Origin: an archaeon
GTDB taxonomy: Archaea > Nanobdellota > Nanobdellia > Pacearchaeales > GW2011-AR1
Direction: 5' to 3'
Length of the DNA stretch: 64,000 bases
NCBI GenBank assembly: GCA_018657525.1
Contig: JABHWZ010000002.1
Location: 84,590 to 148,589, forward strand
The position numbers and the translations under genes were made by a program. Numbering within the stretch: position 1 is the stretch's first letter; the number at the start of each line of letters is the position of its first letter. A model generated the notes under the pieces. It did not search any database. It had not been told where the DNA came from and saw only the letters and a program-made list of their open reading frames with translations. This document shows positions 1-64,000 of the stretch, one piece after another.

Positions 1-293
1 ATAAAGAACAAGGGACCAAAAAAGTCTCAAAAGTTTTTTTGGGTGCTGACGCCATTCTTAAAAAAGGAATAATAAATAAGATTGGAAGTGAAACAATCGC
101 TAGAATTGCTAAACAAGAAAAAATCCCCCTTTACATAATTGCTGATTCTTGGAAAAAATCCCCTAAACAAGTTAAACTGGAGCAAAGATCTTTTAAGGAA
201 ATATGGAAAAAATCCCCTCGAGAAATAAAAATAAAAAACCCAGCTTTTGAGCTTGTTCCAAAAAAACTAATCACTAAAATAATTACAGAATGA
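1..293 (+). CDS. eIF-2B alpha/beta/delta family protein (ribose-1,5-bisphosphate isomerase-like), C-terminal fragment; 5' end lies off the window
   Basis: Frame 3 is open from base 3. ...KVFLGADAILKKGIINKIGSETIARIAKQEKIPLYIIADSWK resembles the conserved C-terminal core of the eIF-2B/MtnA/e2b2 family. Confidence 0.6.
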   Translation, partial: KEQGTKKVSKVFLGADAILKKGIINKIGSETIARIAKQEKIPLYIIADSWKKSPKQVKLEQRSFKEIWKKSPREIKIKNPAFELVPKKLITKIITE

Positions 294-388
294 ATAGGTT
301 TAAAAGTCCCCAAATTATCCCTTAATATGTTAAAGTTTAGGAAGGTACACAATTTAGTTCTATTTATAGAATTGTAAGGAGGATTAAT

Positions 389-640
389 ATGAAGATATAT
401 GTAGGTAACTTGCCTTGGAGTGTCGATAATGAAGGATTGAAAAAGATCTTTGAAGGTTTCGAACTTGAAGAAGCAACAATTATCCAAGATAAGTTTTCTG
501 GTCGATCAAAAGGATTTGGTTTTGCAACAATCACTGATGATGCATCAGCTCAAAAGGCTATTGAAGCACTGAACGGAAAAGAAATCGAAGGAAGAGAATT
601 GAAAGTTTCAGAGGCCAAACCAATGGAAAACTCTCGATAA
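389..640 (+). CDS. RRM-domain RNA-binding protein (83 aa)
   Basis: RNP-2 (KIYVGNL) and RNP-1 (KGFGFATI) motifs at canonical spacing. Strong SD AAGGAGG lies 8 nt upstream of the ATG. Confidence 0.85.
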   Translation: MKIYVGNLPWSVDNEGLKKIFEGFELEEATIIQDKFSGRSKGFGFATITDDASAQKAIEALNGKEIEGRELKVSEAKPMENSR

Positions 641-690
641 ATCAAAACTTTTAAGTTTTGATAACATTTTATTTTTTATTGTTTTTATTA
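641..690 (+). terminator. hairpin plus T-tract downstream of the RRM gene
   Basis: Perfect inverted repeat ATCAAAACTT/AAGTTTTGAT (641-662) followed by T-rich runs. Confidence 0.45.
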
Positions 691-727
691 TAATAATCCT
701 TATTAATTAGTTCTAATTCATCTTTTG

Positions 728-1207
728 ATGAAAGAACTAATTAGAAATTTATTCCCTGTCAAACAAGCCGGTGCAATGAATTATCTTTGGGAAGATGACC
801 CTGCCTTGAGATTATCTGTTGCCAAGTCTGTGGGAACAAAATTATTAAGCAAAGAGGCAATTTATTCTGATGCCCCTTCCCAAGTTATGGCCCTAATGTC
901 TTTAGCGAGTTTTGCTAATTCAGACCAAGAATGTATTCATGTTGCTGGTGCAATAAATAAATTAGTAACCTCTCGCGACCCGCTCCCATTAGTTTCCGTC
1001 CATAGGGGTTATGCTTTAGCATCAAGATGTTTAATTTCATTAGGAATGTTTTACAAAGGAATCGAGCATCGCCATAAATACCATGGAGCTCCCAATCCCT
1101 CGTTTTATCGTAAAATAGGAAAACAAACTTTTGATACAATTGGACAAAAAGGAATAGCAGGAAATTTTGAAAAATGGGAAACTTTCCTACAAGAAATTTT
1201 TATATAA
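728..1207 (+). CDS. hypothetical protein (159 aa)
   Basis: Long ORF in AT-rich DNA; first ATG at 728 (the track start at 725 is TTG). No recognisable motif. Confidence 0.5.
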   Translation: MKELIRNLFPVKQAGAMNYLWEDDPALRLSVAKSVGTKLLSKEAIYSDAPSQVMALMSLASFANSDQECIHVAGAINKLVTSRDPLPLVSVHRGYALASRCLISLGMFYKGIEHRHKYHGAPNPSFYRKIGKQTFDTIGQKGIAGNFEKWETFLQEIFI

Positions 1208-1609
1208 TTATTGACTCTCCCTAAATTTTTCAACTAAACCAGTCATTTCTTTATTAATTTGTTCTAGAGTTTTTTCCAACTCAACTTTGGCAACTTCTAA
1301 TTTTTCCAGTTGTCCTTGAATAATTTCATTTGTGCCATCAATATCTTTTTTAACTAAATTTTTATTTCCAACATCTACAATTAATTCTTCCGAAATAATC
1401 TTGGCTTTAACAAAAATTCCTTTTCCAATCTGCGCCAAAATTTCTGAATCTTTTTTTCCTTTTAATTCAGTTATTCCTTTGATTAAATCATCCATATCTA
1501 CCCTCGCATTTTCAACCGCTTGAATTTGTTGATGAATGTTCTGAATCTGTTGTTCATACATTTGCAATTTATAAATCAGCTCTTGTTGATTTGCATTTGG
1601 TTGTTCCAT
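1208..1609 (-). CDS. pfdA: prefoldin alpha subunit
   Basis: Two coiled-coil arms flanking a central beta-hairpin region (GKGIFVKAKI...LIVDVG). ATG at 1609 overlaps the upstream stop as TAATG; the track start at 1636 is TTG. Confidence 0.7.
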   Translation of the reverse strand: MEQPNANQQELIYKLQMYEQQIQNIHQQIQAVENARVDMDDLIKGITELKGKKDSEILAQIGKGIFVKAKIISEELIVDVGNKNLVKKDIDGTNEIIQGQLEKLEVAKVELEKTLEQINKEMTGLVEKFRESQ

Positions 1610-2091
1610 TATTCTTGCTCCTCCTTGTCTTCCCAAAAACTTTCAAATTTTTTGTGGTATTTTTTCATGATTTCTGAAAATTCTCCCCTATCAAATTCAG
1701 TCAACTCATCAATAAATTTTCCTTCTTCAGAAGTTTCTTCAAATGAAAGACGCTTTGATTTTCTCACAAAATACATAATTTTCGCAATTAACTGATAAAT
1801 CTCTTGCTTTTCTTCTTGACTCAGTTTTTTAGCTTCTGCAGAATAAATCATATCTTGAGGATTTGGCATAATCCATGAATGCAAAACTGACACCCAAGAA
1901 TAAACTTTCTCACTAATTCGATTAATCAGCTGTCTTGAAAAGTTCGGACTCACATAGCCGTCAGTCAGAATCATGTCTTCAATAAATCCAACCTTCTCCA
2001 AATCTTCATAACTTGATTTAAACCCTAAATCCTTTTTCAATTTTGCAAATTCAGTTTTCAATTCTTCTAATAATTTTTCTTTTCTTTCCAT
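1609..2091 (-). CDS. hypothetical protein (160 aa), translationally coupled to pfdA
   Basis: Long ORF whose stop overlaps the pfdA start by 1 nt. Confidence 0.55.
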   Translation of the reverse strand: MERKEKLLEELKTEFAKLKKDLGFKSSYEDLEKVGFIEDMILTDGYVSPNFSRQLINRISEKVYSWVSVLHSWIMPNPQDMIYSAEAKKLSQEEKQEIYQLIAKIMYFVRKSKRLSFEETSEEGKFIDELTEFDRGEFSEIMKKYHKKFESFWEDKEEQE

Positions 2092-2125
2092 AAATATTCG
2101 AGAATTAATTAGTTTAAAAGTCTTA

Positions 2126-2683
2126 CTACGCTGCCTTCATCCACTTTCTTAAGAATCCACTAAATATCATTACAAAAATTAAGTAATACCAGAACCAAGT
2201 CATAAATCCAAAAAATCTGAAATCTGGAATTGCCGAAAAATAATCCATGAACCATCTAAATAATAATATAAACGGAATAATTGTGAAAACACTCCCCTTC
2301 ATTGTAATACTCATAATCTTCCCAGTAATCTCTAAATTTTTGGACATATTTTTCTTATTCATTTCCATCATCTTTTGAGGATCGTCTTTATACTGTTTTA
2401 ATTCTTGTTGCAGTTCTTTCTGCTCTTTTTTCAATTCCCGTAGAGCATCTTGATCTGTTGCATATTTTTGAACTGCAGTAGTAATAGCCGCGATAAAGAA
2501 AACTAAAATTGTCATTCCCCATGCAAGATTCCAATTTAATAAAGACCCAATAGTCGGATCAAGAACAGCATGCACCCCGTTTTTTATATACGGTACACTT
2601 TGCCAAAGACTAGCAAGAACCAACGCTAAAACCATTAATCCAAACATCATTCCAAAAGCCTTTGCCATCCCTTTGTCGTCCAT
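2126..2683 (-). CDS. DUF106 / EMC3-TMCO1-like membrane protein (archaeal YidC/Oxa1-like insertase)
   Basis: TM helix, then a charged coiled coil (ELKKEQKELQQELKQYKDDPQKMMEMNKK), then two TM helices. This is the typical DUF106 layout, and the family is usually near secY in archaea. Confidence 0.65.
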   Translation of the reverse strand: MDDKGMAKAFGMMFGLMVLALVLASLWQSVPYIKNGVHAVLDPTIGSLLNWNLAWGMTILVFFIAAITTAVQKYATDQDALRELKKEQKELQQELKQYKDDPQKMMEMNKKNMSKNLEITGKIMSITMKGSVFTIIPFILLFRWFMDYFSAIPDFRFFGFMTWFWYYLIFVMIFSGFLRKWMKAA

Positions 2684-2728
2684 CTTTGTTTAAAATTAAT
2701 TTACTTTATAAGTTTACCTCTTAAAGAA

Positions 2729-3325
2729 TTATCTTAATGGTTTAGCAAGTCTTAACCCAATATGGCACCCACCATATGAACATAACTCCAAATCAATTTT
2801 TCTATTATTGTGTGATTGGAAAACTGCCACACTTCCATCAGAGGGGGCATGATATCTCAGATTCCCCTTTCCAATATTTTCTCTGGGTAGTCCTTGACTT
2901 GTCGGATTACTTGTCCACTCTTCCAAGTTAATCCCTTCAAATCTGTGCTCTCTTAACCCATCAATAATTTTTTCTTTTGGACATGTGCCATCAGGGAATT
3001 TCTGATTATCTGTATACATATATAATCCATTAGAAGCTCGCTCAAATCTAGCATCAATTGCTTCAAAGTGATAAGCTTTTGGTTTTAAAATTTTCCCATA
3101 AATTCCCTCATTTTCTGAATCTTCTGATGTTTTTAAAAAATCTAAAAATTTTGCAAATTCATAAAGAGTCAGCATCCGCCCTTCTTCTGGATGAAAAAGA
3201 GTTTCCCATTGACACCCCCACCAATTTTTATCTTCTCCCCCCAAGCTTAATTCTTTTGCGATAGCTAATCCTAATTGCGGAACTTCAATGTACGGTTCTG
3301 AAATAACTTCTACTTTTGGCTTCAT
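2729..3325 (-). CDS. hypothetical protein (198 aa)
   Basis: Long ORF with an ATG start. There is only a weak resemblance of the C-terminus (GGCHIGLRLAKPL) to FGE/SUMF1-like folds, which is not enough to call. Confidence 0.5.
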   Translation of the reverse strand: MKPKVEVISEPYIEVPQLGLAIAKELSLGGEDKNWWGCQWETLFHPEEGRMLTLYEFAKFLDFLKTSEDSENEGIYGKILKPKAYHFEAIDARFERASNGLYMYTDNQKFPDGTCPKEKIIDGLREHRFEGINLEEWTSNPTSQGLPRENIGKGNLRYHAPSDGSVAVFQSHNNRKIDLELCSYGGCHIGLRLAKPLR

Positions 3326-3387
3326 AATTTAATAATAATCTCTTTGCTTTTAAATATTTATCTTTAAAATTTCCCCATTTCATAACG

Positions 3388-3395
3388 TTTATAAA
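3388..3395 (+). promoter_or_regulatory. TATA box candidate for secY
   Basis: TTTATAAA lies 22-29 nt upstream of the secY ATG, suggesting a leaderless or short-leader layout. Confidence 0.4.
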
Positions 3396-3416
3396 ACATA
3401 ATTCGCATACTTTATA

Positions 3417-4865
3417 ATGGTAGATTTACGTAAAATATTCAATCTAATTCCCGAAGTGAGAAAACCAGAAGAAAAGAAATTGGACTTTAATACAAAGTTA
3501 AAATGGACTTTGGTTATTTTGGGATTCTTTTTTGTTTTAGCAAACATCCCGCTTTTTGGTTTATCAAATAATGCTCTTGAACGATTTCAGTACCTTGCAA
3601 TCATCATGGGGACAGATTTTGGTTCAATTATTTCATTAGGTATCGGACCAATTGTAATGGCGTCGATTATTCTTCAATTATTAAGTGGAGCAGGAATAAT
3701 TAACATTGACCAATCAACAACCGAGGGAAAACGATTTTTCCAAGGAGTTCAAAAATTATTAGTTTTATTCTTTATTATTTTTGAAGCATTAGTTTATGTT
3801 TTAATGGGTGGACTTCAGGCCATGCCTGGTTTGGCCTGGCTACTAATAGCCCAATTAATTTTGGGTGGCTTAGCCATATTTTTTATGGACGAAGTTTGTC
3901 AGAAGTGGGGATTCGGATCAGGAATTAGTTTATTCATCGCAGCAGGAGTTTCATGGAGATTGTTTACTTCTGCTTTCCAGTTCGTCAATGCTCAAGGTGC
4001 AAACTGCCTACTTAGCTTTAAATCAACTCCTTGCGCAGGGAAAATTCTAGTTTTAATCCAGTCACTTATGAATGGAGATCAAATGCAATTCGGGGTCGCT
4101 CTTGCTGCTCTTCTAGCCACAATAATTATTTTCTTAGTGGTTGTCTGGGCTCAATCTTTGAAGGTAGAAATTCCATTAAGTTTCGGAAAAATTCGAGGCT
4201 ACGGAGTTAAGTGGCCATTATCTTTCTTTTACGCTTCAGTTCTTCCAGTAATTCTAGTTGCAGCTTTAATAGCAAACATCCAATTATTTGGAGGAATGTT
4301 AGAAAATGCAGCAGCACCATGCGTGACAGAAGGACTCGAGGCATCATGTACTTTCTTGCCTAAAGTGGCCTCTTATTTTGGATGGTTGGGACATTTTGTC
4401 AACGGACAAGCTGTATCTGGTTTAGCTTTCTGGTTAGGTTCCAGTCCAATTCTCGAACTAGCAATTAGGGGAAGTTTGCTGCCAATTCAAATACTTCAAG
4501 GTCTAATCCATGTTCTAGCGTTTGTAATTTTATGTTCAGTTTTCTCAGTCTTCTGGGTGAAAACTTCTGGAATGGACTCACGAGCACAAGCCGAAAAAAT
4601 AGCCGCTTCAGGATTACAAGTCGCAGGTTTCAGACAAGACACAAGAATCTTAGAAAGTATTTTGGACAGATATATTATGCCTTTGACAATTATGGGCGGA
4701 GCAGCAATTGGACTTTTAGCCTCGCTGACAAATCTTTTAGGAGCTTTAGTTTCAGGAACTGCAATACTATTAGTAATCATGATTATGTTCCAGTTCTACC
4801 AAAACATTGCACAGCAACATATGTCCGACATGAATCCAGCATTCAGAAAGTTCATGGGTCAATAA
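3417..4865 (+). CDS. secY: preprotein translocase subunit SecY
   Basis: 482 aa, about 10 TM segments. N-terminus (PEVRKPEEKKLDFNTKLKWTL...) and plug/TM2 region are typical of archaeal SecY/Sec61alpha. Confidence 0.95.
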   Translation: MVDLRKIFNLIPEVRKPEEKKLDFNTKLKWTLVILGFFFVLANIPLFGLSNNALERFQYLAIIMGTDFGSIISLGIGPIVMASIILQLLSGAGIINIDQSTTEGKRFFQGVQKLLVLFFIIFEALVYVLMGGLQAMPGLAWLLIAQLILGGLAIFFMDEVCQKWGFGSGISLFIAAGVSWRLFTSAFQFVNAQGANCLLSFKSTPCAGKILVLIQSLMNGDQMQFGVALAALLATIIIFLVVVWAQSLKVEIPLSFGKIRGYGVKWPLSFFYASVLPVILVAALIANIQLFGGMLENAAAPCVTEGLEASCTFLPKVASYFGWLGHFVNGQAVSGLAFWLGSSPILELAIRGSLLPIQILQGLIHVLAFVILCSVFSVFWVKTSGMDSRAQAEKIAASGLQVAGFRQDTRILESILDRYIMPLTIMGGAAIGLLASLTNLLGALVSGTAILLVIMIMFQFYQNIAQQHMSDMNPAFRKFMGQ

Positions 4866-4866
4866 A

Positions 4867-5139
4867 TTAAATATAGTCTCTTTCTTCTCGCCATTGTTGA
4901 ACTTTTCTTTGGCAATATTCCCTGAATCTTGGATCGCTAGTATACCAACCTTTATTCACAAGTCCCAATCCTGTTTTAACTGATCTTTTTCTTCCTGAAG
5001 AATCATAGAATAAAACTTTTCCATCTAATTCATTAATATCTAATCCAAAAAAATCTCTCATAAACAAAGTTAATGCATCCCCCTGAATTCCACAACTATC
5101 ATTATGTCCTTTTTCTTGTTGTTTTAAAATACTATTCAA
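4867..5139 (-). CDS. hypothetical protein; the 5' part is probably displaced by a frameshift (see findings)
   Basis: The ORF has no ATG (the track start is TTG). Its frame is open upstream to a TAG at 5245-5247, and an ATG at 5290 in another frame fits the operon packing. Confidence 0.4.
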   Translation of the reverse strand: MNSILKQQEKGHNDSCGIQGDALTLFMRDFFGLDINELDGKVLFYDSSGRKRSVKTGLGLVNKGWYTSDPRFREYCQRKVQQWREERDYI

Positions 5140-5289
5140 ATAATGTTTTAGAGCAGCTTTTTCTCCCCACTCGAGTTCAATTCCATAAGCTTGTTTTATT
5201 AATCTTGCTCCTTTTTCTAAATTACTTTGCAGAAAACTCTCTCTCTAGTCTAATTCCTTGAGGTTTAAATTCATCAACGAATTGGGTCA

Positions 5290-5889
5290 TTATTCAAACC
5301 TTCCATAAAATCCTGGCTTTGTCGGAGTTTCTCCCCAATGTGATTTTGTAACTAATGCAATATTGCTACCTTTCAACTCTCTCATTATAACATGTCGAAT
5401 ATATTTCTTTCCTTCTAACCTAAATCTTCCAACTTCCCAAATTTTATTTTGTATAAATGGGGCAGTTCCCAATTCCCTGATGAGGTGTGTTCCAACCCTT
5501 TTGTTTCTTTTATTTTCAACAACATCAATGAATCGAGTGTGATATCTCCAAAAATTATTTCCTTGTTTTACCCATTGTAATGCACAAATTCCAATTATCT
5601 CTCTCCCGCTTAAAGCCAAAATAGACCGGTCATATTTTTCATTTTCCAAAGTCAAATCCTCCTGCTTTTCCATGGGGGATAAATCAGCTTCGTTAAAATA
5701 GTTTGAATCATCAGTAAATCTTTCTTTAATCATCCTAGGACCCAAATATTGGAACTTAACAAACGTTGGACACCTGGAGAAAGGGTCATTCACTGAATTT
5801 TTCATATTTGACAAAATATTTTCCATCTCTAGATTATCCACAATTTTTATTTCAATTTTAGACCCGTCCTTTAGGACAGCAGAATTCAT
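5290..5889 (-). CDS. putative GNAT-family N-acetyltransferase
   Basis: IGICALQWV...VVENKRNKRVGTHLIREL resembles the GNAT motif A (Q/R-x-x-G-x-G/A) region. It abuts the upstream gene with 0 nt gap. Confidence 0.4.
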   Translation of the reverse strand: MNSAVLKDGSKIEIKIVDNLEMENILSNMKNSVNDPFSRCPTFVKFQYLGPRMIKERFTDDSNYFNEADLSPMEKQEDLTLENEKYDRSILALSGREIIGICALQWVKQGNNFWRYHTRFIDVVENKRNKRVGTHLIRELGTAPFIQNKIWEVGRFRLEGKKYIRHVIMRELKGSNIALVTKSHWGETPTKPGFYGRFE

Positions 5890-7356
5890 TTACAAATCTC
5901 CTGCCCAATAAATCTGAGCTTGTTCTCCGTCACATTCCACACAAACATCTCTTAAAACTGCACCATACTTTCTTCTTTCAACATTATTTGGAAAAGTCTG
6001 TTCTAACATTCTTATTTTAGATTGCAATCTCTGGGCATCATTTTTATTAATACCAATAACTGGATGAGAATTTTGTAATTCATGCAACGTTTGAATTAAA
6101 GATCCAAATGAATGCGTCGCTTCATGATATTTATCTCCAAAATATCTAGTAGGAACTATCATCCCTCTACATGGTTTCTTTACAAACTCTCCACATAAAT
6201 AATTAAATTTTTGATTTGTTTCCAAGCTGCCAATCTCTGTAATAAATAAAGGTAAAACAATATCTCCCTCTGAAATATCATATCCCTCAGTATCTTGGAG
6301 TACCACTAAATTGCCAGAAAATCTATCACTAACATAAGCATCTTCCATTCCAATTATTCCTCTAAGAGGCTCTTGCAATTCTACCATAATAATGTCTCTT
6401 TCTTTAGGGATAGAATATTTTCTAAGTTGATGTAAATGAGTCTCCCCTAAAGGATGGCTCAGCATACATCCCTCAATTTCAGCTTCTTCATTTCCAGTTT
6501 TTAATGATTCCAATAATCTAAAAAAAGAAAAAATATCTTCATCATAATCAAAATGCAAAGGATTACAAACATCTGCCAATAAATTTTCTCCAGGCAATCT
6601 CGAACACCATGTTTTATAATTATCATAATCATATGTTACTTGAAGAATTTGGGAGGGATCAGCTAATCTAATTATTTCTGAAACATCTTGTTTAACTCCA
6701 TTTTGTGAACTATGGAGGTAACTATCTTTTAAATTAAGGCATTTGGTTCCTTCTGGACCATTAAAAATAATTGAAACATTTTGTTGCTGAGAAATTTTTC
6801 CTACTAACGCACTTGTTAACCCTCTTGTTGAATAAATTATAGAATGATTTTTTTTAAGGTAAGTATGTGATTTAAAAACAAATCCAGTATCTTCTCCACC
6901 AAAACAAGGTTCTTGAAAATGTTGTGGCTTTCTCTCGTCATCCATCATGTAAAATTTTTCTCTTGACAGAGTATTAGCCATTACCTGACAAGCAACTCCT
7001 CCCGCTCCTGAATCTCGAACTTTCTCTATTGCTTCAATTAATTCCCCCACATATTTTTCTGGTTTTTTTGGGTCCCATAAACAGGTGTGACTTTCAAATT
7101 TTCCCGGACTCTCATTTCTATCTGAACTTCTTGCAATAATTAATTTAGGTTCCTCTGGTCCCCTAGTTAGTCTTACAGAAATTTCTTCTACTTTTCTATT
7201 ACCCTCAACCTTTTCATTTTCTGAAATTGCAAACCCCTTATCTACAACATATTTTCCTGTGTTTCTATTTATTAATTCAACTAACCCTTCTGTCTTTAAT
7301 CCAAATTCAGAAATATCTCCCTTTTCTTTAGCGAGGTCTTTTAACATTAGTGGCAT
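5890..7356 (-). CDS. hypothetical enzyme with a PPDK_N-like (PEP/pyruvate-binding, ATP-grasp) N-terminal region
   Basis: FGLKTEGLVELI...VVDKGFAIS and LIIARSSDRNESPGKFES resemble the GGK..L.EL...VP.GF and AVRSSA..ED..SFAG motifs. The gene starts 18 nt after the rpl15 stop. Confidence 0.4.
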   Translation of the reverse strand: MPLMLKDLAKEKGDISEFGLKTEGLVELINRNTGKYVVDKGFAISENEKVEGNRKVEEISVRLTRGPEEPKLIIARSSDRNESPGKFESHTCLWDPKKPEKYVGELIEAIEKVRDSGAGGVACQVMANTLSREKFYMMDDERKPQHFQEPCFGGEDTGFVFKSHTYLKKNHSIIYSTRGLTSALVGKISQQQNVSIIFNGPEGTKCLNLKDSYLHSSQNGVKQDVSEIIRLADPSQILQVTYDYDNYKTWCSRLPGENLLADVCNPLHFDYDEDIFSFFRLLESLKTGNEEAEIEGCMLSHPLGETHLHQLRKYSIPKERDIIMVELQEPLRGIIGMEDAYVSDRFSGNLVVLQDTEGYDISEGDIVLPLFITEIGSLETNQKFNYLCGEFVKKPCRGMIVPTRYFGDKYHEATHSFGSLIQTLHELQNSHPVIGINKNDAQRLQSKIRMLEQTFPNNVERRKYGAVLRDVCVECDGEQAQIYWAGDL

Positions 7357-7374
7357 TTTAATTGTAGCCCCTTT

Positions 7375-7890
7375 TTATTTTTTGTCTTTACTTTCAGATT
7401 TTTTCTTAGAATCTTTTTCAACAACTTTCTTATCTTCTTTCTTTGTTTCAGATTTCTTAATAACTTTTTCCTTTACAACTGGTAAAATTATTTTTCCACC
7501 AGCTTTCTCAATTTTTTGAATTGCTGATTTTGATGCCTGGAAAGCTGTAATTTCAAATTTATCTTTGACTTCTCCCCCACCTAGAATTTTGTGCTTTGAT
7601 AAATTTATTTTCCCTGCTTTAAAGTCTAATTGAATCTGCCCAACATTAATTCTTTTTCGAGTATCTCTAGCTGTTGCTCTACTTGTAATTCCTTGTTTCC
7701 CAAAGTAATCGTTTCCATATAATTTTGTAATTAAAGTTTTTTTGTGATCTGCTCTCTTACCTGAACCAGCCATACCAACTCCCCCTCGATGTCCGTGTCC
7801 TTTTCGTTTCTTTCTTGCTCCGCCACCATGTGTTCCCATATTCTTCCCATGCATTCTCGACGACTTTGTTCGTTTTTTTATTTTTATCAT
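7375..7890 (-). CDS. rpl15: 50S ribosomal protein uL15 with a Lys-rich C-terminal extension
   Basis: SSRMHGKNMGTHGGGARKKRKGHGHRGGVGMAGSGKR is the uL15 signature. Confidence 0.9.
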   Translation of the reverse strand: MIKIKKRTKSSRMHGKNMGTHGGGARKKRKGHGHRGGVGMAGSGKRADHKKTLITKLYGNDYFGKQGITSRATARDTRKRINVGQIQLDFKAGKINLSKHKILGGGEVKDKFEITAFQASKSAIQKIEKAGGKIILPVVKEKVIKKSETKKEDKKVVEKDSKKKSESKDKK

Positions 7891-7891
7891 T

Positions 7892-8260
7892 TTACAACAT
7901 CCTCCTAATTAATTCATTAATTTTATCTTTGTGATTTCCTAAAACTCCTTTTTTAACTCCGAAATGTTTCTTTGAGTCAATTCCTCCTCGTGCTGGATGC
8001 AATCTAAAGAAAGGTTTTAGTTTTCCATCAACATCTTTTTTCCCTCGCTTTGCAACAAGTTCTTTGTAAGTAGCGTCGTCGATTTCTCCATAAGCAACAA
8101 AATCTCTCAATGTTTTAATCATTCCCATTTGTTCCTTTGAAGGTTTTTCTAAGATCACACAAACATATTTTCTTCTAAGTCGTAATCTATCTAGAGTTTC
8201 AGCTATATCTCTATTAATTCCAATCATTCCTTTAATTCGGATTACAGCTATTTTATTCAT
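7892..8260 (-). CDS. rpl30: 50S ribosomal protein uL30 (L7e)
   Basis: IAVIRIKG...TLDRLRLRRKY...GEI...INELIRRM is the archaeal L30 pattern. The position between S5 and L15 fits. Confidence 0.85.
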   Translation of the reverse strand: MNKIAVIRIKGMIGINRDIAETLDRLRLRRKYVCVILEKPSKEQMGMIKTLRDFVAYGEIDDATYKELVAKRGKKDVDGKLKPFFRLHPARGGIDSKKHFGVKKGVLGNHKDKINELIRRML

Positions 8261-9162
8261 TGTGCTCCCTCCACATTTGTTTTCTTTAAAGCATTAATAC
8301 AAGCTTTCGCTAAATTAAAAGTTGTCCTTTGCTGCCCATCTGTTCTACTATAGACATCTTTAATTCCTGCAAGTTTTAAAATTTTCTTTAATTCATTTGC
8401 AACAGCTAATCCAGTTCCCTGCGGAGCAGGTATCAAAGTAACTTTAACACTTCCAGATTTTCCAGTAACCTTAAATGGAACAGTATGTAATTCTGCACAA
8501 GCACAATCAAACGAAGCACAAGACCGTCCAATTTTCATAACATTCAGTTTTGCCTTTCTAATCCCTTTATCCCTCGCTGGCAAAGTTTCTTGAGACTTTC
8601 CAGATCCAATTCCAATGTGCCCATTTTCATCCCCAACTACTGCCATTGTAGAAAATGTAGGAACATTTCCTTCCTTAGTTTTTCTTTGAGTTTGTCTCCA
8701 CGCTCTTCTTTTTCCACCACCAAACTTTCCTTTAGCTTGTCCAATGGCAATTAAATCAGTTTTAACAATTAGCAAACAATCAATAATTTGCGGCTCTAAT
8801 ATTTTTTTATCTGCTTCTAAAATTTCATCAATACTTTTAACTTTCCCGTCCTTAACCTCTCTACCTAATTTTGTCTTTGGCTCCCATTCTGCAACAATCT
8901 CTTCCCGAGTTTTTTCATTTCTTCTTCTTCCTCTCCGCGGCCTTCCTTTCTTTTTATCTTCCTTATCCTTTTCTTCCATTTTAACAATCTTCTTTTCTTT
9001 CTCAGCTTTAGTAGATGGATCTTCTGCTTCTTTCTTAATTTCTTTTTCAATCATTTTTTCACTAACTGTTTCAGCATTCGCTGCTTTATCTAACGCTGTT
9101 TCTTCTGAAAGAGCGCCTTGCGCTTCAACAGTTTTTTTTACTTCTTCGTCTATTTTTGCCAT
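8257..9162 (-). CDS. rps5: 30S ribosomal protein uS5 with an N-terminal Lys/Glu-rich extension of about 95 aa
   Basis: The core FSTMAVVGDENGHIGIGSGKSQE...PAPQGTGLVA is uS5. The ATG at 9162 lies 1 nt after the rpl18 stop; the track start at 9198 would overlap rpl18. Confidence 0.9.
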   Translation of the reverse strand: MAKIDEEVKKTVEAQGALSEETALDKAANAETVSEKMIEKEIKKEAEDPSTKAEKEKKIVKMEEKDKEDKKKGRPRRGRRRNEKTREEIVAEWEPKTKLGREVKDGKVKSIDEILEADKKILEPQIIDCLLIVKTDLIAIGQAKGKFGGGKRRAWRQTQRKTKEGNVPTFSTMAVVGDENGHIGIGSGKSQETLPARDKGIRKAKLNVMKIGRSCASFDCACAELHTVPFKVTGKSGSVKVTLIPAPQGTGLAVANELKKILKLAGIKDVYSRTDGQQRTTFNLAKACINALKKTNVEGAQ

Positions 9163-9163
9163 T

Positions 9164-9664
9164 TTATTTACTTCCCTCAATCTTAGATTTAATTTCACTA
9201 AATGTTTTTGAAAAATCTTCTTTTAAGTTTTTCCCTTCAATTCTTTCCTGTTCTGGAAACGCTTCTTCCTTACATTGAATTTCTAATCCTGAATCAATAA
9301 GTCCTTTAATAAAAGAATAAACTTTTGTCTTGTAACTTGTTTTTTGCATTCCTAAATCCACAATCGGCGTTTCTAATTTCTTGTCTTGAATTTTTTTACC
9401 CATCAAATATCCAGTTAAATACGACGCTGGAATTGACTTTAAACTTCCTTTTGATTTTTCAGGCCACCCGCATTTTAACAACTCTTTTGAATTAAGAGTC
9501 ATTACTATTTTATCTTGAGCAGCTTCGCTTGTAACATATTGCGCAAGAGCAAACTTGTTTGATTTTCTAAAAACTAATCTCGGTTTCCCCCCCTTCAACA
9601 ATTTAAGTCTAACTAAATAATTCGTCTTCCCTTCTCTCCTTCTTCGTTTTGCTATTCTTTTCAT
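9164..9664 (-). CDS. rpl18: 50S ribosomal protein uL18 (L5e)
   Basis: KRRRREGKTNYLVRLKLLKGGKPRLVFRKSNK is the uL18 N-terminus. The ATG at 9664 forms an ATGA overlap with the upstream ORF. Confidence 0.9.
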   Translation of the reverse strand: MKRIAKRRRREGKTNYLVRLKLLKGGKPRLVFRKSNKFALAQYVTSEAAQDKIVMTLNSKELLKCGWPEKSKGSLKSIPASYLTGYLMGKKIQDKKLETPIVDLGMQKTSYKTKVYSFIKGLIDSGLEIQCKEEAFPEQERIEGKNLKEDFSKTFSEIKSKIEGSK

Positions 9665-9981
9665 TTTCTTAATCCCTCCCATATTTTTTGTAAATCTCTA
9701 TATCCTCGACATTTTTTTGTAAAGACTGGTTGAGCGGTTCTGTTTGTTCCAGGCAAAAAAAGACCTTCTTTATCAATTTCTGAAACTTCTCCTTTGTAAA
9801 TATCAAAACTGAAGACATCATCTCCCACCAAGTTTGATCTAGTTAAAACTAATTGACCTTCTTTAGGAGCATTCCCAAAGAAAAATTTTCTAAGTTCAGG
9901 ATTTCTTTCAACTCTCCCCATAAAACCTATATAATAATAATCTACTGAAGTATCATATACTCTCCCGACTTCAGCATTCAT
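9661..9981 (-). CDS. hypothetical protein (106 aa) intercalated between rpl19e and rpl18
   Basis: The ORF fills the junction exactly, with ATGA overlaps at both ends. It has no r-protein similarity and carries the SD GGGAGGG for rpl18 in its last codons. Confidence 0.65.
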   Translation of the reverse strand: MNAEVGRVYDTSVDYYYIGFMGRVERNPELRKFFFGNAPKEGQLVLTRSNLVGDDVFSFDIYKGEVSEIDKEGLFLPGTNRTAQPVFTKKCRGYRDLQKIWEGLRK

Positions 9982-10382
9982 TTTCTTAATCCTCCAATAT
10001 ACTCTTTCAAGTTTGCTTTACTTCTAAACATTTTATTTCTTATCCTCTTCCTAATTTCATTCACTTCTTCGATATTTAAGGCTTTTTGTTTTTTCAATTC
10101 ATTAACATAGGCTCTCAACTTCCGAGTCATAATCACATATTTCTTTTTTCTATCATTGACTTTCTTTCTAATATTCCCCGTACTTCTTTTAACCTTTGTC
10201 TTAATTTTTTTTCTTCCTTGAACATTCTTAATCAAAATTGCTCCATCCTTTAATAAATCCCGAATATCTTGCTTTGTAATGGCCTCTTTAATTTCTTCTA
10301 ATCGCGCTTCTACAAAATTAATTCTTGCTTTCCCCACATTTAATGTTCTTGCTGTTAATTCTTTCTTTTTCCTTAAGTTCAT
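9978..10382 (-). CDS. rpl19e: 50S ribosomal protein eL19
   Basis: LRKKKELTARTLNVGKARI...IKEAITKQDIRDL is the L19e pattern. Confidence 0.9.
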   Translation of the reverse strand: MNLRKKKELTARTLNVGKARINFVEARLEEIKEAITKQDIRDLLKDGAILIKNVQGRKKIKTKVKRSTGNIRKKVNDRKKKYVIMTRKLRAYVNELKKQKALNIEEVNEIRKRIRNKMFRSKANLKEYIGGLRK

Positions 10383-10795
10383 TTTTTATTATCCTTCGCT
10401 TTTTTAGTTGATTCTTTTTTCTCATTCTTTTTCAAAAACTTTTTTTCATTTAAATTTAAAATTTTAATTCCTAATTCTTTTGCTTTTTTAACCAATTCAA
10501 TCTTTTTCTTTTTTCCAATACTCGCCAAAGTAATCTCCTTACTTTTAACATTTTCTAATTCTTTCATATTTTCAATTGTTTCAATTTTAATTCTATCTGC
10601 CTCGCCTTTTTTATAACCAATTGCTACAACAGCGGGATATCCTTTTTTTTGCTCTCTCATTTTATTATCTCTTCCAGTTGGTCTTCGCCATTTTTGATTT
10701 TTCTTAGTTCTCTTTCCAAGTTTAACATATCGAGCTGCATCTCTTCTCAAAAATTTCGGCTTTTTCTTTTTAATAGTTTTATTTTCTTCAACCAT
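10379..10795 (-). CDS. rpl32e: 50S ribosomal protein eL32
   Basis: KPKFLRRDAARYVKLGKRTKKNQKWRRPTGRDNKMR is the L32e signature. Confidence 0.85.
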   Translation of the reverse strand: MVEENKTIKKKKPKFLRRDAARYVKLGKRTKKNQKWRRPTGRDNKMREQKKGYPAVVAIGYKKGEADRIKIETIENMKELENVKSKEITLASIGKKKKIELVKKAKELGIKILNLNEKKFLKKNEKKESTKKAKDNKK

Positions 10796-11338
10796 TTACA
10801 TTACCTTCCCGGCTTTATTTATAATGAAAATTCCATCCTGGAAAACACGCCTATCCTTATTTGTGATTCTCGTCGCTGTTTCTAAATTAGCCGCAGCTTG
10901 TCCTGCGATTTCTTTGTCTATCGAAGTAACTGTGATAAACTCTTTGTCAACTTTTATCTCAGCTCCTTTCGGAAGTCTTGCAATCCGTGGAATTTTTTCT
11001 CCTAAGAAATTTTTAATTTCCACATCGTCTTCTCTAATCGTAACAGTCATCGGGAAATGATGGAAACAAACCTTCAAGTTATATTCAAATTTTTCTTGCA
11101 CGCCCTTAATCATATTTTCAATATGCGCCCTAAATGTGTTAATTCTTTTCTTTTCTTTTTTAGTTGATTTTTTATTTCCTAAAGTAATTTTATTATCTTT
11201 AATCTCAAAATCTATTTTAGAAAGATTAAATTTCTTTTTATTTTCTCCTTCTTTACCCTTAACAATTAATTCAGAATCTTCTAATTTAACTTCCACTCCT
11301 TCTGGAATTTCAATTGTTTGAAAAATTTCTTTACGCAT
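10796..11338 (-). CDS. rpl6: 50S ribosomal protein uL6
   Basis: IEIPEGVEVKLED..LIVKGKEG and the two-domain repeat fit uL6. The position after S8 also fits. Confidence 0.9.
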   Translation of the reverse strand: MRKEIFQTIEIPEGVEVKLEDSELIVKGKEGENKKKFNLSKIDFEIKDNKITLGNKKSTKKEKKRINTFRAHIENMIKGVQEKFEYNLKVCFHHFPMTVTIREDDVEIKNFLGEKIPRIARLPKGAEIKVDKEFITVTSIDKEIAGQAAANLETATRITNKDRRVFQDGIFIINKAGKVM

Positions 11339-11339
11339 T

Positions 11340-11573
11340 TTATTCTAAATCTCCTTTTAGATAAGTCCTAAATCTTATATTAAAATCCTCAATTTGTTCA
11401 CCGCTCAAATAACGATTACAAACATTGCTAGCTTTAATATATTCTCCAATTATTGCAGGTATTTGGCAATCAATGCTTATTCGACGATCTAAGTGGATCA
11501 TCTCGCTATGAAACTTTTCTAATTTTGCTTCCATTATACTTGCTGCAGCATCTCTAAGTCCCATTTTACACAT
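11340..11573 (-). CDS. hypothetical protein (77 aa) intercalated between rps8 and rpl6
   Basis: There are 1-nt gaps on both sides when started at the ATG at 11573. The SD AAGGAG for rpl6 sits in its last codons. Confidence 0.6.
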   Translation of the reverse strand: MCKMGLRDAAASIMEAKLEKFHSEMIHLDRRISIDCQIPAIIGEYIKASNVCNRYLSGEQIEDFNIRFRTYLKGDLE

Positions 11574-11574
11574 T

Positions 11575-11955
11575 TTAATAAAAGTATGCAATTAAGCACC
11601 CTCCAATTCCTTCTTCTTGAGCTTCTGTATGAGTCATTAAACCTTTATTTGTAGAAACAATAACTACTCCCATATTTCTCGACGGCAGATATCTTCTTCG
11701 ATAATTTTCAATCTGATCTTTATCAACAGTAAATCTCGGCTTGATTGATTTACAATCCATTAAATTACCAATTTCTATTTCCAGAGTTTTTTCCTTCGGA
11801 TTAATTTTATATTTTTTAATTGCTCCTTCTTGCTTCATAATCTTCAAAACTTCAATTAATACATTCGAAATCCGCTTCACTACAATTATATCTTTTCTAG
11901 CTTTCTTTGCATTCCTAATCATATTCAACGCATCCGCAACAGTATCATGTGACAT
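11575..11955 (-). CDS. rps8: 30S ribosomal protein uS8
   Basis: DTVADALNMIRNAKKARK...VVIVSTNKGLMTHTEA...GIGGCLIAYFY is the uS8 pattern. Confidence 0.9.
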   Translation of the reverse strand: MSHDTVADALNMIRNAKKARKDIIVVKRISNVLIEVLKIMKQEGAIKKYKINPKEKTLEIEIGNLMDCKSIKPRFTVDKDQIENYRRRYLPSRNMGVVIVSTNKGLMTHTEAQEEGIGGCLIAYFY

Positions 11956-11956
11956 T

Positions 11957-12313
11957 TTATTCTTGACCTCCTCTACTCATTTGAGTTTTTCTTGAAAGGA
12001 TATCTGCCCCCATTCTTTCATATTGTTCTTGCGGGATACCATATTTGCTTTTAGCCAGAGTTATTGCTTCATCCAATTCTCTTAATTTTCCCCTAAGCTT
12101 TGAACGATCATAACCTACTAGGTAATCTTCTAATTCTGATAGATATTTTATTTTTCCTGGTAAACTCCATCCACTAACTGTTTCTCCATTTAAATGCTCG
12201 AGTGCTTGAGTAATTACTAAGTCCTTCTGTCCGCTTAAATCTTTTGCGGTATTTGTCAATGCTGCTATGAACCTTCTATCTAATTCACTTAATTGTTTCG
12301 TTTCAGTTGTCAT
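11957..12313 (-). CDS. hypothetical protein (118 aa) intercalated between rps14 and rps8
   Basis: There are 1-nt gaps on both sides. The last codons AGA GGA GGT CAA GAA provide the SD GGAGGT for rps8. Confidence 0.65.
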   Translation of the reverse strand: MTTETKQLSELDRRFIAALTNTAKDLSGQKDLVITQALEHLNGETVSGWSLPGKIKYLSELEDYLVGYDRSKLRGKLRELDEAITLAKSKYGIPQEQYERMGADILSRKTQMSRGGQE

Positions 12314-12314
12314 T

Positions 12315-12545
12315 TTAACTATATTTTGTAAAGCCGATTTCTACTGCTAACTTTCGAAAACAGTGTCGACATAAATTTAATCCGTATGAGTTTACTCTTG
12401 CACCAAACCGACCGCAGTTCTCGCATTTTTGCGCAGCAACTCCAAACTTTCTGTCCCTTGGTTTATTATGTTTCAAAAACTTTGCTTTTATTGCTGGTTT
12501 ATTATCCAACTGCGTCATTACTTTTTTCCAATCGCTTGCTGTCAT
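12315..12545 (-). CDS. rps14: 30S ribosomal protein uS14 (zinc-binding type) with an N-terminal extension
   Basis: CENCGRFGARVNSYGLNLCRHCFR is the C-x2-C...C-x2-C uS14 core. Confidence 0.85.
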   Translation of the reverse strand: MTASDWKKVMTQLDNKPAIKAKFLKHNKPRDRKFGVAAQKCENCGRFGARVNSYGLNLCRHCFRKLAVEIGFTKYS

Positions 12546-12880
12546 TTTACTAATCTTGCCTCCCCATATTTTTTTATCAATTTTCTCCCTTCAAAAGTTT
12601 CAGAGTCAAATCTTTCTATTATAATACCCTCTTGATAATTATCTATCGCGAACCTTCCAGCGTAAGCAATTACTTCTTCAATAGGCACCATCCATTGTGT
12701 CCAATTCCTTCCACAAATCCCTTTATCTCCCAATAAAATCATTGTTCCTTCTTCATCCCTTTCTAACAACATAGCATCAAACCTTCCGTCGATGTAATCT
12801 CCTTGATCTAGTACTGGGAAGACGTCCCCGACTTGTAAATTTTTTACTTGTTCCATATTTTCTAATGTTTCATATTTCAT
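12542..12880 (-). CDS. hypothetical acidic protein (112 aa) intercalated between rpl5 and rps14
   Basis: ATGA overlaps at both ends. The SD GGGGAGG for rps14 sits in its last codons. Confidence 0.65.
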   Translation of the reverse strand: MKYETLENMEQVKNLQVGDVFPVLDQGDYIDGRFDAMLLERDEEGTMILLGDKGICGRNWTQWMVPIEEVIAYAGRFAIDNYQEGIIIERFDSETFEGRKLIKKYGEARLVK

Positions 12881-13407
12881 TTTAGTTTACCAATAAATTC
12901 GATTCCGAATTCTTTCTCCATAAATTTAATTATTTCTTCTCGAGTTATAACTTGTCTCTTTGGAATTTTTCCCCGCTTAACTTTCTTCAATTTAACTCTT
13001 CTTCCAGTTCTTTTAAAAGCTACTGTTACATCAAATCCAAGAATTCCTAAATCTCTTTGATATTCAACTCCCGGGATTTCAATATATTCTTTAATCCCAA
13101 ACGAAAAATTGTTCTCGCTGATTTGCTTTTTCTTTAGTTTGTTTTCAATAGCAATAAATAATCTTTTCAATAATTCCTCCTTACCCTTTCTAATTGTAAC
13201 AACTGCCCCAATTTCTAAACCCGGTCTAACTCCTAATGAAGGAATTCTTTTATTTGATTTCGTCTTCGCTGGTTTTCTGTTTGTAACAAGCTGTAAAAGT
13301 TTATATCCCTTCTCAAGATTATCCCCAATCCCGCCTACACTCAACACAACTTTTTCCATCTTAATCGTTCTCATTACATTTTCTGTTTTTATTTTTTCGT
13401 CTGCCAT
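12877..13407 (-). CDS. rpl5: 50S ribosomal protein uL5
   Basis: NVMRTIKMEKVVLSVGGIGD...GILGFDVTV is the uL5 pattern. Confidence 0.9.
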   Translation of the reverse strand: MADEKIKTENVMRTIKMEKVVLSVGGIGDNLEKGYKLLQLVTNRKPAKTKSNKRIPSLGVRPGLEIGAVVTIRKGKEELLKRLFIAIENKLKKKQISENNFSFGIKEYIEIPGVEYQRDLGILGFDVTVAFKRTGRRVKLKKVKRGKIPKRQVITREEIIKFMEKEFGIEFIGKLK

Positions 13408-13408
13408 T

Positions 13409-14059
13409 TTATTCTATTACAATTACCTGTTTATTTAATACTTTGATTGACTTGTCGCCTTCTGAAATTTCTACTGCTTTTCTTTCCTTATCTAGAACTT
13501 TGATAACTCCTTTTTCTCCTGCGTGCTTTCCTTGGAAAACAAGTACCTTTGATTTTTCTTTCAGAGGCAAACATTTTTCTATTTTTTTATCTTTTAAATT
13601 AATCAAAACAGAATCTCCAATATCACATTTAACCTCTGAAATAAAGTTTTTACCGTCGATTAAATTTATCTGAGTTTTTTTACCTTTCAATGTTTTTTTG
13701 TTAATTACTTTTGAAACTTTTTTCCCTGCTTCAGTTGCTTTAATCTCAACCAATTCAAATTTACCTTTGTTAGATAATTCTAATCTATAATGTTTTTTAG
13801 AAGGCACCAAACTTAAAGTATCCAATAAAACTAGTGCATTTTTATCATCTCTAACTTCTTTATTATTTCTCAAAATTAATCTTTCATTAATTGCCTTCTT
13901 AACTTCTTTTCGAGTAGCTGCAACTTTTAAAATATCCCTCAGCACAACCAGTATCGGTAAACCTAAATGTTTCTCAAAGTTAGGACAAACTACATACGCT
14001 GTTCCCTTCTTTGGAATCGGCCAGTTCTTGGGTATTGTTTGTCTCTTTAAATATGCCAT
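13409..14059 (-). CDS. rps4e: 30S ribosomal protein eS4
   Basis: MAYLKRQTIPKNWPIPKKGTAYVV... is the S4e N-terminus, followed by a KOW-like C-terminal part. Confidence 0.9.
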   Translation of the reverse strand: MAYLKRQTIPKNWPIPKKGTAYVVCPNFEKHLGLPILVVLRDILKVAATRKEVKKAINERLILRNNKEVRDDKNALVLLDTLSLVPSKKHYRLELSNKGKFELVEIKATEAGKKVSKVINKKTLKGKKTQINLIDGKNFISEVKCDIGDSVLINLKDKKIEKCLPLKEKSKVLVFQGKHAGEKGVIKVLDKERKAVEISEGDKSIKVLNKQVIVIE

Positions 14060-14407
14060 TTACAATCCTGCCTCCGTTAGTTTTGGATCTAATTTTTCAT
14101 ATTCTGCGCTTCCTTCAAGAAAGCTTCCATTTAAGATATTTTGTCCCATCCAAGAATCCTCTTTATATTCTAAAACGCTAATACTTTTCGGATAAGCAGG
14201 TATAATCCCTCCCAATATTTCAAGACTCCCTGTTGCAGGTCTTCTGACAAGGGTATATAATTTTTTCTCCTCTAAATCAACCTTTGCAACTAATTCGCGT
14301 GACGCACATGGCTTTAATAAAACATCTTTAATCATTATATCATGTAGAGTTCTATCTAAAGAATCCCTCCATGGGTCTATTATTAATTCATGCCCGTTTC
14401 GTATCAT
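14060..14407 (-). CDS. hypothetical protein (115 aa) intercalated between rpl24 and rps4e
   Basis: ATGA overlap with the rpl24 stop and 0-nt gap to the rps4e ATG. The SD GGAGG for rps4e sits in its last codons. Confidence 0.65.
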   Translation of the reverse strand: MIRNGHELIIDPWRDSLDRTLHDIMIKDVLLKPCASRELVAKVDLEEKKLYTLVRRPATGSLEILGGIIPAYPKSISVLEYKEDSWMGQNILNGSFLEGSAEYEKLDPKLTEAGL

Positions 14408-14859
14408 TTTTTCTCCTTGTTTGTTTTAGTTTTTGGATCTATTTTTTTCTCTACTTTTTCTTTCTTCTTTGTCTTTTTAGTTGTTTCTGTTGCAGTCTTT
14501 TTTGTCTTTGCGGTTCTATCTACCATCGAAACAATTTGTAAATTTGACGGTTGCATTTTAATTACAACTTTTGAGCCATCTTGTTTCTTCGCTTGAATTC
14601 CCTCAATTGTAACTTTGCCCTGCTTTGTAAAAACCTGCAAAATTTTCCCTTCTTTACCCTTGAATTTTCCACGCATAATTTTAACTTTGTCCTCTTTTCT
14701 TATTACAACATTTCTTGCTCCAACTTTCTTTCTTAAATCTTTAGCTAAATTTACTCCAAGAAGTTTTCTCTTAATATGAATCGGAGCGTTCGCTCTAAAT
14801 TTCCTCTGCTTCCGAGGCTGTTTACTTGCTTTCCACGCTGTTGAAAATTCTTTTTTCAT
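14404..14859 (-). CDS. rpl24: 50S ribosomal protein uL24 with a Lys/Thr-rich C-terminal extension
   Basis: KQPRKQRK...IRKEDKVKIMRGKFKGKEGKI is the KOW motif. The ATG at 14859 lies 1 nt after the rpl14 stop. Confidence 0.85.
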   Translation of the reverse strand: MKKEFSTAWKASKQPRKQRKFRANAPIHIKRKLLGVNLAKDLRKKVGARNVVIRKEDKVKIMRGKFKGKEGKILQVFTKQGKVTIEGIQAKKQDGSKVVIKMQPSNLQIVSMVDRTAKTKKTATETTKKTKKKEKVEKKIDPKTKTNKEKK

Positions 14860-14860
14860 T

Positions 14861-15262
14861 TTAATAAACCACTGAAGCGATTTTTGCAACTTGCGGCCAT
14901 CGCTCTAGAACCTCCCTTGCAATTGGTCCTTTAATCTGAGTTCCTTTTGGATTGCCTTTTTCATCTTTCAAAATAGCAACTGCATTATCTTCAAATGCCA
15001 CTCGCTCTCCGCTGTTTCTTCTCCATGATTTTTTCTGTCGAATTATTACTGCGTCAAAAACTTTCCCTTTCATGTCAGGCACGCCCTTCCGGATTGAAAC
15101 CTTTACCCAATCTGCAATTTTAGCACTTACCTGTTTAGATTTTTTAGCTTTAGCCTTTTTAACTGAAACAATTTTAACCATCTTCGCCCCACTATTATCT
15201 GCCGCGGGCATAATTGCACCGAGGTTAAAAGCTGAAGTTGTTCGCGCGCTTATTGCTTTCAT
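14861..15262 (-). CDS. rpl14: 50S ribosomal protein uL14
   Basis: ADNSGAKMVKIVSV...VFDAVIIRQKK..RR..G..V.FEDNA is the uL14 pattern. Confidence 0.95.
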   Translation of the reverse strand: MKAISARTTSAFNLGAIMPAADNSGAKMVKIVSVKKAKAKKSKQVSAKIADWVKVSIRKGVPDMKGKVFDAVIIRQKKSWRRNSGERVAFEDNAVAILKDEKGNPKGTQIKGPIAREVLERWPQVAKIASVVY

Positions 15263-15537
15263 TTTACATCCTCCCCTAATAATCCCTCAACTCTTAAATG
15301 ATTCCATGCTCTACTTCTTCTAATTTCTGCACTTTCACATCCTCCAATGCACCCACATCCTATTTGATATTCTCTAATGGTCACTTTTTCTCCATCCGAG
15401 TAAGCAAATATATTTGTTCCACATTGAGGATTTTGGCATCCAAATAAAACTCCTTTTTGCCCACTCACTAAAATATTCTGTGGGACATATGGATTAGATT
15501 CAAACCTGTGAATATCTTGAGGCCTTATTGCTTTCAT
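15259..15537 (-). CDS. hypothetical Cys-rich protein (92 aa) intercalated between rps17 and rpl14
   Basis: ATGA overlaps at both ends. Its first 14 nt are identical to the rpl14 start (MKAI). CQNPQCG...CGCIGGC is a possible metal site. The SD GGGGAGGA for rpl14 sits in its last codons. Confidence 0.65.
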   Translation of the reverse strand: MKAIRPQDIHRFESNPYVPQNILVSGQKGVLFGCQNPQCGTNIFAYSDGEKVTIREYQIGCGCIGGCESAEIRRSRAWNHLRVEGLLGEDVK

Positions 15538-15971
15538 TTTTTCTCTTCTCCAGATTTATCTTCTTTATTCAGTGTTTCACGATGCTCATGTGAAATGGAT
15601 TTAATAAACACAAAATGGATAATCTTACTCAAAGGTCGGCACTCTTGAATCTGAACTAAGTCCCCAATATTTACTGACGCTTCTAAGCATATTGGCAATC
15701 TAGCATGAAGTTTGGTTCTTGATTTAGTATATCTTTCATATTTTCTTACGTAAACTGTTCTTTCAAGTTCAATTACAATTCTTTTTTTAAATTTCTTGGT
15801 AACTGTTCCTTCAAAGATTCGCCCATGAGTTTTTAATTTTCCATGAATATTACAATCTATATCTTTGCATTCTTTCAGAGTCTCTGCTACTTTTGCTCCC
15901 TTCCGTGCTTCGCGATGCCTATGCGCAATGGCGCTTTCTGTTTTTTTCTTTGTCATTTTCTTTTCTGTCAT
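15534..15971 (-). CDS. rps17: 30S ribosomal protein uS17 with terminal extensions
   Basis: GRIFEGTVTKKFKKRIVIELERTVYVRKYERY...IGDLVQIQECRPLSK is uS17. The ATG at 15971 has AGGTGA 13 nt upstream; the alternative ATG at 16040 would overlap sui1 by 11 nt. Confidence 0.85.
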   Translation of the reverse strand: MTEKKMTKKKTESAIAHRHREARKGAKVAETLKECKDIDCNIHGKLKTHGRIFEGTVTKKFKKRIVIELERTVYVRKYERYTKSRTKLHARLPICLEASVNIGDLVQIQECRPLSKIIHFVFIKSISHEHRETLNKEDKSGEEKK

Positions 15972-16029
15972 TTTTGTGTATGTCACCTTTTTTTCCGGGC
16001 CACCTCGAAGAGGTTCTCGTGACCTTTGG

Positions 16030-16332
16030 TTATTCTTCATCTACGGAATCTTCATCAAATCCCATCTTTCCTAAAAGAGGTTTTATTCTCTTTCGATGAT
16101 CTCCTTGGAGTTCAATTCTGCCATCTTTGTAAGTCCCTCCACAAGCTAACTCATTTTTCAGAGCCTTTGCGGTTTTCTTTACATCGACGCTGTTGTCGAA
16201 CCCACTAACCACAGTAACAATCTTTCCGTACCTTTTCTTGTCGGTTGTTACCTTTATTCTTTGTGAACTTTTTACTATCTGCTCACACACACATGCTTGC
16301 TCAGGCAAGCCACATTTTGGACATATTTCCAT
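16030..16332 (-). CDS. sui1: translation initiation factor aIF1 / SUI1
   Basis: CPKCGLPEQACVCE zinc knuckle plus the SUI1 core (KRYGKIVTVVSGF...LKNELACGGTYKDGRIELQGDHR). Confidence 0.9.
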   Translation of the reverse strand: MEICPKCGLPEQACVCEQIVKSSQRIKVTTDKKRYGKIVTVVSGFDNSVDVKKTAKALKNELACGGTYKDGRIELQGDHRKRIKPLLGKMGFDEDSVDEE

Positions 16333-16334
16333 AT

Positions 16335-16520
16335 TTATTGTGTCCCAACTCCAGTTTTATTAGAGGTGAGTATTCTCGCAATTATTTTTCTGATTTCTTT
16401 GTTTTTAGTACTTCCTGTTTTAGTCGAGCTTGACTTTGATTTTATTAATTCCATTTTCAACTCTTTAATCTTTTTTTCCTTATCTTTCTCGCTTAGTTTT
16501 TGTACTTCTTTGAATTTCAT
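16335..16520 (-). CDS. rpl29: 50S ribosomal protein uL29
   Basis: KEVQKLSEKDKEKKIKELKMELIK...IRKIIARILT is the uL29 pattern. Confidence 0.85.
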   Translation of the reverse strand: MKFKEVQKLSEKDKEKKIKELKMELIKSKSSSTKTGSTKNKEIRKIIARILTSNKTGVGTQ

Positions 16521-16690
16521 TTTATTTCTCCTTTCATTTCTTTTTCTAACTTTGCCATTTTTAGTTGATGAGTTTTAAGGCTCTCTTCTAAAACCTTTCT
16601 ACCTCCAGAAACAGGTATTTCTCCTAAATACTTTTGACATGTCGTTATTGCATGTTTACATTGTGTATATTCTTCTTGATGGTCTTTCAT
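16517..16690 (-). CDS. hypothetical protein (57 aa, MKDHQEEYTQCKHAITTCQKYLGEIPVSGGRKVLEESLKTHQLKMAKLEKEMKGEIK) intercalated between rps3 and rpl29
   Basis: Not in the ORF track (under 60 aa). I translated it by hand: 58 codons, with ATGA overlaps to both the rps3 stop and the rpl29 start. The SD AAGGAG for rpl29 sits in its last codons. Confidence 0.55.
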   Translation of the reverse strand: MKDHQEEYTQCKHAITTCQKYLGEIPVSGGRKVLEESLKTHQLKMAKLEKEMKGEIK

Positions 16691-17394
16691 TTCTTTGCCT
16701 CCTCGACTTTTTTAGTTGCTTTCTTTCTTGTGCTCTTCTTTTTCTTAGGTTTTAAACTTACATCTTTTAGTTTCATATTTTCTTTTAACTTATTAATCAT
16801 GGCCTCATCAATAACTACTTTATCTGTCAGTTTTACATAAGGGGATAAAATTGCAACTTTAATTCCTACAACTCCTGGTTTAGTCATCGCAACTGCTTGC
16901 GCCCTATCTACTAACTTTGCACTCTCTCCCGCTTTTTTCAAATATCCCTGAGCAAATCTCCATGTTTTTGCCCTAGTGCTCGGAAGCTTTCCACTCAATT
17001 TAAGTTCTGCACCCAAGGCTCCAGCTTTCATTATTGTCTCCAATGCTCTATAAGCTATAACTTTAAATTTCAAAGGTCCAACTCTTTCCAGACCCAACGC
17101 AATTTCATCCGCCATTAATTGTGCATCAAGCTCAGGCTCAGTTATCTCCTTTATTTCCACATGAGGATTAGCTAATTTGAATTCCTTTTTCAAAAATTCA
17201 GTTAATTCTCCAATTCTCTCACCCTTTCTACCAATAACTAATCCAGGTTTATGCGTCGATACAATAATTTTTTCACCAACCGGAGTGTATTCAATTTCAA
17301 CTTTGCTGGCCTTACCCTTTCCAAGCGATGTTTTAACATATTCTTTAACTGCGAATTCTTCTTTTTTCAAAGCTACTGATTTTCTTTCTTCCAT
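16687..17394 (-). CDS. rps3: 30S ribosomal protein uS3 with a Lys-rich C-terminal tail
   Basis: KH domain (VIGRKGERIGELTEFLKKEF) plus the uS3 C-terminal domain. Confidence 0.95.
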   Translation of the reverse strand: MEERKSVALKKEEFAVKEYVKTSLGKGKASKVEIEYTPVGEKIIVSTHKPGLVIGRKGERIGELTEFLKKEFKLANPHVEIKEITEPELDAQLMADEIALGLERVGPLKFKVIAYRALETIMKAGALGAELKLSGKLPSTRAKTWRFAQGYLKKAGESAKLVDRAQAVAMTKPGVVGIKVAILSPYVKLTDKVVIDEAMINKLKENMKLKDVSLKPKKKKSTRKKATKKVEEAKK

Positions 17395-17395
17395 T

Positions 17396-17965
17396 TTATT
17401 TCTTTGCCCCCTTATTTACTTTCTTTTCTGTTACTACAATTTTAAGATGAGTTCTTTTTCTTTTTATTCGCCCAAATCTTCCAAAAGGTCGAGCCGCTTT
17501 ATTTGCAACAGCCTCGGTGATTATCGGTGCTTCAAGTCCATTAACATTTGCATTGCCTCGTAAACCCTTTAAGATTATAATAAATTCTCCTGATGCTTTT
17601 CCTGGAAATCTGCCTGACATGATTCCTTTACCCTTTCTATGTGGAATTTCCCCAATCATTGGAACTGCTTTTTTCTTCCGTATAACTAATTCCAAATCTT
17701 CCATTGCTTTTTCAATAGTTTTACCTTTAATAAATTTACAAATAAATTTTGCATCCAAAGTTGAAATTGGCACGCTAGTTGAATTAACTTCTGCTTTATC
17801 TCGCTTGACTATTTTTTGTTGAACCGGTTTCTTTGTTTCTTTTTTAACTTCTTCAACTTTCTTATCCTTTTTTATTTCTGTAACTGGAACCCTTGCCCCA
17901 GCTTTTGATTGCTTCTTCATTGTCTTCGAAGTTTTCTGTTCTGGGTTATAATTTTTTTCTGTCAT
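17396..17965 (-). CDS. rpl22: 50S ribosomal protein uL22 with an N-terminal Lys-rich extension
   Basis: AKFICKFIKGKTIEKAMEDLE...GRFPGKASGEFIIILKGLRGNA is the uL22 pattern. Confidence 0.9.
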   Translation of the reverse strand: MTEKNYNPEQKTSKTMKKQSKAGARVPVTEIKKDKKVEEVKKETKKPVQQKIVKRDKAEVNSTSVPISTLDAKFICKFIKGKTIEKAMEDLELVIRKKKAVPMIGEIPHRKGKGIMSGRFPGKASGEFIIILKGLRGNANVNGLEAPIITEAVANKAARPFGRFGRIKRKRTHLKIVVTEKKVNKGAKK

Positions 17966-18020
17966 TGTGTTTTTTGTTCTGCAAAAAATGCAGTTAAAAT
18001 GTTTGCCATTTTGTCTTTAT

Positions 18021-18416
18021 TTAGTGTTTACTTAAAGTTTTTGTCCCCTTTGTAGACCCAACTCCTGCTTTTCCATGGTTAACTCTTCCTCTTGTCGGAG
18101 AGAATTCCCCAAAATAACGTCCAAGCATTTCAATAGTTATATCAGTTGGAATAAATTTATTTCCATTATGAATTTGTATTCTCATTCCAACTAAATCTGG
18201 AACAACAATCAAATCTCTTAAATGAGTTCTGATCTGTTTACCATTTGCTACTTTTTTCTTAGCTCTTGCCACAAAATTTTCTATATCTTGGAAATTTCTC
18301 AAAACCGTTCTCCTTTCTCTCGACTTCAAAAGTTTCGCAAATTCTCTTACATCTAGAGTTTTCAGTTCTTCAATTTTCTTTCCTCGAAATGTTAATTCCT
18401 TTTTTCCTAATACCAT
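18021..18416 (-). CDS. rps19: 30S ribosomal protein uS19
   Basis: IRTHLRDLIVVPDLVGMRIQIHNGNKFIPTDITIEMLGRYFGEFSPTR is uS19. The ATG at 18416 lies 1 nt after the upstream stop; the track start at 18530 runs through the neighbouring ORF. Confidence 0.9.
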   Translation of the reverse strand: MVLGKKELTFRGKKIEELKTLDVREFAKLLKSRERRTVLRNFQDIENFVARAKKKVANGKQIRTHLRDLIVVPDLVGMRIQIHNGNKFIPTDITIEMLGRYFGEFSPTRGRVNHGKAGVGSTKGTKTLSKH

Positions 18417-18417
18417 T

Positions 18418-18669
18418 TTAATCTGTTCCTTGCCTCCAATCCTTAGCTGAGCGATAATTTCCATCATACAAACATTTTTTACATCCTTGATCACTACTAG
18501 AGTATGTGCAATAGTGAGAAATTGCTCCACTAGATTTCATATATGGGGCCCAAGTTTCTTTTCTCCCTTTTTGAGCAGGGCAATCTTTTTCAAATTCTCT
18601 TAACATTCCCATTACTTTTATTGCTTCACTATTATCTTCTTCTGTGCTTGTCGTTGTTTTTTTTACCAT
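18418..18669 (-). CDS. hypothetical Cys-containing protein (83 aa) intercalated between rpl2 and rps19
   Basis: There are 1-nt gaps on both sides. The SD GGAGG for rps19 lies near its 3' end. Confidence 0.6.
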   Translation of the reverse strand: MVKKTTTSTEEDNSEAIKVMGMLREFEKDCPAQKGRKETWAPYMKSSGAISHYCTYSSSDQGCKKCLYDGNYRSAKDWRQGTD

Positions 18670-18670
18670 T

Positions 18671-19381
18671 TTATTTTTTCTTACCTGTTCTTTTCGGCCT
18701 GATTAATCCAACTTTCTGTCCAGGTGCTGAATTTCTTTTTGCAATCCTTGATTTAGGAACCTTTCCTCTTCCCGAACCAAACGGATGATCAATTGCATTC
18801 ATTTTACAAGCAGATGTCCTCGGCCATAATTTATTTTTTGACTTTTTCATGTGATGTTTTTTACCCGCTTTCAATATCGGTTTGTCTAGTCTCCCGTGAC
18901 CTGCAACTACTCCTACAATAGCCCGACATTTTCCATTTAACTTCTTTTCCTTTTTAGAAGGCAGAAGCACATAGATTGAATCTCCCACAATTCTACTTAT
19001 CATTGCAGAACTTCCTGCACTTTTCATAAGCTTCCCACCGTCGCCAGTTCTTGATTCAATGCAATGAATTGGAGTTTTAACCGGGATATCTGCAACCTTC
19101 ATAATGTTCCCATCTTTAACTTCTTTACTTTCAAAATTAATCTTTTGCCCTTCTTGCATTCCCTTAAATGCCGGAACATAAAAATAACTTTTTTTATTTT
19201 CTTTAATATATTCAATTTTTGCTAACGGTGCAGTGTGCGCCTTCGACGCCAATAATTCAACAACAATCCCTTCTCCAGATAATCGCGGCGGATATTGAAT
19301 CTTGTAAATAAACGATTTCTTGTTTACTCTATAAGTTTTACTTCCTTTCCCACGTCTTTGCATAATAATTCTTTTTCCCAT
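18671..19381 (-). CDS. rpl2: 50S ribosomal protein uL2
   Basis: GGKLMKSAGSSA...VAGHGRLDKP..KAG...MNAIDHPFGSGRG is uL2. Confidence 0.95.
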   Translation of the reverse strand: MGKRIIMQRRGKGSKTYRVNKKSFIYKIQYPPRLSGEGIVVELLASKAHTAPLAKIEYIKENKKSYFYVPAFKGMQEGQKINFESKEVKDGNIMKVADIPVKTPIHCIESRTGDGGKLMKSAGSSAMISRIVGDSIYVLLPSKKEKKLNGKCRAIVGVVAGHGRLDKPILKAGKKHHMKKSKNKLWPRTSACKMNAIDHPFGSGRGKVPKSRIAKRNSAPGQKVGLIRPKRTGKKK

Positions 19382-19382
19382 C

Positions 19383-19655
19383 TTACATTAATCTCCTTTG
19401 CTTTATTGTTCTTGGAAATCCATATTCTCTCGCGCCTTGCCTTTTGATATATTTCACGTCTACATATTTCATCTGGCCTTCTACAGTAAATATAATCTCT
19501 CTCCGGAGTGGTGCTAAACAATGTCTTATCGGGCTATTTTGCCTACGCTCTTTTATAACAATTCCCTCTCCTACTTCCGGGATTAATACAAGAGCACCTT
19601 CTTCTTTTGCAGTTCTCATTTCAATAGTTGTCATATTTCCAATATTTTTCTCCAT
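19383..19655 (-). CDS. hypothetical Arg-rich protein (90 aa) intercalated between rpl23 and rpl2
   Basis: TAATG overlap with the rpl23 stop and a 1-nt gap to rpl2. The SD AAGGAG for rpl2 sits in its last codons. Confidence 0.6.
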   Translation of the reverse strand: MEKNIGNMTTIEMRTAKEEGALVLIPEVGEGIVIKERRQNSPIRHCLAPLRREIIFTVEGQMKYVDVKYIKRQGAREYGFPRTIKQRRLM

Positions 19656-19912
19656 TATATAATACCTATTTTAGTCGCCAGGTCAATTGCTGGAAACTCC
19701 TTTTTTAATTTAACGTAAGTGTATTTTTTATTATTTCTAATTGATGTTCTAACCTTTTCAACCTTAACTTCAAATAATTCCTCAACTGTTTTCTTAACTT
19801 CGTCTTTTGAAAATTTCGGACTGACTGTGAAAGTTATAACATTATCTTTTTCAATTAACATAACTGCTTTTTCCGTCGTTATTGGTTTAAGTTGAACTCC
19901 GATTGTTTTCAT
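19655..19912 (-). CDS. rpl23: 50S ribosomal protein uL23
   Basis: KPITTEKAVMLIEKDNVITFTVSPKFSKDEVKKTVEELFEVKVEKVRT is uL23. Confidence 0.9.
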   Translation of the reverse strand: MKTIGVQLKPITTEKAVMLIEKDNVITFTVSPKFSKDEVKKTVEELFEVKVEKVRTSIRNNKKYTYVKLKKEFPAIDLATKIGII

Positions 19913-20157
19913 TTTTTATTTTTCCCTATCTGTAAAAGACTTTTTAATTCTGATGTTCGTTCGAAAACTAAAATATCTGTCCCATGGACTTCCAAGATCC
20001 TAGAATTAAATCGATACCCGCTATCAGTTCCCTTTAATCCAAAACAATGCCAAATTGTATCTTTATATGAGTATTCTTTAAAGTATTCTGCTTCTACAAC
20101 TAAGTTTTCATGTTGAGCATCAATTAAAGTATACATTGAATCAAGACTTAATGTCAT
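19909..20157 (-). CDS. hypothetical protein (82 aa) intercalated between rpl4 and rpl23
   Basis: ATGA overlaps at both ends; no recognisable motif. Confidence 0.6.
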   Translation of the reverse strand: MTLSLDSMYTLIDAQHENLVVEAEYFKEYSYKDTIWHCFGLKGTDSGYRFNSRILEVHGTDILVFERTSELKSLLQIGKNKK

Positions 20158-20975
20158 TTCTTAGCCTCCACTTTTTTAATTCCCTTGAACTTATTATTTA
20201 ATTCTTCAACTGCTTTTTCAGTATAAACTGTTAATCTTCCAAGACCACCATTTGCTAAATTATCCACTCCCAAGTTCCCAGCTTGAACAACATCTATAAT
20301 TGTTGATTTTACTTTTTCGTCTTTACCTAAAACTAAAAGCATACCTGCAGATTTTTTGTACTTTCTTCCTCTTCGTGAACCTCTTCCTGCTCGAACTTTC
20401 TTAGTTTGAAGTGCAATTTCAAATAATGTTTCTCCCAAAATTTTCTTTAAACTATCTTTCAATTCTTTTGCTTTCAAAGAACTTAATTTTGAATCAACAA
20501 TAAACGGAACCTGTTTTTCTAATTTTTCTATTCTTTGATATTTGTGCTGGATATATTCTACATTCGCTGTCGCGCTTAACGCAGATTCTAAAGCTATTTT
20601 CATTTCCTTTTTATTTATTTTTAAAATATTAATCATTGAAGTTGGTTTTGGTGGATGGGCTCTTCGTCCTCCACGAGTATTCGGTGATGTGGCCCCAACC
20701 CAATTAAATTGTGTTCCTCGTCGTGACATTTGTTTTCTTGGAACTCTTGAAGCTCCTCGCCCGTATCCTGATTTCCAAACATGTCTTCTACGAATTAATT
20801 TTCCCGACGCCGACGCTTGAAGTCCTGCCATAGGTGATGGCCCATAAGGTTGCTTTGTTTTCTTAACTTCCAAAACTTTCGCAACAATATCTTCTCGAAC
20901 TTTTTTAGAAAAATAACTAGGACTATCCATTTCCTTTCCTTGCTTTCCGTCTATTTGATATATTTTAATTTTCAT
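20154..20975 (-). CDS. rpl4: 50S ribosomal protein uL4 (L1e)
   Basis: QPYGPSPMAGLQASA...GRGASRVPR...GGRRAHPPK is archaeal uL4. Confidence 0.9.
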   Translation of the reverse strand: MKIKIYQIDGKQGKEMDSPSYFSKKVREDIVAKVLEVKKTKQPYGPSPMAGLQASASGKLIRRRHVWKSGYGRGASRVPRKQMSRRGTQFNWVGATSPNTRGGRRAHPPKPTSMINILKINKKEMKIALESALSATANVEYIQHKYQRIEKLEKQVPFIVDSKLSSLKAKELKDSLKKILGETLFEIALQTKKVRAGRGSRRGRKYKKSAGMLLVLGKDEKVKSTIIDVVQAGNLGVDNLANGGLGRLTVYTEKAVEELNNKFKGIKKVEAKK

Positions 20976-21205
20976 TTTCTTTTAAAATCTTCTTGTTCAA
21001 GATATAAAATATCTCTAGTAACGTGAACTCCTTCACTGCAAGCAATTCCTTTTCCGTCAGAGGCCACACCTAAATAAGCACTTCTTTCCCCCTCTAATTG
21101 GGAAATTACTCCCATGCATTTTTTCATATCCCCATTTATATCAATCTCTGTTTTGTATGCAGGACAAGTTTTTGCACAACTACATAGGATTCCTGCTATT
21201 TTCAT
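20972..21205 (-). CDS. hypothetical Cys-rich protein (77 aa) intercalated between rpl3 and rpl4
   Basis: ATGA overlaps at both ends. Contains a CSCAKTCP...C...C pattern. Confidence 0.6.
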   Translation of the reverse strand: MKIAGILCSCAKTCPAYKTEIDINGDMKKCMGVISQLEGERSAYLGVASDGKGIACSEGVHVTRDILYLEQEDFKRK

Positions 21206-22155
21206 CGCAACGCCACCAGCTCAAAAGCTTTTTTATTTTGTTTTTTAGTCTCTCTCAACGGAGCAGTAATTAATAATTGTCTTTTTGCCGATCCTTGCAC
21301 ACTTCCTGCAACAACTAAATATTCATTATGAACATTTCCATAATTTTTAATATTTGCAATCGGTTTATCATCTGCTTTGGCCAAGTCAATGATTTTATTG
21401 TTGTAAACCACCCTCGTAAACATACCCAGCTGACCAGCCATCGGAGTTCTAAAAGTTACACGAGCCGGATGCCACGGAGCAATTGAACCAACTTTTCTCA
21501 GCCCTTTTTCTGATTTATGAAATCTAAGTTTAATACCAAATCTTTTTACTGGACCTGAAAAACCTTTACCTTTTGTTAAACCTCTAACATCTACCAACTT
21601 TCCTACCTCAAAAATATCTGAAACCGCAATTTCCTTTGTCAAATTTTCTTTAATCCATGCCATTTTTTCAGTGATATCTTGGCCTGTCAATCCAATTTCT
21701 ATTAAATCTGGTGTTTTTTTAATTTCAGTTTTTTTAACTTGAGAATAAGCAATCACCGCAACATCATCATACTCCTCAATTTTAACATCATCTAATTTTG
21801 CTTTATTTTGTTTAGGAATTTTAACTTTCTTTTTTAGTTCTTTATCTAAGTTTTCAGAAAGAATATCTTTCGCCACTTTTTTGTTTTTATAAAATCTTAC
21901 AGAAAAAATCTTTAATGTTGGACACTCGAGAATAGTTACCGGGACAACAATTTCCTTGCCCTTTGTCATTGAATCTTCTGTGCTGTCTTTAACATAAGCC
22001 GAAGCCATTCCAGCTTTATAACAAATGAATCCTTTAAGTCCTTTAGAATTTTCAGATGGAATCGCACTCCAGTTAACTCTAGGCAAAGCTTTTCTGGCTC
22101 GCTTCCGCGGCCAAAATTGCAAACTTCCTCTTCGTGGTCTTGATAATGTTGGCAT
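21202..22155 (-). CDS. rpl3: 50S ribosomal protein uL3
   Basis: RPRRGSLQFWPRKRA...GFICYKAGM...TKGKGFSGPVKRFG is archaeal uL3. Confidence 0.95.
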   Translation of the reverse strand: MPTLSRPRRGSLQFWPRKRARKALPRVNWSAIPSENSKGLKGFICYKAGMASAYVKDSTEDSMTKGKEIVVPVTILECPTLKIFSVRFYKNKKVAKDILSENLDKELKKKVKIPKQNKAKLDDVKIEEYDDVAVIAYSQVKKTEIKKTPDLIEIGLTGQDITEKMAWIKENLTKEIAVSDIFEVGKLVDVRGLTKGKGFSGPVKRFGIKLRFHKSEKGLRKVGSIAPWHPARVTFRTPMAGQLGMFTRVVYNNKIIDLAKADDKPIANIKNYGNVHNEYLVVAGSVQGSAKRQLLITAPLRETKKQNKKAFELVALR

Positions 22156-22289
22156 TTTCTATATTTGTTTGTGTAGCGAAGATTTTCATTTACTTACCCT
22201 GGATATAATCTAAGGGAAAAAACCCTTTAAAAGTCTTTCGTAAAAGGGTGGCAAGAAAGCTTTATAAATCAAAATTAATAAACATTTAT

Positions 22290-22628
22290 ATGACAAAAAG
22301 TTATCTAGATGAACTTCGAGGGATATTTGGTAAAGGTAGTCTCTTTGAAAATCCTAGTCTTAATAGTATGATGCATCCTCCCCAAGTTAAACCAGATTTG
22401 GGCAAAGAATATTTTTTACACGGGGACACAATTTATTTGAATCCACAATTAGATGAAACAGGAAGGCCTGTTTTAGAATTAAACTTTCCCAATAAACAAA
22501 GAGCTAGAGTACCAATTTCCAAAACTGCTTCAAAAGTAAGATATGCTTCTCCTACCGATAACGCCCCAAGAACAATCCAAGTTTTATATGTCAAAAGAAG
22601 ATGGAGTATCGCTTTACTGGCTGATTAA
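22290..22628 (+). CDS. hypothetical protein (112 aa)
   Basis: The track start at 22248 is GTG. The ATG at 22290 sits 22-29 nt downstream of TTTATAAA (22261-22268). Confidence 0.5.
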   Translation: MTKSYLDELRGIFGKGSLFENPSLNSMMHPPQVKPDLGKEYFLHGDTIYLNPQLDETGRPVLELNFPNKQRARVPISKTASKVRYASPTDNAPRTIQVLYVKRRWSIALLAD

Positions 22629-22696
22629 TTTACCTCCTTTAAATATTATTGCACTAAATTTAGTAAGTATTTTGAATTATTTTTTGAGGTTAGATT

Positions 22697-22766
22697 TAAG
22701 ATTTTATTTTACAAAGTAAAAGGGGTCTTCGAAGCGTAGTGAACTACGTGAGAAGATAAAATCTTA
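22697..22766. other. 70-nt compound hairpin between convergent genes (possible bidirectional terminator or small structured RNA)
   Basis: Outer stem TAAGATTTTAT/ATAAAATCTTA, middle stem TCTTC/GAAGA, inner stem CGTAG/CTACG with a TGAA loop. Confidence 0.35.
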
Positions 22767-22792
22767 GATATAAACCAAAAAGAAACAAAAGA

Positions 22793-23503
22793 TTAAGCAG
22801 TAAATTCAAACTCTTTCTTAACCTCTTCCTCATCAATTATCCCTTCACGAATAATTCTACCAATTCTTTTGGAGGCTTCACGAATCAAAGCAAAATCCTT
22901 GCTGTCTTTCATATCTTCTGGCATTTGGATTTTTTCTACAAAAAAATTATGCTTTAATTCTGCTTTTGTAAAATCAGGTTTTTCAAAAATAAAACTTTCC
23001 CCAATTGATTTATCATTCGTAACCAATTTACAAAAATTTGCTTTCGGCTGTTCTCCACCTTTCCCTGGTTTTCCAGATTTTGGAGCTTTCGGCTTAATTT
23101 TTAATTTTGTACTTTCGTCAGGGGTATTAAAACTCAGAGCAAAAAAAGTTTTAGGAAATTTTTCCTGTAAATTTAAAATTTCATGACCTGACATTTCAGA
23201 ATCAATTAAATATCTTTTTACTCCCTGAAATTGTTTCTTGCCTGTAAATTCAAACTCTCCTGTTAAATCTGATGTAGAAACAATTGCTCCTGTAACTTGC
23301 ACTCTTGCCTCGCCAACTTTTTTAGCAACAGCCTGAACTAATTCATTAGCAAATTCAGCAGAAGTATTAATTGTGTGTTTGTTTTTAGATTTTTTTGCTT
23401 TAATAACTGCCCGGTCTCTAAATTCTCCCTTAGAAAATTTCTGAAACTGAAGATGCGCAAAAGCATCACCTTCTCCATCAAACAACTTTTTTATAAAATT
23501 CAT
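22793..23503 (-). CDS. hypothetical protein (236 aa)
   Basis: Long ORF with no recognisable motif. Confidence 0.55.
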   Translation of the reverse strand: MNFIKKLFDGEGDAFAHLQFQKFSKGEFRDRAVIKAKKSKNKHTINTSAEFANELVQAVAKKVGEARVQVTGAIVSTSDLTGEFEFTGKKQFQGVKRYLIDSEMSGHEILNLQEKFPKTFFALSFNTPDESTKLKIKPKAPKSGKPGKGGEQPKANFCKLVTNDKSIGESFIFEKPDFTKAELKHNFFVEKIQMPEDMKDSKDFALIREASKRIGRIIREGIIDEEEVKKEFEFTA

Positions 23504-23602
23504 AGATTTAAAAAAGAATCTTTATTTTTAAACCTTTCTTCAAAAAAAGAACCCCAACATTTAAAAGTTTCAACTACTTGTTTTAAGTAATAAAAAGAGA
23601 AA

Positions 23603-24634
23603 ATGGAAAAACAAAATACCCCCAAAATTATCGACGCTGCAATTTTGCTAGCATTAGTTGTTTTGTCTTTCTTTCTACTTAAGCCAATTCTTTTATCAGT
23701 TTTGTTAGGAATAGTTTTAGCTTTCATCTTCCTTCCATCATATGAAAGACTCTATAAAAAAACTAAATCAAAAAACATTTCTGCTCTTGCTCTTTGTATT
23801 TTCCTAGCTGTTCTAGTAGTTTTACCTTTTTGGTTCCTCACTCCAATTTTTATAAGTCAGTCAGTAAAGATTTATCTTGCAATTCAACAAGCAGATTTTA
23901 TGACCCCTCTCAAATCTCTATTCCCTAAATTGTTTTCTTCAGAAGAATTCTCAATAGAATTAGGTGCAATTGTAAAAGACTTCGTTACTCGTCTAGCTAA
24001 CACAACTGTAACAACTTTTTCAAACTTAATCCTTGAAGCACCAAAATTATTTCTTCAGTCACTAGTCGTATTTTTCACCTTCTTTTTCGTTTTGAGGGAT
24101 AGGGATGAACTAATAATTTATCTAAAAAGTTTGCTACCATTTTCAGAAAACATCCAACAAAAATTATTTAAACAATCAAAAGAAATAACTCGCTCAGTCC
24201 TTTATGGTCAAATTATTATTGGAATTTTACAAGGGTTATTAGTGGGGGTAGGTTTCTTTTTATTCGGAGTTTCTAATGCATTGTTTATGACTCTTTTAGC
24301 AGTTATCTCCGGTGTTTTCCCAATTATTGGGACAACCATTGTTTGGTTCCCCTTGGTGATTTATCTTTTCATTAAAGGCCACATGCTTGCCGTCGTCGGA
24401 ATTACTTTCTTCGGAATTATTTCCTATTTATTAGATAACTGGATAAAACCAATTTTAGTTTCACGAAGAATCGAAATGCATTCCTCTGTTGTATTATTTG
24501 GAATGATTGGAGGATTATTTTTGTTCGGAATTATGGGATTCATTTTAGGACCACTAATTTTAGCATATCTTTTAATTTTATTGGAGATTCATAGAAACAA
24601 AAAATCTCAAGGAATATTTTTTAAAAAAGGGTAG
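23603..24634 (+). CDS. AI-2E family transporter (PerM/UPF0118-type permease)
   Basis: About 8 TM segments. The loop region (LPFSENIQQKLFKQSKEITRSVLYGQIIIGILQGLLVG) and C-terminal layout are typical of UPF0118. Confidence 0.7.
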   Translation: MEKQNTPKIIDAAILLALVVLSFFLLKPILLSVLLGIVLAFIFLPSYERLYKKTKSKNISALALCIFLAVLVVLPFWFLTPIFISQSVKIYLAIQQADFMTPLKSLFPKLFSSEEFSIELGAIVKDFVTRLANTTVTTFSNLILEAPKLFLQSLVVFFTFFFVLRDRDELIIYLKSLLPFSENIQQKLFKQSKEITRSVLYGQIIIGILQGLLVGVGFFLFGVSNALFMTLLAVISGVFPIIGTTIVWFPLVIYLFIKGHMLAVVGITFFGIISYLLDNWIKPILVSRRIEMHSSVVLFGMIGGLFLFGIMGFILGPLILAYLLILLEIHRNKKSQGIFFKKG

Positions 24635-26116
24635 ATGGAATTAAAAACTAAACTTCTAAAATGGTCTGCAGGGTTGCCTGTAGCTATGCTTAACGAGACA
24701 ACAGCAAATAAAATCGGAGTCCATGCCCAAGAAAGAATTCTTTTACAAACTACTTCAAGGCCCCCTAAATCTTTGGCAACAATAGTAGATATTGTGGGAG
24801 ACTTAGTAAAAAAGAAAGAGGTTTTAGTTTCATCAGAATTAAAAACAAGACTTGGATTAAAAATTGGGCAAAAAGTAGAAGTGTTTTTAGCCCCTTCCCC
24901 CCAGAGCATGATTTATATTCAAAAAAAATTGAACAAGCATACCTTAAATAAAAAAGAAATAAAATCAATAATCTCTGATGTAGTTAACAATTCGCTTTCC
25001 GACGCTGAGATTTCTTTATTTGTATCTGCAATGTATGAAGAGGGAATGTCCCTGAAAGAAACAATCTTTTTAGTTGAGGCAATATTAGAAACCGGAAATA
25101 AATTAAAATTAAAACAAAATCTTATTGTAGATAAACATAGCATTGGAGGTATTCCCGGCAATAGAACAACTCCCCTAGTTGTTGCAATTTGTGCAACAGC
25201 CGGTTTAATAATGCCAAAAACTTCTTCACGAGCAATTACTTCTGCAGCAGGAACTGCCGATGTTATAGAAACAATTGCAAGAGTGGATTTTTCAATAGAT
25301 GAGTTGGAAAAAATTATTAAAAAAACAAACGCTTGTATGGTTTGGGGCGGAGCACTAGGATTAGTCCCAGCGGATTCAAGAATAATTCATGTGGAAAAAT
25401 TATTAAAAATAGATCCAGAATCTCAACTATTGGCCTCAATAATGTCCAAAAAATTAGCAGTAGGAAGTAAATACGTTTTAATTGATATTCCTTATGGAAA
25501 GGGAGCGAAAGTAGACAAACAAAAGGCATTGAAATTAAAAAGAAAATTTGAATTACTCGGCAAACATTTTAAGATAAAAATAAAAGTGGTGTTAACAAAG
25601 GGTTTCCAACCAATTGGGAATGGTATTGGTCCTGCTTTAGAATTAAAAGACATACTTAAGATATTAGATCCAGAACAATCTGGGCCAAGAGATTTAGAGG
25701 ACAAATCAATTTTTTTAGCTGGCCAAATTTTTGAATTAGTTGGAAAAACTAAAAAAGGCAAGGGATCTGCAATGGCAATGGATATTTTAGATTCTGGAAA
25801 GGCGTACGAAAAGTTTAAGGAAATTATTCGAGAACAAAAAGGAATGCTTTGCGAAATTCCATTAGCTAAATATAAAAAAGACATTTTTGTGAAAAAGGCA
25901 GGAAAAATAACTGAAATTAATAATAAAAAAATAGCTTCCTTAGCCAAAATAGCTGGATGCCCCACAGATAAGGCCGCAGGTCTCTACTTGTACTCTCACG
26001 TTGGAGCAGAGGTCACAAAAAAACAAAAATTATTAACAATTTACGCAGACTCCCTCCCAAGATTAAAAGAAGCCATTAAATTCCTAAAATGTTCTAACCC
26101 AATAAAGATTGTTTGA
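24635..26116 (+). CDS. deoA: AMP phosphorylase (archaeal thymidine-phosphorylase family, with the extra N-terminal domain)
   Basis: 493 aa. DKHSIGGIPGNRTTPLVVAI and SSRAITSAAGTADVIE are glycosyltransferase family 3 motifs. The length and N-terminal domain fit the archaeal AMPpase type. Confidence 0.75.
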   Translation: MELKTKLLKWSAGLPVAMLNETTANKIGVHAQERILLQTTSRPPKSLATIVDIVGDLVKKKEVLVSSELKTRLGLKIGQKVEVFLAPSPQSMIYIQKKLNKHTLNKKEIKSIISDVVNNSLSDAEISLFVSAMYEEGMSLKETIFLVEAILETGNKLKLKQNLIVDKHSIGGIPGNRTTPLVVAICATAGLIMPKTSSRAITSAAGTADVIETIARVDFSIDELEKIIKKTNACMVWGGALGLVPADSRIIHVEKLLKIDPESQLLASIMSKKLAVGSKYVLIDIPYGKGAKVDKQKALKLKRKFELLGKHFKIKIKVVLTKGFQPIGNGIGPALELKDILKILDPEQSGPRDLEDKSIFLAGQIFELVGKTKKGKGSAMAMDILDSGKAYEKFKEIIREQKGMLCEIPLAKYKKDIFVKKAGKITEINNKKIASLAKIAGCPTDKAAGLYLYSHVGAEVTKKQKLLTIYADSLPRLKEAIKFLKCSNPIKIV

Positions 26117-26157
26117 ATCACAACTAATCTTTTAAACTATTTCTCCCTAAAATTTAT

Positions 26158-26424
26158 ATGAGAGAATCAGAACAAAGAAAAAAAATAGTAGAATACCTTA
26201 AAAGAAATCTGAAAAAAGGTTATACTCTGGACTCACTTCGTTGGGCATTAATCAATCAAGATTATTCAAAAGTTTTAATTGAAAATGCAATTGACAAAGT
26301 GCACCAAGAATTAGCAGAAAAAGCCCCAATCTTAAAAGAAAAACCAAAGATTACATATCAGATTATGGATGAAGAAGATAATCCGGTAAATTTTAAAAAA
26401 CCATGGTGGAAGTTTTTTTCATAA
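26158..26424 (+). CDS. hypothetical protein (88 aa)
   Basis: ORF with a TATA-like CTTTTAAAC about 25 nt upstream. Confidence 0.5.
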   Translation: MRESEQRKKIVEYLKRNLKKGYTLDSLRWALINQDYSKVLIENAIDKVHQELAEKAPILKEKPKITYQIMDEEDNPVNFKKPWWKFFS

Positions 26425-26462
26425 AACAAAACCTTTAAAACTCTTTCATTTCTATTTTTAAT

Positions 26463-26478
26463 ATGCCGCCATCGCATA
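26463..26478 (+). repeat. direct repeat copy 1 of ATGCCGCCATCGCATA (the tRNA-Ser 5' acceptor/D segment)
   Basis: 16/16 identical to 26538-26553, 75 bp upstream of it. Confidence 0.9.
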
Positions 26479-26539
26479 GTTCCTTTGGTCTCGCTAACGC
26501 GAACACGATGGTTAAGATAAAAGAACCAAAGAGACACAT

Positions 26540-26620
26540 GCCGCCATCGCATAATGGTATTGCATCCGGCTTGAGACCGGAGCCCTTTTGGGCGTCCCCG
26601 TTCGATTCGGGGTGGCGGCG
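26540..26620 (+). tRNA. tRNA-Ser (anticodon UGA), class II with a 14-nt variable arm; no encoded CCA
   Basis: Hand-folded cloverleaf. Acceptor GCCGCCA/TGGCGGC, D stem GCA/TGC, anticodon stem TCCGG/CCGGA with loop CTTGAGA, variable arm GCCC-TTTT-GGGC, T arm CCCCG-TTCGATT-CGGGG, discriminator G. Confidence 0.85.
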
Positions 26621-26703
26621 TTCTGGAGAATCGAACTTCGATTTCGAGCGATTTCGTGGTAGCAGGATAATCCCAAAAAAACTGCGAGCGAGATCGGGAG
26701 TCA

Positions 26704-26733
26704 GGGTGGCGGCGTTTTGTGGGAGAATCGAAC
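26704..26733 (+). repeat. direct repeat copy 2 of the tRNA-Ser 3' end plus trailer (GGGTGGCGGCGTT..GGAGAATCGAAC)
   Basis: GGGTGGCGGCGTT (26704-26716) equals 26610-26622, and GGAGAATCGAAC (26722-26733) equals 26625-26636. The copies are 94-97 bp apart. Confidence 0.85.
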
Positions 26734-26854
26734 TGGTTAAACACAGATATTTTTCTGCAATCTTTGATGTTGGGCTCTTTAATTTAATACTAAGTCAGAG
26801 CAGAATGTTTATAACTATTAATGATTAGTAGGTATAGTAAAAGGAGGTAAAAAA

Positions 26855-27052
26855 ATGTTTGAAAAAAAAATGAAAAATCTTGATCTACATGATATAGCAT
26901 TAACAAAACTAACAGTCTTTGCTCTGACTCTTTTCTTGATTACAGTATGGCCTGCCGCATTAACTTTAGCGCTTAGTATTCATTGGGGTTGGTTTTTAGG
27001 TGTAGGAATCTTAGCTATGTTAAGACCGATGTATAGATTTTATCTTAAATAA
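26855..27052 (+). CDS. small membrane protein (65 aa, 2 TM)
   Basis: SD AAGGAGGT lies 8 nt upstream; two hydrophobic helices. Confidence 0.5.
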   Translation: MFEKKMKNLDLHDIALTKLTVFALTLFLITVWPAALTLALSIHWGWFLGVGILAMLRPMYRFYLK

Positions 27053-27148
27053 TAATCTATTTTTTAATTTTTATTTTTTTAGTTATGTGGGCACAACTTA
27101 TTAAAATTCCACATATGCCCTTTTCAATAATAAGCAGAGGCGTTTCTT

Positions 27149-27535
27149 TTATTTTGGGATATTTTCTTTTTTCTGTTTCTTCAAAAATTTATTTAATCTA
27201 GCATTAATCACTGGCAACTCTCTTTTTATTTGAGCCATTTTTTCTTTATATTTCTTCATACGGATATTATAAATTAACCCAGAAATTTTCCCTTCCTTGA
27301 ACCTTTCTTTTTGAGTCTTTTTTATCAGGAAAATTAATGAAGATTGTTTTGCTAAATATTCTGCAACTTTGTTGCGCAATAATCTCACCCTAAATTTTTT
27401 ATAACCAAAATAAGCTCCAATGGAAATGAAAATTAAAAATATTAAAACATAAAACCAATTCCTTCCTATAAAATTTGCAACATTTTTTTTGAGGCTACTA
27501 GTTATGGATGCTTCTGTGCTAATCTCTTCCATCAA
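27149..27535 (-). CDS. membrane-anchored Lys-rich coiled-coil protein (128 aa)
   Basis: One TM helix (WFYVLIFLIFISIGAYFGY) followed by a basic helical tail. It is the last gene of a three-gene operon. Confidence 0.5.
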   Translation of the reverse strand: MMEEISTEASITSSLKKNVANFIGRNWFYVLIFLIFISIGAYFGYKKFRVRLLRNKVAEYLAKQSSLIFLIKKTQKERFKEGKISGLIYNIRMKKYKEKMAQIKRELPVINARLNKFLKKQKKENIPK

Positions 27536-27541
27536 CTTTTT

Positions 27542-28114
27542 TTATTCTTGAAGCAATTCTTCTCCATCATTATATCTCTCCTCTCTTAACGCAATTTGCA
27601 CTTCTTTCAATAAATTTTCTACAACACTCAGATTAAGATTAGGATAGTTTTCAATTCTCAACTCCACTACCATAATTCCATCCCTCAAATTAATGGCTCT
27701 ATTCTTAAGACTTTCAATTTCACCAGTGTAAACTAAAATATCCGTGTATTCAATTTTATTCCAATCAATAAGTTGTAGAGCTTGTCTTGCTTCGAATCTT
27801 TGCGCATTACTTGCCTGAATTTGTCCCCTTAAGATTTCTGCATAATTTACTTGCTCCAACAATTTTTCTGCTAGTAATAATCTATCCTTCAAATAAATAT
27901 TGGAAAAATTATTTTCCTCCATCCAAATAATTATACCCTTTGCTTCTTCAATGCTAATCAACGCGTCTTCGTGAGTGAATACAGAGCCATTCTCAATGTC
28001 AGATTCTAAGACTACTTGGCCGGTAAATCTGATAAAATTTATGTTAAAAAATAAATAAGAGATTCCTAAAATAAATAATGCACTTATCAAAACAATTTTT
28101 ATTTCATCTTTCAT
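27542..28114 (-). CDS. membrane-anchored protein (190 aa)
   Basis: N-terminal TM/signal anchor; ATGA overlap with the upstream 652-aa gene. Confidence 0.5.
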   Translation of the reverse strand: MKDEIKIVLISALFILGISYLFFNINFIRFTGQVVLESDIENGSVFTHEDALISIEEAKGIIIWMEENNFSNIYLKDRLLLAEKLLEQVNYAEILRGQIQASNAQRFEARQALQLIDWNKIEYTDILVYTGEIESLKNRAINLRDGIMVVELRIENYPNLNLSVVENLLKEVQIALREERYNDGEELLQE

Positions 28115-30069
28115 TTTTGCCCCTCCGATTTGTTATTAGGTGTATGTTGGGCAGCCCTTCCCTTTGCATTATCTAATGTTTCTTTTATTCTTTTCATAAT
28201 CTTTTCTTTTTCTAATTTTCTTTTTCTTTCTTTTCTTCCCCTAAATTTTTCCCATGCTTCCTTAACCTTTGCTTTAATTTTATTCCAAATGCCCTCTTGA
28301 GGGACAATTTCTTTTTTTTCTTTTAAGTTGATTTTATGAGCTGTCTTTCCCTTTATCTTAAACTTTTTTTGCCTAATCTTTTTATCTTGCATCAAAGCAA
28401 GAGTAGTTCTCTCTTCTTCTATTTCTGCCAACCTTTCGTTAAGTATATGGAATTGATATTTGTATGCTCTTTCAGAAACCTTTTTATTAATATAATAGGC
28501 TCTTTGGATTATTTTCAATTCAGTTTCAATTTGCATAGACTCAATTTTTAAGTCAGTTCTAATTTGTGATGGCGCAATTAATTTAATTCGTTTATTCCTC
28601 AAACTGATCCTTGATTTTCTTAATATTGCCAGTCTTTTTTCATTGCCCCTAATTGATTCATTATAATCACTAATACTCATTTTTCCAGAATAATATTTAT
28701 TTTGATTATTTGCAATTATTTGCATAACATTACTTTCTTCTTTATTGGTGTCCTCGATATTTTCACTAAGATTAACTTTTTGGTATTTCCTATAACCAAT
28801 TATCCCTGAAATAGAAATTAAGAATATCCCTATGAAAATTAAATGCCAGTACAAGTATAGGAATAATAAAAAATTTCCTTTTCTTTCTAACAATAATAAT
28901 GTCCGCGCTTCTTTCGCTCGTTCAAGAGAAGTAGTATAGTCCCCTCTCCCAAAAGAGATAATTCCCAAATCAACTATTTCTTCAATTGAATCACTTGCAA
29001 ACACCGTGCTTCCTGTGAGCATATTTTTCAAAGGGGTTTTTTTGTCATAATCCCCAAAATTATTTATAACATTTCCCACAAGAAGATTAATTTTTCTAGG
29101 AGTTTCCAATGCAGCAATGACTCTTCTTAACAAATCATCCGATTCAATAGCCGAGTTTTTTATCTTAATAATATTTTGAGACATTTCCCAAGATTCTTTA
29201 TTTTTCCTCTCTACATTCAATAACATTTCCGCTTCTTTAAGTAATTTTTCGGCTTCATCAAAATTAAATCCTTTCTCTTGCATTTCCTTCACAGCACTTC
29301 GTGCCTCTAATAGACTAAGATTAGAGGTTTCAAAAGAAATTTCCTGGATAATTAATCTAATTGTTTGAATCTCTTTATAATTTTGGATTTTGATTTCTTC
29401 TCCCACCATTTGCCCAGTAATTATCCCTTTAATTTCATATTCTTGATAACCACTATAATTCGGAGCACTTAATTGAAGAGTAAAATATGCTGTCTCATTA
29501 TATTCTAATGTTGAAATTATTGCAGGAGATATTGAAATATATGTTTCTAAAAATCCTGTTATATTTAACCTTAAGTTTTTGAGCACTTGCGATTTATATT
29601 GATTATGAACTGGAATCTGGAAGCTTTCATCAAAACCTCGCACAATTTCTATGGTTCTATCATATGTAATTATTTTATTTGTTGCTCCTCCTATACTTGA
29701 CCCAGATCCTCCTCCCGCTCCTCCTCCCGTGGAAACTACTGCTACCCTGGGTAGTTGAAGAATTGTAATATTTTCAGTATCTGATACTTCTGTCAAATTT
29801 GTCCCTGTCGCAGTAGCTGTTATACTTGCATTTTCAACTGTTGCTCCACTATTTACCGAAATTGTTAAAGTATTTGTCCCGCTAGCCCCAATAGCTAAAG
29901 TTCCCAGATTCCTACTTTCATTACCATTAGTTATCGTAAAGTAATCTGGGAGCGACCAGTTTAGATAAACGCTCGTTCCTTCCTTTGTTCCTAAATTCGT
30001 AACTCGGGCAATTAAACTAACGTCGCTATCTCCTTGCGTAACACTTGTTGGAAAAGTCTCAATATCCAC
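28111..30069 (-). CDS. large membrane protein: CARDB-like N-terminal domain, Gly/Ser linker, helical region, TM helix, Lys-rich cytoplasmic tail; N-terminus probably truncated
   Basis: SLIARVTNLGTKEGTSVYLNW is CARDB-like, with a TM helix at LLFLYLYWHLIFIGIFLISISGIIGY. The track start is GTG, and there is no ATG or signal peptide in the open upstream frame. Confidence 0.55.
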   Translation of the reverse strand: MDIETFPTSVTQGDSDVSLIARVTNLGTKEGTSVYLNWSLPDYFTITNGNESRNLGTLAIGASGTNTLTISVNSGATVENASITATATGTNLTEVSDTENITILQLPRVAVVSTGGGAGGGSGSSIGGATNKIITYDRTIEIVRGFDESFQIPVHNQYKSQVLKNLRLNITGFLETYISISPAIISTLEYNETAYFTLQLSAPNYSGYQEYEIKGIITGQMVGEEIKIQNYKEIQTIRLIIQEISFETSNLSLLEARSAVKEMQEKGFNFDEAEKLLKEAEMLLNVERKNKESWEMSQNIIKIKNSAIESDDLLRRVIAALETPRKINLLVGNVINNFGDYDKKTPLKNMLTGSTVFASDSIEEIVDLGIISFGRGDYTTSLERAKEARTLLLLERKGNFLLFLYLYWHLIFIGIFLISISGIIGYRKYQKVNLSENIEDTNKEESNVMQIIANNQNKYYSGKMSISDYNESIRGNEKRLAILRKSRISLRNKRIKLIAPSQIRTDLKIESMQIETELKIIQRAYYINKKVSERAYKYQFHILNERLAEIEEERTTLALMQDKKIRQKKFKIKGKTAHKINLKEKKEIVPQEGIWNKIKAKVKEAWEKFRGRKERKRKLEKEKIMKRIKETLDNAKGRAAQHTPNNKSEGQK

Positions 30070-30203
30070 TGATAAAAATGCATCCGCTGAAGTTTGAATA
30101 TTAAATTGTTTATTATAACTTGATATCCTTCTTTTTCTAAAACCGTTTTTACAGTTGTTCTAATATCTGCTTCGTCATCAACTATTAATATTTTCTTAGC
30201 CAT
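30012..30203 (-). pseudogene. remnant of a second receiver (REC) domain gene
   Basis: The first 29 aa (MAKKILIVDDEADIRTTVKTVLEKEGYQV) form a good REC beta1-alpha1-beta2. The rest is non-REC sequence read through the start of the 652-aa gene in another frame. Confidence 0.55.
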
Positions 30204-30547
30204 TAAATTAGTGCCTCCGTTTTTTGAATCAATGTTTCTTGAGAAAATGGTTTTTGGATAAACCCATCTACCGCATCCATATTAACTTCATTCTTTGGAA
30301 TTATAGAAACATAAACCATTTTTGAAGTTCCATCTACTTTCTCTCTTAATAATCTTAATAAGTCATATCCTGAGAGAGTTGGCATTTTAATATCAATAAA
30401 TATTAGATCAAATTTAGATTCATCAATAGCATCAATTGCTTCTGCACCATTATTCTCCACGAGCACTTCATAACCCTTTGCTTCCAAAATAGATTTCATG
30501 CTATCTGAATCTTTTTGATCATCATCCACAATTAGAATTTTTTTCAT
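30203..30547 (-). CDS. stand-alone response-regulator receiver domain (CheY-like)
   Basis: KILIVDDD, phospho-acceptor context LIFIDIKMP, then ...SIIPK. 114 aa with no output domain. Confidence 0.85.
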   Translation of the reverse strand: MKKILIVDDDQKDSDSMKSILEAKGYEVLVENNGAEAIDAIDESKFDLIFIDIKMPTLSGYDLLRLLREKVDGTSKMVYVSIIPKNEVNMDAVDGFIQKPFSQETLIQKTEALI

Positions 30548-30584
30548 TTTCCCTCTCTTTAATATTTATACAGAAACTTATTAT

Positions 30585-32612
30585 TTAAACTTTCTCTTTT
30601 TCAAACGCATCTAAAACTCTTGAATCAGGACTTAAAACTTCAACTTTATCTTCTTTAAATCTTAACCCTCGATAAACTTTTTGCCAAAGCTCACGCTTTG
30701 CTTTATCTCGATAAAATTCCCAATAATATTGCGGCTGGGTTTTATTTAGAATTTTCCAAAAAGCATCCTTAACATTTGGATTTGGATATTTAGTAAAAAT
30801 AATCGAATTACATTGCTCCCCCGGAAAATCAATCCCCCGCGAACATTTTGTAGAAAATAAAACATCCATTTGACCATCTTTAAATTTTTCAATTATTTTC
30901 CCGGTTTTATCTTTTTCTTGCAATTCTAAAAATTTCTCTCTAGAAATTAAATTGTCTATATCACAATTTTCTAATTCAACTTCCGTGGGCAAATCACTAA
31001 AAGCATTTACATGAATCAGCGTTGGTTTTTTAGCAACTTCCACACATTTACTGAACGCTTTCAAATAATCTTCTCGAGTATATAATCCAGAAGAAAAATT
31101 AGAATATTTACAATCCATTTCCAACCCAGTTCTCTTAACTTCAATTTCCCCTTGCTGTTCAATTTCAGCATCTATTTTTTTAAATTCCTCTATCCCAAAA
31201 ATATCCCTCAACACTTGATCCGAATGAAGTGTACCCGACATTAAAACCAACGCTTTATTTTTATCAATTAATTGTTTAAACATTTTTGCCAAATTTGTAG
31301 TAACCACACTAATAACTAAAGACTCATTTTTTTTGCTAACAGTAATAAAACTATCTAAAATAAAACTTTCAAACATCCTCGCTGTTTCCTCAAAATCAAA
31401 TAGGTAATTTTCTTCATCAATTGCATATAACATTCCCTGGTTTTTCAAAAGTAACCTAAACAAATCATAAATTCCGGTTTCTCTTAACGGAATAATTATA
31501 TCTTTATCCATGGCATTTAGAATTCTTTCATCCCGTTTTATATACGAAATAATCTCCCCCATTTCTTTAATGACCTCTACAAAATCTTCTGCCAGCCAAG
31601 AAGCATTAACTAATGAATTCTGCAATCTATCTAAATTTATCTCTCTCGAATTTGAAAATTTATCTAAAAACTCATCACACTCGTCAATTATTTCAACTTC
31701 AGTTAGAGGTTTTCTATTCAACAAAGTTTCAAGTTTATATTTTAAGGAATTGAAAACAAGCACATCGGCCTCGACATATGCATTAAATTGTTCATAAAAA
31801 GAACAACCTGGTTTGCCCTGATAAAAAATATATTTCTCATTATTTAATCCCATATAAGATTTCTTTTTTGAATCTGAAAAACATTTTAATTCATATCTAT
31901 CTGGAAGAACCGGACTCCAATACGGACAAACCGCCGCCACTGACGCCCGTTTAACATCTTTAATATCATCAAAATCTTTTAAATTAACATTTTTATTTTG
32001 ATTAATATATCTTTTAATTTTTTGCCAATTCTTTTCTCGAATCTCAATCTTGCACGGAATATTAAAATTATTTGCACTCTCATCTTTTCCAATTAATTCT
32101 TTTGCTTCCTCTTTTTTCCCCTCAAAAATATCATGTAGCTTTGCATTAATCTCTTGTTTTATCCTCGGAATTGCAGATTGATTGTCCTTCAAAAATTTAC
32201 AAACATGATTTTTTCTCCCAGTCATTACAGAAATTTTTAGTCGATCCCCATTTTCTTTCAATAAATATTTATTTCCTTCATAGTCTTTTTTATATTGCGC
32301 TTGCAAACCCTTCACTGGAACAACTACTGAAGTCTTGCCTAATTTTCGAGCCACATTTAATGCAATCGCTGATTTCCCCGTACCACAAACTCCGTGCACA
32401 AAAATAATTTTATGTCCTTCTTCAATCGCGTTTAAAATCTCTTTAACAACATCCTGTTGAGTTTTTCCATTACAAAAAGTGAGCGGTTTCAACTCGCGAT
32501 GCTTTTCTTCTTCAGAATTCTCATCAACTTCGTAAAGTGACCATGTCATGAAGTAACGAAATCTATTCCAATTAAAAGTATTTTGGTGATATAATAGATT
32601 CAGATTTTTCAA
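30585..32612 (-). CDS. XPD/Rad3-DinG-like superfamily 2 DNA helicase
   Basis: Walker A HGVCGTGKS, DEAH-like IIDECDEF, LMSGTL, C-terminal FSTKCSRGIDFPGE...YRGLRF. Four Cys between motifs I and II (VCKF, PCKI, VCPYW, GCSFY) could form the Fe-S cluster. Confidence 0.65.
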   Translation of the reverse strand: MKNLNLLYHQNTFNWNRFRYFMTWSLYEVDENSEEEKHRELKPLTFCNGKTQQDVVKEILNAIEEGHKIIFVHGVCGTGKSAIALNVARKLGKTSVVVPVKGLQAQYKKDYEGNKYLLKENGDRLKISVMTGRKNHVCKFLKDNQSAIPRIKQEINAKLHDIFEGKKEEAKELIGKDESANNFNIPCKIEIREKNWQKIKRYINQNKNVNLKDFDDIKDVKRASVAAVCPYWSPVLPDRYELKCFSDSKKKSYMGLNNEKYIFYQGKPGCSFYEQFNAYVEADVLVFNSLKYKLETLLNRKPLTEVEIIDECDEFLDKFSNSREINLDRLQNSLVNASWLAEDFVEVIKEMGEIISYIKRDERILNAMDKDIIIPLRETGIYDLFRLLLKNQGMLYAIDEENYLFDFEETARMFESFILDSFITVSKKNESLVISVVTTNLAKMFKQLIDKNKALVLMSGTLHSDQVLRDIFGIEEFKKIDAEIEQQGEIEVKRTGLEMDCKYSNFSSGLYTREDYLKAFSKCVEVAKKPTLIHVNAFSDLPTEVELENCDIDNLISREKFLELQEKDKTGKIIEKFKDGQMDVLFSTKCSRGIDFPGEQCNSIIFTKYPNPNVKDAFWKILNKTQPQYYWEFYRDKAKRELWQKVYRGLRFKEDKVEVLSPDSRVLDAFEKEKV

Positions 32613-32718
32613 AAATTATTGCAAGTAATTATTAGATAACTTAATTCAGCGAAGTGCATTGGGCTTGCTCTGGCACGTAGCAAGGGAGGATTTGAATGAA
32701 AAAATTACAGAGCAAAAG

Positions 32719-32743
32719 AGGTAATTATTATAAATCTTTATTA
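32719..32743 (+). repeat. direct repeat AGGTAATTATTATAAATCTTTATTA, left copy
   Basis: Identical to 33894-33919 except for a 1-nt indel. The two copies bracket the convergent toxin-like/Panacea-like gene pair. Confidence 0.85.
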
Positions 32744-32856
32744 CTATTTATGATTAAATCCAGAATAGAAATAATACCAAATAAAACTAGCTTTATTTTA
32801 ATTATATAATTTAGTTCATAATATATTTAAACTTGCTTTTTATATATTAATTTTAT

Positions 32857-33234
32857 ATGGAAAGTGGTGAAAAGCCTAAAATAAAATATGTTAATGAATT
32901 TGAGAAAGATATTCATAAACTAAAGAAGTATAGGTCAATAGTAAGTGATGTTGAAGTTTTTATAAAAGCTCTATTGGGATATTTTCCCAATTTAGAACAT
33001 TCAACTTTTCATGTAAAAAAGTTAACAGATTTTGGAGAAGGATTTCACTTCATATATAAGGCAAGAAAAGTTCGTTGTAAATATCTTAAAAGTACAAGGG
33101 ATTTAAGAATTATTTACACTTATAATCCTTACGAAAATAAAATAATCTTAATCGCAATTTATGCAAAAAATAAACAGGCAAATCATGATGTCAATAGAAT
33201 AAAACCTTATTTGGTAAAAAAAATTAACAACTAA
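32857..33234 (+). CDS. RelE/ParE-superfamily toxin-like protein (125 aa)
   Basis: EFEKDIHKLKK... and C-terminal LRIIYTYNPYENKIILIAIYAKN resemble the RelE/ParE/HigB pattern (RiiY...i.l..i..k). Confidence 0.45.
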   Translation: MESGEKPKIKYVNEFEKDIHKLKKYRSIVSDVEVFIKALLGYFPNLEHSTFHVKKLTDFGEGFHFIYKARKVRCKYLKSTRDLRIIYTYNPYENKIILIAIYAKNKQANHDVNRIKPYLVKKINN

Positions 33235-33766
33235 TTTCGAGACCATTTTTTACAGAAAATTTATCATCCCTATAAAACACTAATTCATAATCTATTTCTT
33301 TCCCACTTTCTGTAGCTTTCCAGGGAATATCTTCATGAGAATATGCGCTCGCTCCACTGCCAGACATAGATGAAAGTTTTTGTATAGCTTTATCTATAAT
33401 TCTAAGTTCGTCCCCATTAAGTAAATTTAAGCTAGGTTCAGAGAATGATATAGCCTTTATTTGATTAAATGAGCCATATTTCGTGTTGATAACTTTAACT
33501 TTCTTTTTTGACTGAAGTTTTGTTATTCCCGTCTCGAAATGTGATGGAGCAGGTCCAAGGGGCAATTTAAAATAGCTTTCTCCACTAATAGATTTATCAC
33601 ATAATTCATAGAAATCAAAGTCTGAAAAATACATTATTTTGTAGAGTACAACTTTACCTACATTTTGCAATCCCGATGTTTTATAAATAACATAATGTAA
33701 CATTTGTAGGAACTTTTGTTCATCAAAGACATTATTATCGTCTACCATAATAACCTCTTTTTTCAT
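33224..33766 (-). CDS. DUF4065 / Panacea (SocA-like) domain protein, putative antitoxin
   Basis: VVLYKIMYFSDFDFYELCDKSISGESYFKLPLGPAP matches the KL.KLLYf.D......G.pi.g..y.....GPv core of DUF4065. Confidence 0.55.
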   Translation of the reverse strand: MKKEVIMVDDNNVFDEQKFLQMLHYVIYKTSGLQNVGKVVLYKIMYFSDFDFYELCDKSISGESYFKLPLGPAPSHFETGITKLQSKKKVKVINTKYGSFNQIKAISFSEPSLNLLNGDELRIIDKAIQKLSSMSGSGASAYSHEDIPWKATESGKEIDYELVFYRDDKFSVKNGLEISC

Positions 33767-33893
33767 AGGTTTAAATAGTTTTTCGAGTTTAAATATTTTT
33801 AGTATACTTTGGAGTAGTTCTACTTTTTATTATTACAAATTAATGATGATGCTTTGTAAAAAAAGGAAGAGTTCAAGTCAGCATATCCCGGCG

Positions 33894-33919
33894 AGGTAAT
33901 TGATTATAAATCTTTATTA
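33894..33919 (+). repeat. direct repeat AGGTAATTGATTATAAATCTTTATTA, right copy
   Basis: See 32719-32743. Confidence 0.85.
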
Positions 33920-33979
33920 TTGAATATGAAGAATCTCATCAATCACAAATTATTTAAATTAAATAATTAGATTATTCAT

Positions 33980-34156
33980 ATGGCAAATCCTTCAAAAGTA
34001 TCTTTTATAATCGGAGCAATAATCCTATTATCCGGATTTTTATTTCAAAGTTCCGCAAGCGCAAATTTAATTGTTCAGATTTATTCTAAATGGATATTTG
34101 CCCTCGGAGGATTATTCATTTTAATCGGGCTTCTAAATTTAGCATTGGGAAAATAA
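33980..34156 (+). CDS. small membrane protein (58 aa, MANPSKVSFIIGAIILLSGF...)
   Basis: Hand-translated and not in the track. Two hydrophobic helices. Confidence 0.35.
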   Translation: MANPSKVSFIIGAIILLSGFLFQSSASANLIVQIYSKWIFALGGLFILIGLLNLALGK

Positions 34157-34201
34157 TCTTTTTAAGAAAGTTATCTGATTTAATAATCTAAATAGAGGGG
34201 A

Positions 34202-34762
34202 TTAAACTTTTTTAATTATTAAAACAAAATCCCTTTTTTTTACAGATTTAATATCCTCAAAGTCTTTTTCTAGAAACCTCTTTATATAAGCATTTTTTTG
34301 CCCAGAACTTTTTTCAAAATTAAGCATGTATATTACTAATTTCTTAAATTTTTTGTTATACTCCCTTAATTGTCTATTTAGTCTATCTCTAATTCTCTTC
34401 ACTCCACCCTCTTTACATAGTTTTATTTCAATGCCAATTTTTTTATAACTCATATCCACTATTCCATTACTTTTCTTAATCTGACTTTTAATCCCCTTTA
34501 ACTTAACTCCCAAAGCTCCAAATAGTATATTTTCAATATCTTTTTCATTTTTCTTTTTGAGCGTGTGAGGACTTAAAACTTCTTTTGGATTAAAAGACAT
34601 TAATATTTTTTTAATCTTTTTAAAATCATTATTTATTCTTGTGCTAGATAGTGAACTTTGTTGGTTTGATTTTTTATTAATTGTCTTTTTCTTAACTTTC
34701 TTTTTTATAGATCTTTTTTTTCTCTTTGGAGCTTCTCCCCAAAAATCTTCAAATAACCCCAT
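34202..34762 (-). CDS. hypothetical protein with a basic N-terminus and a possible PD-(D/E)xK nuclease-like core
   Basis: IVDMSYKKIGIEIKL fits a D...E-x-K spacing. This is weak. Confidence 0.3.
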   Translation of the reverse strand: MGLFEDFWGEAPKRKKRSIKKKVKKKTINKKSNQQSSLSSTRINNDFKKIKKILMSFNPKEVLSPHTLKKKNEKDIENILFGALGVKLKGIKSQIKKSNGIVDMSYKKIGIEIKLCKEGGVKRIRDRLNRQLREYNKKFKKLVIYMLNFEKSSGQKNAYIKRFLEKDFEDIKSVKKRDFVLIIKKV

Positions 34763-34916
34763 TTTATATCTACTATAAAAATCTCTAACTTATAAATTTA
34801 TCCCTCTCCAAATTCATTCTAACTCTCGCTACGCTCGTCTCTTGTTACTTTCTTATTTAGAAGTTCAAACTAATGTGTTTGAGGGTAGATGATATTTGAA
34901 TTAAAATAAATTAAAT

Positions 34917-35222
34917 TTATCCAAATAGAGCACCTAGCCCTTCTGCTGCAGCTTCTTTCTTTTCTTCTTTTGGCTTCTCAGCTTTTGCTTCTCCACCTTC
35001 AGCTCCACCCGCAGGTGCGCTTCCAGCAGCAGGAGCACTAGCAACTAAACTAGCACTTGCTAATTCAGCTTCGATATCCACGTCCTTCAAACTAGCAACA
35101 AGAGACTTGATTTTACTCTCGTCCACGTCGATGCCAGCGGCTGCAACAACACTTTTGATTCCTTCTTCATTAACTTCCTTTCCTGCCTTATGCAGTAAAA
35201 GTGCTGCGTATACGTTTTCCAT
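34917..35222 (-). CDS. rpl12: 50S ribosomal stalk protein P1 (archaeal L12)
   Basis: MENVYAALLLHKAGKEVNEEGIK..., an Ala/Gly hinge, and the C-terminal EKKEAAAEGLGALFG. Confidence 0.9.
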   Translation of the reverse strand: MENVYAALLLHKAGKEVNEEGIKSVVAAAGIDVDESKIKSLVASLKDVDIEAELASASLVASAPAAGSAPAGGAEGGEAKAEKPKEEKKEAAAEGLGALFG

Positions 35223-35237
35223 TTTATTGTTTTCCTC
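35219..35237. repeat. 19-nt perfect direct repeat (CCATTTTATTGTTTTCCTC on the plus strand) spanning the stop/start junction, copy 1
   Basis: Identical to 35430-35448. On the coding strand it reads GAGGAAAACAATAAAATGG, i.e. -GKQ stop, A, ATG G. Confidence 0.9.
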
Positions 35238-35433
35238 TCCCAGAATTTAGTTCTGTTTGAGTTGAATATCTATTACAAATTTGATAATCATTTGGACAAC
35301 TCATTGCCCAGAATCGATCTATTTCACTTGCGCAGGGACTACCATCATATAAAAACGGACACATCTTTCCTTCTTCTTTCAAATTTTCAAGTCTTTGAGT
35401 AATTTCTTCTGACATTATTAAATTTTCTGCCAT
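35224..35433 (-). CDS. hypothetical Cys-rich protein (69 aa) intercalated upstream of rpl12
   Basis: There are 1-nt gaps on both sides when started at the ATG at 35433. Contains a CPF...C...C...C pattern and is flanked by the 19-nt perfect repeat. Confidence 0.6.
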   Translation of the reverse strand: MAENLIMSEEITQRLENLKEEGKMCPFLYDGSPCASEIDRFWAMSCPNDYQICNRYSTQTELNSGRGKQ

Positions 35434-35448
35434 TTTATTGTTTTCCTC
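35430..35448. repeat. 19-nt perfect direct repeat, copy 2
   Basis: See 35219-35237. Confidence 0.9.
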
Positions 35449-35764
35449 CATTTAAATTTGGAGTTTGAACTTGGTAAGCTCTTACCCAAAATTTATTTGA
35501 AAAGTCAACTTCATCCATTCCTTCTGAAATAAGTACTCCTGCTAATAAACCTTCTACAATTCCTTGTCCGTCCGGAGCACATCTTCTCCCTATTTTATTC
35601 CAAGAATTATCTGGATCTCTCCTAACATCACGAAACCGGATGTTTTTACAACCCTGTGAATGATATACCTCTATTTTTACCATTAGAGTCTCTCCAGTAG
35701 ATGGTGCAGGATATTGATAAATTTCATCCAACATCCCTTGTGGGATAGAATCTCTTTCTGTCAT
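35435..35764 (-). CDS. hypothetical protein (109 aa) intercalated downstream of rpl10
   Basis: The ATG at 35764 lies 1 nt after the rpl10 stop; the track start at 35857 overlaps rpl10. Confidence 0.6.
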   Translation of the reverse strand: MTERDSIPQGMLDEIYQYPAPSTGETLMVKIEVYHSQGCKNIRFRDVRRDPDNSWNKIGRRCAPDGQGIVEGLLAGVLISEGMDEVDFSNKFWVRAYQVQTPNLNGGKQ

Positions 35765-35765
35765 T

Positions 35766-36722
35766 TTATCCAAACAGTGCACCAAGACCTTCAGCTGCTG
35801 CTTCTTTCTTGGGCTCCTCCTTTTTTTCTGGTTTTGATTCTTCTGCTGGTGCTTCAACTGCCACTGGCTCTGGTTCCCCAGTCATTATTCTATGAACTTT
35901 AGTTCCATGTGCATTTGCTTTTGCTAACAAGTGAGAAATTGTATCTTTTGAGACATATCCCATAGAAACTGCAAAAGACAATGCCTTCCCATAATCTGCC
36001 TTCAAATTTTCAAGAGCCCCTTCAATATCAATTTTAATTTCTGCATAAAATTTATTCTCTTTAGTATCAAGCGCACTCAAAGGTAAGAACCCAATTGAAA
36101 ACGGTTTAATATCTAACTTACTCATCATCGCCGCTGCCCCCGAAGAAATCTCTTCGCCTTCTTTAACTAAAACTTTATCTTCCTTAATTGCAATTTTCCC
36201 ATCTTTAATCTGAATCTGAATTCCCAAAGCACCCAATTCTGAAATTGCTGGACCTGGAACTAAATCTGTTGGACCTGCTGAAACAATAATGTCCAACGGA
36301 GCAATTTGTCCAACTTTTGCTTTTGCAGGACTTTTGTTTCTTAATAAATCCAGAGATAAATCAAATGCATCACTTTCTGAAAATAATATTGCAACAGCTT
36401 CGCCAATCGAACCCTTTAATTTTTCTCCTTCTTTTGTTTCCGCTTCATCGATCGCTCTAAGAATTAAATTTTTCTTTGGAACTTTTACAACTGCTTGTCC
36501 TCGAAGTTTCTTAACAATTTCTTGAAATTGTGAGCCAGGCAAATTCTTAATTGAAGCAATTAAAACTGTTTTACTCCCACTAACTAAATCCTTTAACTCT
36601 GTAACAGTTTCCAATTTCCACTTTGGTGGATCAGTTCTTGCCGAGCGTTTTTGCGAACCTTTCGCGTCGCCCTTGATGTGAGCGGGAGCGCGAGTTTGAG
36701 CTGGTTTTTTTATTTCTGCCAT
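35766..36722 (-). CDS. rpl10: 50S ribosomal stalk protein uL10 (P0)
   Basis: PKWKLETVTELKDLV...VLIASIKNLPGSQFQEI and the C-terminal KKEAAAEGLGALFG. Confidence 0.9.
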   Translation of the reverse strand: MAEIKKPAQTRAPAHIKGDAKGSQKRSARTDPPKWKLETVTELKDLVSGSKTVLIASIKNLPGSQFQEIVKKLRGQAVVKVPKKNLILRAIDEAETKEGEKLKGSIGEAVAILFSESDAFDLSLDLLRNKSPAKAKVGQIAPLDIIVSAGPTDLVPGPAISELGALGIQIQIKDGKIAIKEDKVLVKEGEEISSGAAAMMSKLDIKPFSIGFLPLSALDTKENKFYAEIKIDIEGALENLKADYGKALSFAVSMGYVSKDTISHLLAKANAHGTKVHRIMTGEPEPVAVEAPAEESKPEKKEEPKKEAAAEGLGALFG

Positions 36723-36723
36723 T

Positions 36724-36972
36724 TTATTCTATCACCTTCCTTTTTAATTTTCCGTTAATTATTTCATATGTTCTGGAAAATTCTTCCTCTGTCCCATAAT
36801 TAGTATAAACTCGACTTCCTTCCTCTCCCCAAATAAAAACATAGTTCTCTTCTATTGATCCAGATAAATTATGAACTATTTGTTTCGCCTCTCTTCCATT
36901 TAAAACTTCTAAAAGTCCTTTTCGTCCATCATCAACTTCTCTTCCAATCCATTGTTTCCAATTATTTTCCAT
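36724..36972 (-). CDS. hypothetical protein (82 aa) intercalated between rpl1 and rpl10
   Basis: There are 1-nt gaps on both sides. Its last codons encode GGAAGGTGAT, the SD for rpl10. Confidence 0.6.
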   Translation of the reverse strand: MENNWKQWIGREVDDGRKGLLEVLNGREAKQIVHNLSGSIEENYVFIWGEEGSRVYTNYGTEEEFSRTYEIINGKLKRKVIE

Positions 36973-36973
36973 T

Positions 36974-37606
36974 TTATCTTATCGAAATTTTCTGCGGTTT
37001 AGTCATTGTGAATTTAACTTCAACATTCTTTACATTTTCTTTTTCTCGCGGTAAATGTTTCAGAACAGTTTTGTAAATTGTATTAATATTCTCAATTATG
37101 TCTTCATCTTTCATACTCTGTTTCCCAATCGCAAGTTTAATACTAGCCTCTTTAACTTTAATTTTTATACTATTACTAATTTTTGCTTTCACTTCATTTA
37201 TTGCTTTATCATCTGCATTTAGAATTATTCCTAACTGGGGAGAAGGCATTTTTCCTGCTGGTCCTAACGCTCTACCAAAGGTTGTTGCAATTTTTGGCAT
37301 TAAACTTCCTTGCGCAAGAAAAAAATCATAACTCTCTACTAATTTTTTTAATTTCTTCTTATCATTATATTTCTTAAATTGCTCTGGAGTAATCGTATCC
37401 ACATTTTTATTGTCTGATTCTAAGAAACCTGCAATTTTTTTCTCTTTTACTTGATGCGGAACATTCACAATAACATTAAGTGTTGTTTTTTTCAAATCAA
37501 CTTTTTGCAAATTTATAATTAAATCAACTGTTTGGTCAAACTTCCGTTCCTTCCCTTTACGTAACTCTTCCAGAGCTTTTTTTAAATCGGTTTTCAAATC
37601 TGCCAT
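36974..37606 (-). CDS. rpl1: 50S ribosomal protein uL1
   Basis: RKFDQTVDLIINLQKVDLKK...LGPAGKMPSPQLG is uL1. Confidence 0.9.
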   Translation of the reverse strand: MADLKTDLKKALEELRKGKERKFDQTVDLIINLQKVDLKKTTLNVIVNVPHQVKEKKIAGFLESDNKNVDTITPEQFKKYNDKKKLKKLVESYDFFLAQGSLMPKIATTFGRALGPAGKMPSPQLGIILNADDKAINEVKAKISNSIKIKVKEASIKLAIGKQSMKDEDIIENINTIYKTVLKHLPREKENVKNVEVKFTMTKPQKISIR

Positions 37607-37720
37607 TTTATTATATGTATCTCCTATATCACGCGTCTCAAACCTAGAGTGTATTTTGAAACGATATAGTCAAGCAATACAAAAACTTTAGATAATTTGA
37701 GTTTATAAATTATTCGGTAG

Positions 37721-38197
37721 TTAATCTGTTACAGGATCACCCATAATATTTGTATGCCCATATTGTTCCAATTCTTTGAGGTTTTGAAGACCAACCAATC
37801 CCATCATACCTATAGAAGTATTACTTATTCTTACCATGCCCAACTTTAATCTTTCATCAATGTCTGAATTGTTCTCTTTTTTTAAGAAAATTTTCTTCAA
37901 CCTTTCATAGTCAGCTTCTGTCAGGTGAATGTCTTCTAAATCTCCTTTCCTTTCTTGTTTTGGAAGTACAACTGCATCAACAAAAACATCTGCCTTTGTG
38001 TTTGTAGGGCAAATAAAATAAATCGCGTCTCCCCGTTTAAAAATTCCCTCATAAATGTCAAACTTTTCTCTTAAACCTCGGACTATTTTCTGACGGTAAT
38101 CAGCATTCAATTTTCCTTTTGCTGATTCATACATTTCAATCCAAGGAGCTTTAAATTCCGCAACACTTACTTCGTTTAACATATCTTTTTGCCACAA
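37721..38197 (-). CDS. hypothetical protein (158 aa)
   Basis: Long ORF with no recognisable motif. Confidence 0.5.
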   Translation of the reverse strand: MWQKDMLNEVSVAEFKAPWIEMYESAKGKLNADYRQKIVRGLREKFDIYEGIFKRGDAIYFICPTNTKADVFVDAVVLPKQERKGDLEDIHLTEADYERLKKIFLKKENNSDIDERLKLGMVRISNTSIGMMGLVGLQNLKELEQYGHTNIMGDPVTD

Positions 38198-38283
38198 TTT
38201 TACTTTATATTCTTTATGGTTTTCGAATATATTATGTTTTCTAGAATATAAAACATTAAAAAGAAATCTATCTCTCTTATTTC

Positions 38284-38634
38284 ATGGAATTAATTTGTTT
38301 ACTATCTTCAGGCAAGGGAACATGGGCGCAGGTTTCTGGTTTAATGAAGCATGGCGAATGGGAAAAAATAATTTTAATCGGTGACGATTTTGCAAAAGAT
38401 TTCAAACACGAAAAAGAATTCGAATTTATTAAAATTGATTTAAGTCAAAGAATTAAAGATTTGAAAGAAGATTTATCTCAAAAATTAAAGGGCAAAATTC
38501 ACGGACTTGAAGTCGCACTCACGCTAGCTTCTGGCGACGGAAAAGAACATATGGCATTACTTTCTGCATTAATCAATTTGCCAGTCGGAGTTAGATTCGC
38601 AGCTCTAACAAAAGAGGGAGTAATTGATTTATAG
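38284..38634 (+). CDS. hypothetical protein (116 aa)
   Basis: ORF of possible small Rossmann-like alpha/beta type. No firm motif. Confidence 0.5.
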   Translation: MELICLLSSGKGTWAQVSGLMKHGEWEKIILIGDDFAKDFKHEKEFEFIKIDLSQRIKDLKEDLSQKLKGKIHGLEVALTLASGDGKEHMALLSALINLPVGVRFAALTKEGVIDL

Positions 38635-38711
38635 GATGAATCTTTCTGAACAATTACAAGAATATCAAGAACAACTTGAACGCAGAGAATTAACTTCTTA
38701 CCCCCTTTGCT

Positions 38712-39032
38712 ATGACTGAATTGCCTAGAGAATTATTTACTGAAGAAAATTGGAGCGAAGAAGAACTAGCAGATTTTGAAACAGCTAGAAAATTAGAATC
38801 AAAAGGTTTTGGATTATTAACCAAATTAGAAAAATCAGAAACAACTACAGTTATTCCAAACAGAGAAAATCCCTGGATAATTAATGCTCAAGGAAGGGTA
38901 ATGGCTCCAGAACAATTGGAAAAAATTCCGCCTTTAAAAATAGGGGATTCAAACAGCGAAGAATTAAGAGACGCTTGTTCTTATTTCACCATTTATCAAA
39001 GATATAAAGAATTTATTTCTCTTGATGGTTAA
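38712..39032 (+). CDS. hypothetical acidic protein (106 aa)
   Basis: ORF preceded by a coupled 27-codon mini-ORF (38636-38719). Confidence 0.5.
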   Translation: MTELPRELFTEENWSEEELADFETARKLESKGFGLLTKLEKSETTTVIPNRENPWIINAQGRVMAPEQLEKIPPLKIGDSNSEELRDACSYFTIYQRYKEFISLDG

Positions 39033-39072
39033 TTTTCCTAAAATTTAAATAGGTGTAAAACATTTTAATCTC

Positions 39073-39261
39073 ATGAAATATGAACTATACTATCCTGGTG
39101 AATCAATGCCTGAGATATGTGATACTGCTACAAGACCATTGCCCGAAAAAGATAGGCAGTATCGTTCTTCAAAGAGAAAAGAATCATTTGTTTTAAGTTA
39201 TATAGATGATTCTAAAATTCCTTGCAAAGTTTATTTTTGTAATAATTGGAACAAAAGATAA
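39073..39261 (+). CDS. hypothetical protein (62 aa)
   Basis: Short ORF with a TATA-like AATTTAAATA about 25 nt upstream. Confidence 0.35.
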   Translation: MKYELYYPGESMPEICDTATRPLPEKDRQYRSSKRKESFVLSYIDDSKIPCKVYFCNNWNKR

Positions 39262-39330
39262 ATTCAACCTCCTCATCTCCATCTTTCACCAAAACAATAA
39301 TTTTTTAAATAAACTCGGTTTGATTATTAA

Positions 39331-39699
39331 ATGAATGGACAATATCAAGAAGGATTCCCAATAATTTCTAAATCAAGAATAAATTCTATGCTTCAACAGA
39401 GAAATTTATTTCCCGGGGAATTAGACAAGGATCATTTAATTTTTAATAAAGGAGATATCGCTGCTAACATAACCTTTGATCACATCGAAGGAAGGCCCAT
39501 TGATCCCAAAACTGTGTTTAAGCTTGTGAGCCATTTGGGAATTAACACCTCCGATAGATATTATCTTTTTGATTATAATAGGCAACAATGGAAACTAGAT
39601 GGAGATTCTCATTTTGGGGGCGATTTCACAAGAATTACTTTAAGATGGCTGGAAGTGGAAGAAAAGGATTGTACCCTCGCCGGATTAGCCGGTGATTAA
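39331..39699 (+). CDS. hypothetical protein (122 aa)
   Basis: ORF whose 3' end overlaps the convergent taw1 by 4 nt. Confidence 0.5.
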   Translation: MNGQYQEGFPIISKSRINSMLQQRNLFPGELDKDHLIFNKGDIAANITFDHIEGRPIDPKTVFKLVSHLGINTSDRYYLFDYNRQQWKLDGDSHFGGDFTRITLRWLEVEEKDCTLAGLAGD

Positions 39700-40691
39700 T
39701 TCCACTTAATTTTTAATTCTTTTTTATCCTTCCCCAAAACAATTGCCCTTGACACTTCGTGCTCGTCGAGGATTTTCCATTTTCCACCCAAGTTCTCAAC
39801 AAGTTCCTTGGCGAATTTTTGCATATCCTTGTGCCAAGGCATTTTATCATAACCCAATCTTGCGCGCGCAAATCCCACGCTCATAAAACCTTTCAATTCA
39901 ATAAACTTTGGATTTGCCTCTTTAATTAATTCAGCAAATTCCAAAATATTTTTCTGCGACATATTTTTTGTTTTAATCAGATTAATTCTAAAAACACTTC
40001 TAGGAAATTGACTCATTAAACTCAAACTTTCATTTAGTTTTTCCCACGCATTTTTTATAGAACTTTTATGGAATTTTGTATAATCTTTTTCATTCGAAGT
40101 ATTAACTGAAATATAAAGTTGCGTAGGCTTTTGTCCTTTTGCTAAAAGTTCTTTCAACTTTTGTGGATAAAGTCCATTAGTGACTAAAAAAGAAGTTTTC
40201 TTTCTTTTTCTCAGCTCTTCAATTAAACTTCCAATTTTCGGATACAGCGTCGGTTCCCCACTCAATGAAATTGCAAATTGCATTGGCTCTTGTGCCTCTT
40301 CAAATTTTTCCATATTTGTATCTTGCCTAACTTGCCGTTTGAATTTACTTGGATCTCCTGACGATTTTTTAAATCCCTCCAAAAGTTTTTTCTGTGCCTC
40401 AATACATCCATCAATAATTGCAGAAGGAGAATTAATTTCATTTCCTAATTTATCCCCAAGATTTAATTCAATTGCTCTCCAACAATGTTCACATTGGTTC
40501 GGACACCACATAACCGCCGGCGTCATTTGGCAACATCTATGGCTTTTTATTCCGTAAAACTTTTCTTTGTAACAAACTCCTTGATCTCGCAAAGACTTTT
40601 TCGTCCAATGACAAACTTGCACTGCTGAATGTTTCCCTACAATTTCATAATGTTGCTTTTTCAAAACTTCCTTAACTTTTTCAGGTATCAT
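39696..40691 (-). CDS. taw1: tRNA 4-demethylwyosine synthase (Taw1/TYW1, radical SAM)
   Basis: N-terminal Cys cluster region (VCHWTKKSL...GVCYK..FYGI.SHRC.QMTP) and the radical-SAM motif CPNQCEHC. Confidence 0.8.
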   Translation of the reverse strand: MIPEKVKEVLKKQHYEIVGKHSAVQVCHWTKKSLRDQGVCYKEKFYGIKSHRCCQMTPAVMWCPNQCEHCWRAIELNLGDKLGNEINSPSAIIDGCIEAQKKLLEGFKKSSGDPSKFKRQVRQDTNMEKFEEAQEPMQFAISLSGEPTLYPKIGSLIEELRKRKKTSFLVTNGLYPQKLKELLAKGQKPTQLYISVNTSNEKDYTKFHKSSIKNAWEKLNESLSLMSQFPRSVFRINLIKTKNMSQKNILEFAELIKEANPKFIELKGFMSVGFARARLGYDKMPWHKDMQKFAKELVENLGGKWKILDEHEVSRAIVLGKDKKELKIKWN

Positions 40692-40723
40692 AAAACTTCA
40701 GAGAAACCATCAATTAAAAATCT

Positions 40724-42115
40724 TTAGAAAAAACTCTTGACCCAGAAAATCATCAAAACTAACAATAATAATAGGAAAAACTGGGTTAATATTGCAAAAC
40801 TTCTTCTTGCAATTTTTTTGCTTCCAGTAATGCCTAAGACGGTTAGATAAAAGAATCTTCCTCCGTCGAAGATCCCAACTGGCAACATATTAATTAGAGC
40901 TACACTTATTGAGATTAAAATTAACCACCATAATAAATTATAAATGAAAACACTTGCTCCATCCCAACGCGGTTTGTAATAAACATTTGGCTTTTTGTAA
41001 CGCATAAAAATCTTAGTAATTTTTTCAGCAAGTCCCGAACTTTCTTGATTGATAAATACAATCTCTGGATGCTGTCCCAAACTAATTTCCGAAGTCCTCA
41101 GCACATCTCTCTCAATACTAGTCAAGGTTATCGTTTCCCCTGCAGAATATTTATTTAATTCTTTCCCAAGTTTTTCTCTATCTAAAATCTCAACTCCATT
41201 AACTTTTGTTATTATCCCCCCAAGGAGATTATTAATCGCTGGAGCATCGTAATATAGTAAAGCATATTCTTCTCCTACAAATTGTTTAACCCCGACGAAT
41301 ACTTCCCCGTTGTATGTTATTTCATTTAATTCTCCGCTATTTAATAATTCTACAACTTGTGGGACGTTTGGATTTTCTAACTGAATTCCATTCACATTTG
41401 CTATCCCGCTAACATTTGCAATTTCATAAGCATAACTATCAAACTGAACTCCGCCAGGTACGAATGCCATAGAAAAAAATACAGACAAAATAATTCCGAA
41501 GAAAATCGCAACTAAAATATTTGCAAAAGTTCCAGCAGAAAGAATTGCCATTTGTTCTGTTTTTTTGTGCTTCTGCATATTCTCTTCGTCGAGCTCAACA
41601 AAGGCCGCTAAAAATACTGGAAGGAAGAATGGAAAGAATCCAAATCCTGTAGATTTGATTTTAATTTTATGGTACGCTGCAAAAATACCGTGGGCAAATT
41701 CATGGGAAATTGCGATTACTGCCAAGATAACAATCCAATAAATAAAAAAGAACGGAGGCAGAAAATCCAATTTAAACGCTTGAGGTAAGTAAGGAATCAA
41801 AGGCATTATCGGCGGAATTTTAATCGCTCGAACAATATCTGGAGCAAAAGCGTAAATCCAAACAATCCGCCCCAAAAACCACAACATCGTAGCCATCAGC
41901 ACATAGCCTAGAGCAATAGAAACATAACTCAAAACTTTCAAAGTTTTAGTGTATTTATTCCCAACATAATTAATAAGTTTAATTCCCCAACCAGCTTTAT
42001 ATAAAAATAGCAAACCTTCTTTTTTTAAATTCTTACGATTCTTATATAAAAATAACGAAACGAAAATTGCAAATAAAGCTAACAATACCAAATCATAAAC
42101 AATAAATTCAACCAT
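40724..42115 (-). CDS. M50-family site-2 protease with an inserted PDZ-like region
   Basis: HEFAHG (HExxH) in a TM helix and NMLPVGIFDGGR (the NxxPxxxLDG motif); multiple TM segments. Confidence 0.8.
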   Translation of the reverse strand: MVEFIVYDLVLLALFAIFVSLFLYKNRKNLKKEGLLFLYKAGWGIKLINYVGNKYTKTLKVLSYVSIALGYVLMATMLWFLGRIVWIYAFAPDIVRAIKIPPIMPLIPYLPQAFKLDFLPPFFFIYWIVILAVIAISHEFAHGIFAAYHKIKIKSTGFGFFPFFLPVFLAAFVELDEENMQKHKKTEQMAILSAGTFANILVAIFFGIILSVFFSMAFVPGGVQFDSYAYEIANVSGIANVNGIQLENPNVPQVVELLNSGELNEITYNGEVFVGVKQFVGEEYALLYYDAPAINNLLGGIITKVNGVEILDREKLGKELNKYSAGETITLTSIERDVLRTSEISLGQHPEIVFINQESSGLAEKITKIFMRYKKPNVYYKPRWDGASVFIYNLLWWLILISISVALINMLPVGIFDGGRFFYLTVLGITGSKKIARRSFAILTQFFLLLLLVLMIFWVKSFF

Positions 42116-42162
42116 CTTTTTACCTAATAATTAAGAAAGTGAAAAAGGGTTTTTAAAATGAA

Positions 42163-42531
42163 CTAATCAAAAAAGGATTCATATTCACGTATAGCCCAAA
42201 ATGTATCTTCTGCTGGAATACCTTTTTCAGTAGCATTTTCTATTGTTTTTAGACCATTCGAGACAGCAATAAATTTTGCTTCCCCTCTTTCAACTCTTTC
42301 CTTTACTTGAGGTAAATTCCAAATAGTTTCAGAAGGTGTAACATCTGGGCTTCCACTATGCCCAAAATTAGCATCCATTAAATATCTATCATAATCTTTT
42401 GCTTGAGCCTGGGCTTCCATTTCCTCAAAAGTATCTATTACCTTAACATAATAACCTCGAATCTCAGCTAATGCTTCCACATTCTCTTTAAGAACATAAT
42501 CATGCAATCCTATTAAAGCTGTTTTTGTCAT
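42163..42531 (-). CDS. hypothetical protein (122 aa)
   Basis: ORF with a possible flavodoxin/CheY-like alpha/beta pattern. Not callable. Confidence 0.5.
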   Translation of the reverse strand: MTKTALIGLHDYVLKENVEALAEIRGYYVKVIDTFEEMEAQAQAKDYDRYLMDANFGHSGSPDVTPSETIWNLPQVKERVERGEAKFIAVSNGLKTIENATEKGIPAEDTFWAIREYESFFD

Positions 42532-42573
42532 AGAATTTCTTTTATTTATTGACTTTTAAACTTTCCGAAAGAA

Positions 42574-42738
42574 TCATTTCTTCTTCAAAGGTCTAAATGC
42601 TCTTTTGTTACATTTCCGACATTTTTCTTTGCCCTCTAGAACTTTAAGCGAAGTCGACTTTTTTTTAGTCTGACAATTCTTACACACAAATACATTCTTG
42701 AACAATCGCGCTTGCGCTTCAGGTATTTTTGTTGCCAT
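42574..42738 (-). CDS. rpl40e: 50S ribosomal protein eL40 (54 aa, MATKIPEAQARLFKNVFVCKNCQTKKKSTSLKVLEGKEKCRKCNKRAFRPLKKK)
   Basis: Hand-translated and not in the track. FPEAxARxF-like N-terminus and the C-x2-C...C-x2-C zinc ribbon are typical of archaeal L40e. Confidence 0.75.
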   Translation of the reverse strand: MATKIPEAQARLFKNVFVCKNCQTKKKSTSLKVLEGKEKCRKCNKRAFRPLKKK

Positions 42739-42793
42739 ATTAATTAAGAATAAATTTGGTTTTTAAATGTTGGGATTTATTGTGAGATAATCC

Positions 42794-43021
42794 TTAAAGA
42801 ACTGGAGTCAAAAGTTTCAACGTAAGTTTACCAAATTCTCTTTGTTTATCTTTATATTCTTGGAGCACATCTGCTTCTTCTAGAAAAGCCATGGGGTCTC
42901 CTCGATATCCCTCTTCACTTAATCCACTAGACATTTTTCTTCTCAGAGGAAATCTTCTAGTTGGCTCTTTTCCTAAATGAGCAAAAACTTCTTTATATTC
43001 TGGTTGGTTTTTTTCTGTCAT
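42794..43021 (-). CDS. hypothetical protein (75 aa)
   Basis: Short ORF with no motif. Confidence 0.4.
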   Translation of the reverse strand: MTEKNQPEYKEVFAHLGKEPTRRFPLRRKMSSGLSEEGYRGDPMAFLEEADVLQEYKDKQREFGKLTLKLLTPVL

Positions 43022-43063
43022 ATTTTTACATAGAAATTTAGTTTTTAAAAATATCTATTCAGG

Positions 43064-43082
43064 ATCATAGTTTCCGTTTAAT
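43064..43082. repeat. 19-nt perfect direct repeat ATCATAGTTTCCGTTTAAT (duplicate of the aIF5A stop region), distal copy
   Basis: Identical to 43131-43149, which contains the last 5 codons plus the stop of aIF5A. The copies are separated by 48 bp containing a hairpin. Confidence 0.9.
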
Positions 43083-43131
43083 TATTTTCGTTCCTTGTCT
43101 GCTGATTTTTCAGCAAGGATAGGTGCAAAAA

Positions 43132-43524
43132 TCATAGTTTCCGTTTAATGATTTTTGTACCTTCAATATCCCAGTATTCGCAATTTCCACTTTCTTCTAA
43201 AGAATCACAAACTTCTTTTTCTGGGCAATCAATATCTAAAGTTTCAAAAGATTCCATATCCATAACGCTGGCCTTTCCTTCGCTTTTTGAAAGAACCTGG
43301 CCCTTTCGTTTGTCTACCATTGGCACCTCTAGTCTATCGTGTCCAGGCACAACAAAAACTTTTTTGTTTCCAGTAATCAAACCAACAGCCTCGATTCTCG
43401 CCTTTGCATGTCCATGTTTACCTGTCTTAGAAATATCAATTTTTTTCACAACACATGGGTGTCCATCCACAATAATATTCGTCCCAACTTTTGCTTCAGT
43501 AGCGTTAATAATTTTTAATACCAT
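43132..43524 (-). CDS. eif5a: translation initiation factor 5A (aIF5A)
   Basis: Hypusination loop SKTGKHGHAKARIE. Confidence 0.9.
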   Translation of the reverse strand: MVLKIINATEAKVGTNIIVDGHPCVVKKIDISKTGKHGHAKARIEAVGLITGNKKVFVVPGHDRLEVPMVDKRKGQVLSKSEGKASVMDMESFETLDIDCPEKEVCDSLEESGNCEYWDIEGTKIIKRKL

Positions 43525-43572
43525 CTTTCAAAGAAAATTTCCTTATTTATAAAAGTTTGTATGATTTTTTAC

Positions 43573-43974
43573 TTAATCTGATTTTATTTGTTCAAGTAAT
43601 GAACTTAAAACCTTTCTATAAACTTCTGCTTCATAAACCTCAACAGGTAAAATGCGCGATGACCTAAGAACAAATGGCTTGGAATAATCCTTCCCTCCGG
43701 CAATCTTGAAAGCATCCCCCAGGGAGTGGGTAGTATGGAAAATTAATTGACTAGCAATTGAATTGGAATTTGGGCTATCAAAATTTTTGTATTCTACTTT
43801 TACTTCCAAATTTCTTGGAAGATTAATGGAACAGCTATGAAAACATGAATTTTCAAATAACATTTGAGATAGTTCCCTACTAAAATCTTCTAAAGTCTGT
43901 GCGTCTTGAGGAGATCGACCTGGAAAAAAGTCAGGCATAATTTTCCCATATTCTAAACTTAAAATTTTACCCAT
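43573..43974 (-). CDS. hypothetical protein (133 aa)
   Basis: ORF with no motif. Confidence 0.5.
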   Translation of the reverse strand: MGKILSLEYGKIMPDFFPGRSPQDAQTLEDFSRELSQMLFENSCFHSCSINLPRNLEVKVEYKNFDSPNSNSIASQLIFHTTHSLGDAFKIAGGKDYSKPFVLRSSRILPVEVYEAEVYRKVLSSLLEQIKSD

Positions 43975-44085
43975 AAACTACAATCCCTTTCAAACTTCTT
44001 AAATCTTTAGACGCTTTAAAATTTATCAAAAACATAACTTCTATATTTCAATTAATTTTATAAACACTCTAACTAACTTACAATT

Positions 44086-44808
44086 ATGGCACTTCAAGAA
44101 AAAGACTTTATTGAAATTGAATTCACTGGCAGAATAAAAGACACCGGAGAAATTTTCGATTCAAACATCCAAGCTGACTTAGACACGGCAGGTTTACAAA
44201 AACAAGAAGTAAAACCATTTGCATTCGCGTTAGGTCAAGGAATGTTTCTAAAAGGTATCGACGAATTTTTAATCGGCAAAGAACAAGGAGAGTATAATAT
44301 TGAACTCTCGCCAGAAAAAGCCTTCGGCCTCAGATCATCTGAACTAGTTCAATTAATGCCAATAAAAGTTTTTGCCCAACAAAAAATAAATCCTGTACCA
44401 GGAGCAGTATTTAATTTCGACGGAAGAATGGGAAAAGTTCTGTCTGCATCGGGCGGTAGAGTAATGATCGATTTCAATCACCCAATGGCAGGAAAGACAG
44501 TAATTTACGATGTCAAAATTTTAAGAAAAATAGAAGATATGAACGAAAAAATTGGTGCCTTTGTAAATTTCTTATTTAGAAAAGATTTCAACTTCGAGGT
44601 TAAATCAAATAAAATAGTTTTGGAAGTTGAAAAAGCAATGTCTAAATTCGCACAAATGTTTGAAGAAAAGTTCAAAGAACTTTTCGGTTTAGGTTTAGAA
44701 ATAAAAGAAATTGCAGAACAAGCTGAAAAAATAGTTGAAAAAGCAGTCAGTGAAAAAAATCTAGATAAAGCGAAAGACATATCAGAAGAAGCAGACCCTT
44801 CTGAATAA
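44086..44808 (+). CDS. FKBP-type peptidyl-prolyl cis-trans isomerase (long archaeal/SlyD-like type)
   Basis: DFIEIEFTGRIKDTGEIFDSN...LGQGMFLKGIDEFLIGK...HPMAGKTVIYDVKIL. Confidence 0.85.
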   Translation: MALQEKDFIEIEFTGRIKDTGEIFDSNIQADLDTAGLQKQEVKPFAFALGQGMFLKGIDEFLIGKEQGEYNIELSPEKAFGLRSSELVQLMPIKVFAQQKINPVPGAVFNFDGRMGKVLSASGGRVMIDFNHPMAGKTVIYDVKILRKIEDMNEKIGAFVNFLFRKDFNFEVKSNKIVLEVEKAMSKFAQMFEEKFKELFGLGLEIKEIAEQAEKIVEKAVSEKNLDKAKDISEEADPSE

Positions 44809-44861
44809 TCATTCTACCTCTCAACAATCCTCTCGAATAATTATCTTTTAGCCCAACAATA

Positions 44862-44870
44862 CTTATAAAT
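44862..44870 (+). promoter_or_regulatory. TATA box candidate for ftsZ, preceded by CCAACAAT
   Basis: CTTATAAAT lies 21-29 nt upstream of the ftsZ ATG. The same CAACAAT-plus-TATA architecture occurs at 46431-47154. Confidence 0.4.
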
Positions 44871-44890
44871 CTAAAAACTATTTTTTAAAC

Positions 44891-46030
44891 ATGGATAGTT
44901 TTAATCAAGAGGGGGGAGAGCAAAATTCTACACAATCTGTCCCTCGCGAAGAAATGCCTTCACGCGGAGTTTCTAATGAAGTTCGAGAAATAGATAGAGA
45001 ACTCGAAGAATTATTAAAACAACAAACTGCAAAAATTAAAGTAATTGGAATCGGAGGCGGAGGAAATAATTCTTTGTCTCGAATGAAAGAAATAGGAATC
45101 AAAGGTGGAGAATTAATTGCAATAAACACCGACGCGCAAGATTTACTTTACGCCCAGGCAGACCAAAAAATTCTAATTGGAAAAGAATTAACTCAAGGAC
45201 TTGGTGCAGGAAGCAATCCCAAAATAGGTGAGGAATCAGCAAAAGAATCTGAATCAGAAATCAAGAAAAAAATTGCAGGTGCAGATATGATTTTCATAAC
45301 TTGTGGTTTGGGTGGAGGAACAGGTACCGGAGCCGCTCCTGAAGTCGCAAGAATCGCAAAAAAGCAAGGTGCTTTAACAATTGGCGTCGTTACACAACCA
45401 TTTGCCATCGAGGGTAAAAAAAGATTGGAAAATGCAACAGAAGGTTTAGAAAAAATGGAGTCAATGGTAGACACTTTAATAGTCATCCCCAACGACAGAC
45501 TTTTAGATTTAGCCCCAGAATTGCCACTTCACACCGCCTTCAAAATCTCAGACGAAATTTTAACCAACGCAGTTAAAGGAGTTACAGAGTTAGTAACAAC
45601 TTCTGGACTAGTAAACTTAGACTTCGCAGATATCAAAGCAGTAATGTCAAACGGAGGAGTTTCTTTAATCGGAATGGGAGAATCAGACACCGAAAACAGA
45701 GCAATTGACGCAATCCAAAAAGCAATAGAAAATCCACTTTTAGATGTCGATATAAATAACGCTGGAGGCGCTTTAGTAAATATTGTTGGAGGACCAGACA
45801 TGAGTTTAGATGAGTGCAAATCAATAATTGAGTTAATCGGCAATAAACTTAGCCCCGACGCAAAACTAATCTGGGGGTCACAAATTTCTGCTGACATGGA
45901 AAAATCAATAAGAGTAATGATAATTATAACCGGTGTCAAAAGTAATCAAATAATCGGACACGGAAAAACAATCGACCAATTAAAACACGACGAAATCGAG
46001 GACGAACTCGGGATTGAATTTTTTGAATAA
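44891..46030 (+). CDS. ftsZ: cell division GTPase FtsZ
   Basis: IGIGGGGNN, tubulin signature GLGGGTGTGAAPEVA, NTDAQ. Confidence 0.95.
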   Translation: MDSFNQEGGEQNSTQSVPREEMPSRGVSNEVREIDRELEELLKQQTAKIKVIGIGGGGNNSLSRMKEIGIKGGELIAINTDAQDLLYAQADQKILIGKELTQGLGAGSNPKIGEESAKESESEIKKKIAGADMIFITCGLGGGTGTGAAPEVARIAKKQGALTIGVVTQPFAIEGKKRLENATEGLEKMESMVDTLIVIPNDRLLDLAPELPLHTAFKISDEILTNAVKGVTELVTTSGLVNLDFADIKAVMSNGGVSLIGMGESDTENRAIDAIQKAIENPLLDVDINNAGGALVNIVGGPDMSLDECKSIIELIGNKLSPDAKLIWGSQISADMEKSIRVMIIITGVKSNQIIGHGKTIDQLKHDEIEDELGIEFFE

Positions 46031-46031
46031 A

Positions 46032-46427
46032 ATGAAAAGTTTAAGGCAGCAAATGGAATCAAATGGATATGAAATAAGAATTTTAACTAAAGGTAACTTT
46101 GCAGATTTTTTAGCATCATCTGCAGTTGCGTTGGCAAAAGCTAATTATTTAGATCTTCAAATTTTTGATTCTAAAAGAGCATTTGAGGGAGAGGATAGAA
46201 TCTTAGTTGAGAGACAGAGGGTTGCATTTATTTATCCTTCTAAGGCATATGATGATTGTAGATTTAACACTCCAAATAAAGGGTTTCCGATGGGACAACA
46301 ATACTATAATCTTTCTTGGAAAGATGCTACAACTGGGGAAGTAGATGATCTGATGCCCTTTCAATCTGATTTTATAGGTCCCTTGAGAGTCAGAAAGGAA
46401 AAAGACTATAATTGGAATAAAGATTAA
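46032..46427 (+). CDS. hypothetical protein (131 aa) tightly coupled to ftsZ
   Basis: The ATG at 46032 lies 1 nt after the ftsZ stop; the track start at 46014 overlaps ftsZ. Confidence 0.55.
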   Translation: MKSLRQQMESNGYEIRILTKGNFADFLASSAVALAKANYLDLQIFDSKRAFEGEDRILVERQRVAFIYPSKAYDDCRFNTPNKGFPMGQQYYNLSWKDATTGEVDDLMPFQSDFIGPLRVRKEKDYNWNKD

Positions 46428-46430
46428 ACC

Positions 46431-46448
46431 ACAACAATTATTAAAAAC
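46431..46448 (+). promoter_or_regulatory. promoter cassette ACAACAATTATTAAAAAC
   Basis: Copy 1 of a repeated CAACAATT-N-TTAAAAAC(C) motif. Its TATA part lies about 21-28 nt upstream of the ATG at 46469. Confidence 0.45.
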
Positions 46449-46468
46449 TACTTTTCTTATTAAATAAA

Positions 46469-46738
46469 ATGGATAAACAATATCGCGACAGAGACCCTCA
46501 ATTAGTTCGTCTCTCTAAGCTAAGAATGTATTGCGGAATTTCTTTTCATAATTTAAAAGCAAAATGTCTTGGAACTGAAGACAATTCTTGCGGTCCTGAA
46601 AATTGTCCTTTGGCTAGAAAAGCAACTTCAGATGATTTAAGAGAACATAAACCCGAACCAATCTCCGAAGATGAACTTGAAACAGGCAATCCTTATCAAG
46701 TTTGGATGGTTCAAACAAGAGAAGTAATTAGGAAGTAA
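46469..46738 (+). CDS. hypothetical protein (89 aa)
   Basis: ORF with its own promoter cassette. Confidence 0.5.
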   Translation: MDKQYRDRDPQLVRLSKLRMYCGISFHNLKAKCLGTEDNSCGPENCPLARKATSDDLREHKPEPISEDELETGNPYQVWMVQTREVIRK

Positions 46739-46755
46739 AATTTAGACAAGGCCCC

Positions 46756-46804
46756 ACAACAATTTTAAAAACCTTTCAGCAGACTACAACAATTCTTAAA
46801 AACC
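46756..46804 (+). promoter_or_regulatory. two tandem promoter cassettes (ACAACAATTTTAAAAACC and ACAACAATTCTTAAAAACC)
   Basis: The copies are 30 nt apart. The second is 21-28 nt upstream of the ATG at 46824. Confidence 0.45.
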
Positions 46805-46823
46805 ATTTTCCTTTTTGAATAAA

Positions 46824-47105
46824 ATGAGCGAAGAATCCCCTTCAGAAGGAAGACAATATTCTAAGGACCAAGTACAACAAATTAGGAACATTGATAGTCA
46901 ACAGAGAGATTTAACTGAAGGATTAAAGAAAAATAAAAACCCTCCTCTTCCAGAAGTTTATTCTCAGGTTTTAATATTGAGAGAAAAAATGGATGAGTAT
47001 CTTGAATTTTATGGAGAAAGAATTATTCCAGAGCAGGAAATAGGTAAAACTCTCTTAACTTTTCTAGGATCCAAACAGGGGGATCTTGATGATATTCCGT
47101 TCTAA
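46824..47105 (+). CDS. hypothetical protein (93 aa)
   Basis: First ATG at 46824; the track start at 46815 is TTG. Confidence 0.5.
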   Translation: MSEESPSEGRQYSKDQVQQIRNIDSQQRDLTEGLKKNKNPPLPEVYSQVLILREKMDEYLEFYGERIIPEQEIGKTLLTFLGSKQGDLDDIPF

Positions 47106-47137
47106 TCAATATCAACTTAAAACACCTTAATGTAATC

Positions 47138-47154
47138 CAACAATTTTAAAAACC
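47138..47154 (+). promoter_or_regulatory. promoter cassette CAACAATTTTAAAAACC upstream of secE
   Basis: The same motif, 19-28 nt upstream of the secE ATG at 47173. Confidence 0.45.
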
Positions 47155-47172
47155 CTTTATCTCTATTTATTT

Positions 47173-47346
47173 ATGGTAACTCAAAAACTAAAATCATTTT
47201 TCGTTCAATGCAAACGAGTTTGGACTGCATTAAAAAAACCATCCAAAAAAGAATTTAATCAAACCGCAAAAGTTGCAGCAATCGGAATTTTAATCTTGGG
47301 CGCTTTAGGGTTTTTAATCTCAATTGCAATGAAAATTTTTGTATAA
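47173..47346 (+). CDS. secE: preprotein translocase subunit SecE / Sec61gamma (57 aa, MVTQKLKSFFVQCKRVWTALKKPSKKEFNQTAKVAAIGILILGALGFLISIAMKIFV)
   Basis: Hand-translated and not in the track. An amphipathic basic N-terminus plus a single C-terminal TM helix. The position upstream of spt5-rpl11 is the conserved archaeal context. Confidence 0.7.
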   Translation: MVTQKLKSFFVQCKRVWTALKKPSKKEFNQTAKVAAIGILILGALGFLISIAMKIFV

Positions 47347-47362
47347 AAAGATTTAAAAGGTT

Positions 47363-47869
47363 ATGACCATTAATCATTTTATGACGTTGATAAAAGGTTA
47401 TTTAAAATTTCTAAAATATTTTGTTCCAATAGTTATCGGATTGTTTTTGATATTTATTCTTTTTGTTTCATTTATTGCTAAGCAATTTCCCGATGGATTC
47501 GCGATGATGGGTTTATTATTATTAATTGGAGGATTAGGGGTAATTTTATTTCTTGTGGGGGTAATTTTAGCTTTAATTGATTATTTTTTTGGAAAAGGCG
47601 AAGAGGAAATCAAAACAATTGAAAGTAATCCTCAAAATAAACCAAAAACAATTCTCTCTGTTCCAAATGAATCAAAAAAATTTCCTCTTCCCCTTCTGGG
47701 AGGTTTAATAGGAATTTTATTTGGTCTTTTAACAAGTTTAACTTATCTTGGAAAGGATTACGCAGATTTTGGATATATTGCTTTAAATGTTGGGGCAGCA
47801 ACTTTTTTTGCCTATCTCCCTTTAGGAGTTTTTATTGGATGGCTAATTGCTAAATTCAAAAAAGATTAA
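47363..47869 (+). CDS. hypothetical membrane protein (168 aa, about 4 TM) inserted between secE and spt5
   Basis: Hydrophobic helices; starts 16 nt after the secE stop. Confidence 0.55.
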   Translation: MTINHFMTLIKGYLKFLKYFVPIVIGLFLIFILFVSFIAKQFPDGFAMMGLLLLIGGLGVILFLVGVILALIDYFFGKGEEEIKTIESNPQNKPKTILSVPNESKKFPLPLLGGLIGILFGLLTSLTYLGKDYADFGYIALNVGAATFFAYLPLGVFIGWLIAKFKKD

Positions 47870-47946
47870 TCATAAAAAGATTTAAATACCCCTAATTTTA
47901 ATTAATTATATCTACTTCTTTGAAGTTAAGAAGTAGTGGACACAAA

Positions 47947-48399
47947 ATGATTTTCATTATAAAAGTAACAACAAACAAAGAAGAACGATCCGTCGACATG
48001 ATTGCTGAGAAAGCTCAGAAAAAAAATCTAAATGTTTTTTCAGTTTCAAGACCTTTCGGACTTCGAGGATACATCTTACTAGAAGCTGAGGACAGAGATT
48101 CTGCAGAAGAATCAGTTTTTAATTTACCTTATGTAAAGGGAATAATTGGGAAAACAATTCCTTATGAAGAAATTCAAAACATGGTTGAACCATCAGCGAC
48201 GACAATTTCAATTCAAGAAGGTGACATCGTTGAAATTATTGGAGCAACTCTAAAAGGCGAAAAAGCCAAAGTTACAAGAATCGACAAACAAAAAGAAGAA
48301 GTCGTTGTAAATTTATTAGGAGCAGTAGTTCCATTACCAGTCTCAATTAAATTGGATAGCGTAAAGGTTATAAGGCGTGAATCTGAGGAAGAAGAGTAA
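47947..48399 (+). CDS. spt5: transcription elongation factor Spt5 (archaeal NusG)
   Basis: NGN domain (IFIIKVTTNKEERSV...GYILLEAEDRD) plus a KOW motif (EGDIVEIIGATLKGEKAKVTRID). ATG at 47947. Confidence 0.85.
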   Translation: MIFIIKVTTNKEERSVDMIAEKAQKKNLNVFSVSRPFGLRGYILLEAEDRDSAEESVFNLPYVKGIIGKTIPYEEIQNMVEPSATTISIQEGDIVEIIGATLKGEKAKVTRIDKQKEEVVVNLLGAVVPLPVSIKLDSVKVIRRESEEEE

Positions 48400-48833
48400 T
48401 GGAAATAAAAGATTTATTAGAATTAGGGAGGGGAAAAATTAGAGACTTTAAAAGCAAAGTTATGCCTAAAGGATATTTTGAAGAATCTGTTAGGGTTTGT
48501 TTAAATTTAAAAGGAAAAGACCCCGCTTCAGATAAATTTGCAGAAGCATTCGAAGAATTTTGGTTATTCAATATTAGACAAGCTACCTATCAAGAAACGC
48601 TTCATGATAGAATGAAAGCAATTGTTGAATCTAGTAGGAATGTCGAGGGGGGGAAAGATCTCGTTGAGTATCTTGGACGAACCTCTTTAGAGTTTAGAGC
48701 AAGGTCAGACGCAATCACCCAAGTAAGAACTAATTATAGACTTTGGAGAGAAGGTCAACAAGATTATTCTGTTTTTGAAGATTCTTTAAGAGGAGCATTA
48801 ACTTTAAATAAACAAATCGGAGTAACTCAATAA
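48399..48833 (+). CDS. hypothetical protein (144 aa) intercalated between spt5 and rpl11
   Basis: TAATG overlaps at both ends. Its first 4 codons (MEIK) and 14 nt are identical to the rpl11 start. Confidence 0.65.
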   Translation: MEIKDLLELGRGKIRDFKSKVMPKGYFEESVRVCLNLKGKDPASDKFAEAFEEFWLFNIRQATYQETLHDRMKAIVESSRNVEGGKDLVEYLGRTSLEFRARSDAITQVRTNYRLWREGQQDYSVFEDSLRGALTLNKQIGVTQ

Positions 48834-49531
48834 TGGAAATAAAATTATTAGTTGAAGGTGGAGCAATGAAACCCGGACCAGCAATCAGTCAACAGCTTGG
48901 GCCAGCCGGAATCAATATGGGCAAAGTCATTTCTGATGTTAACGACGCTACTTCAGGTTTCAAAGGATTAAAAGTTCCAGTAACTTTAGAAGTTGATACA
49001 AAATTAAAAACATTTGAAATTAAAGTATTCTCCCCACCAGTTTCAGAATTATTAAAAAAACAATTAGGATTAGAAAAAGGCGCCGGAGAACAGAAAAAAA
49101 TTCAGGCAGGAAACGCCTCTATTGAAGATATAATTTCTGTTGCAAAAACAAAATTACCCAATTTATTATGTAAGGACTTGAAAGCTGCAGTTAAAACAAT
49201 TGCAGGAACTTGCGTTAGTTTAGGATTATTAATTGAAAATCAACCAGCTGTTAAAATTGCAAGCGAAGTAGAGGCAGGAAAATATGATAATGAAATTCAA
49301 GAACAAAAAACAGAAACAGATGCAGAAAAAAGAAAACAATTAGATTCATACTTTAAGGATTTACATTCAGCTCAAGAAAAGCAGAAGAAAGAAGAAGAAG
49401 AAGCTGCTGCTGAAGCTGAAAAGGAAGCAGCTGCTGCCGCTGAACCAAAAGAAGGAGAAGCAGCTCCAACAGCACCAACAGCAGAAGGCGAGGCTCCAGC
49501 ACCACCCGCAGCAACAGAGGAAAAGAAATAA
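48833..49531 (+). CDS. rpl11: 50S ribosomal protein uL11 with a Glu/Ala/Pro-rich C-terminal tail of about 70 aa
   Basis: The core KLLVEGGAMKPGPAISQQLGPAGINMGKV... is uL11. The tail is KKEEEEAAAEAEKEAAAAAEPKEGEAAPTAPTAEGEAPAPPAATEEKK. Confidence 0.9.
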   Translation: MEIKLLVEGGAMKPGPAISQQLGPAGINMGKVISDVNDATSGFKGLKVPVTLEVDTKLKTFEIKVFSPPVSELLKKQLGLEKGAGEQKKIQAGNASIEDIISVAKTKLPNLLCKDLKAAVKTIAGTCVSLGLLIENQPAVKIASEVEAGKYDNEIQEQKTETDAEKRKQLDSYFKDLHSAQEKQKKEEEEAAAEAEKEAAAAAEPKEGEAAPTAPTAEGEAPAPPAATEEKK

Positions 49532-49557
49532 AAACCCTCTGTAATTATAAAAATCAT

Positions 49558-49630
49558 GGGGCGGTAGTATAGCCTGGTAGTATTTCAGGTTTGGGACCTG
49601 ACGACCGCGGTTCAAATCCGCGCCGTCCCA
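49558..49630 (+). tRNA. tRNA-Pro (anticodon UGG); no encoded CCA
   Basis: Hand-folded. Acceptor GGGGCGG/CCGTCCC (one G-U pair), D loop AGCCTGGTA, anticodon stem TCAGG/CCTGA with loop TTTGGGA, T arm CGCGG-TTCAAAT-CCGCG, discriminator A. Confidence 0.85.
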
Positions 49631-49673
49631 TTCGGTGTTATAAACACCGTGGGTTTGAATTAAGTAAAATAAA

Positions 49674-49898
49674 ATGGCAACAAAATTAAAAAAAACAAAG
49701 TCAGCAGGAAGGTTTGGAGCTAGATATGGGAGTACCCTAAAAGCTAAACTTACTAACGTGGAAGAAAAACAAAGAAAAAGACAAACCTGCCCAATTTGCC
49801 AAAAGGCAGGCGCAAAAAGATTATCTAACGGAATCTGGCAATGTTCAAAATGCAACAAAAAATTTGCATCAAATACATATCACTTACAGGAGGATTAA
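49674..49898 (+). CDS. rpl37ae: 50S ribosomal protein eL43 (L37Ae)
   Basis: GRFGARYGSTLK... and the zinc ribbon CPICQ...WQCSKCNKKFA. Confidence 0.9.
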   Translation: MATKLKKTKSAGRFGARYGSTLKAKLTNVEEKQRKRQTCPICQKAGAKRLSNGIWQCSKCNKKFASNTYHLQED

Positions 49899-50036
49899 AT
49901 GGTAGAATACAAATGCTTCAAATGCGGGCACAAAATTGAATCAGAAGATCTTAACAAGAGATTTGTCTGTCCAGAATGTGGTTCAAAGATTTTCAACAAA
50001 CCGCGAACTAAAGTAAAAAAAATAAAAGCAATTTAA
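49899..50036 (+). CDS. rpoP: DNA-directed RNA polymerase subunit Rpo12 (RpoP) (45 aa, MVEYKCFKCGHKIESEDLNKRFVCPECGSKIFNKPRTKVKKIKAI)
   Basis: Hand-translated and not in the track. C-x2-C...C-x2-C zinc ribbon. It abuts rpl37ae and pfdB with 0-nt gaps, which is the conserved archaeal neighbourhood. Confidence 0.75.
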   Translation: MVEYKCFKCGHKIESEDLNKRFVCPECGSKIFNKPRTKVKKIKAI

Positions 50037-50354
50037 ATGGAATCTCAAGAAAACATACAAGAATTACAATTATTAGAACAAAATATGCAAAACATTCTTT
50101 TTCAAAAACAAGCCTTTCAAATGGAGGTTGTAGAAAACGAATCCGCATTAAACGAGATTGAAAAAGCCGGAGACGACGTTTTCAAAATAATTGGACAATT
50201 AATGATTAAATCAGATAAAGAAAAAATAAAAAAAGAATTAGATGAAAAACAGCAACTTCTAAACTTAAGATTAAAATCTTTAGAAAAACAAGAATCCGAG
50301 TTCAAGGAACAATTAGAAAGCTTAAGAAAAGAAGTAATTGACACTAAAAAGTAA
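50037..50354 (+). CDS. pfdB: prefoldin beta subunit
   Basis: 105 aa: coiled coil, beta hairpin (VFKIIGQLMIKSDK), coiled coil. Confidence 0.8.
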   Translation: MESQENIQELQLLEQNMQNILFQKQAFQMEVVENESALNEIEKAGDDVFKIIGQLMIKSDKEKIKKELDEKQQLLNLRLKSLEKQESEFKEQLESLRKEVIDTKK

Positions 50355-50432
50355 TTCTTTCCCTCTAAGTAAACTAAATAATATATCTTAAACTTACGAA
50401 ATCTTTATAAATATCCACAATATAATTTTTCT

Positions 50433-50831
50433 ATGGTTTTCGATAAAATAAAAAGAGCATTCTCAAGTTCACTTGATGGAGAGGGAACAGACAACGAATA
50501 TTTAGAGATTGATTTAGATTCAGAAGAAAAAGAAACTAAGAAAGTTTTAGTTAAACTTTTTGTCTTAAAAGATTACAATGAGGTTAACGCGATTTTAAAT
50601 GTATTGAGGGAAGGTTATACGATTGCAGTAATTGACATTTCAGTTCTAAAGAAAAAAGACCCAATTGAATTAAAGCGGGCAATTTCTAAAATAAAAAAGA
50701 CAACTGAAGCTCTTGAAGGAAACATAGCAGGATTTTTAGAAAATACAGTAATAGTAACGCCGGCCTTCGCAAAAATTTCTAGAGAAGTCTTAACAGAAGT
50801 TTCTGAAGAGTCTAAAGATAGATTTAGATAA
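50433..50831 (+). CDS. sepF: SepF-like cell division protein (DUF552)
   Basis: An N-terminal amphipathic helix (MVFDKIKRAF), a linker, then the SepF core (KLFVLKDYNEVNAILNVLREGYTIAVIDIS...LEGNIAGFLENTVIVTP). Confidence 0.75.
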   Translation: MVFDKIKRAFSSSLDGEGTDNEYLEIDLDSEEKETKKVLVKLFVLKDYNEVNAILNVLREGYTIAVIDISVLKKKDPIELKRAISKIKKTTEALEGNIAGFLENTVIVTPAFAKISREVLTEVSEESKDRFR

Positions 50832-50836
50832 TTATA

Positions 50837-51325
50837 TTAATCCTTTTTATTCCATTTCACTAAGTATTTTGAATCTGCCTCTAATTTAAAAGAATCACAC
50901 CAAAGATGATAATCCGTTTTTACTATTGGAATTGAACATTCTCTATCTAAATCTCTATAGAGTGAATCAAATCTAGCCTCAATGAATTGCCTCAACTCTA
51001 AACTTGTCATATCAAGCTCTGCCGCACGTAATCCCATTAAAAATTTTTGATCTTGGAATCCAATTGAATCATATAATTTTTGATAATTTAATTCTCCTGA
51101 AGGAAGAGTTAAACATTCTCTTGCAACTTTCCCTAAATTACTGTAGCCCTTAATTTGATTCTTGAACCAGTCTACTTGAGACATATCTGAAAAACCAAAA
51201 CAAATTTGCCACCCTCCTCTTCCAACATATTGAACTTCCATTTTTCTTTGTCTTTTAATTTTACCTTCTTGAATTTGCCTAGCTATTTCTTCAGTTAATG
51301 TTGTTCCATTTTTTCGCTTTTCCAT
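50837..51325 (-). CDS. hypothetical protein (162 aa)
   Basis: ORF with no motif. Confidence 0.5.
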   Translation of the reverse strand: MEKRKNGTTLTEEIARQIQEGKIKRQRKMEVQYVGRGGWQICFGFSDMSQVDWFKNQIKGYSNLGKVARECLTLPSGELNYQKLYDSIGFQDQKFLMGLRAAELDMTSLELRQFIEARFDSLYRDLDRECSIPIVKTDYHLWCDSFKLEADSKYLVKWNKKD

Positions 51326-51385
51326 AAAATTCTCATCAGGTTTGGCTTTAAAAAACTTTATAATTCCCTCTTTCTTATTTTCTAC

Positions 51386-52006
51386 ATGAAAACATTGTTT
51401 ATTTCAGCAAAATCTAAAGCAAAGTTCAAACTTCCCAAATTTGAAAAACTTCCAAAAAATTTGGCAATTGCTTATTCAATTCAGTTTCAAAAACAAGCTC
51501 AAGAAATAAAAAAAATTCTAGAAAAAAATCACAAAATTACTTTTTTTAATCAAGTTCTCGGTTGCTCACTTCTTAATTTTTCCCAAAACACCGAAGGTGT
51601 TTTATTAATCGGACAAGGAAAATTCCATGCAACTGGTTTAGCAATTGAAACCAAATTGCCAGTTTATATTTTAGAGCAAAATAAAATTTCAAAAATTTCA
51701 AAAAAGGAAATTGAAATTTTATCCAAAAAACAAAAAGGAGCATATTTAAAATTCCTTCATGCCGAAAAGATCGGAATTTTAGTTTCAACAAAACCTGGTC
51801 AGCAAAACTTAAAAGCCGCAATTAAATTTCAAAATAAATTGCAAAGTTCTGGGGCAAAAAAAGATTCCTATTTGTTTATCGCTAACGACCTTGACATCGC
51901 TGAATTTGAAAACTTTCCGCAAATACGATCATGGGTAAATACTTCTTGTAGACGAATGGACATGGCGAGTTCTTCAATTATTAATCTAGATAAAATTCCA
52001 AAATAA
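51386..52006 (+). CDS. dph2: Dph2-like diphthamide synthesis protein, N-terminally truncated (domains 2-3 only)
   Basis: QVLGC, LLIGQGKFHATGLA, KIGILVSTKPGQ and NTSCRR align from memory with the QVLGC / LFIGSGIFHPLGLA / KFGVIVSIKKGQ / ACPR blocks of Pyrococcus Dph2. It is only 206 aa versus about 340. Confidence 0.6.
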   Translation: MKTLFISAKSKAKFKLPKFEKLPKNLAIAYSIQFQKQAQEIKKILEKNHKITFFNQVLGCSLLNFSQNTEGVLLIGQGKFHATGLAIETKLPVYILEQNKISKISKKEIEILSKKQKGAYLKFLHAEKIGILVSTKPGQQNLKAAIKFQNKLQSSGAKKDSYLFIANDLDIAEFENFPQIRSWVNTSCRRMDMASSSIINLDKIPK

Positions 52007-52043
52007 AGAAAGACTTAAAAACATCTAATTCAAAATTTTTTTT

Positions 52044-52427
52044 ATGAATGTTTTAATATTAGATAGAAGATTAGACCCAGCAAAGAATAGTAATGGCGAA
52101 ATAGAAAAACGTCAAGAATGGATTTCAGATGTATTTCACCGTTTGATTGAGGGAGAATATTCAATTAAGAGAACATATTCATTACATCAATTAGAAGAAG
52201 AACCACCTCATTCTTTAGAAAATTATCAAGCAATTATAGCTCATCCCTATGCAAGAGATTATCGTTCATTATTCAGGGTAGCTAAGAGTAATCCTCTTTT
52301 AAAAGTAATAATGTATGGGGATTATACGTTCGAAGATCAAATTGATGCAGAGGAATATTCCCCAAATATCACTCTATTATTGGAAGGAGTTTGGTCGGAT
52401 GAATTATTGGAGATATTAGAAAAATAG
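52044..52427 (+). CDS. hypothetical protein (127 aa)
   Basis: ORF with no motif. Confidence 0.5.
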   Translation: MNVLILDRRLDPAKNSNGEIEKRQEWISDVFHRLIEGEYSIKRTYSLHQLEEEPPHSLENYQAIIAHPYARDYRSLFRVAKSNPLLKVIMYGDYTFEDQIDAEEYSPNITLLLEGVWSDELLEILEK

Positions 52428-52469
52428 AATAATCAAAAACTTTTTAAATGTCTTTTTTCAAAAAATTAT

Positions 52470-52691
52470 ATGGCACACATCAAAGACGCGCGAACCCCAA
52501 AACATTTGGTTTGTTATATTATAGAAAGGGAACCTTACAAAATTCAAACTACTTATGGGAGTTTAAATTTGCCAGAGGATTTAGTACCGAGCGAGTTAAG
52601 AGAAAATCAAGATAAAGACAATTTCAGAGCGAAAGTTACTGCTGATCTAAAAGCAAAAGAAATCACATCACTTATTTTCGAAAGTTTTTGA
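52470..52691 (+). CDS. hypothetical protein (73 aa)
   Basis: Short ORF with its own TATA-like element. Confidence 0.4.
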   Translation: MAHIKDARTPKHLVCYIIEREPYKIQTTYGSLNLPEDLVPSELRENQDKDNFRAKVTADLKAKEITSLIFESF

Positions 52692-52717
52692 AAAATATTA
52701 ATTCTTTAATTTCATCT

Positions 52718-53104
52718 CTAAATATTAGCAATATTGAAAACTGTTTTCAAAGCTACTATTATTGTAGCCGGAACAAATAATGCTAAAAGCGCACCAAAGA
52801 TAGAACTAACGATTCCTCCAACTCCAATGCCGATTAATGAACCCTGCACACTGTCCATACCAAATCTACTAACAATAACTAAAATAGTTCCAGCAATTAA
52901 AAAGTTCTGTGACTCGCGCCCTCCAACATTCATGAATCCCACAACAAGCCCCAATAAAACAAGCACTCCATAAACCTGCGCACTATAACGCGTCAAAAAC
53001 GGAATAGAAACAAGCGAACTCGAAAGCCCAATTACAATTGCAAGAATCACACCCAGCAAAAACGCCCATGCACCAATAACATTTTCCCGCGCTCTAATCA
53101 CCAT
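52718..53104 (-). CDS. hypothetical integral membrane protein (128 aa, 4 TM)
   Basis: Four Gly/Val/Ile-rich hydrophobic helices. Confidence 0.55.
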   Translation of the reverse strand: MVIRARENVIGAWAFLLGVILAIVIGLSSSLVSIPFLTRYSAQVYGVLVLLGLVVGFMNVGGRESQNFLIAGTILVIVSRFGMDSVQGSLIGIGVGGIVSSIFGALLALFVPATIIVALKTVFNIANI

Positions 53105-53212
53105 TTTCCTCGACCAAATAAAATCTACTAATTATATAAATGTTTCTTTTATTTTCAAGATTATGACTTTTTTAATATAAACATTTAAATATCTGAACCT
53201 AATCGCTTTTTT

Positions 53213-53863
53213 ATGGCCCAAAAAACTTTAGCATATAATGAACCCAGATTTGGAATGTTTGGAGTGAAAGAAGCAGCAGTTAGAGAGTTTATTCTTAATG
53301 GCAATAGCCAAGCAGAAAATTCTGAGCTAGATTTATTTGTGGGTGATGCTATGGATTCAAAAAAGGTAGATCCAGATGCTTTAGAAAGGGATTTTGACAG
53401 AGTCAATCAAAGATTTGGAAAAATATTAGTCGCAGTTCGAGATTTGAATCCTGATACGTTCAGAAAGGACAGATATAATTTCATTAATACTTTATATCAA
53501 AAACATCCAAATAATGAATTCAGATTAGTTTATGCTCAAGATAGTTTTGAGGTTACTCCACATCTTCCAAAATTACCCAATTTCGAAGCTTGCTTTGAAC
53601 AAGATTCACGCTCATGGGCAAAATGCTGGTTAGAGCAACAGGAAATAGTAAAGATACCTTCTGCATTATTACATTTTTCTTATCAACGTGGAGCAGATGA
53701 AACATCCAGACAGGGTGCAGCAAATGTTTGGCATGGACTCCTAGATTGCGTTCCATCTTTACCTGAAGTATTTATAAGATACTTTTCTCCAGGTTGGAAG
53801 GATGCAGATCACGAACACCCTCTGGCTAAAATGACCGTAGAGGATTGGATAGAATTCATGTAA
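53213..53863 (+). CDS. hypothetical protein (216 aa)
   Basis: ORF with no motif. Confidence 0.5.
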   Translation: MAQKTLAYNEPRFGMFGVKEAAVREFILNGNSQAENSELDLFVGDAMDSKKVDPDALERDFDRVNQRFGKILVAVRDLNPDTFRKDRYNFINTLYQKHPNNEFRLVYAQDSFEVTPHLPKLPNFEACFEQDSRSWAKCWLEQQEIVKIPSALLHFSYQRGADETSRQGAANVWHGLLDCVPSLPEVFIRYFSPGWKDADHEHPLAKMTVEDWIEFM

Positions 53864-53965
53864 TAATCCTTTCTGTATAATATAACCGCGCTCTTTTACT
53901 CATAACCTATATTCTAAAAAACAGAAATCTTTATAAACCATTAGTAACTCCGAAATTACAACAAG

Positions 53966-55918
53966 ATGAAAAACAAAATATTCAACTTAATGTTCGTGAG
54001 CGTTTTCGCAGTAATTCTTTTAGCTGGAATGGCTAGTGCAGCGGGGTTAAATTTTGTGGATGTTGAGTATTCTTCAACAGGAGACCACAATTCAGATTTA
54101 GAAGTTAAATTTAAATTACAAAATGAAATTTCAAATGGTTATGATATTTCAAATATTATTTTAGACTTTGATTTAGTTGCAGATGGAACATGGTCTCTGC
54201 CTTCTACAAGCGGATTAGATTTGGCTTCTGGAGAAGAGTCTTCATTATTAACTGCCACTCTTACTATACCAGAGAATAAAAATGCAGGAGACTATTCAGG
54301 AGAGTTAGGAGGAACATGTGAATATTCATCTTCAACAGGAAGTTCTAGAACAATTAATGATCATACTATTGATATCTCAATAAACCCCGCACCTTCTTTA
54401 ACAATCTCAAACGGAGAAGACGCATTAACAGAAGCAGACAAGGATACAACAATCACAATAACAAATGATGGAAACGTAGACTTAACAGGAATTGAATTAA
54501 TAGCATCAACAGAAGATTTCGATGTTACATTTAATTTAAATGATTTTGATTTAGCTGCTGGAGCAACAAAAGATGTAACAGTAACATTAAACGAAGACTA
54601 CGACGAAATATTTGGAGGCTCAGTTTCAATCACAGCTGAAGAATCAACAAACAACTTATCAGATACAGGCTCAGTTAATTATCAAGGAGACTTCTGCGAA
54701 GAAGTTGCAAATTTAGAAGACTTAGGAATAACAATCGAAGAAATAAATATTAAAGAAGGATTCGGAGAGGATGACGAATATGTTTACCCTTTCGACGAAG
54801 TAGAAGTTGAAATCACAATTGAACCAGGAAGATATGACATTCAAAAAATCGAAGTTGAGTGGGAATTATACACATTAGACGGAGAAAAAATCGCAGACGA
54901 TACTGAATCAAAATTCAACTTAGATGAAGATGACAGTGACAAAGAAATGATTATAAGATTCAAATTAGACGAAAGCTTAAATGATTTAGAAGGACAAGAC
55001 AAATTAAGACTTTTCGTAAGAGCAAAAGGTAAAGTCGACGACTCAGATTCAAGCAACGATAACGAAGATACTTGTGTTTCAGCTTACGAAGATATAGATG
55101 TTATCACAGACGACACTTTCATGGTTTTAGATAACATAGAATTTAGTGCAGATTCAGTTTCATGTGGAACAGACTTAACAATCACAGCAGAGTTATGGAA
55201 CATTGGAGATGAAAAACAAGAAGACATAACAGTTTTAATTTACAACTCAGAATTAGGAATAAGCAAAGAAGTTGAATTTGATGACGTAAGCGCATTTGAC
55301 AGCGAAGATTTAAACGCAGTAATCACAATACCTGAAAACGCAGTCGGAAAAATTTACGAATTGCAATTCAGAATATACGATGAAGACAATGACATTTACG
55401 AAACAAGCGAAGAGGAAGACACAGCAATATTCAAAGAACTTTTAACAGTTTCAGGAAGTTGCGCTTTATCTTCAACTCCAACTATTTCAGCAAGTTTAGA
55501 ATCAGATGCTCAAGCAGGAAAATCTTTGGTAGTTAAAACTACAATTGTAAATCCTGGAACAGAATTAGCAACTTACATTATCAAAGCAGCAGGTTACGCT
55601 GACTGGGCTGAATCAGCTGAGTTCGATTCTTCAACAGTTGTTTTAGAAGCCGGAGCAACTAAAGAATTAGAATTAACTTTCGAAGTAAAGAAAGACGCCG
55701 CAGGCGATGAAACTTTCGAGATCGAAGTTTATTCAGGAACAGATTTAGTATTAAAACAACCAGTTTCAATCACAATTACAAAAGCATCAGGATTTTTCGC
55801 TAGAATAACAGGCAACGTGGTCGGCGGAAACAGCTGGTACTTATGGGCAATCGGAGCACTAAATGTAGTCTTAGTTCTAGTAATAATCATAGTAGCTCTA
55901 AGAATCGCAAAGAGTTAA
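53966..55918 (+). CDS. very acidic secreted surface protein with repeated CARDB-like domains and a C-terminal TM anchor
   Basis: Signal peptide (MKNKIFNLMFVSVFAVILLAGMASA). Repeated x-I-T-N-x-G-type beta-sandwich signatures (ITITNDGNVDLTG, AELWNIGDEKQED, TIVNPGTELAT). C-terminal WYLWAIGALNVVLVLVIIIVALRIAKS. Confidence 0.7.
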   Translation: MKNKIFNLMFVSVFAVILLAGMASAAGLNFVDVEYSSTGDHNSDLEVKFKLQNEISNGYDISNIILDFDLVADGTWSLPSTSGLDLASGEESSLLTATLTIPENKNAGDYSGELGGTCEYSSSTGSSRTINDHTIDISINPAPSLTISNGEDALTEADKDTTITITNDGNVDLTGIELIASTEDFDVTFNLNDFDLAAGATKDVTVTLNEDYDEIFGGSVSITAEESTNNLSDTGSVNYQGDFCEEVANLEDLGITIEEINIKEGFGEDDEYVYPFDEVEVEITIEPGRYDIQKIEVEWELYTLDGEKIADDTESKFNLDEDDSDKEMIIRFKLDESLNDLEGQDKLRLFVRAKGKVDDSDSSNDNEDTCVSAYEDIDVITDDTFMVLDNIEFSADSVSCGTDLTITAELWNIGDEKQEDITVLIYNSELGISKEVEFDDVSAFDSEDLNAVITIPENAVGKIYELQFRIYDEDNDIYETSEEEDTAIFKELLTVSGSCALSSTPTISASLESDAQAGKSLVVKTTIVNPGTELATYIIKAAGYADWAESAEFDSSTVVLEAGATKELELTFEVKKDAAGDETFEIEVYSGTDLVLKQPVSITITKASGFFARITGNVVGGNSWYLWAIGALNVVLVLVIIIVALRIAKS

Positions 55919-55919
55919 A

Positions 55920-56285
55920 ATGGCATTTTTTCTACCTAAATGTATTCCTGATTATCGATTTTCAGATAAGTGGGTTCAATATTTACCTTTAATTGGAATT
56001 CCTGCAGAACTAAGGGGAAGGAGGAAAAAGAGAAATAGAATTGCAACTGATGTACAATCAGTTTCAGGAATTGCTGGGATGTTTGGAGCAGTATTGCTAT
56101 TGACTTCTTCTTTAAAAATGCCACAGACAAATCAACAATACAATCAAGCAATCACAGAAGGTTTACCTCCTGCAACTTATGAGGAAGTTCAATCTATCTC
56201 TCGAGAAAGATGGGTAAGAAAACTTGACGAATCAGATTATACTGCAGATGAAATTAGAGAATTCGTTAAAGGAGAAAGAGATTAA
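55920..56285 (+). CDS. small single-TM protein, paralog 1 of a tandem triplet (121 aa)
   Basis: Shares the C-terminal block NQQYNQ..EGLPPATYEEVQSISRERWVRKL.ESDYTADEIRE with the next two genes. It starts 1 nt after the surface-protein gene. Confidence 0.65.
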   Translation: MAFFLPKCIPDYRFSDKWVQYLPLIGIPAELRGRRKKRNRIATDVQSVSGIAGMFGAVLLLTSSLKMPQTNQQYNQAITEGLPPATYEEVQSISRERWVRKLDESDYTADEIREFVKGERD

Positions 56286-56286
56286 A

Positions 56287-56661
56287 ATGAAATCACTCCA
56301 TAATTTTATAACAAAAAAATTTCCAGATGAATGGGCACAATTGGTCCCAATTTATGGGATTCCAGCAGCGACTAGGGTTGGTGATTCATTGACTGTGAAA
56401 AGTGTTCTTACCTCAGTAATCCAATTGGCTTCAGTAGTTACAGGGGTTATTGGTTTAACTTTAACTAGTTTTGCGATTAATGATATGCCTAAGACAAATC
56501 AACAATACAATCAACTCCTCCAAGAAGGTTTACCTCCCGCTCCTTACGAACAAGTCCAATCTATCTCTCGAGAAAGATGGGTAAGAAAACTTAATGAATC
56601 AGATTATACAACTGAAGAAATTAGAGAACTAGTTAGAGGCAAATATGGAGAAAAGGAATAA
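56287..56661 (+). CDS. small single-TM protein, paralog 2 (124 aa)
   Basis: ATG at 56287, 1 nt after the paralog 1 stop. The N-terminal FPDEWAQLVPIYGIPAA block is shared with paralog 3. Confidence 0.65.
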   Translation: MKSLHNFITKKFPDEWAQLVPIYGIPAATRVGDSLTVKSVLTSVIQLASVVTGVIGLTLTSFAINDMPKTNQQYNQLLQEGLPPAPYEQVQSISRERWVRKLNESDYTTEEIRELVRGKYGEKE

Positions 56662-56662
56662 A

Positions 56663-57028
56663 ATGAAATTATACAATTTTCTAACAAAAAAAGTTCCAGA
56701 TGAATGGGCACAATTGGTCCCAATTTATGGGATTCCAGCAGCGAATAAGGTTGGTAGTGCATTGACTGTGAAAAGTGTTCTTGCCCCAGTAATCCAAATT
56801 TGTTCAGTAGTTACAGGGGTTATTGGTTTAAGTTTAATGTTAACTGGTTTTGTGCTTAATGATAGACCTAAAGATAATCAAAGATATAATCAACTTTTGA
56901 ATGAAGGTTTACCTCCTGCAACTTATGAAGAAGTTCAATCTATCTCTCGAGAAAGATGGTTAAAAAAACTTAACGAATCAGATTATTCCGCAGATGAAAT
57001 TAGAGAACTAGTTAGAGAAAGAGATTAA
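56663..57028 (+). CDS. small single-TM protein, paralog 3 (121 aa)
   Basis: ATG at 56663, 1 nt after the paralog 2 stop. Confidence 0.65.
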   Translation: MKLYNFLTKKVPDEWAQLVPIYGIPAANKVGSALTVKSVLAPVIQICSVVTGVIGLSLMLTGFVLNDRPKDNQRYNQLLNEGLPPATYEEVQSISRERWLKKLNESDYSADEIRELVRERD

Positions 57029-57029
57029 A

Positions 57030-57356
57030 ATGACATTATATAAATCTTTAAAAAACACAGGAAGAGCATTGGCCTTAAGTGGATTAATTACTTTGGCTGG
57101 TTGCAGTAAACCAGAAACTCCTGAAGAAGAACCAGACAGATTAACTCGAACTTTGGAAGTTGGAAAGAAAACTTTTAAAGGAGTAAGTTATAATGGGCTG
57201 ACACGAGATAATACCTTTTCAGTGAGTGAGAACACACATAATACTACTATCTTTCTTCCAAGAGATACAAATAATTTTCAATACAGGCACCAAAAATTTA
57301 AAGTTTTAAAATTAACCCCCAAATCAATAACTTTAAGATTAATAGAACCTTACTAA
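57030..57356 (+). CDS. putative lipoprotein (108 aa)
   Basis: Signal sequence ending in the lipobox-like LAGC; 1-nt gap after paralog 3. Confidence 0.5.
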   Translation: MTLYKSLKNTGRALALSGLITLAGCSKPETPEEEPDRLTRTLEVGKKTFKGVSYNGLTRDNTFSVSENTHNTTIFLPRDTNNFQYRHQKFKVLKLTPKSITLRLIEPY

Positions 57357-57400
57357 CCAAACTTCCCAAATTATTTAAACCTTTCAAAGTTTATTTTTCT

Positions 57401-57916
57401 ATGAAAAAACAAATCACAAATATTTTCATTAGATATTTAATTTTACTTTTAGTTGCAATCCCAAACCTTTATTTATTTTATAAAATTTTCACCCCTCTAA
57501 CTCTTTATTCAGTTTATTTTATCTTAGACATTTTCTTTGAACCCGGTTTAATTTTAAATATGATTTACCTCCCTTTTCTTAAACTTCCTGTCGTTTTAAT
57601 TCCTGCTTGCATAGCTGGCTCAGCCTACTATCTTTTATTAATCCTAAATCTTTCAATTTCAAATATAAAAATAAAAAAAAGAATCACCATGATTCTTTAC
57701 GCATTTGCCGCACTTTTAATTTTCAATATTTTAAGAATTTTCTTTTTAATTCTCCTAGCAGATTCTTCAATGTTCGAAATAACTCATAAGTTTTTTTGGT
57801 ATTTTCTTAGCACAATTTTCGTAGTTTTAATTTGGTTCTCTGAAGTTAAACTTTTTAAAATAAAACAAATCCCATTTTACTCAGATTTTAAATTTTTATA
57901 TAAACAAACAAAATGA
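57401..57916 (+). CDS. exosortase/archaeosortase-family membrane protein (short form)
   Basis: Polytopic, with candidate catalytic residues in the family-typical order: Cys in IPACIAGS, Arg in FNILRIFF, His in EITHKFFW. Confidence 0.5.
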   Translation: MKKQITNIFIRYLILLLVAIPNLYLFYKIFTPLTLYSVYFILDIFFEPGLILNMIYLPFLKLPVVLIPACIAGSAYYLLLILNLSISNIKIKKRITMILYAFAALLIFNILRIFFLILLADSSMFEITHKFFWYFLSTIFVVLIWFSEVKLFKIKQIPFYSDFKFLYKQTK

Positions 57917-58539
57917 TCTTTGATTTATTTTATAGCTTCATTGCAACAATTGTTTCCTTAGTGCAAAGCTCAGGTTATCTAGGAATATTTTTAGGAATGA
58001 CAATTGAAAGTTCTTTTATTCCCTTCCCGAGCGAGGTTATATTAATTCCGGCCGGAGCCTTAAGTGCAAGTGGACAAATGTCTTTCAGTTTAGTTTTGCT
58101 AGCAGGAATCTTCGGAAGTTTACTTGGAGCTCTCATTAATTATTTTTTAGCACTTTATCTTGGTAGAAATACAATTGATTTTTTAATTTCAAAATACGGA
58201 AAGTTAATGCTTTTAGATAATAAAAAATTAAAAAAAACAGATACTTTCTTCAACAAGCATGGAGATATAACAACTTTTACTGGAAGACTCATCCCTGTGA
58301 TTCGTCAGTTAATCTCACTTCCCGCAGGTTTCTCTAAAATGAATCTCACAAAATTCATATTCTTTACCTCACTCGGCGCAGGAATATGGTCGTTTATTTT
58401 AGTTTACATTGGATATTTATTTGGAAATAATTTAGAATGGTTACATGCAAACAAAAATTTATTAACTATCTCAATGATTTTATTATCCGGAATAATTATA
58501 ATTGGATATTTAGTTTACAAAAGAAAAATTAAATTATGA
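57913..58539 (+). CDS. DedA/VTT-domain (SNARE-associated) membrane protein
   Basis: GYLGIFLGMTIESSFIPFPSEVILIPAGAL and ...TGRLIPVIRQLISLPAG are DedA signatures. Confidence 0.85.
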   Translation: MIFDLFYSFIATIVSLVQSSGYLGIFLGMTIESSFIPFPSEVILIPAGALSASGQMSFSLVLLAGIFGSLLGALINYFLALYLGRNTIDFLISKYGKLMLLDNKKLKKTDTFFNKHGDITTFTGRLIPVIRQLISLPAGFSKMNLTKFIFFTSLGAGIWSFILVYIGYLFGNNLEWLHANKNLLTISMILLSGIIIIGYLVYKRKIKL

Positions 58540-58554
58540 TTTTAGAATTTTTAA

Positions 58555-59283
58555 TTAAATTATAGAAAGAGCTTCAGTAATAAATTTTTCAGTTACTTCT
58601 AAAATTTCACAATCACTTACATGAAATGTGTAACAACTAATGCCATTTTGTTCTATCTTACTTTCTTCCCCTTCAACAATATTTATGAAAGTGTACCGAT
58701 TTTCCTCGTCGCAAATTGCTTCTGGATCTTCCATAATTGTTGCTCCTAGATATGTAAAAAATTCATTGAACACATGATTTGCAAGAACTCCCTTCCCTTC
58801 ACATTGAAAATCTCCAGTGCTATTCAAAACAATCGCTTTATCGACGACTAACTCTCCACTAAATGGAATATCAATTTCATTTTTCCGTGGATCATTTCTT
58901 AAATAAAGATTATAATTCACAAGTTTTCCTTGATAAGATATTGGGAAACTTGTATGATAAAACTTAATCCCTTTTTCATCAAGAATTTCAAAATCTCTTT
59001 CTTGGTATTCAAAATGTTTAATCGCTTGCATCGAAAAATAAGTAATTAAAAAAATACCAATTATCCCCCCAATAATTATTAAAACCCCCCAAAGAATTTT
59101 ATTCTCTTTTTGAATTTGCCCTTTATTTACCTCTGGAATTTCCTGTTCACCACAAGCTTTTTCTAATTTTTCTTTTCCGCCTTTTTTAACCTCAAAAGTT
59201 TCACAAACCTTTGCCCCAGAATTCAGATTTTTGGGGTACACCGAGCGGTGAGTTTTTTCTTCACTTTCTTTCTTTTTTACCAT
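58555..59283 (-). CDS. hypothetical membrane-anchored extracytoplasmic protein (242 aa)
   Basis: A basic N-terminus, one TM helix (ILWGVLIIIGGIIGIFLITYF), then a Cys-containing globular domain. Confidence 0.5.
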   Translation of the reverse strand: MVKKKESEEKTHRSVYPKNLNSGAKVCETFEVKKGGKEKLEKACGEQEIPEVNKGQIQKENKILWGVLIIIGGIIGIFLITYFSMQAIKHFEYQERDFEILDEKGIKFYHTSFPISYQGKLVNYNLYLRNDPRKNEIDIPFSGELVVDKAIVLNSTGDFQCEGKGVLANHVFNEFFTYLGATIMEDPEAICDEENRYTFINIVEGEESKIEQNGISCYTFHVSDCEILEVTEKFITEALSII

Positions 59284-59370
59284 TTTAATTTATTGTATTC
59301 CGGGTTTTTAAACTTTATTCATTTTATCTAATAAAATGAATAAAGAGAAATTATATTTAAGAATTTCACT

Positions 59371-59946
59371 TTATTTAATTCCAATTATTTTCAATAAAAA
59401 TTCATCAACCAGCTTTACTAAATCTGAACTATTCCCCTCAATAAACACACAATTTTCTTCTTGCTTAATTGAATTCTCTTCTGTTTCAGAAATTATAATA
59501 AAATTATTCGAACAATTTTTTATGGGCAAATCTTCTTCACATTCTGTTCCTTCCAGACAAGCAAGTTGAATTCTTTGGGCCACATTATTCATATTAATAT
59601 AAACTTCTGAAAGAGCATCATTTTCTGAAGATGAAATGTATAAGGGTTTATTTTCATAGACTCCAATGGAATTCAACAATGAATTCTCTAGACCAGATAT
59701 TTCATTAGGATTTGTCTTAAAGCCAAATTGTCTACCTTCTTTCTCAACAATCCATAAACCATTATTTAAAATAAATTCATGTCCCCCATAATTTATTTGT
59801 GTTTGAATAGAAGAATCTTCCCCCTTATCATAAAAACTATATCCAATCGTCCCAAGAAACATTATTGAAATAAGCACGACCCCAATAATCAAATTGTTCC
59901 GCTCTTGTTTTTTCGCCCGGTTCTCTTTACTAATTAATTTTCTCAT
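59371..59946 (-). CDS. hypothetical membrane-anchored extracytoplasmic protein (191 aa)
   Basis: An N-terminal signal anchor (LIIGVVLISIMFLGTIGY) followed by a soluble domain. Confidence 0.5.
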   Translation of the reverse strand: MRKLISKENRAKKQERNNLIIGVVLISIMFLGTIGYSFYDKGEDSSIQTQINYGGHEFILNNGLWIVEKEGRQFGFKTNPNEISGLENSLLNSIGVYENKPLYISSSENDALSEVYINMNNVAQRIQLACLEGTECEEDLPIKNCSNNFIIISETEENSIKQEENCVFIEGNSSDLVKLVDEFLLKIIGIK

Positions 59947-59980
59947 AAATAAACAATTCTATAAATCTTTTTAAATACTT

Positions 59981-60223
59981 TTATTGTTGTTTTTTGTGGT
60001 ACAATCCCAAGATATAGATTAAATCTTTATTAATAATTAAATAAGAAAGTCTAAATGGTTTAATGTAAAGTTCTCTTGTCCCTTTTCTAACATTTCTCAT
60101 TGGTTTTCCAACTTCAGGATTATCTGATATTTTTTTAATTTGCTTTTGAATTTTTGTTCTAATAAAATTGTCTAACTTAGAAAAAATTTCAACAAATTTT
60201 TTATCAAAACGTATTTCTACCAT
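59981..60223 (-). CDS. RelE/ParE-family toxin
   Basis: 80 aa. ...ISDNPEVGKPMRNVRKGTRELYIKPFRLSYLI...IYILGLYHK is the RelE/ParE pattern. It overlaps the upstream antitoxin by 7 nt. Confidence 0.7.
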   Translation of the reverse strand: MVEIRFDKKFVEIFSKLDNFIRTKIQKQIKKISDNPEVGKPMRNVRKGTRELYIKPFRLSYLIINKDLIYILGLYHKKQQ

Positions 60224-60477
60224 TTTAACATTTCATCAAGATTTTCAGAATCAATACTAACAAACTCCCCAGTTTCAATTCTCTTGTGTGCTTCTTCAGT
60301 TCTTTTTGCAAATTCCAAATCTTCCTCGATATTATCTGCAAAATCCTCTACTTTTTTAAGAATTATCTGCTTATCATTTCTTATCACAATTAATTTGTCT
60401 CCTTCATTAAAATCTTTTCTAAGTGATTGAGGGATAACAACCTGCCCCCTTGAACTTACTTTTGTAATTTCTATCAT
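60217..60477 (-). CDS. AbrB/SpoVT (MazE-like) family antitoxin
   Basis: ITKVSSRGQVVIPQSLRKDF is the swapped-hairpin AbrB motif. Confidence 0.75.
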   Translation of the reverse strand: MIEITKVSSRGQVVIPQSLRKDFNEGDKLIVIRNDKQIILKKVEDFADNIEEDLEFAKRTEEAHKRIETGEFVSIDSENLDEMLKW

Positions 60478-60496
60478 AGTAAGATTAATCTTACTA
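60477..60496. promoter_or_regulatory. perfect 20-bp palindrome TAGTAAGATTAATCTTACTA abutting the antitoxin start codon (candidate operator)
   Basis: The sequence is exactly self-complementary. It lies between a TATA-like ATTTAAATA and the ATG. Confidence 0.5.
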
Positions 60497-60616
60497 ACTA
60501 TTTAAATCCTCCTACTTTAAAATATCTTTACTAACAATTGAATAAGATAATATCTAAGGCTACCGCCATAACCTTAAAAAAAAAGAAAAATAAAAAAATA
60601 AAAAATTTGTGTGTGT

Positions 60617-63061
60617 TTACATTTCTGTTAGAGTAGATGTTCCTGTAGCTCCAACAACTCCTAGGTAAGATTTACCAGCAGTTGTGTCAACTGTAGCAGG
60701 CATAGTAACTAATCTACTTGCAGCAGCAGCCGTGTCATCTTTTTCATAACCAGCAACAACTAATGCAATTTTTCCAGATGTGAAAGCTCCATCAACACTC
60801 TTAATTAAGTATTGACCTGCTCCAACTCCAGTAGCATCAGTAAATGCAGATCCACAAGTTCCACTAGTAACACCTAATGCAGTCGCAGTAGCCGAGTTAA
60901 TACATGATCCACCAACTAAAACAACATTCTTGGCTTGCCAAGATGCTTTTTCAGCGTCAGTAAATACCATGCTTCCTCCGTTTACAGCAGTACCTGTAGA
61001 ACCAGTTTCAGTTAAGTATACTTTAGCAGATGTTTCCGATGTTCCTGTAGGATAATACACTTCAGCATAATCCTCATCTGGATTAGTGTAATGTAATACT
61101 CTAGGAGCAACTTCTCCTTGCGTAACAACCATATAAGCCTCGTAAGTACTTGTTTCATCTATTTCTAGACCAGTACCTCCACCAGAACCTGCATGATTAA
61201 CCTGAGAAACTTGTAATGCTCCAGTACTTGTATCATCAATAGTTAAATTGAAAATACCTTTACCTAAGTTGTCATCTTTATCTTCATAATCGAAGCTTAA
61301 GAACCAACTAGCTGCACTATATCCTGCAACTGTTCCATTAGTAACGTTTATTGCACCAGGTACTGTCGCAGTATCAACTCCTTCGATAGGCAAGTAAATT
61401 CCCATTCCACCAGCAGTATATAATCTATTAAAGACTACATTTGTACCAGCTGCAATATCTATTGATTCTAAACCTCCTGAAGTGTAATTAACTGCGTTAA
61501 TAGTTAATGTAACATCTCCGATGTCACATGTATCAGCTGCAATTTTTTCCTTACAAACTGTTGTCCATGTCCCATCAACATTCTTTTCAATATCTGTTTC
61601 ATTTCTAGCATTAGTACTATCTTCACTAATTTTAGCTCTCAATAGATAAGATTCTCCTTCAGCAGTCACATTATATGAAGCAACAAAGTACGAGTGATAA
61701 TCATCACCAGTAGAGTTTTTCTCTTGGAATACAAGAGTACTTCCACTTGTAGTAAGCAATCTATCATCCACAGCTTTACCAAGACCAGTAAATTCACCAC
61801 TTGCGTTAGAGAATAATAAGTTTAGACTAACTGTTCCATCTTTGATAGGAGCTGTTAATTCCATACTTGTATCACTATCTTTTGCAACAATGATTTTCTC
61901 CTCTTCACTTCTTTCAAGTTCATTCATAGTAAATTTAACTGCTTCAAAACCAGGCATAACCATCTCTAATTCAGGACTTAAGTAAATCTCTTCGTCAGTC
62001 TTCCACTCTAAAACAATTTTATTGATTTTAGTAGCAGTAGTAGTACCACCCGAAGTTTTATAGACATAACCTTTAATACCTCCGACATTTTCGTCGTTTA
62101 GTTCAATTTCTGAACCATGAGTTATTTCAAGTTTACCTGAACCAATACTAAATGCAGTATTACCTGTTTCACCAGATACTTCTAATTTACTAATATCTCT
62201 TACCCCAATGTAATCTCCGTTGTTAAGTTTATAGCTACTACCCGCTGTAAGTTTTCCACTTGCAGGAGCTCTTTCACCATCAACCATGTAAACAACTTCG
62301 TCAGCATCAATATAACTGATAGAAACTTGATGTCCACTAACTGTAACTGTTTCACCTTCTGAAACTTCACCAACAGCAGCTGAATCTAATAGAGTTAATT
62401 TACCCCATTCAGTAGCAGCAGTTCCGTTTAATAGTTCTGATACGTAATAGCTTCTACCCATTAAAGGAATATCACTTCCTTCAATATCATCAGCACGCGC
62501 ATTAGAATCGATTGATGATTCAGCATCTTGAGTAAAATCAAGAGTATAGTTCATAACATATGTACTCGAACCTAATTTAAAACCAACAGTAGGTGTTTTT
62601 TCATTCAATCCTGCTGCACTTTCATAATCAGAGTCTCTGAAATGTTCAAGTGTAGGAGCACCTAATTCGATTTTTTGTTCATAACTAAATTCGTCGTTAT
62701 CATCTGCAATATATGTACCTTCTGCTAAAAGAGTCGATAATTCATCTTCGTCGATTGTTCCAGTAAAAGTTCCACTCCACGTGTCTCCAATGTTCAAGGC
62801 ATCACTTGGCTTTGCAAGTAATACACTGTCTCCAGAAGGAGCACCTGTAGTAGGCATCTGACTAGCTAAGTAACTAGCAATACTATTTGCTTGAGTTGCG
62901 TCCATAGCATCTGCACCAGCACCATAAACAACAGCAGTACCCGAAGTACCAGCAGCCTTAAATGGAGCAGGGAAAGATCCTGCAGCAGCAACACCCATAG
63001 TCATACCAGTTAATAAAACACTAGAAGCGATTGCACTTATTTTTTTGAAATTAAATTTCAT
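60617..63061 (-). CDS. S-layer protein candidate (814 aa)
   Basis: Signal peptide. N-terminal VVYGAGADAMDATQANSIASYL and C-terminal GKIALVVAGYEKDDTAAAASRL resemble the S_layer_N / S_layer_C blocks of Methanococcales-type S-layer proteins. The protein is Thr/Gly/Ser/Asp-rich, with a codon composition distinct from its neighbours. Confidence 0.65.
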   Translation of the reverse strand: MKFNFKKISAIASSVLLTGMTMGVAAAGSFPAPFKAAGTSGTAVVYGAGADAMDATQANSIASYLASQMPTTGAPSGDSVLLAKPSDALNIGDTWSGTFTGTIDEDELSTLLAEGTYIADDNDEFSYEQKIELGAPTLEHFRDSDYESAAGLNEKTPTVGFKLGSSTYVMNYTLDFTQDAESSIDSNARADDIEGSDIPLMGRSYYVSELLNGTAATEWGKLTLLDSAAVGEVSEGETVTVSGHQVSISYIDADEVVYMVDGERAPASGKLTAGSSYKLNNGDYIGVRDISKLEVSGETGNTAFSIGSGKLEITHGSEIELNDENVGGIKGYVYKTSGGTTTATKINKIVLEWKTDEEIYLSPELEMVMPGFEAVKFTMNELERSEEEKIIVAKDSDTSMELTAPIKDGTVSLNLLFSNASGEFTGLGKAVDDRLLTTSGSTLVFQEKNSTGDDYHSYFVASYNVTAEGESYLLRAKISEDSTNARNETDIEKNVDGTWTTVCKEKIAADTCDIGDVTLTINAVNYTSGGLESIDIAAGTNVVFNRLYTAGGMGIYLPIEGVDTATVPGAINVTNGTVAGYSAASWFLSFDYEDKDDNLGKGIFNLTIDDTSTGALQVSQVNHAGSGGGTGLEIDETSTYEAYMVVTQGEVAPRVLHYTNPDEDYAEVYYPTGTSETSAKVYLTETGSTGTAVNGGSMVFTDAEKASWQAKNVVLVGGSCINSATATALGVTSGTCGSAFTDATGVGAGQYLIKSVDGAFTSGKIALVVAGYEKDDTAAAASRLVTMPATVDTTAGKSYLGVVGATGTSTLTEM

Positions 63062-63240
63062 TCTTTTTTATTTATAACCTCCTTTCACCTCTATCAACTA
63101 TAAGTTGCCTAAGGCAACTCAACCTCAACTCGACCGTTATAGGGCTAAACTTTCCAGTTGAGATGAACATAATCTAACGCCCTATTAGATAACTCAAGGT
63201 GTGAGTTAATTAATAAAATTCATTTTTCTTTATAAAGCTT
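63062..63240 (-). promoter_or_regulatory. long structured 5' leader and TATA box of the S-layer gene
   Basis: TTTATAAA at about 63229-63236, which is about 170 nt upstream of the ATG. There is a GGAGGT SD, a hairpin GTTGCC-TAA-GGCAAC, and two interleaved 7-bp helices. Confidence 0.4.
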
Positions 63241-63517
63241 ATTCAAAGTTTTTTCGGTTCATAGGTAAATCTCTGTCATACTATAAGATTTACTTATAAA
63301 GGTTGCGTTATCACTTCTTAAACAAAACACTATTTATCCTATATAAAATTTTACCTAAACCAAACCTTTATTAACATGTATATCATAAACTTAATATATA
63401 TTATTTAATAATAGATAAGTTTAAAATATATATTGCACATATATATTAGAAAAAAACATATATACTACATCGACGATAAAAAAATAAAACTAAAATAAAA
63501 ATTATCCAGCATATTCA

Positions 63518-63871
63518 ATGGCCAAACAAAAAATAAGAGAAATCACAATAAATGAATCAGGAGGAACTTTTGCAATCCTTAAAAAACCAAAAATTGCAAA
63601 ATCAGATTACGATTTTGAAGGCCTATTATCTTTAAGACAGTTATTGAATAATGAAAAAGCAAGAATTTTACACACTATCAAAGTTGCAAAACCTTCTTCA
63701 ATTTATGCTTTGGCTAAGAAATTAGATCGTAATTTTAAGGCAGTTTTTGATGACATTAAACTTTTGGAGAGATTTGGGTTCATTGAATTATTAGAAGAAA
63801 AAACAAAGAATCGAACTCGCCATAGGCCAGTAGTAATTGTAGATTCTTTGATAATTCAATTTAATGTTTAA
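63518..63871 (+). CDS. putative winged-helix transcriptional regulator (117 aa)
   Basis: KPSSIYALAKKLDRNFKAVFDDIKLLERFGFIEL looks like an HTH plus wing. This is weak. Confidence 0.4.
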   Translation: MAKQKIREITINESGGTFAILKKPKIAKSDYDFEGLLSLRQLLNNEKARILHTIKVAKPSSIYALAKKLDRNFKAVFDDIKLLERFGFIELLEEKTKNRTRHRPVVIVDSLIIQFNV

Positions 63872-64000
63872 TAATAAGCTCTAAATAAAATTTGAACTGA
63901 TCTTCCAGATTGAGTAAAATCTTGCACAGCACCCTTATAATTTTTAGTTAGATTGCCTTTGAAAATCGAAGGAATTAATTCTTGTCCATCCACCTCAATT
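63868..64000 (-). CDS. C-terminal fragment of an unidentified ORF running off the window (...IEVDGQELIPSIFKGNLTKNYKGAVQDFTQSGRSVQILFRAYY)
   Basis: Hand-translated; open to the window edge. Confidence 0.35.
   Translation of the reverse strand, partial: IEVDGQELIPSIFKGNLTKNYKGAVQDFTQSGRSVQILFRAYY

Follow-up and report, generated by a model that had tools for sequence, protein, structure and literature searches.

Ribosomal protein operons serve as the textbook example of a frozen gene order. Phage genomes contain so-called morons, extra genes that separate what are neighbouring genes in related phages and typically bring a promoter and a terminator of their own, and free-standing homing endonuclease genes, such as seg and mob of the T4 type or the archaeal LAGLIDADG genes, are likewise found between conserved genes. 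In cellular operons, a gene without homologues beyond close relatives (ORFan) can lodge within a native operon, or on its downstream side, and use the native promoter, as exemplified by E. coli sdhCDAB-b0725-sucABCD, and operon location says little on function (Price, Arkin & Alm 2006, 'The Life-Cycle of Operons', PMC1480536). The translationally coupled gene pairs described by Huber et al. (2019, PMC6728339; 2023, PMC10666635) lie on the same strand at spacings of -4 to +1 nt, those of -4 and -1 nt (ATGA, TGATG) being the commonest. Full-text literature searches turned up no account of archaeal ribosomal operons with orphan genes among their cistrons.

The stalk operon of an uncultured, genome-reduced, Woesearchaeota-like DPANN archaeon was analysed within a window of 64,000 nucleotides (the whole stretch of DNA under study). 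Its order on the minus strand is L1, o82, L10/P0, o109, o69 and L12/P1, with three orphan ORFs among the three ribosomal genes:

37607-37720, minus strand: putative leader or promoter region of the operon, non-coding, read off the sequence
36974-37606, minus strand: rpl1 (uL1), 210 aa, first gene of the operon; Pfam Ribosomal_L1
36724-36972, minus strand: o82, 82-aa orphan ORF between L1 and L10
35766-36722, minus strand: rpl10 (uL10/P0), 318 aa; Pfam Ribosomal_L10 and RL10P_insert
35435-35764, minus strand: o109, 109-aa orphan ORF immediately 3' of L10
35430-35464, minus strand: pre-L12 element copy 2, ACTCCAAATTTAAATGGAGGAAAACAATAAAATGG, final codons of o109, ahead of o69
35224-35433, minus strand: o69, 69-aa ORF immediately 5' of L12
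35219-35262, minus strand: pre-L12 element copy 1, ACTCAAACAGAACTAAATTCTGGGAGAGGAAAACAATAAAATGG, predicted hairpin including the Shine-Dalgarno sequence, then TAA-A-ATG
34917-35222, minus strand: rpl12 (P1), 101 aa, last gene of the operon; Pfam Ribosomal_60s

With the phage morons these extras share presence or absence between conserved neighbours, unrelated slot occupants across relatives and a presumably accessory function; unlike them, they lie in cellular ribosomal operons, match nothing in PHROG and are separated by 1-nt gaps that leave no room for a promoter or terminator of their own. The likeness to free-standing homing endonuclease genes lies in the intergenic insertion into conserved, highly expressed arrays, and in one relative a LAGLIDADG_3 gene occupies the corresponding slot, but the extras of the window carry no nuclease motif and do not reach the size of known endonucleases. 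The closest parallel is found in the ORFan cases (PMC1480536): the extras have no homologues outside close relatives (with a single distant one for o109), lie on the strand of the operon with operon-like spacing and are absent from relatives. They differ from those cases in that the host operons are the most conserved known, the density is extreme (three inserts in a three-gene operon, and 15 or more over the window), all junctions have been rebuilt in a coupling-competent form, several with duplicated sequence, and the host is a genome-reduced DPANN archaeon. Strand and spacing agree with those of the coupled pairs (PMC6728339; PMC10666635), although the +1 arrangement (TAAAATG) predominates here, unlike in the pairs described, and coupling is deduced from sequence.

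Gene identities, start sites and coding character

The ribosomal genes were readily assigned. L1 matches the Pfam Ribosomal_L1 profile over positions 1-197 of 198 (E=1.9e-31) and is 65-75% identical to its Woesearchaeota relatives; L10 matches Ribosomal_L10 (E=6e-16) and RL10P_insert (E=4e-18) and its translation ends in the canonical acidic peptide ...EAAAEGLGALFG; L12 matches Ribosomal_60s (E=1.4e-11) and is followed on its 3' side by a T-rich tract. The leader contains an A/T-rich TATA-like sequence, TTTATAAA, a GGAG ahead of the L1 start and a loose match to the pattern ACTC...GGAG...TAAAATGG. Among the extras, o69 displays four cysteines spaced C-x9-C-x10-C-x7-C, and all three proteins are acidic, with pI values of 5.2 (o82), 5.3 (o109) and 4.6 (o69). 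The coordinates and lengths of the six ORFs given in the preliminary description agree exactly with the ORF table, and the two longer starts that it mentioned, a TTG at 35857 and an ATG at 35451, are both present. The former would overlap L10 by 92 nt, while the latter yields a 75-aa form of o69 that is called by some pipelines (P0006); the ATG at 35433, with a GGAGG placed 9 nt upstream, is the likelier start of o69.

The same neighbourhood was seen in all 24 examined contigs with an identical L10, which dismisses an assembly artefact, and the arrangement is indexed in 48 blocks of the sequence collection, with four NCBI protein accessions of identical sequence for each extra. No population variants of the extras were found, the members of each cluster differing solely in the called start. 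The probability that the required frames stay open by chance in the three gaps is about 3.6e-3, 5.6e-4 and 8.7e-3, respectively (1.7e-8 jointly). Measured against stop-free random sequence of equal dinucleotide content, of which at most 1% reaches the scores of the extras, codon usage gave +0.29 bits/codon for o82 (z=2.9), +0.28 for o109 (z=3.4) and +0.23 for o69 (z=2.2; 1% of the null as high), on a par with the mean of 0.27 of the other small genes. In each case the annotated frame scores best of the six, and the GC content of the extras is highest at codon position 1, lower at 2 and lowest at 3. Since o82 and o69 have no homologues, it is these codon statistics that carry the case for them at the protein level. 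AlphaFold2 single-sequence monomer models of o109 and o82 were of low confidence (pLDDT 46 and 51, respectively).

Taken as genomic evidence, these data are best read as three real protein genes, and the three tightly packed extra ORFs of the preliminary description are borne out by coordinates, junctions and contigs alike. Misassembly, gene-calling noise, shadow ORFs or hidden RNA genes would be a most improbable source of the arrangement: stop-free runs of up to 110 codons do arise by chance antisense to the operon, but the extras span their gaps precisely from ATG to stop, and a scan of positions 34000-38500 against Rfam retrieved no RNA gene.

Junctions and the element preceding L12

A closer inspection of the junctions showed the heptamer TAAAATG (a TAA stop, one A and an ATG) at all five internal junctions and at the start of L1, six copies within 2.7 kb of one strand, where shuffles of the whole window, with 35.7 copies per 128 kb of strand, would lead one to expect some 0.75. 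The 1-nt gaps described earlier are thus present at every internal junction, but they are not special to the extras, as TAAAATG is a general start and junction context of this genome and also separates the native pairs L14|L24 and L30|L15. All genes being on the same strand with a stop-to-start distance of +1 nt at the five junctions, the spacing is that of termination-reinitiation, and the Shine-Dalgarno sequence of L10 (GGTGAT) sits in the 3' end of o82. The sequence of the junctions suggests that the three extras are probably made together with the ribosomal proteins.

A perfect direct repeat of 19 nt, GAGGAAAACAATAAAATGG, lies on either side of o69, at 35430-35448 and 35219-35237, so that the initial ATGG and the last four codons of this ORF fall within the two copies. 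Copy 1 of the pre-L12 element, formed by the final codons of o69, is predicted to fold into a hairpin that pairs the ribosome-binding site of L12. The element is kept upstream of L12 in relatives, whichever ORF or spacer occupies the position, and a hairpin is predicted by single-sequence folding in 17 of 22 pre-L12 sequences. Within the window, copies 1 and 2 are the most and the second most structured of the 113 start regions (z=-3.3 and z=-3.0, respectively), and a pattern search for the element in 563 kb recovered 16 of 24 L12 starts and only four other sites, copy 2 being among the sites retrieved. In three relatives (L003, L005 and L018) the hairpin lies within an untranslated spacer, so that strict coupling through it is not universal. 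A MAFFT alignment of the pre-L12 regions does not bring the hairpins into register, and RNAalifold accordingly found no consensus structure on it. Elsewhere in the operon, the GC-rich 5' segment of L10 shows no significant RNA structure (z=-1.0).

Extras of the main ribosomal cluster are also flanked by repeats, of 17, 16 and 13 nt, although a recount with fixed windows gave 13 nt instead of 16 for the extra at 9661-9981. In this recount at least 13 nt were common to 4 of the 14 junction pairs that flank extras and to 8 of 847 other pairs. The starts of L5 and L10 have 18 nt in common, and since long strings are thus shared by unrelated starts as well, the repeat signal is in part common start context. 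The lengths of the repeats flanking extras vary from 7 to 19 nt, and no inverted repeats, attC-type or terminal, were found in 34700-37800. An origin of o69 from the 3' half of o109 by tandem duplication and divergence was discarded by comparison with shuffled sequences (p=0.26 for DNA and p=0.24 for protein), the similarity between them being confined to the terminal element.

Homologues and related archaea

None of the three extras matched Pfam, PHROG, NCBIfam, PADLOC or the PDB, and against the Pfam and NCBIfam models, ribosomal stalk and L1 profiles included, nothing appeared even at E<=1; a ZZ zinc finger match for o69 was not significant (E=1.2). Among 5.8e9 proteins, o82 and o69 retrieved their own clusters only, as did o109 in a word-indexed search. 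A full HMMER scan of 1.84e9 representatives, by contrast, revealed a single full-length homologue of o109 (P0012, 103 aa, E=2e-5), which pairwise BLASTP aligned with E=1e-13 and 34% identity (34-37% over the full length), the conserved positions including W, G, P and aromatics. This protein, known from a single 648-bp contig of another organism, is encoded between the 3' end of pheS (Pfam tRNA-synt_2d, E=2.7e-18) and the probable start of pheT, with junctions that are likewise tight (TGATG and TAAAATG). The o109 family therefore adjoins L10 in one organism and PheS in another and has no fixed partner. Three further HMMER hits (P0010, P0011 and P0013) proved to be long repeat proteins in which short segments matched repeatedly, inflating the scores. 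No relatives of o82 or of the o109 family were found in viral contigs, and the viral match of o69 (L041) was an eight-residue coincidence, YSTQTELN, within a 346-aa phage protein. All-against-all BLASTP of the extras of the window and those of relatives gave no paralogy, and no further copies of the extras exist within the window.

The locus was compared with some 30 Woesearchaeota loci whose L10 is at most 65% identical. No ORF separates L1 from L10 in 28 of 29 relatives, or L10 from L12 in 17 of 24, the remaining seven holding other, unrelated ORFs; the filled slots of relatives carry ORFs of 70-132 aa without relation to those described here, and the L10|L12 slot of L023 contains a gene with LAGLIDADG_3 and HTH domains (Pfam E=4e-9). 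In outgroup archaea L1, L10 and L12 are contiguous, so the operon is normally contiguous, as the preliminary description held, in outgroups and most relatives. Nor are the extras standard stalk-operon genes, a possibility raised there, in view of the missing family matches and the mostly empty junctions. A tblastn search of the extras against 38 related loci found no match. All three thus separate genes that are neighbours in relatives, none shows the conserved presence and position across related archaea of a ribosomal protein, and they look like late insertions, made after the split from the known relatives.

The pattern is not confined to this operon. On the Pfam map, 11 further ORFs without family lie between the ribosomal protein genes of the L3-L15 cluster, which sustains the earlier claim of the same phenomenon there, and one more extra is found between Spt5 and L11. 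The window thus holds at least 15 such ORFs, with about every second ribosomal-operon junction occupied. No nuclease, integrase or transposase motif was detected among 14 of the window's extras, which measure 57-118 aa.

Origin and possible role of the extras

On balance, the extras are probably orphan genes specific to this lineage that were inserted where cistrons meet and are translationally coupled, acting as accessory hitchhikers and not as ribosomal proteins. In this scenario they would have been inserted exactly at the L1-L10-L12 cistron boundaries after the lineage split from its known relatives, the insertion duplicating the junction, and would be transcribed on the stalk-operon mRNA without promoter, terminator or spacer of their own. 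Ribosomes leaving the upstream cistron would probably translate them through termination-reinitiation at UAAAAUG, and each insert would carry in its 3' end the ribosome-binding site of the ribosomal gene that follows. As o69 carries a second copy of the L12 initiation hairpin, it is probably produced at L12-like rates. The proteins themselves would most likely exploit a highly expressed operon without being components of the ribosome.

An unlikely alternative is that the extras are new lineage-specific ribosome-associated proteins, for instance partners of the stalk or the L1 protuberance, or dedicated acidic chaperones of the basic ribosomal proteins next to them, which by being encoded beside their partners would be supplied co-translationally in matched amounts. 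Dedicated ribosomal-protein chaperones of eukaryotes are acidic, and the extras resemble them in this respect (pI 4.6-5.3). They are also strictly co-cistronic with ribosomal protein genes and tightly coupled to them, in a pattern that recurs at some 12 other junctions within translation operons; the o109 homologue lies in a translation operon too (pheS|pheT), and tightly spaced gene pairs are enriched for subunits of complexes according to PMC10666635. Against this, even the nearest relatives, with ribosomal proteins of 55-75% identity, do not conserve the extras, the slots filled in relatives contain unrelated ORFs, including a LAGLIDADG-domain gene, the o109 family lies beside L10 or PheS without a fixed partner, and no similarity to any ribosomal protein family was found in Pfam or NCBIfam. 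Binding to the P0/P1 stalk or to the L1 protuberance is not supported, as nothing suggests it: the proteins are acidic and absent from relatives, and the o109 homologue resides at pheS-pheT. The location in translation operons, that of P0012 included, is nonetheless equally compatible with a translation-related function. It is likewise improbable that the ORFs are filler DNA, kept stop-free solely for readthrough to the downstream essential gene and encoding functionless peptides. According to PMC10666635 coupling is abolished by even short untranslated gaps, so that on such a view only open insertions survive; o69 borrows its start and stop from the duplicated junction, o82 and o69 lack homologues, and the AlphaFold confidence is low. 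Yet the extras equal ordinary genes in codon usage and score well above random sequence free of stops, the encoded proteins are complex in sequence and globular-looking, and o109 retains its W, G, P and aromatic positions over the full length of a free-standing ORF of similar size.

Autonomous selfish elements, in the form of miniature homing-endonuclease-like or addiction genes that target the stop-start junctions of highly expressed operons, are an even more doubtful explanation. The LAGLIDADG-domain gene in the L10|L12 slot of L023, the high turnover of slots with unrelated occupants, the presence of the o109 family in two different operons and the repeats resembling target-site duplications around several extras would all fit such elements. 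However, nuclease, integrase and transposase motifs are absent from all 14 extras, none of which matches a LAGLIDADG profile in Pfam, and at 57-118 aa they are smaller than the known LAGLIDADG or GIY-YIG enzymes, a LAGLIDADG domain measuring some 100-150 aa. A LAGxxxxEG-like string is present in the C-terminal third of o109 but missing from P0012. The repeats vary in length, unlike transposase-generated duplications, terminal inverted repeats and copies elsewhere in the window are missing, and no presence/absence polymorphism occurs in the 24 examined contigs. Nor do the extras correspond to integron cassettes, with no attC-type repeats in 34700-37800 and no integrase in the neighbourhood gene table.

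Beyond this locus, we tentatively propose that DPANN archaea may harbour a class of promoter-less intercistronic hitchhikers, settled where stop meets start in highly expressed translation operons (ribosomal protein, pheST and spt5-L11), with junction duplication preserving the downstream coupling, rapid turnover and movement between operons and lineages. Ribosomal gene order is intact here, yet an unrelated orphan gene sits at about every other junction. Annotation based on synteny would mislabel such genes as ribosomal, and marker-gene pipelines that assume contiguous ribosomal blocks would meet unexpected spacing in these lineages. If made at the levels of ribosomal proteins, the extras would rank with the cell's most abundant proteins while being completely uncharacterised, and they may turn out to be new partners of the ribosome, a new kind of selfish hitchhiker, or a case of orphan genes born or captured within essential operons with translational coupling preserved.

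Layout and coding status of the stalk operon

The stalk operon is formed by six abutting ORFs on the minus strand, running from 37606 to 34917, in which three small orphan ORFs (o82, o109 and o69, named after their lengths) are interleaved with the ribosomal protein genes:

L1, 210 aa, minus strand, Pfam match
o82, 82 aa, minus strand, between L1 and L10, nothing in Pfam
L10/P0, 318 aa, minus strand, Pfam match
o109, 109 aa, minus strand, after L10, nothing in Pfam
o69, 69 aa, minus strand, before L12, nothing in Pfam
L12/P1, 101 aa, minus strand, Pfam match

The three extra ORFs with 1-nt gaps reported in the preliminary description were confirmed, as all internal junctions read TAAAATG (a TAA stop, one A and an ATG) and Pfam recognizes only L1, L10 and L12. 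The downstream ORF lies in the +1 frame at all TAAAATG junctions. A misassembly of this operon was ruled out by the matching neighbourhood found in all 24 contigs read with this exact L10; the window sequence is contained in JABIAR010000001.1 (GCA_018653175.1), and each identical protein appears under four NCBI protein accessions. Selection on the extras is not measurable because these population copies carry no variation.

The probability that the three gaps would be open in the needed frames by chance is ~1.7e-8. With a codon model trained on the long non-ribosomal genes of the window, the annotated frame of o82, o109 and o69 scores best of the six, at +0.29, +0.28 and +0.23 bits per codon, respectively (mean of other small genes, 0.27), and above random sequence that was stop-free and matched in dinucleotide content (z=2.9, 3.4 and 2.2; no more than 1% of the null attains these scores). 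Their GC content drops from codon position 1 to 3, as usual, and Rfam shows no RNA family in the stalk operon region. Therefore, the three ORFs resemble resident protein-coding sequence more than mere stop-less spacers. The products are acidic (pI 5.2, 5.3 and 4.6) and predicted to be soluble, and o69 contains four cysteines with the spacing C-x9-C-x10-C-x7-C. Single-sequence AlphaFold models of o109 and o82 are of low confidence.

The same arrangement is seen elsewhere in the window, in line with the earlier claim that the stalk operon repeats a main-cluster phenomenon. In the L3-L15 cluster (22155-7375, minus strand), Pfam mapping recovers each expected ribosomal gene plus SUI1, with 11 interleaved no-family ORFs of 57-118 aa, several of them Cys-rich; a further ORF separates Spt5 and L11, genes that are normally adjacent:

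20972-21205, minus strand, no family
19909-20157, minus strand, no family
19383-19655, minus strand, no family
18418-18669, minus strand, no family
16517-16690, minus strand, no family
15259-15537, minus strand, no family
14060-14407, minus strand, no family
12542-12880, minus strand, no family
11957-12313, minus strand, no family
11340-11573, minus strand, no family
9661-9981, minus strand, no family
47947-48399, plus strand, Spt5/NusG
48399-48833, plus strand, 144-aa ORF, no Pfam family
48833-49531, plus strand, L11 with a ~90-aa C-terminal extension

The annotated frame is the best of six in 11/11 main-cluster extras, and nine of them lie beyond the stop-free random null at the 2.5% level, 19383-19655 and 11340-11573 being the two that do not. 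L11 is placed ~10 kb away from L1-L10-L12, on the opposite strand. Downstream of L15 (region 5290-22155, minus strand) two no-Pfam ORFs of 488 and 199 aa occupy the usual secY/adk place, and a SecY-like ORF is found at 3417-4865 on the strand opposite to the main cluster. Another array with TAAAATG junctions (55920-57356, plus strand) lies downstream of an Ig/CARDB-like surface protein of 650 aa and includes three paralogous ORFs (~121-127 aa, 50-75% identical) and one of 108 aa whose N-terminus is lipoprotein-like.

Occupancy of the slots in relatives

The comparison set comprised 38 loci encoding related L10 proteins. The window L10 shares no more than 65% identity with any other retrieved sequence, and its closest matches bear the labels Candidatus Woesearchaeota, Nanoarchaeota or Pacearchaeota. 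The expectation that L1-L10-L12 is normally contiguous in archaea held in the outgroups (Methanosarcinales, Thermoplasmata) and, among Woesearchaeota-like loci, at 28/29 L1|L10 and 17/24 L10|L12 junctions. The occupants found in relatives show no similarity to each other or to the window extras:

L003, L1|L10 slot, 96-aa ORF
L009, L10|L12 slot, 132-aa ORF
L011 (identical to L029), L10|L12 slot, 70-aa ORF
L013, L10|L12 slot, 105-aa ORF
L022, L10|L12 slot, 78-aa ORF
L025, L10|L12 slot, 101-aa ORF
L023, L10|L12 slot (1044-2314), 54-aa Cys-rich ORF and 369-aa LAGLIDADG_3 plus HTH protein (E=4e-9)

The 369-aa protein looks like a free-standing homing-endonuclease-like gene within a ribosomal operon. 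This comparison indicates that the slots are hot spots for insertion whose occupants turn over rapidly, and that the three ORFs of the window represent a derived state. L10/P0 length in the Woesearchaeota-like relatives ranges from 269 to 373 aa. In ten loci (L002, L004, L007, L008, L010, L012, L019, L020, L024 and L027) the protein lacks the conserved C-terminal factor-binding peptide and ends in a variable tail through the conserved element before L12 (...TPEINSGEEK).

In a word-indexed search of 5.8 billion proteins each of o82, o109 and o69 found its own cluster only, no match was obtained in sequence searches of PHROG, NCBIfam, PADLOC or PDB, and the extras are not paralogous to each other or to any other window ORF. 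HMMER over 1.84 billion representatives gave one convincing relative of o109 (P0012, 103 aa), aligned over the full length with 34-37% identity (library-wide E=2e-5, pairwise E=1e-13) and with Trp, Gly, Pro and aromatic positions conserved; the other matches, long repeat proteins, were discarded. Its gene lies on a 648-bp ENA contig, downstream of the pheS 3' end (Pfam tRNA-synt_2d, E=2.7e-18) and beside an ORF that is presumably pheT, as its first 32 residues resemble the archaeal PheT N-terminus, and its junctions are also tight (TGATG and TAAAATG). Thus, the sole traceable family is intercistronic in two organisms, each time in a different translation operon, the second taken as pheS|pheT.

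Junction context, direct repeats and the pre-L12 element

TAAAATG occurs 60 times in the window (35.7 +/- 5.4 in shuffles), with six copies within the 2.7-kb stalk operon, each exactly on an ORF boundary. It also joins the native pairs L14|L24 and L30|L15 and is found upstream of L1, which has no preceding cistron; therefore, it is a preferred start/junction context of this genome and no scar particular to the extras. An extended context, AATAAAATGGCAGA (Met-Ala-Asp/Glu), is common to five unrelated starts, which suggests a strongly preferred initiation context:

37606, minus strand, L1
36722, minus strand, L10
35433, minus strand, o69
13407, minus strand, L5
9162, minus strand, S5

A perfect 19-nt direct repeat, GAGGAAAACAATAAAATGG, is placed on both sides of o69 (35219-35237 and 35430-35448), and o69 and o109 show no relation outside this terminal element. 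Three main-cluster extras are flanked by repeats of 17, 16 and 13 nt; the first four codons of one recur in the downstream L14, and the last five codons of another in the upstream L19e. A fixed-window recount, which gave 13 instead of 16 nt for the 9661-9981 extra, found at least 13 shared nt in 4/14 flanking junction pairs versus 8/847 non-flanking pairs. The shorter repeats are treated with caution because unrelated starts can share long strings, as do those of L5 and L10 (18 nt, the common ATGGCAGA start context). A 46-nt repeat (87% identity) at the 3' ends of L12 (34916-34961) and L10 (35765-35810) encodes a common acidic C-terminal peptide, KKEAAAEGLGALFG, and could stem from gene conversion involving the tails of P0 and P1. 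The first ~30 codons of L10 (36620-36700, minus strand), an N-terminal extension that relatives lack, have ~55% GC against 33% for the genome; RNA structure in this segment was not significant (z=-1.0).

The 19-mer is part of an element conserved across relatives in the ~40 nt before the L12 start (...ACTCC - variable - TAAATTC - GGAG(G) - AAAA - TAA(A)ATGG), with two copies in the window:

35219-35262, minus strand, before L12
35430-35464, minus strand, before o69

At the L12 starts of L002-L037 it is kept whether it falls within the C-terminal codons of L10 or of an inserted ORF, or in a non-coding spacer. A loose pattern matches 16/24 L12 starts; elsewhere in 563 kb it has only four hits, namely in L006 (a truncated L12 start), at both window copies and in the L1 leader. 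Folded singly, 17/22 sequences give a hairpin (z at most -1.8) with CUCC, part of an ACUCC anti-Shine-Dalgarno, paired to GGAG of the ribosome-binding site, and the inner stem varies yet stays paired (UGAA/UUCA, AUCAGA/UCUGAU, UCAAA/UUUGA, CAGAA/UUCUG). Among the 113 start regions of the window, the two copies rank first and second in structure (z=-3.3 and -3.0, respectively; mean -0.06). RNAalifold on the sequence-based alignment gave no consensus structure, since this alignment does not bring the hairpins into register. This predicted hairpin, drawn from single-sequence folds, may control P1 synthesis at the level of translation.

A putative route of insertion and its relation to known systems

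As the inserts lack space for a promoter or terminator of their own, they would be transcribed on the operon mRNA. Both o82 and o109 come after a ribosomal gene whose C-terminus is constrained (L1 and L10, respectively) and lack an upstream Shine-Dalgarno, so their translation should depend on reinitiation by the ribosome terminating upstream. The end of each insert carries the Shine-Dalgarno for the next gene, GGTGAT before L10 and a GGAGG element before o69 and L12; the duplication of the pre-L12 element suggests that o69 captured the initiation region of L12. In Haloferax volcanii and E. coli experiments, termination-reinitiation coupling required the genes to overlap or to lie a very short distance apart (PMC6728339; PMC10666635). 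This would explain why an essential operon tolerates only those insertions that restore abutting stop and start codons.

The absence of o82, o109 and o69 from relatives, the unrelated slot occupants and the pheS|pheT site of the o109 relative argue against core ribosomal roles and favour accessory or hitchhiking genes; the extras could also have a translation-linked function. The slot-wise presence/absence is shared with phage morons and with homing endonuclease genes of the free-standing type, but these carry signals of their own or nuclease domains, and tests of the window extras detected neither. Full-text literature searches turned up no description of orphan genes placed within archaeal ribosomal operons. 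Among known processes the closest is the one by which native operons acquire orphan genes that are then expressed from the native promoter (PMC1480536), and the window extras are set apart from it by their density, their site in the most conserved operons and their junction-preserving anatomy.

What the first reader, a model, noticed from the sequence alone, without database searches (positions are those of the whole stretch)
35219..35448. A perfect 19-nt duplication of the stop/start junction flanks the intercalated 69-aa ORF
On the coding strand GAGGAAAACAATAAAATGG occurs twice: plus-strand 35430-35448 and 35219-35237, 211 bp apart. It is found once at the end of the 109-aa ORF and start of the 69-aa ORF, and once at the end of the 69-aa ORF and start of rpl12.

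As a result both upstream ORFs end in -GKQ stop, and both downstream genes start ATGG. This is what a cassette insertion that duplicates its target, the gene junction, would leave behind. It also recreates the SD and start context for the downstream gene.
Basis: seen in the sequence. Interest (0 to 1): 0.85.

Follow-up and report, generated by a model that had tools for sequence, protein, structure and literature searches.

The report
Mini-gene inserted at duplicated rpl12 start
A small cysteine-rich gene sits exactly at the start of ribosomal stalk gene rpl12 in a tiny (DPANN) archaeon, flanked by two identical copies of the 19-base stop/start signal, and relatives that lack it carry a single copy, so it looks like a real gene-cassette insertion into one of the most conserved operons known.

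Summary
GAGGAAAACAATAAAATGG occurs exactly twice on the minus strand (35430-35448 and 35219-35237), flanking a 69-aa ORF (o69) between a 109-aa ORF and rpl12.

Part of the 19-mer is generic: TAAAATG occurs 60 times in the window. The full identity is still an outlier.

- The two closest relatives I could read (L091, L107) have one copy, with no o69. Their left side matches our upstream copy and their right side matches rpl12. That is an empty site.
- The 19-mer is the 3' core of a roughly 45-nt rpl12 leader conserved across about 50 Woesearchaeota-like lineages. The leader folds into a hairpin that occludes the Shine-Dalgarno (SD) sequence. Both copies here keep the hairpin, with different stems.
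- o69 is not an orphan. It belongs to a rare Cys4 mini-protein family that sits in at least four different tight intercistronic slots in other archaea: L39e|L31e, L1|L10, gyrB|mazG, and here.
- The same window has eight more intercalated ORFs without a Pfam match in ribosomal operons. Two are flanked by 16-17-nt junction repeats (association p about 1e-4).

The best reading is a derived cassette insertion that repeats the junction, so that translation of both o69 and rpl12 is preserved. The enzyme or mechanism that makes the repeat is not identified.

The parts
35430..35448 (-). Upstream copy of the 19-mer: SD GAGG, spacer AAAACAA, o109 stop TAA, one A, then the o69 start ATG plus G.
   Evidence: Exact match. 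With its 5' flank it aligns to the single rpl12 leader of L091 and L107.
35219..35237 (-). Downstream copy of the 19-mer: SD, spacer, o69 stop TAA, one A, then the rpl12 start ATG plus G.
   Evidence: Exact match. From this point rightward it aligns to L091 and L107 rpl12.
35224..35433 (-). o69, a 69-aa intercalated ORF and member of a Cys4 mini-protein family. Residues 24-56 carry the conserved core (coding 35266-35364). The last 13 residues (STQTELNSGRGKQ) are encoded by the downstream rpl12-type leader.
   Evidence: ORF. HMMER homologs P0127, P0129, P0130, P0131 and P0133. Eleven invariant residues, including 4 Cys. No Pfam, NCBIfam or PHROG hit.
35446..35463 (-). SD-occluding hairpin of the upstream leader copy, CUCCA-AAUUUAAA-UGGAG. 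This is the resident type, as in L091 and L107.
   Evidence: MFE -7.1 kcal/mol, z = -2.40. Leader family.
35235..35261 (-). SD-occluding hairpin of the downstream leader copy: CUC / CAGAA-CUAAA-UUCUG / GAG. Its 5' half lies in the inserted segment and resembles the L027-type leader.
   Evidence: MFE -7.0 kcal/mol, z = -2.92. Its best match is the L027 leader (15.5, against 0 for the upstream copy).
35435..35764 (-). o109, a 109-aa species-specific ORF filling the space between the L10 stop and the resident rpl12 leader. Its tail (QTPNLNGGKQ) is encoded by the leader.
   Evidence: Only self-hits. The first ~55 nt and the tail are homologous to L091 o66; the middle is unrelated.
34917..35222 (-). 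rpl12 (archaeal P1 stalk protein).
   Evidence: Pfam Ribosomal_60s. 82% nt identity to L091.
35766..36722 (-). rpl10 (P0), with the canonical C-terminal stalk peptide.
   Evidence: Pfam Ribosomal_L10 and RL10P_insert.
36724..36972 (-). o82, an intercalated species-specific ORF between L1 and L10.
   Evidence: No Pfam hit. Single-member cluster; no remote-homology search was run for o82. In most relatives L1 and L10 abut.
36974..37606 (-). rpl1.
   Evidence: Pfam Ribosomal_L1.
15259..15537 (-). o92, an intercalated Cys-rich ORF between S17 and L14. It is flanked by the 17-nt repeat AAAATGAAAGCAATAAG (plus-strand 15249-15265 and 15524-15540).
9661..9981 (-). o106, an intercalated ORF between L19e and L18. 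It is flanked by the 16-nt repeat GGATTAAGAAAATGAA (plus-strand 9660-9675 and 9977-9992).

Best explanation
The 19-mer is the 3' core of the rpl12 translation-initiation leader: SD, 7-nt spacer, stop codon of the preceding ORF, one A, ATG, G. In this lineage a 211-bp unit was inserted exactly at the rpl12 start. The unit consists of a pre-existing Cys4 mini-protein gene (o69), a 5' hairpin half of the rpl12-leader type, and one copy of the 19-mer.

The result is [resident leader + 19-mer]-o69-[imported hairpin half + 19-mer]-rpl12.

Because the junction is repeated:
- o69 is translated from the signals that used to serve rpl12.
- o69 terminates one base before the rpl12 ATG.
- rpl12 keeps an identical SD, stop and start context, and an SD-occluding hairpin. 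Its translation can therefore stay coupled to the upstream reading frame.

Shown:
- the exact repeat;
- the single-copy configuration in the nearest relatives;
- the leader family and its hairpin;
- the o69 gene family in other slots;
- the enrichment of such repeats around other intercalated ORFs.

Inferred:
- That it was an insertion in our lineage rather than a loss elsewhere. This rests on parsimony, one event against two or more.
- That the repeat was made by the insertion event itself. My favoured mechanism is single-crossover or short-homology integration of a cassette at the conserved leader core. A staggered-cut target duplication by a trans-acting enzyme is the alternative.
- That translational coupling actually operates.
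For: 1. The repeat is exact and beyond the generic junction consensus. Its spacer variant is unique to this genome.

2. Empty site. L091 and L107 have one leader directly before rpl12. Alignment A4 shows their left half matching our upstream copy and their right half matching our downstream copy plus rpl12. blastn maps the L091 junction stretch (about 5086-5112) onto both of our copies, and nothing matches L001 ~5805-5985.

3. About 75 related loci normally have L10 and L12 abutting, with a gap of -1 to 3 nt.

4. o69 has homologs (E 1.6e-10 to 1.8e-4; 11 invariant residues) lying between L39e and L31e, between L1 and L10, and between gyrB and mazG. They are always tightly abutted to their neighbours.

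5. The leader is conserved in about 50 lineages whether or not it is coding.
- Mean folding z is -1.97 for L12 leaders, against -0.20 for L1 and +0.44 for L10 leaders.
- Native hairpin arms fold better than swapped arms: -5.53 against -3.65 kcal/mol, 0 of 2000 permutations.
- Both copies here fold, while the three other junctions of this operon that I folded (L1/o82, o82/L10, L10/o109) show no significant structure.

6. o92 and o106 in the same window are flanked by 17- and 16-nt junction repeats; p = 1.2e-4.

7. The arrangement is not an assembly artefact. The 24 contigs read in each of two look-ups showed the same neighbouring genes.
Against: - No transposase, integrase or homing-endonuclease gene was found near the site or in the window ORFs scanned. 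There are no terminal inverted repeats.
- About 8-12 of the 19 positions are generic, and unrelated starts share up to 18 nt.
- The other family members show no long flanking repeats. Other insert-bearing relatives show only weak excess similarity between their flanks (p = 0.02; longest run 10 nt).
- Polarity rests on two relatives at 68-73% L10 identity.
- No compositional anomaly marks the insert.
- No polymorphic or empty alleles were found within the species.
- Translation of o69 and the hairpin's function are untested.
Confidence: 0.65

Rival explanations
1. Reverse polarity. The leader duplication and o69 were already present in the common ancestor of this genome, L091 and L107. The relatives lost o69 by recombination between the two direct repeats, which leaves exactly one hybrid leader. 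The repeat would still be a real duplication, but the 'empty site' would be a deletion scar.
For: Deletion between 19-nt direct repeats would give exactly the L091/L107 configuration. The downstream-copy hairpin half resembles leaders of more distant lineages such as L027, and so could be the older vertical copy.
Against: It needs at least two events (a gain, then a loss in L091 and in L107 or their ancestor) against one. L091 and L107 both have the upstream-type leader next to rpl12. If the duplication were that old, the 19 nt should have diverged as the L091 and L107 cores did (13/15 identity), unless gene conversion acted.
Confidence: 0.15
2. Post-insertion homogenisation. o69 arrived by some unrelated route, such as illegitimate recombination or horizontal transfer from an rpl12-proximal slot of another lineage, with a merely similar translation-initiation region. 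The two neighbouring regions, 211 nt apart, were later made identical by gene conversion, or kept identical by selection for equal initiation strength.
For: The 5' halves of the two leaders have different affinities: the upstream copy is L091/L107/L067-like and the downstream copy is L027-like. Identity stops sharply at 19 nt. Leader cores in several lineages are already nearly identical to ours, for example GGAGGAAAACAAATAAAATGG in L048, L054 and L057.
Against: Conversion tracts of only 19 nt ending exactly at ATGG are unusual. The same signature at o92 and o106 would need three independent conversions.
Confidence: 0.12
3. No homology. The two 19-mers are independent instances of the genome's generic SD/stop/start consensus, coincidentally identical and shaped by selection on translational coupling.
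For: TAAAATG occurs 60 times in 64 kb, and AATAAAATGG 10 times. An unrelated pair, L5/L10, shares 18 nt, and o69/L10 shares 16 nt.
Against: The junction position-weight model expects 1.6e-4 to 3e-3 such pairs. The spacer AAAACAA is unique to this genome. The single-copy state in relatives places the repeat exactly at the boundaries of the extra DNA. The repeats are enriched around intercalated ORFs.
Confidence: 0.05
4. Local tandem duplication followed by divergence. A segment containing the leader plus part of a neighbouring gene (rpl12 5' end, o109 3' end or L10 3' end) was duplicated, and the extra copy decayed into a new ORF. This would be de novo gene birth.
For: A tandem duplication would automatically create an SD/ATG-led ORF ending in the same tail. 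Insert sizes in relatives (about 230-400 nt) are near the length of rpl12.
Against: The o69 body shows no similarity to the rpl12 5' end, to o109 beyond the leader-encoded tail, or to an L10 profile, where bit scores are negative. o69 has bona fide homologs elsewhere.
Confidence: 0.03

Closest known systems
Integron gene cassettes
   Same: Small, promoterless single-gene units are inserted at a defined point of an expressed array. Unrelated cassettes occupy the same slot in different lineages, and the same cassette family turns up in different places.
   Different: There is no attC-type recombination site and no IntI integrase. The insertion point is a translational (stop/start) junction inside essential ribosomal operons. 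The flanks are 16-19-nt direct repeats of the host junction.
ORFan insertion into existing operons (Price, Arkin and Alm 2006, PMC1480536)
   Same: Lineage-specific genes are added to native operons and expressed from native signals. The age of the ORFan matches the age of the new gene pair.
   Different: That work describes the pattern in E. coli and B. subtilis without junction duplication. Here the inserts sit inside the ribosomal-protein operons at single-base spacing, and three are flanked by repeats of the junction.
Free-standing homing endonuclease genes between conserved genes (phage T4 seg/mob type; from my own knowledge)
   Same: These are selfish genes lodged precisely between conserved, highly expressed genes. 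One relative (L037) has a LAGLIDADG-type ORF in the very same L10|L12 slot.
   Different: o69 has no nuclease domain. Homing does not create direct repeats of the target.
Insertion sequences and MITEs with target-site duplications; Campbell-type integration producing attL/attR
   Same: The inserted DNA is bracketed by a direct repeat of a host sequence that is single-copy in the empty site.
   Different: There is no transposase, there are no terminal inverted repeats, and there is only one copy in 64 kb. The 16-19-nt length exceeds usual transposase duplications. No integrase is evident.
Translational coupling by termination-reinitiation, and SD-occluding hairpins (Huber et al. 2019, PMC6728339; PMC10666635)
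   Same: Stop and start lie 1 nt apart or overlap (ATGA), with the SD inside the upstream ORF. A hairpin sequesters the SD so that upstream translation could open it.
   Different: Those papers describe how fixed gene pairs are expressed. Here the coupling module itself is duplicated and serves as the landing site for a new gene. The rpl12 leader hairpin of this clade matched no Rfam family.

Membership tests
Archaeal L1-L10-L12 ribosomal stalk operon | Genes for L1, L10/P0 and L12/P1 in this order on one strand. | tested here: met
   Pfam Ribosomal_L1, Ribosomal_L10 plus RL10P_insert, and Ribosomal_60s. The same order is found in about 90 related loci.
Translationally coupled gene junction (termination-reinitiation type) | Co-directional genes whose stop and start overlap or lie within a few nt, with the SD inside the upstream ORF. 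| tested here: met
   Both copies read TAA-A-ATG, with GGAGG or GAGAGG 7-8 nt upstream of the ATG.
Translationally coupled gene junction (termination-reinitiation type) | Downstream translation depends on upstream translation. | not testable with these tools
   This needs reporter or ribosome-profiling experiments.
Structured r-protein leader / SD-sequestering hairpin | A stable hairpin that includes the SD, conserved across relatives with co-varying arms. | tested here: met
   z = -2.40 and -2.92 for the two copies. Family mean z is -1.97, against -0.20 and +0.44 for the L1 and L10 leaders. Arm-swap test: 0 of 2000. No formal pairwise covariation count was made.
Transposable element (IS / MITE) | A transposase gene or terminal inverted repeats. 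| tested here: not met
   o69 and its neighbours have no Pfam hit. No inverted repeat brackets 35224-35433.
Transposable element (IS / MITE) | Target-site duplication that is single-copy in empty sites. | tested here: met
   The 19-nt direct repeat is single-copy in L091 and L107. Its length is atypical.
Transposable element (IS / MITE) | Multiple copies per genome. | tested here: not met
   A family HMM finds one copy in the 64-kb window and none in the other L1-L12 loci except L099 and L100. The whole genome was not searched.
Integron cassette | An attC site 3' of the ORF and an IntI integrase with attI. | tested here: not met
   The only 3' structure is the 27-nt rpl12-type hairpin. No integrase was found among the ORFs scanned, but the scan of the window was not exhaustive.
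Free-standing homing endonuclease gene | A LAGLIDADG, GIY-YIG, HNH or similar nuclease domain in the inserted ORF. | tested here: not met
   No Pfam, NCBIfam or PHROG hit for o69 or its family. The L037 insert does carry LAGLIDADG_3.
Cys4 mini-protein family (new, unnamed) | Core motif C-P-x-x-Y-x-x-S-x-C ... W ... C-P-x-D-Y-x-x-C-x-x-Y in a 59-75-aa protein. | tested here: met
   phmmer E-values from 1.6e-10 to 1.8e-4 for five small proteins. Eleven invariant columns.

The most novel reading that the evidence does not exclude
DPANN (Woesearchaeota-like) archaea harbour a previously undescribed kind of mobile unit. These are promoterless, SD-less mini-gene cassettes that move between intercistronic stop/start junctions of highly expressed, translationally coupled operons (ribosomal proteins, gyrase). 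They use the conserved junction or leader core itself as the recombination site, leave 16-19-nt junction repeats, and thereby hijack the host's coupling signals without disrupting them.
Probability: 0.3. Interest if true: 0.9.

Novelty: new variant of a known kind. Interest (0 to 1): 0.72.

Why it matters
Ribosomal-protein operons are among the most conserved gene arrays in biology and are usually treated as untouchable.

In this genome at least nine extra small ORFs sit inside them at single-base spacing. For one of them three things hold together:
- the insertion boundaries can be read to the nucleotide;
- an empty site exists in relatives;
- the inserted gene belongs to a family that occupies other junctions elsewhere.

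This gives a concrete, testable model for how new genes enter essential, translationally coupled operons without breaking them: the coupling junction is repeated on both sides. It also points to a recombination target, the conserved translation-initiation region, that needs no dedicated att site.

The work also exposes a conserved SD-occluding rpl12 leader hairpin and an uncharacterised Cys4 mini-protein that is repeatedly embedded in ribosomal operons. That protein is a candidate ribosome-associated factor or a selfish hitch-hiker.

Tried and rejected
- o69 body derived from the rpl12 5' end. The DNA alignment ranks 25th of 113 control genes. Rejected.
- o69 derived from the o109 3' part by tandem duplication. 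There is no similarity once the leader-encoded tail is removed (z < 1). All-against-all Smith-Waterman alignment of the operon's proteins shows only the L10/L12 tail similarity. Rejected.
- o69 or o109 derived from the L10 C-terminus. The scores against a profile built from 120 L10 homologs are negative. An apparent 18/20-nt match (LENLK) is at chance level. Rejected.
- o92 from L14 and o106 from L18. No significant similarity beyond the junction repeat itself.
- o69 and o109 as pure orphans. This held in the word-indexed search, but the exhaustive HMMER search overturned it for o69.
- RNAalifold on MAFFT alignment A2. No consensus structure was found because stem registers differ between lineages. 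I replaced it with per-sequence folding, control leaders and an arm-swap test.
- AlphaFold2 of o69, alone and with the 6-sequence alignment. pLDDT was 53-55, which is uninformative, so no fold search was run.
- Viral contigs, phage records, PDB sequences, Rfam, PHROGs and NCBIfam. Nothing was found.
- Compositional anomaly of the insert. None.
- Within-species polymorphism. None in the 24 contigs read in each of two look-ups.
- Two larger proteins with repeated weak matches to o69 (P0128, P0132). They look like unrelated repeat proteins and were not pursued.
Full report
**1. What is in the sequence**

On the minus strand the window carries the archaeal stalk operon with three extra ORFs:
- L1: 36974-37606
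- o82: 36724-36972
- L10/P0: 35766-36722
- o109: 35435-35764
- o69: 35224-35433
- L12/P1: 34917-35222

All five junctions read TAA-A-ATG. GAGGAAAACAATAAAATGG occurs exactly at 35430-35448 and 35219-35237, and nowhere else even with 3 mismatches. o109 ends ...GGKQ* and o69 ends ...GRGKQ*.

The contig is JABIAR010000001 of MAG GCA_018653175.1, named 'archaeon'. Its relatives are labelled Woesearchaeota, Pacearchaeota or Nanoarchaeota. The same gene neighbourhood was seen in all 24 contigs read in each of two look-ups of public assemblies. It is therefore not an assembly artefact, and no o69-less allele was seen.

**2. Is it more than chance?**

Part of the 19-mer is generic for this genome. TAAAATG occurs 60 times in 64 kb, almost always at a gene start preceded by a purine-rich SD. 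Unrelated starts share long blocks: L5/L10 share 18 nt (ATAGAATAAAATGGCAGA) and o69/L10 share 16 nt.

The full identity is nevertheless an outlier.
- Of 6555 pairs of predicted gene starts aligned at the ATG, only this pair and a genuine tandem-paralog pair reach 19 nt. The next-best value in that scan was 16. The scan missed the 18-nt L5/L10 match because my gene finder chose a different L5 start.
- A position-weight model built from the window's own junctions expects 1.6e-4 such pairs. Within the TAAAATG class it expects 3e-3.
- The spacer variant GAGGAAAACAATAAA occurs in no other lineage's rpl12 leader; the best match is 13/15. The identity is therefore a within-genome event, not shared conservation.

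**3. The 19-mer is the core of a larger conserved element**

I collected 90 related L1-L10-L12 loci from genomes and metagenomes. In most, L1/L10 and L10/L12 abut, with gaps of -4 to 3 nt.

About 45 nt upstream of the rpl12 ATG are conserved at the nucleotide level in about 50 distinct lineages. The approximate consensus is A-ACTC(C)...AAATAAAT...GGAG(A/G)GAAAA-TAA-(A)-ATGGAA. This holds whether the stretch is translated as the tail of L10, as a 13-16-codon mini-ORF, as the tail of an intercalated ORF, or not translated at all. This explains why whatever ORF precedes rpl12 ends in ...TP.LN..G.(K/N)*.

The element folds into a hairpin whose 3' arm is the SD and whose 5' arm is the conserved ACUC(C).
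- Mean folding z is -1.97 (84% below -1; n = 51). For the L1 and L10 leaders of the same loci the means are -0.20 and +0.44.
- Inner stems differ between lineages but stay complementary: CUCCUG/CAGGAG, CUCUCAAA/UUUGAGGG, CUUCACA/UGUGGAG, and others.
- Native arm pairs fold better than arms swapped between lineages: -5.53 against -3.65 kcal/mol, and 0 of 2000 permutations reach the native mean.
- There is no Rfam match.

Both copies in the window keep such a hairpin, built from different stems:
- Upstream copy: CUCCA/UGGAG, -7.1 kcal/mol, z = -2.40.
- Downstream copy: CUC + CAGAA / UUCUG + GAG, -7.0 kcal/mol, z = -2.92.

The L1/o82, o82/L10 and L10/o109 junctions show no significant structure (MFE 0, 0 and -5.4 kcal/mol, all with z > 0).

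**4. Empty site in the nearest relatives**

The closest relative found is L091, from an ENA metagenome. It is 73% identical in L10 and syntenic from the M50 peptidase to the helicase. Its layout is L10-TAA-A-ATG-o66 (...TPSLNGGNK*)-A-ATG-rpl12.

blastn aligns the L091 junction stretch (about 5086-5112, within its leader) to both of our copies. L001 5759-5804 aligns at 85% and L001 5986-6361 at 82%. Nothing aligns to L001 ~5805-5985, which is the o69 body plus the 5' half of the downstream hairpin.

L107 (68% in L10) has a 39-nt non-coding spacer with the same type of leader directly before rpl12.

The four-way alignment A4 shows the classical picture. The relatives equal the left flank of our upstream copy, plus one junction, plus the right flank of our downstream copy. 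One insertion in our lineage is the most parsimonious history. Loss by recombination between the repeats in the relatives cannot be excluded.

The 5' half of the downstream hairpin is unlike the resident leader (alignment score 0). It is most like the leader of a different lineage, L027 (score 15.5). This suggests the inserted piece came from an rpl12-proximal slot elsewhere.

**5. o69 is a real gene of a family that occupies different junctions**

Word-indexed searches found only self-hits. An exhaustive phmmer search of 1.84 billion representatives found five small proteins of 59-75 aa, with E-values from 1.6e-10 to 1.8e-4. They share 11 invariant residues, including four Cys: CP..Y..S.C...W...CP.DY..C..Y. 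The family has no Pfam, NCBIfam, PHROG, PDB or viral match. AlphaFold2 confidence was low.

Their contexts:

| Protein(s) | Slot |
|---|---|
| P0127, P0129, P0133 | between L39e and L31e (P0129's upstream neighbour, on a 648-nt contig, was not identified) |
| P0131 | between L1 and L10 of a syntenic Woesearchaeon, which also has an unrelated 105-aa ORF between L10 and L12 |
| P0130 | between gyrB and a MazG-like gene |
| o69 (this window) | between o109 and L12 |

In each case the gene is packed within a few bases of its neighbours, or overlaps them. The same mini-gene in four kinds of intercistronic slot is what a cassette would look like. The long perfect flanking repeat is seen only here, which fits a recent event.

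**6. The slot and the genome are generally permissive**

At least ten other lineages carry unrelated ORFs of 66-132 aa between L10 and L12. One carries a 1.3-kb insert with a LAGLIDADG-type ORF. Three lineages have an ORF between L1 and L10. Only one pair of these inserts is clearly homologous (L045 and L083, E = 9e-19). Within a locus, the two flanks are slightly more alike than flanks taken from different loci (p = 0.02 for relatives alone).

In our window the spc cluster also contains six ORFs without Pfam matches:
- S17 | o92 | L14
- L24 | o115 | S4e
- L5 | o112 | S14
- S14 | o118 | S8
- S8 | o83 | L6
- L19e | o106 | L18

o92 is flanked by the 17-nt repeat AAAATGAAAGCAATAAG, and o106 by the 16-nt repeat GGATTAAGAAAATGAA. 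Both repeats contain the overlapping stop/start ATGA. Of 325 pairs among 26 ribosomal-operon starts, five share at least 16 nt in register, and three of those five are among the nine pairs that flank an intercalated ORF (permutation p = 1.2e-4).

**7. How it most likely works**

Shown:
- a repeat of the junction brackets extra DNA that relatives lack;
- the extra DNA encodes a conserved mini-protein;
- both junctions retain the SD, the 1-nt stop/start spacing and an SD-occluding hairpin.

Inferred: the cassette integrated at the conserved leader core. I favour short-homology, single-crossover (Campbell-type) integration of an excised or imported cassette carrying a similar core. Several lineages have nearly the same 20-mer. 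A staggered-cut duplication by an unidentified trans-acting enzyme, or later gene conversion, are the alternatives. No recombinase was found.

Functionally, the duplication lets ribosomes that finish o109 start o69, and ribosomes that finish o69 start rpl12. This matches what is described for termination-reinitiation coupling (PMC6728339, PMC10666635). Insertions that failed to repeat the junction would probably have been lethal, so selection may also have filtered what we see.

**8. Comparison with known systems, and verdict**

The arrangement works like a gene cassette, as in integrons, and like ORFan insertion into operons (PMC1480536). Its insertion scar looks like a target-site or att duplication. 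It fails the membership tests for insertion sequences and MITEs, for integrons and for homing endonuclease genes.

I rate it a new variant of a known kind. There is a 30% chance that it represents a distinct class of mini-gene cassettes that target stop/start junctions.

Noticed in passing
window 7375-16040 (minus strand): The spc ribosomal-protein cluster contains six intercalated ORFs with no Pfam match: o92, o115, o112, o118, o83 and o106. Two of them (o92, o106) are flanked by 16-17-nt junction repeats. o92 is Cys-rich.
   Followed up: partly
window 55920-57356 (plus strand): Four tandem paralogous genes of 108-124 aa. The two I scanned (55920-56285, 56287-56661) have no Pfam match. Exact repeats reach 51 nt, and a junction 19-mer is repeated (56272/57015).
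   Followed up: no
window 26463-26621: A 16-nt direct repeat, ATGCCGCCATCGCATA, occurs at 26463 and 26538. The second copy abuts the 5' end of tRNA-Ser(tga) at 26539-26621. This could be an att-like duplication.
   Followed up: no
window 43064-43149: A 19-nt exact direct repeat, ATCATAGTTTCCGTTTAAT, with copies 67 nt apart.
   Followed up: no
window 60477-60496: A perfect 20-nt palindrome, TAGTAAGATTAATCTTACTA.
   Followed up: no
L037:1009-2315: A relative has a 1307-nt insert in the same L10|L12 slot. It carries a 54-aa CxxC ORF and a 369-aa ORF with LAGLIDADG_3 and HTH domains, which looks like a free-standing homing endonuclease.
   Followed up: partly
rpl12 leaders of about 50 loci (e.g. 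L005:4925-4978, L007:4740-4793, L073:5011-5064): A conserved SD-occluding hairpin lies upstream of rpl12 across Woesearchaeota-like lineages, and it matched no Rfam family. In lineages whose L10 has the canonical tail, it is often translated as a 13-16-codon mini-ORF abutting both genes (L018, L031, L080, L085).
   Followed up: partly
L105:3389-3491 and L032:2007-2123: An alternative arrangement: the leader mini-ORF is followed by about 60 nt containing a different conserved hairpin (GCGTCAT...TGACGC), and there is no SD before rpl12.
   Followed up: no
L10 starts in about 60 loci; window 36722-36760: rpl10 almost never has an SD in relatives (3 of 60) and overlaps or abuts rpl1. In this window the tail of the inserted o82 supplies AGGAAGGTGA upstream of rpl10.
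   Followed up: no
L003:3676-3966 compared with L083:4884-5176 and L045:843-1148: An ORF in the L1|L10 slot of one lineage is weakly similar (E = 3e-4) to the ORF family in the L10|L12 slot of two others. This is a second candidate family occupying two slots.
   Followed up: no
window 34917-35222 compared with L091:5101-5415: The first 53 nt of rpl12 are 52/53 identical between this genome and L091, while rpl1 and rpl10 are about 75% identical. This could reflect unusual nucleotide constraint or recent exchange around the insertion site.
   Followed up: no
window 3417-4865 (plus strand): SecY lies on the opposite strand, detached from the spc cluster where it normally follows L15.
   Followed up: no

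Follow-up and report, generated by a model that had tools for sequence, protein, structure and literature searches.

Accessory ORFs at the gene boundaries of a secE-spt5-rpl11 string in a DPANN archaeon include a patchily distributed gene of a new protein family between spt5 and rpl11

In the 64,000-nt stretch of DNA analyzed here (hereafter, the window), which comes from a tiny-celled DPANN archaeon of a Pace-/Woesearchaeota-like group, the secE-spt5-rpl11 gene string is functionally intact despite the presence of accessory ORFs at its gene boundaries. One of these, ORF144, is joined by TAATG to both spt5 and rpl11 and founds a new protein family that occupies the same position in a few other lineages. 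On balance, we favor the interpretation that the gene boundaries in this region are permissive cassette slots in which accessory genes ride on the expression signals of essential genes.

The secE-spt5-rpl11 string that had been predicted is present: SecE, Spt5 (with the NGN and KOW domains) and L11 (with the N- and C-terminal domains) are encoded in this order on one strand, and all ORFs are located where they had been placed (Table 1). The canonical archaeal order is (ftsZ-)secE-nusG/spt5-rpl11-rpl1-rpl10-rpl12, with which the locus shares the order, common strand and normal domains of secE, spt5 and rpl11, as well as the upstream position of ftsZ. Unlike in the canonical string, the three genes are not directly adjacent: there are two extra genes inside, with ORF168 splitting secE from spt5 and ORF144 splitting spt5 from rpl11, and three more between ftsZ and secE. 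Downstream of rpl11, the place of rpl1 is taken by tRNA-Pro and rpl37ae. The backbone FKBP-ftsZ-secE-spt5-L11-L37ae-prefoldin-SepF recurs in relatives. The spt5 ORF opens with a TTG at 47920; alignment with relatives identifies the ATG at 47947 (MIFIIKV) as the real start. The rpl11 product carries a C-terminal extension of about 80 aa. A scan with Rfam models detected nothing beyond the tRNA, and a literature search found no description of this locus.

Another difference from the canonical string is that the rpl1-rpl10-rpl12 operon is separate. In agreement with the predicted distance of about 11 kb and opposite orientation, it lies on the minus strand, approximately 11.2 kb upstream of rpl11, and is itself interrupted, by ORF82, ORFa and ORFb. 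L11 adjoins L1 in none of the 22 related loci that contain L10, and rpl37ae is located no more than 2.5 kb downstream of rpl11 in all 28 related loci in which both genes were found. The same split recurs in every relative examined and thus characterizes the sampled relatives in general, not this genome in particular.

Table 1. Genes and sequence elements of the locus (positions counted from the first nucleotide of the window)
Feature	Position	Strand	Remarks
rpl1-rpl10-rpl12 operon	34917..37606	-	itself interrupted
rpl12	34917-35222	-	
ORFb	35224-35433	-	between rpl10 and rpl12
ORFa	35435-35764	-	between rpl10 and rpl12
rpl10	35766-36722	-	
ORF82	36724-36972	-	between rpl1 and rpl10
rpl1	36974-37606	-	
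ftsZ	44891..46030	+	from translation; upstream anchor of the conserved backbone
ORF131	46032..46427	+	ORFan; joined to the ftsZ stop by TAA-A-ATG
secE-type BRE/TATA copy	46432..46448	+	CAACAATTATTAAAAAC; TATA centre ~26 nt before the ORF89 ATG
ORF89	46469..46738	+	ORFan; probably leaderless
secE-type promoter copy, 'empty'	46757..46773	+	no ORF at the right distance
secE-type BRE/TATA copy	46787..46803	+	spacing to the ORF93 ATG (46824) as for ORF89
ORF93	46824..47105	+	ORFan; probably leaderless
secE leaderless promoter	47138..47154	+	CAACAATTTTAAAAACC; TATA box -29..-22 from the secE ATG
secE	47173..47346	+	PF00584, E 2.4e-7
copy of the spt5 promoter BRE/TATA region	47343..47357	+	ATAAAAAGATTTAAA, 15 nt; repeat D16
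ORF168	47363..47869	+	membrane ORFan with 4-5 segments; internal 2+2 repeat (D6)
spt5 promoter	47872..47888	+	AAAGATTTAAATA; counterpart of AAAnTTTATAAACCC in relatives
hairpin at the 5' end of the spt5 leader	47912..47936	+	CTACTTCTT tgaagtt AAGAAGTAG; -9.6 kcal/mol, z = -3.1
spt5	47947..48399	+	PF03439 (NGN) and PF00467 (KOW)
J1, spt5 stop / ORF144 start	48397..48410	+	TAATGGAAATAAAA
ORF144 ('X')	48399..48833	+	five-helix protein; new small family
J2, ORF144 stop / rpl11 start	48831..48844	+	TAATGGAAATAAAA; identical to J1
rpl11	48833..49531	+	PF03946 and PF00298; NF002232 (L11), E 1.3e-51
tRNA-Pro(TGG)	49557..49631	+	in the rpl11-rpl37ae slot

Using the ORF144 protein as the query for a phmmer search of 1.84e9 representatives (E <= 1e-3), we retrieved 8 proteins, namely 7 full-length homologues of 144-172 aa and one chance match. 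Homologues from six other lineages are of similar length and 21-49% identical. Where ORF144 homologues are 21-48% identical, Spt5 is 71-87% identical; ORF144 thus evolves fast. The alignment of the 7 family sequences contains seven invariant columns, and the conserved residues include W55, F47, R110, Y113 and the motif R-x-x-Y-Y-x-W-R-R-G-E. The isoelectric points in the family spread from 5.6 to 9.4. An AlphaFold model built from this alignment (pLDDT 80.5, pTM 0.70) comprises five helices, and the pLDDT rises from 68 to 80 once the alignment is used; the protein is folded and all-alpha. Calls of a protein identical to ORF144 occur in 54 or more blocks from public assemblies, and the contig of a near-identical strain (L001) shows only 4 differences over 1.94 kb. 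Given the homologues in six lineages, the confident model and the presence of the identical protein in many assemblies, ORF144 is a real gene and more than a chance ORF.

The homology and structure searches that had been proposed for the 144-aa protein point to no known family or fold, and retrieved only this tiny new family. Neither single sequences nor the family alignment matched any Pfam or NCBIfam model; sequence searches of the PDB gave E values of 0.17 or higher; a Foldseek search with the model (criterion E <= 1e-3) yielded only generic helical bundles, at best with E 0.28 in the PDB and 0.089 in BFVD; and word-index homology searches with ORF144 and ORF168 returned the query family or the query alone. 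ORF144 residues 12-44 are 48% identical to one repeat of the chance match of the phmmer search, the WHEP-TRS repeat protein P0008, a possible connection to the WHEP-TRS domain (PF00458) of eukaryotic aminoacyl-tRNA synthetases, and the predicted N-terminus of ORF144, like that domain, is a helix-turn-helix of similar size. However, the Pfam model of the domain matches no member of the ORF144 family, including N-terminal fragments at E <= 10, and profile comparison gives a probability of 5%; we take the resemblance to be due to chance. The possibility that ORF144 is a diverged copy of L11 or Spt5, derived by tandem duplication of a junction, was rejected as well (hhalign probability, 1% for L11 and 0.05% for Spt5); the likeness between ORF144 and rpl11 is confined to the first 6-7 codons.

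All seven family members are encoded between spt5 and rpl11 (for one of them, in L003, the contig includes the spt5 side alone), and their junctions are stop/start overlaps or spacers of no more than 1 nt. By contrast, among the 28 informative related species genomes listed, none contains a match to the ORF144 HMM at E <= 10; in 19 of the 28, spt5 abuts or overlaps rpl11, and in 6 the gap holds unrelated ORFs of 66-114 aa. No hidden or frameshifted ORF144 was found in the spt5-rpl11 gaps of the relatives when ORFs and three-frame translations were searched with the HMM and the DNA with blastn. The sharpest comparison is that of L013, which carries ORF144, with L016, which carries an 89-aa ORF in its place: the Spt5 proteins are 91% and the L11 proteins 85% identical, and the flanks show 83% and 78% DNA identity, whereas the inserts share no similarity at all, DNA homology ending exactly at both gene boundaries. 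The carriers of ORF144 are scattered in a Spt5+L11 tree, a short neighbor-joining tree without support values from which gains and losses cannot be counted. Because it is kept in few lineages yet absent from the related genomes sampled, ORF144 is a patchy accessory cassette, and the spt5-rpl11 position behaves as a cassette slot. The interruption of the module and the joining of ORF144 to both neighbors that had been predicted are real. ORF144 has not become a fixed addition to the module, nor is it a degenerate ORF; and although it is a positional partner of Spt5 and L11 in a few lineages, it is not a previously known one.

The TAATG sequences that had been predicted on both sides of ORF144 were read directly at 48397-48401 and 48831-48835; in each, one A is common to the stop and start codons. 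Beyond this overlap, J1 and J2 share the spacing of a TATA-like box (-30..-23), GAGG/GGAG (-14..-11), TAATG and the codons for MEIK. In six genomes, the pairing of J1 with J2 from the same genome yields the top score among 720 permutations (p = 0.0056). Within this genome, the 14-nt run common to the two junctions corresponds to the 99.9th percentile of start pairs, whereas the ungapped identity of 17/27 is only above the 95th. The likeness of J1 and J2 may nevertheless reflect convergence on an optimal start region, because the genome-wide start-context consensus is strong (TAAAATG[GA]) and even unrelated starts have exact runs of 12-18 nt in common. From this arrangement, we infer that spt5, ORF144 and rpl11 are probably co-transcribed and translated by termination-reinitiation, in which case ribosomes finishing spt5 would restart at the overlapping TAATG on ORF144 and then likewise on rpl11.

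Conserved position combined with translational coupling is a classic mark of the subunits of one complex, and from these two features, it is plausible that ORF144 is functionally linked with Spt5 or L11. In its strong form, this explanation makes ORF144 a dedicated partner or regulator, either of Spt5 or of L11 (the stalk base / GTPase-associated centre), present only in a few lineages, produced in fixed proportion through the coupling and acting on the transcription-translation machinery. The restriction of seven family members to a single slot with coupled junctions, the conserved fold with its invariant aromatic and basic residues, and the ORF144 N-terminus (MxIKDLL), which mirrors that of L11 (MxIKLLVEGG) within each genome, are all compatible with such a role. 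We nevertheless consider it unlikely: close relatives lack the gene or have unrelated ORFs in its place, the evolutionary rate of ORF144 is about three times that of its supposed partners, its isoelectric points are unlike those of typical ribosomal proteins, and the neighboring slots carry functionally unrelated cargo. Moreover, there is no obvious change in L11 or Spt5 that tracks ORF144, the L11 tail being present with or without it. We take ORF144 to be a dispensable accessory protein and not an obligatory subunit of Spt5 or L11.

The opposite extreme, namely that ORF144, as a young or de novo ORF, has a functionless product and is kept as a relay for ribosomes between spt5 and rpl11 because disruption would uncouple rpl11, would account for the lack of homologues and matching folds outside the family, the very fast divergence, the native composition and the other unrelated small ORFs found in the same gap in relatives. 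It appears improbable given that the length and helix pattern are kept at 21-49% identity, with the seven invariant columns, and that the model becomes confident only with the alignment, which points to selection on the protein; furthermore, the relatives with precise loss evidently have a working spt5/rpl11 junction.

The slot between secE and spt5 is also variable, extending from 69 nt up to 3.2 kb in relatives. In the window, it contains ORF168, predicted as a 168-aa protein with four TM segments and indeed found with 4-5 hydrophobic segments. ORF168 is a membrane ORFan limited to this organism: among 5.8 billion clusters, it retrieves itself alone, and two strains differ in it by a single synonymous change. 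NCBI annotation has the protein start at M7 (47381; 162 aa), and the centre of the TATA box in the copied spt5 element ATAAAAAGATTTAAA plus 26 nt gives exactly this ATG, which is therefore a candidate leaderless transcription start. The hairpin in the spt5 leader has counterparts, with differing stem sequences, at the corresponding position of 18 out of 26 leaders from relatives when these are folded individually; RNAalifold detected no consensus structure in a MAFFT alignment of the leaders, because the hairpins are in shifted registers.

Given this ORFan, one might ask whether ORF144 and ORF168 are genes at all or chance ORFs or annotation artefacts, as the lack of any homologue of ORF168 would allow. 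We find this hardly credible: divergent homologues of ORF144 occupy the same slot, chance long ORFs are rare in a 32% GC genome, and ORF168 combines clean hydrophobic segments and an internal repeat with a correctly spaced promoter copy and a strain difference that is synonymous.

A similar organization is seen between ftsZ and secE. The secE promoter element, which is located at the same distance from secE in 21 of 21 relatives, occurs four times in the window and is found at the exact leaderless spacing before ORF89, ORF93 and secE, suggesting that ORF89 and ORF93 have leaderless starts as well. The 44-nt repeat D2 at the ORF93 promoter copy matches the copy preceding ORF89 at 84% identity, and the start region of ORF93 repeats the 16-nt junction at the end of ftsZ, TTTTTGAATAAAATGA (repeat D4). 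ORF89 and ORF93 themselves are not recognizable as tandem paralogues that have diverged: alignment of the two units is confined to their ends, and the ORF parts give z = 0.7. ORF131 has no match in Pfam, NCBIfam, PHROG or PADLOC and no homologue in about 60 related loci.

Taken as a whole, each of the extra ORFs appears, judging by the sequence elements around it, to reuse a copy of its neighbor's signal: ORF144 that of the rpl11 start region, ORF168 that of the spt5 TATA region, and both ORF89 and ORF93 that of the secE promoter. These copies suggest that the extra genes would be expressed from duplicates of essential-gene signals, much like the 'morons' of phage genomes, the copies having presumably arisen via local duplication or recombination. 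Other slots vary in relatives too, from 29 to 2339 nt for ftsZ-secE, from 31 to 2467 nt for rpl11-rpl37ae and from -56 to 1307 nt for rpl10-rpl12.

Direct repeats of 14-16 nt around ORF144, ORF168 and the ORF89/ORF93 units, together with a relative (L009) whose version of the backbone includes a LAGLIDADG gene and a fragment of a reverse transcriptase, could also indicate that a mobile element, virus or defence island inserted in the operon and brought the extra ORFs as cargo. We regard this origin as very improbable. No transposase, integrase or terminal inverted repeats were found; PADLOC gave no match at E <= 1 for ORF144, ORF168 and six other extra ORFs; the best PHROG match of ORF144 (E 0.0017) spans 26 residues only; no relatives of ORF144 or ORF168 were found in IMG/VR; GC, GC3 and codon usage of the extra ORFs match those of core genes; and the repeats are the neighbors' own functional signals, not foreign ends.

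The cassette-slot interpretation can be extended to a more general, tentative and rather doubtful scenario in which the boundaries of essential, highly expressed genes in these DPANN archaea serve as both exchange sites and nurseries for new small proteins. Here, the short conserved signals (the leaderless BRE/TATA elements preceding secE and spt5, and the rpl11 and rpl12 stop/start region) would be duplicated or act as recombination points, and unrelated ORFs would be inserted, swapped and precisely lost at identical nucleotide positions, each inserted ORF inheriting a ready-made promoter or reinitiation site. The ORF144 cassette would then be one that gained a stable fold and a function and was subsequently kept or spread among lineages.

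Among prokaryotic gene adjacencies, the spt5(nusG)-rpl11 junction is one of the most conserved. In the genome analyzed here, it accommodates a coupled extra gene, and in close relatives, the occupants differ or there are none; therefore, core information-processing operons can be sites of insertion and turnover. In this uncultured episymbiont lineage, ORF144 is probably made at roughly the level of Spt5 and L11, and binding to Spt5 or to the stalk base of the ribosome, if it occurs, would make it a new expression-machinery factor specific to the lineage.

Phage morons are extra genes with their own expression signals that are inserted between conserved genes. The extra ORFs described here likewise lie between conserved neighbors, are missing in close relatives and vary as cargo at fixed positions, and ORF168, ORF89 and ORF93 each have, by sequence and spacing, a promoter-like element of their own. 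Unlike morons, they reside in a cellular archaeal chromosome, surrounded by core cellular genes rather than in a phage or prophage, and the signals are copies of the neighbor's own promoter or start region; ORF144 differs further in lacking a clear promoter of its own and in being coupled through stop/start overlaps.

Copies of a neighbor's signals would provide a concrete, testable route for the expression of ORFans and bear on the ongoing debate over ORFan origins in prokaryotes (PMC12315717, PMC13012023). The ORFs at this locus resemble prokaryotic ORFans and proto-genes emerging by promoter recruitment (PMC11101190, PMC12315717, PMC13012023, PMC11293555) in the narrow distribution, the lack of detectable homologues, the native composition and the acquisition of promoters. 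In contrast to those ORFans, the signals here are recognizable duplicates from adjacent essential genes, the ORFs are located inside information-processing operons, and ORF144, with its fold conserved, is already present in several lineages through spread or persistence.

The secE-spt5-rpl11 string of the window contains two additional ORFs, of 168 aa and 144 aa (ORF168 and ORF144, respectively), as the original prediction held and as the ORF list, the raw sequence, Pfam and NCBIfam show. The predicted coupling of ORF144 to the spt5 stop and the rpl11 start is likewise apparent in the raw sequence, with TAATG at both junctions and one base common to the stop and start codons. The separation of rpl11 from rpl1-rpl10-rpl12, by about 11 kb and on opposite strands, was also confirmed (11.2 kb), and the split itself is present in every relative examined. 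Judging by alignment with relatives, spt5 starts at the ATG (MIFIIKV) and not at an upstream TTG.

Features of the secE-spt5-rpl11 region and of the rpl1-rpl10-rpl12 operon (window coordinates)
Feature	Coordinates	Strand	Remarks
rpl1, rpl10, rpl12	34917-37606	-	
ORFa, ORFb	35224-35764	-	109 aa and 69 aa (5 Cys); between rpl10 and rpl12; ORFans
ORF82	36724-36972	-	between rpl1 and rpl10; ORFan
ORF131	46032-46427	+	ftsZ-secE boundary; ORFan
ORF89	46469-46738	+	ftsZ-secE boundary; ORFan
ORF93	46824-47105	+	ftsZ-secE boundary; ORFan
secE	47173-47346		SecE (Pfam)
ORF168	47363-47869	+	168 aa, hydrophobic; ORF list, raw sequence
Direct repeat D6	47528-47551, 47699-47722		within ORF168
Leader hairpin	47912-47936		predicted 5' end of spt5 mRNA leader
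spt5	47947-48399		Spt5-NGN and KOW (Pfam)
J1	48397-48410		spt5 stop/ORF144 start
ORF144	48399-48833	+	144 aa; ORF list, raw sequence
J2	48831-48844		ORF144 stop/rpl11 start
rpl11	48833-49531	+	both L11 domains (Pfam), L11 (NCBIfam)
L11 extension	49283-49531		residues ~151-232
tRNA-Pro			3' of rpl11

ORF144 is a real gene that represents a very small new protein family. No matches were found in Pfam, NCBIfam, PADLOC or PDB sequences, the sole PHROG match is marginal (E 0.0017 over 26 residues), and a word-indexed search of 5.8 billion clusters returned only a 99% identical twin. An exhaustive phmmer search of 1.84 billion representatives recovered six more full-length homologs (146-172 aa, 21-48% identity). 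A WHEP-TRS repeat protein returned by the same search was dismissed as a chance hit, with no support from Pfam or profile comparison. At NCBI, the protein is MBT3404765.1 (HN832_02465), a hypothetical protein of an unclassified 'archaeon' (assembly GCA_018653175.1), and gene calls in at least 54 blocks of public assemblies give the identical sequence. Given the 7-sequence alignment, AlphaFold predicts a bundle of five helices with a long helical hairpin at its core (pLDDT 80.5, pTM 0.70; only 68.5 from the single sequence), and Foldseek against PDB and BFVD yielded no match better than E 0.09. Besides M1, residues D16, S44, F47, W55, R110 and Y113 are invariant, helix 4 ends in a conserved aromatic-basic motif, and the pI ranges from 5.6 to 9.4. 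The structure and homology searches called for in the original prediction thus delivered full-length homologs and a confident model, but no known family or fold.

Every member of the family is positioned between spt5 and rpl11, with overlaps of 11, 4 or 1 nt or a 1-nt spacer at the junctions (the 680-nt contig L003 shows the spt5 side only). A scan of GTDB species genomes with an Spt5 alignment detected at least 29 loci in Candidatus Woese-, Pace- and Nanoarchaeota, including GW2011_AR19, and ORF144 was found in none of the 29 listed (HMM E ≤ 10). Synteny shows ORF144 to be conserved at spt5/rpl11 in a few lineages and absent from these loci. Among the 28 loci informative for the junction state, spt5 overlaps or abuts rpl11 in 19 (gap ≤23 nt), a short non-coding spacer is present in 3, and the remaining 6 contain other small ORFs (66-114 aa), which are related neither to ORF144 nor to one another. 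In the closely related pair of L013, which carries ORF144, and L016, which has an 89-aa ORF instead, Spt5 and L11 are 91% and 85% identical and the DNA is 83% and 78% identical through spt5 and rpl11, respectively, with nothing in common in the segments between. In a rough Spt5 and L11 tree, the carriers are scattered, each beside a non-carrier. Together, these observations indicate that a gene can be precisely present, absent or replaced at the spt5/rpl11 boundary. Furthermore, Spt5 of the carriers is 71-87% identical to that of the window, compared to only 21-48% for ORF144, which hence evolves much faster than its neighbors. The strict positional conservation and the coupling would fit an obligatory subunit of Spt5 or L11; this reading is the less likely one given the varied cargo of this and the neighboring boundaries, the dispensability of ORF144 and its fast evolution.

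Translation of ORF144 between spt5 and rpl11 would most likely proceed by termination-reinitiation, internal leaderless transcripts being a possible alternative. J1 and J2 both contain TAATGGAAATAAAA, and in both a GAGG or GGAG motif (-14 to -11) and a TATA-like box (-30 to -23) lie at the same distances. Across six genomes with ORF144, J1 is as similar to J2 of the same genome as to orthologous junctions elsewhere, and none of the 720 permutations scores higher than the true J1-J2 pairing (p = 0.0056). The window genome, however, has a strong start context, TAAAATG[GA], with a preference for T at -4 and for A from -3 through -1 (111 predicted gene starts across the window), which partly reflects very compact stop-A-start junctions; exact 12-18-nt runs around the ATG are common to unrelated genes of the window, and 4 of the 8 strongest start-region pairs are neighbors within 1.3 kb. 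The J1/J2 run lies at the 99.9th percentile of start pairs, and the identity of the two junctions only above the 95th. The evidence for duplication of the rpl11 start region is suggestive.

The promoter duplications provide firmer evidence. All 21 relatives have (A)ATTTTAAAAACCC ahead of secE, which puts the TATA box at roughly -29 to -22; archaeal TATA boxes center ~26 nt upstream of the start, so a leaderless mRNA would be expected to have this spacing. The window has four copies of CAACAATTnTTAAAAAC within 720 nt, with one other, weaker match in the 64 kb; three copies, identically spaced, precede ORF89, ORF93 and secE, and one is 'empty'. The ORF89 and ORF93 units match over 44 nt at the 5' end and over 20 nt at the 3' end, and their coding parts show no similarity (z = 0.7). 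The spt5 promoter of relatives is AAAnTTTATAAACCC, followed ~22 nt later by the leader hairpin. ORF168 is exactly bracketed by two copies of the 15-mer ATAAAAAGATTTAAA, one spanning the secE stop (47343) and one at the spt5 promoter of the window (47872); for the upstream copy, the TATA center plus 26 nt falls at 47381, the NCBI-annotated ATG of ORF168.

ORF168 matched only itself among the 5.8 billion clusters and has no homologs in ~60 related loci or in viral contigs. It contains an internal direct repeat (GGLGVILFLVG/GGLIGILFGLL, 171 nt apart) which suggests an origin by duplication of a two-helix membrane unit. The secE-spt5 gap of relatives falls into three size ranges: 69-148 nt (9 genomes), 281-388 nt (2 genomes, one of which has a 97-aa ORF there) and 0.9-3.2 kb (9 genomes). 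It is often occupied by lipoprotein-like genes of 560-780 aa or by a membrane protein with 9 segments. In six loci (L015, L018, L023, L025, L032 and L035), the 560-780-aa protein has a signal-peptide-like N-terminus followed by a lipobox-like Cys (e.g., LLLGCQKDE, IVGCDKDE); they probably represent variable surface lipoproteins whose genes neighbor that of the translocon. The ftsZ-secE and rpl11-rpl37ae gaps span 29-2339 and 31-2467 nt; in one ORF144 carrier (L009/L010/L011), the former holds two unknown ORFs along with a fragment of a reverse transcriptase (RVT_1), and the latter a TrmB-family and a LAGLIDADG gene. A 2-kb contig from another sample, L001, differs from the window at 4 positions in 1.94 kb from 47244 on, and its positions 1-133 are unrelated to 47111-47243, replacing the secE promoter and first 24 codons, through either a rearrangement of this boundary between strains or a chimeric assembly.

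ORF131, ORF89, ORF93, ORF82, ORFa and ORFb showed no Pfam or PADLOC match and no homolog in related loci. TAA-A-ATG joins the latter three; rpl10 abuts rpl12 in most relatives, with 213-1307 nt between them in four. The junctions preceding ORFb and rpl12 have 17 nt in common (GGAAAACAATAAAATGG), and the C-terminus is GGKQ in ORFa and GRGKQ in ORFb. All extra ORFs match core genes in GC, GC3 and codon usage. The window and the carrier L006 share one backbone (wyosine radical-SAM, M50 peptidase, eIF5A, FKBP, ftsZ, secE, spt5, ORF144, rpl11, rpl37ae, prefoldin, SepF), to which the window adds ~8 ORFan ORFs within 12 kb, including 42163-42531 (-), 43573-43974 (-) and those in 46032-47105 (+). The window genome seems unusually rich in ORFan insertions.

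Two further features accompany the module. The spt5 leader hairpin, starting ~22 nt past the TATA box, has positional counterparts in the leaders of 18 of 26 relatives (L009, L013-L016, L019, L020, L022-L025, L028, L031, L032, L034, L035, L039, L040), with folding energies of -9 to -11 kcal/mol (z about -3), a GGAGC motif on its 3' side and no Rfam match. Its stems vary by genome with pairing kept (CUACUUCUU/AAGAAGUAG, UCUAAGA/UCUUAGA, CUGCUUCUUAG/UAAGGAGUUAG), and it could be a regulatory or mRNA-stabilizing element. Loci L017 and L029 have an extra, relatively GC-rich ~60-nt segment between hairpin and ATG (GGAGCTCGAGCGAyTTCrynnn...GGGAGATAGG). L11 carries a 50-100-aa C-terminal extension in 32 of 32 relatives aligned (L004-L042), with or without ORF144: a conserved helical-looking segment (YDxEI..KTETS.EKKK.LD.YF..VK..Q.K..KQE.AAKEA) precedes an A/E/K/P/T-rich low-complexity tail ending in KK, which is similar to the hinge of acidic stalk proteins, without the GLGALFG in which these end. 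The NCBIfam 'L11/unknown domain fusion' model gives a weak match.

The best-supported interpretation is an intact secE-spt5-rpl11 module whose accessory ORFs make use of duplicated signals for the expression of essential genes, each extra ORF appearing to carry a copy of a neighbor's signal. Among these accessory cassettes, only ORF144 combines a conserved fold with occurrence in several lineages. Function and mechanism are inferred here from metagenome-assembled genomes; the anatomy itself is clear as well as unusual, and points to a testable way in which ORFans could come to be expressed. We found no published account of this arrangement with extra ORFs. ORFans, moron-like insertions and promoter recruitment are known phenomena, which are placed here inside one of the most conserved gene adjacencies.
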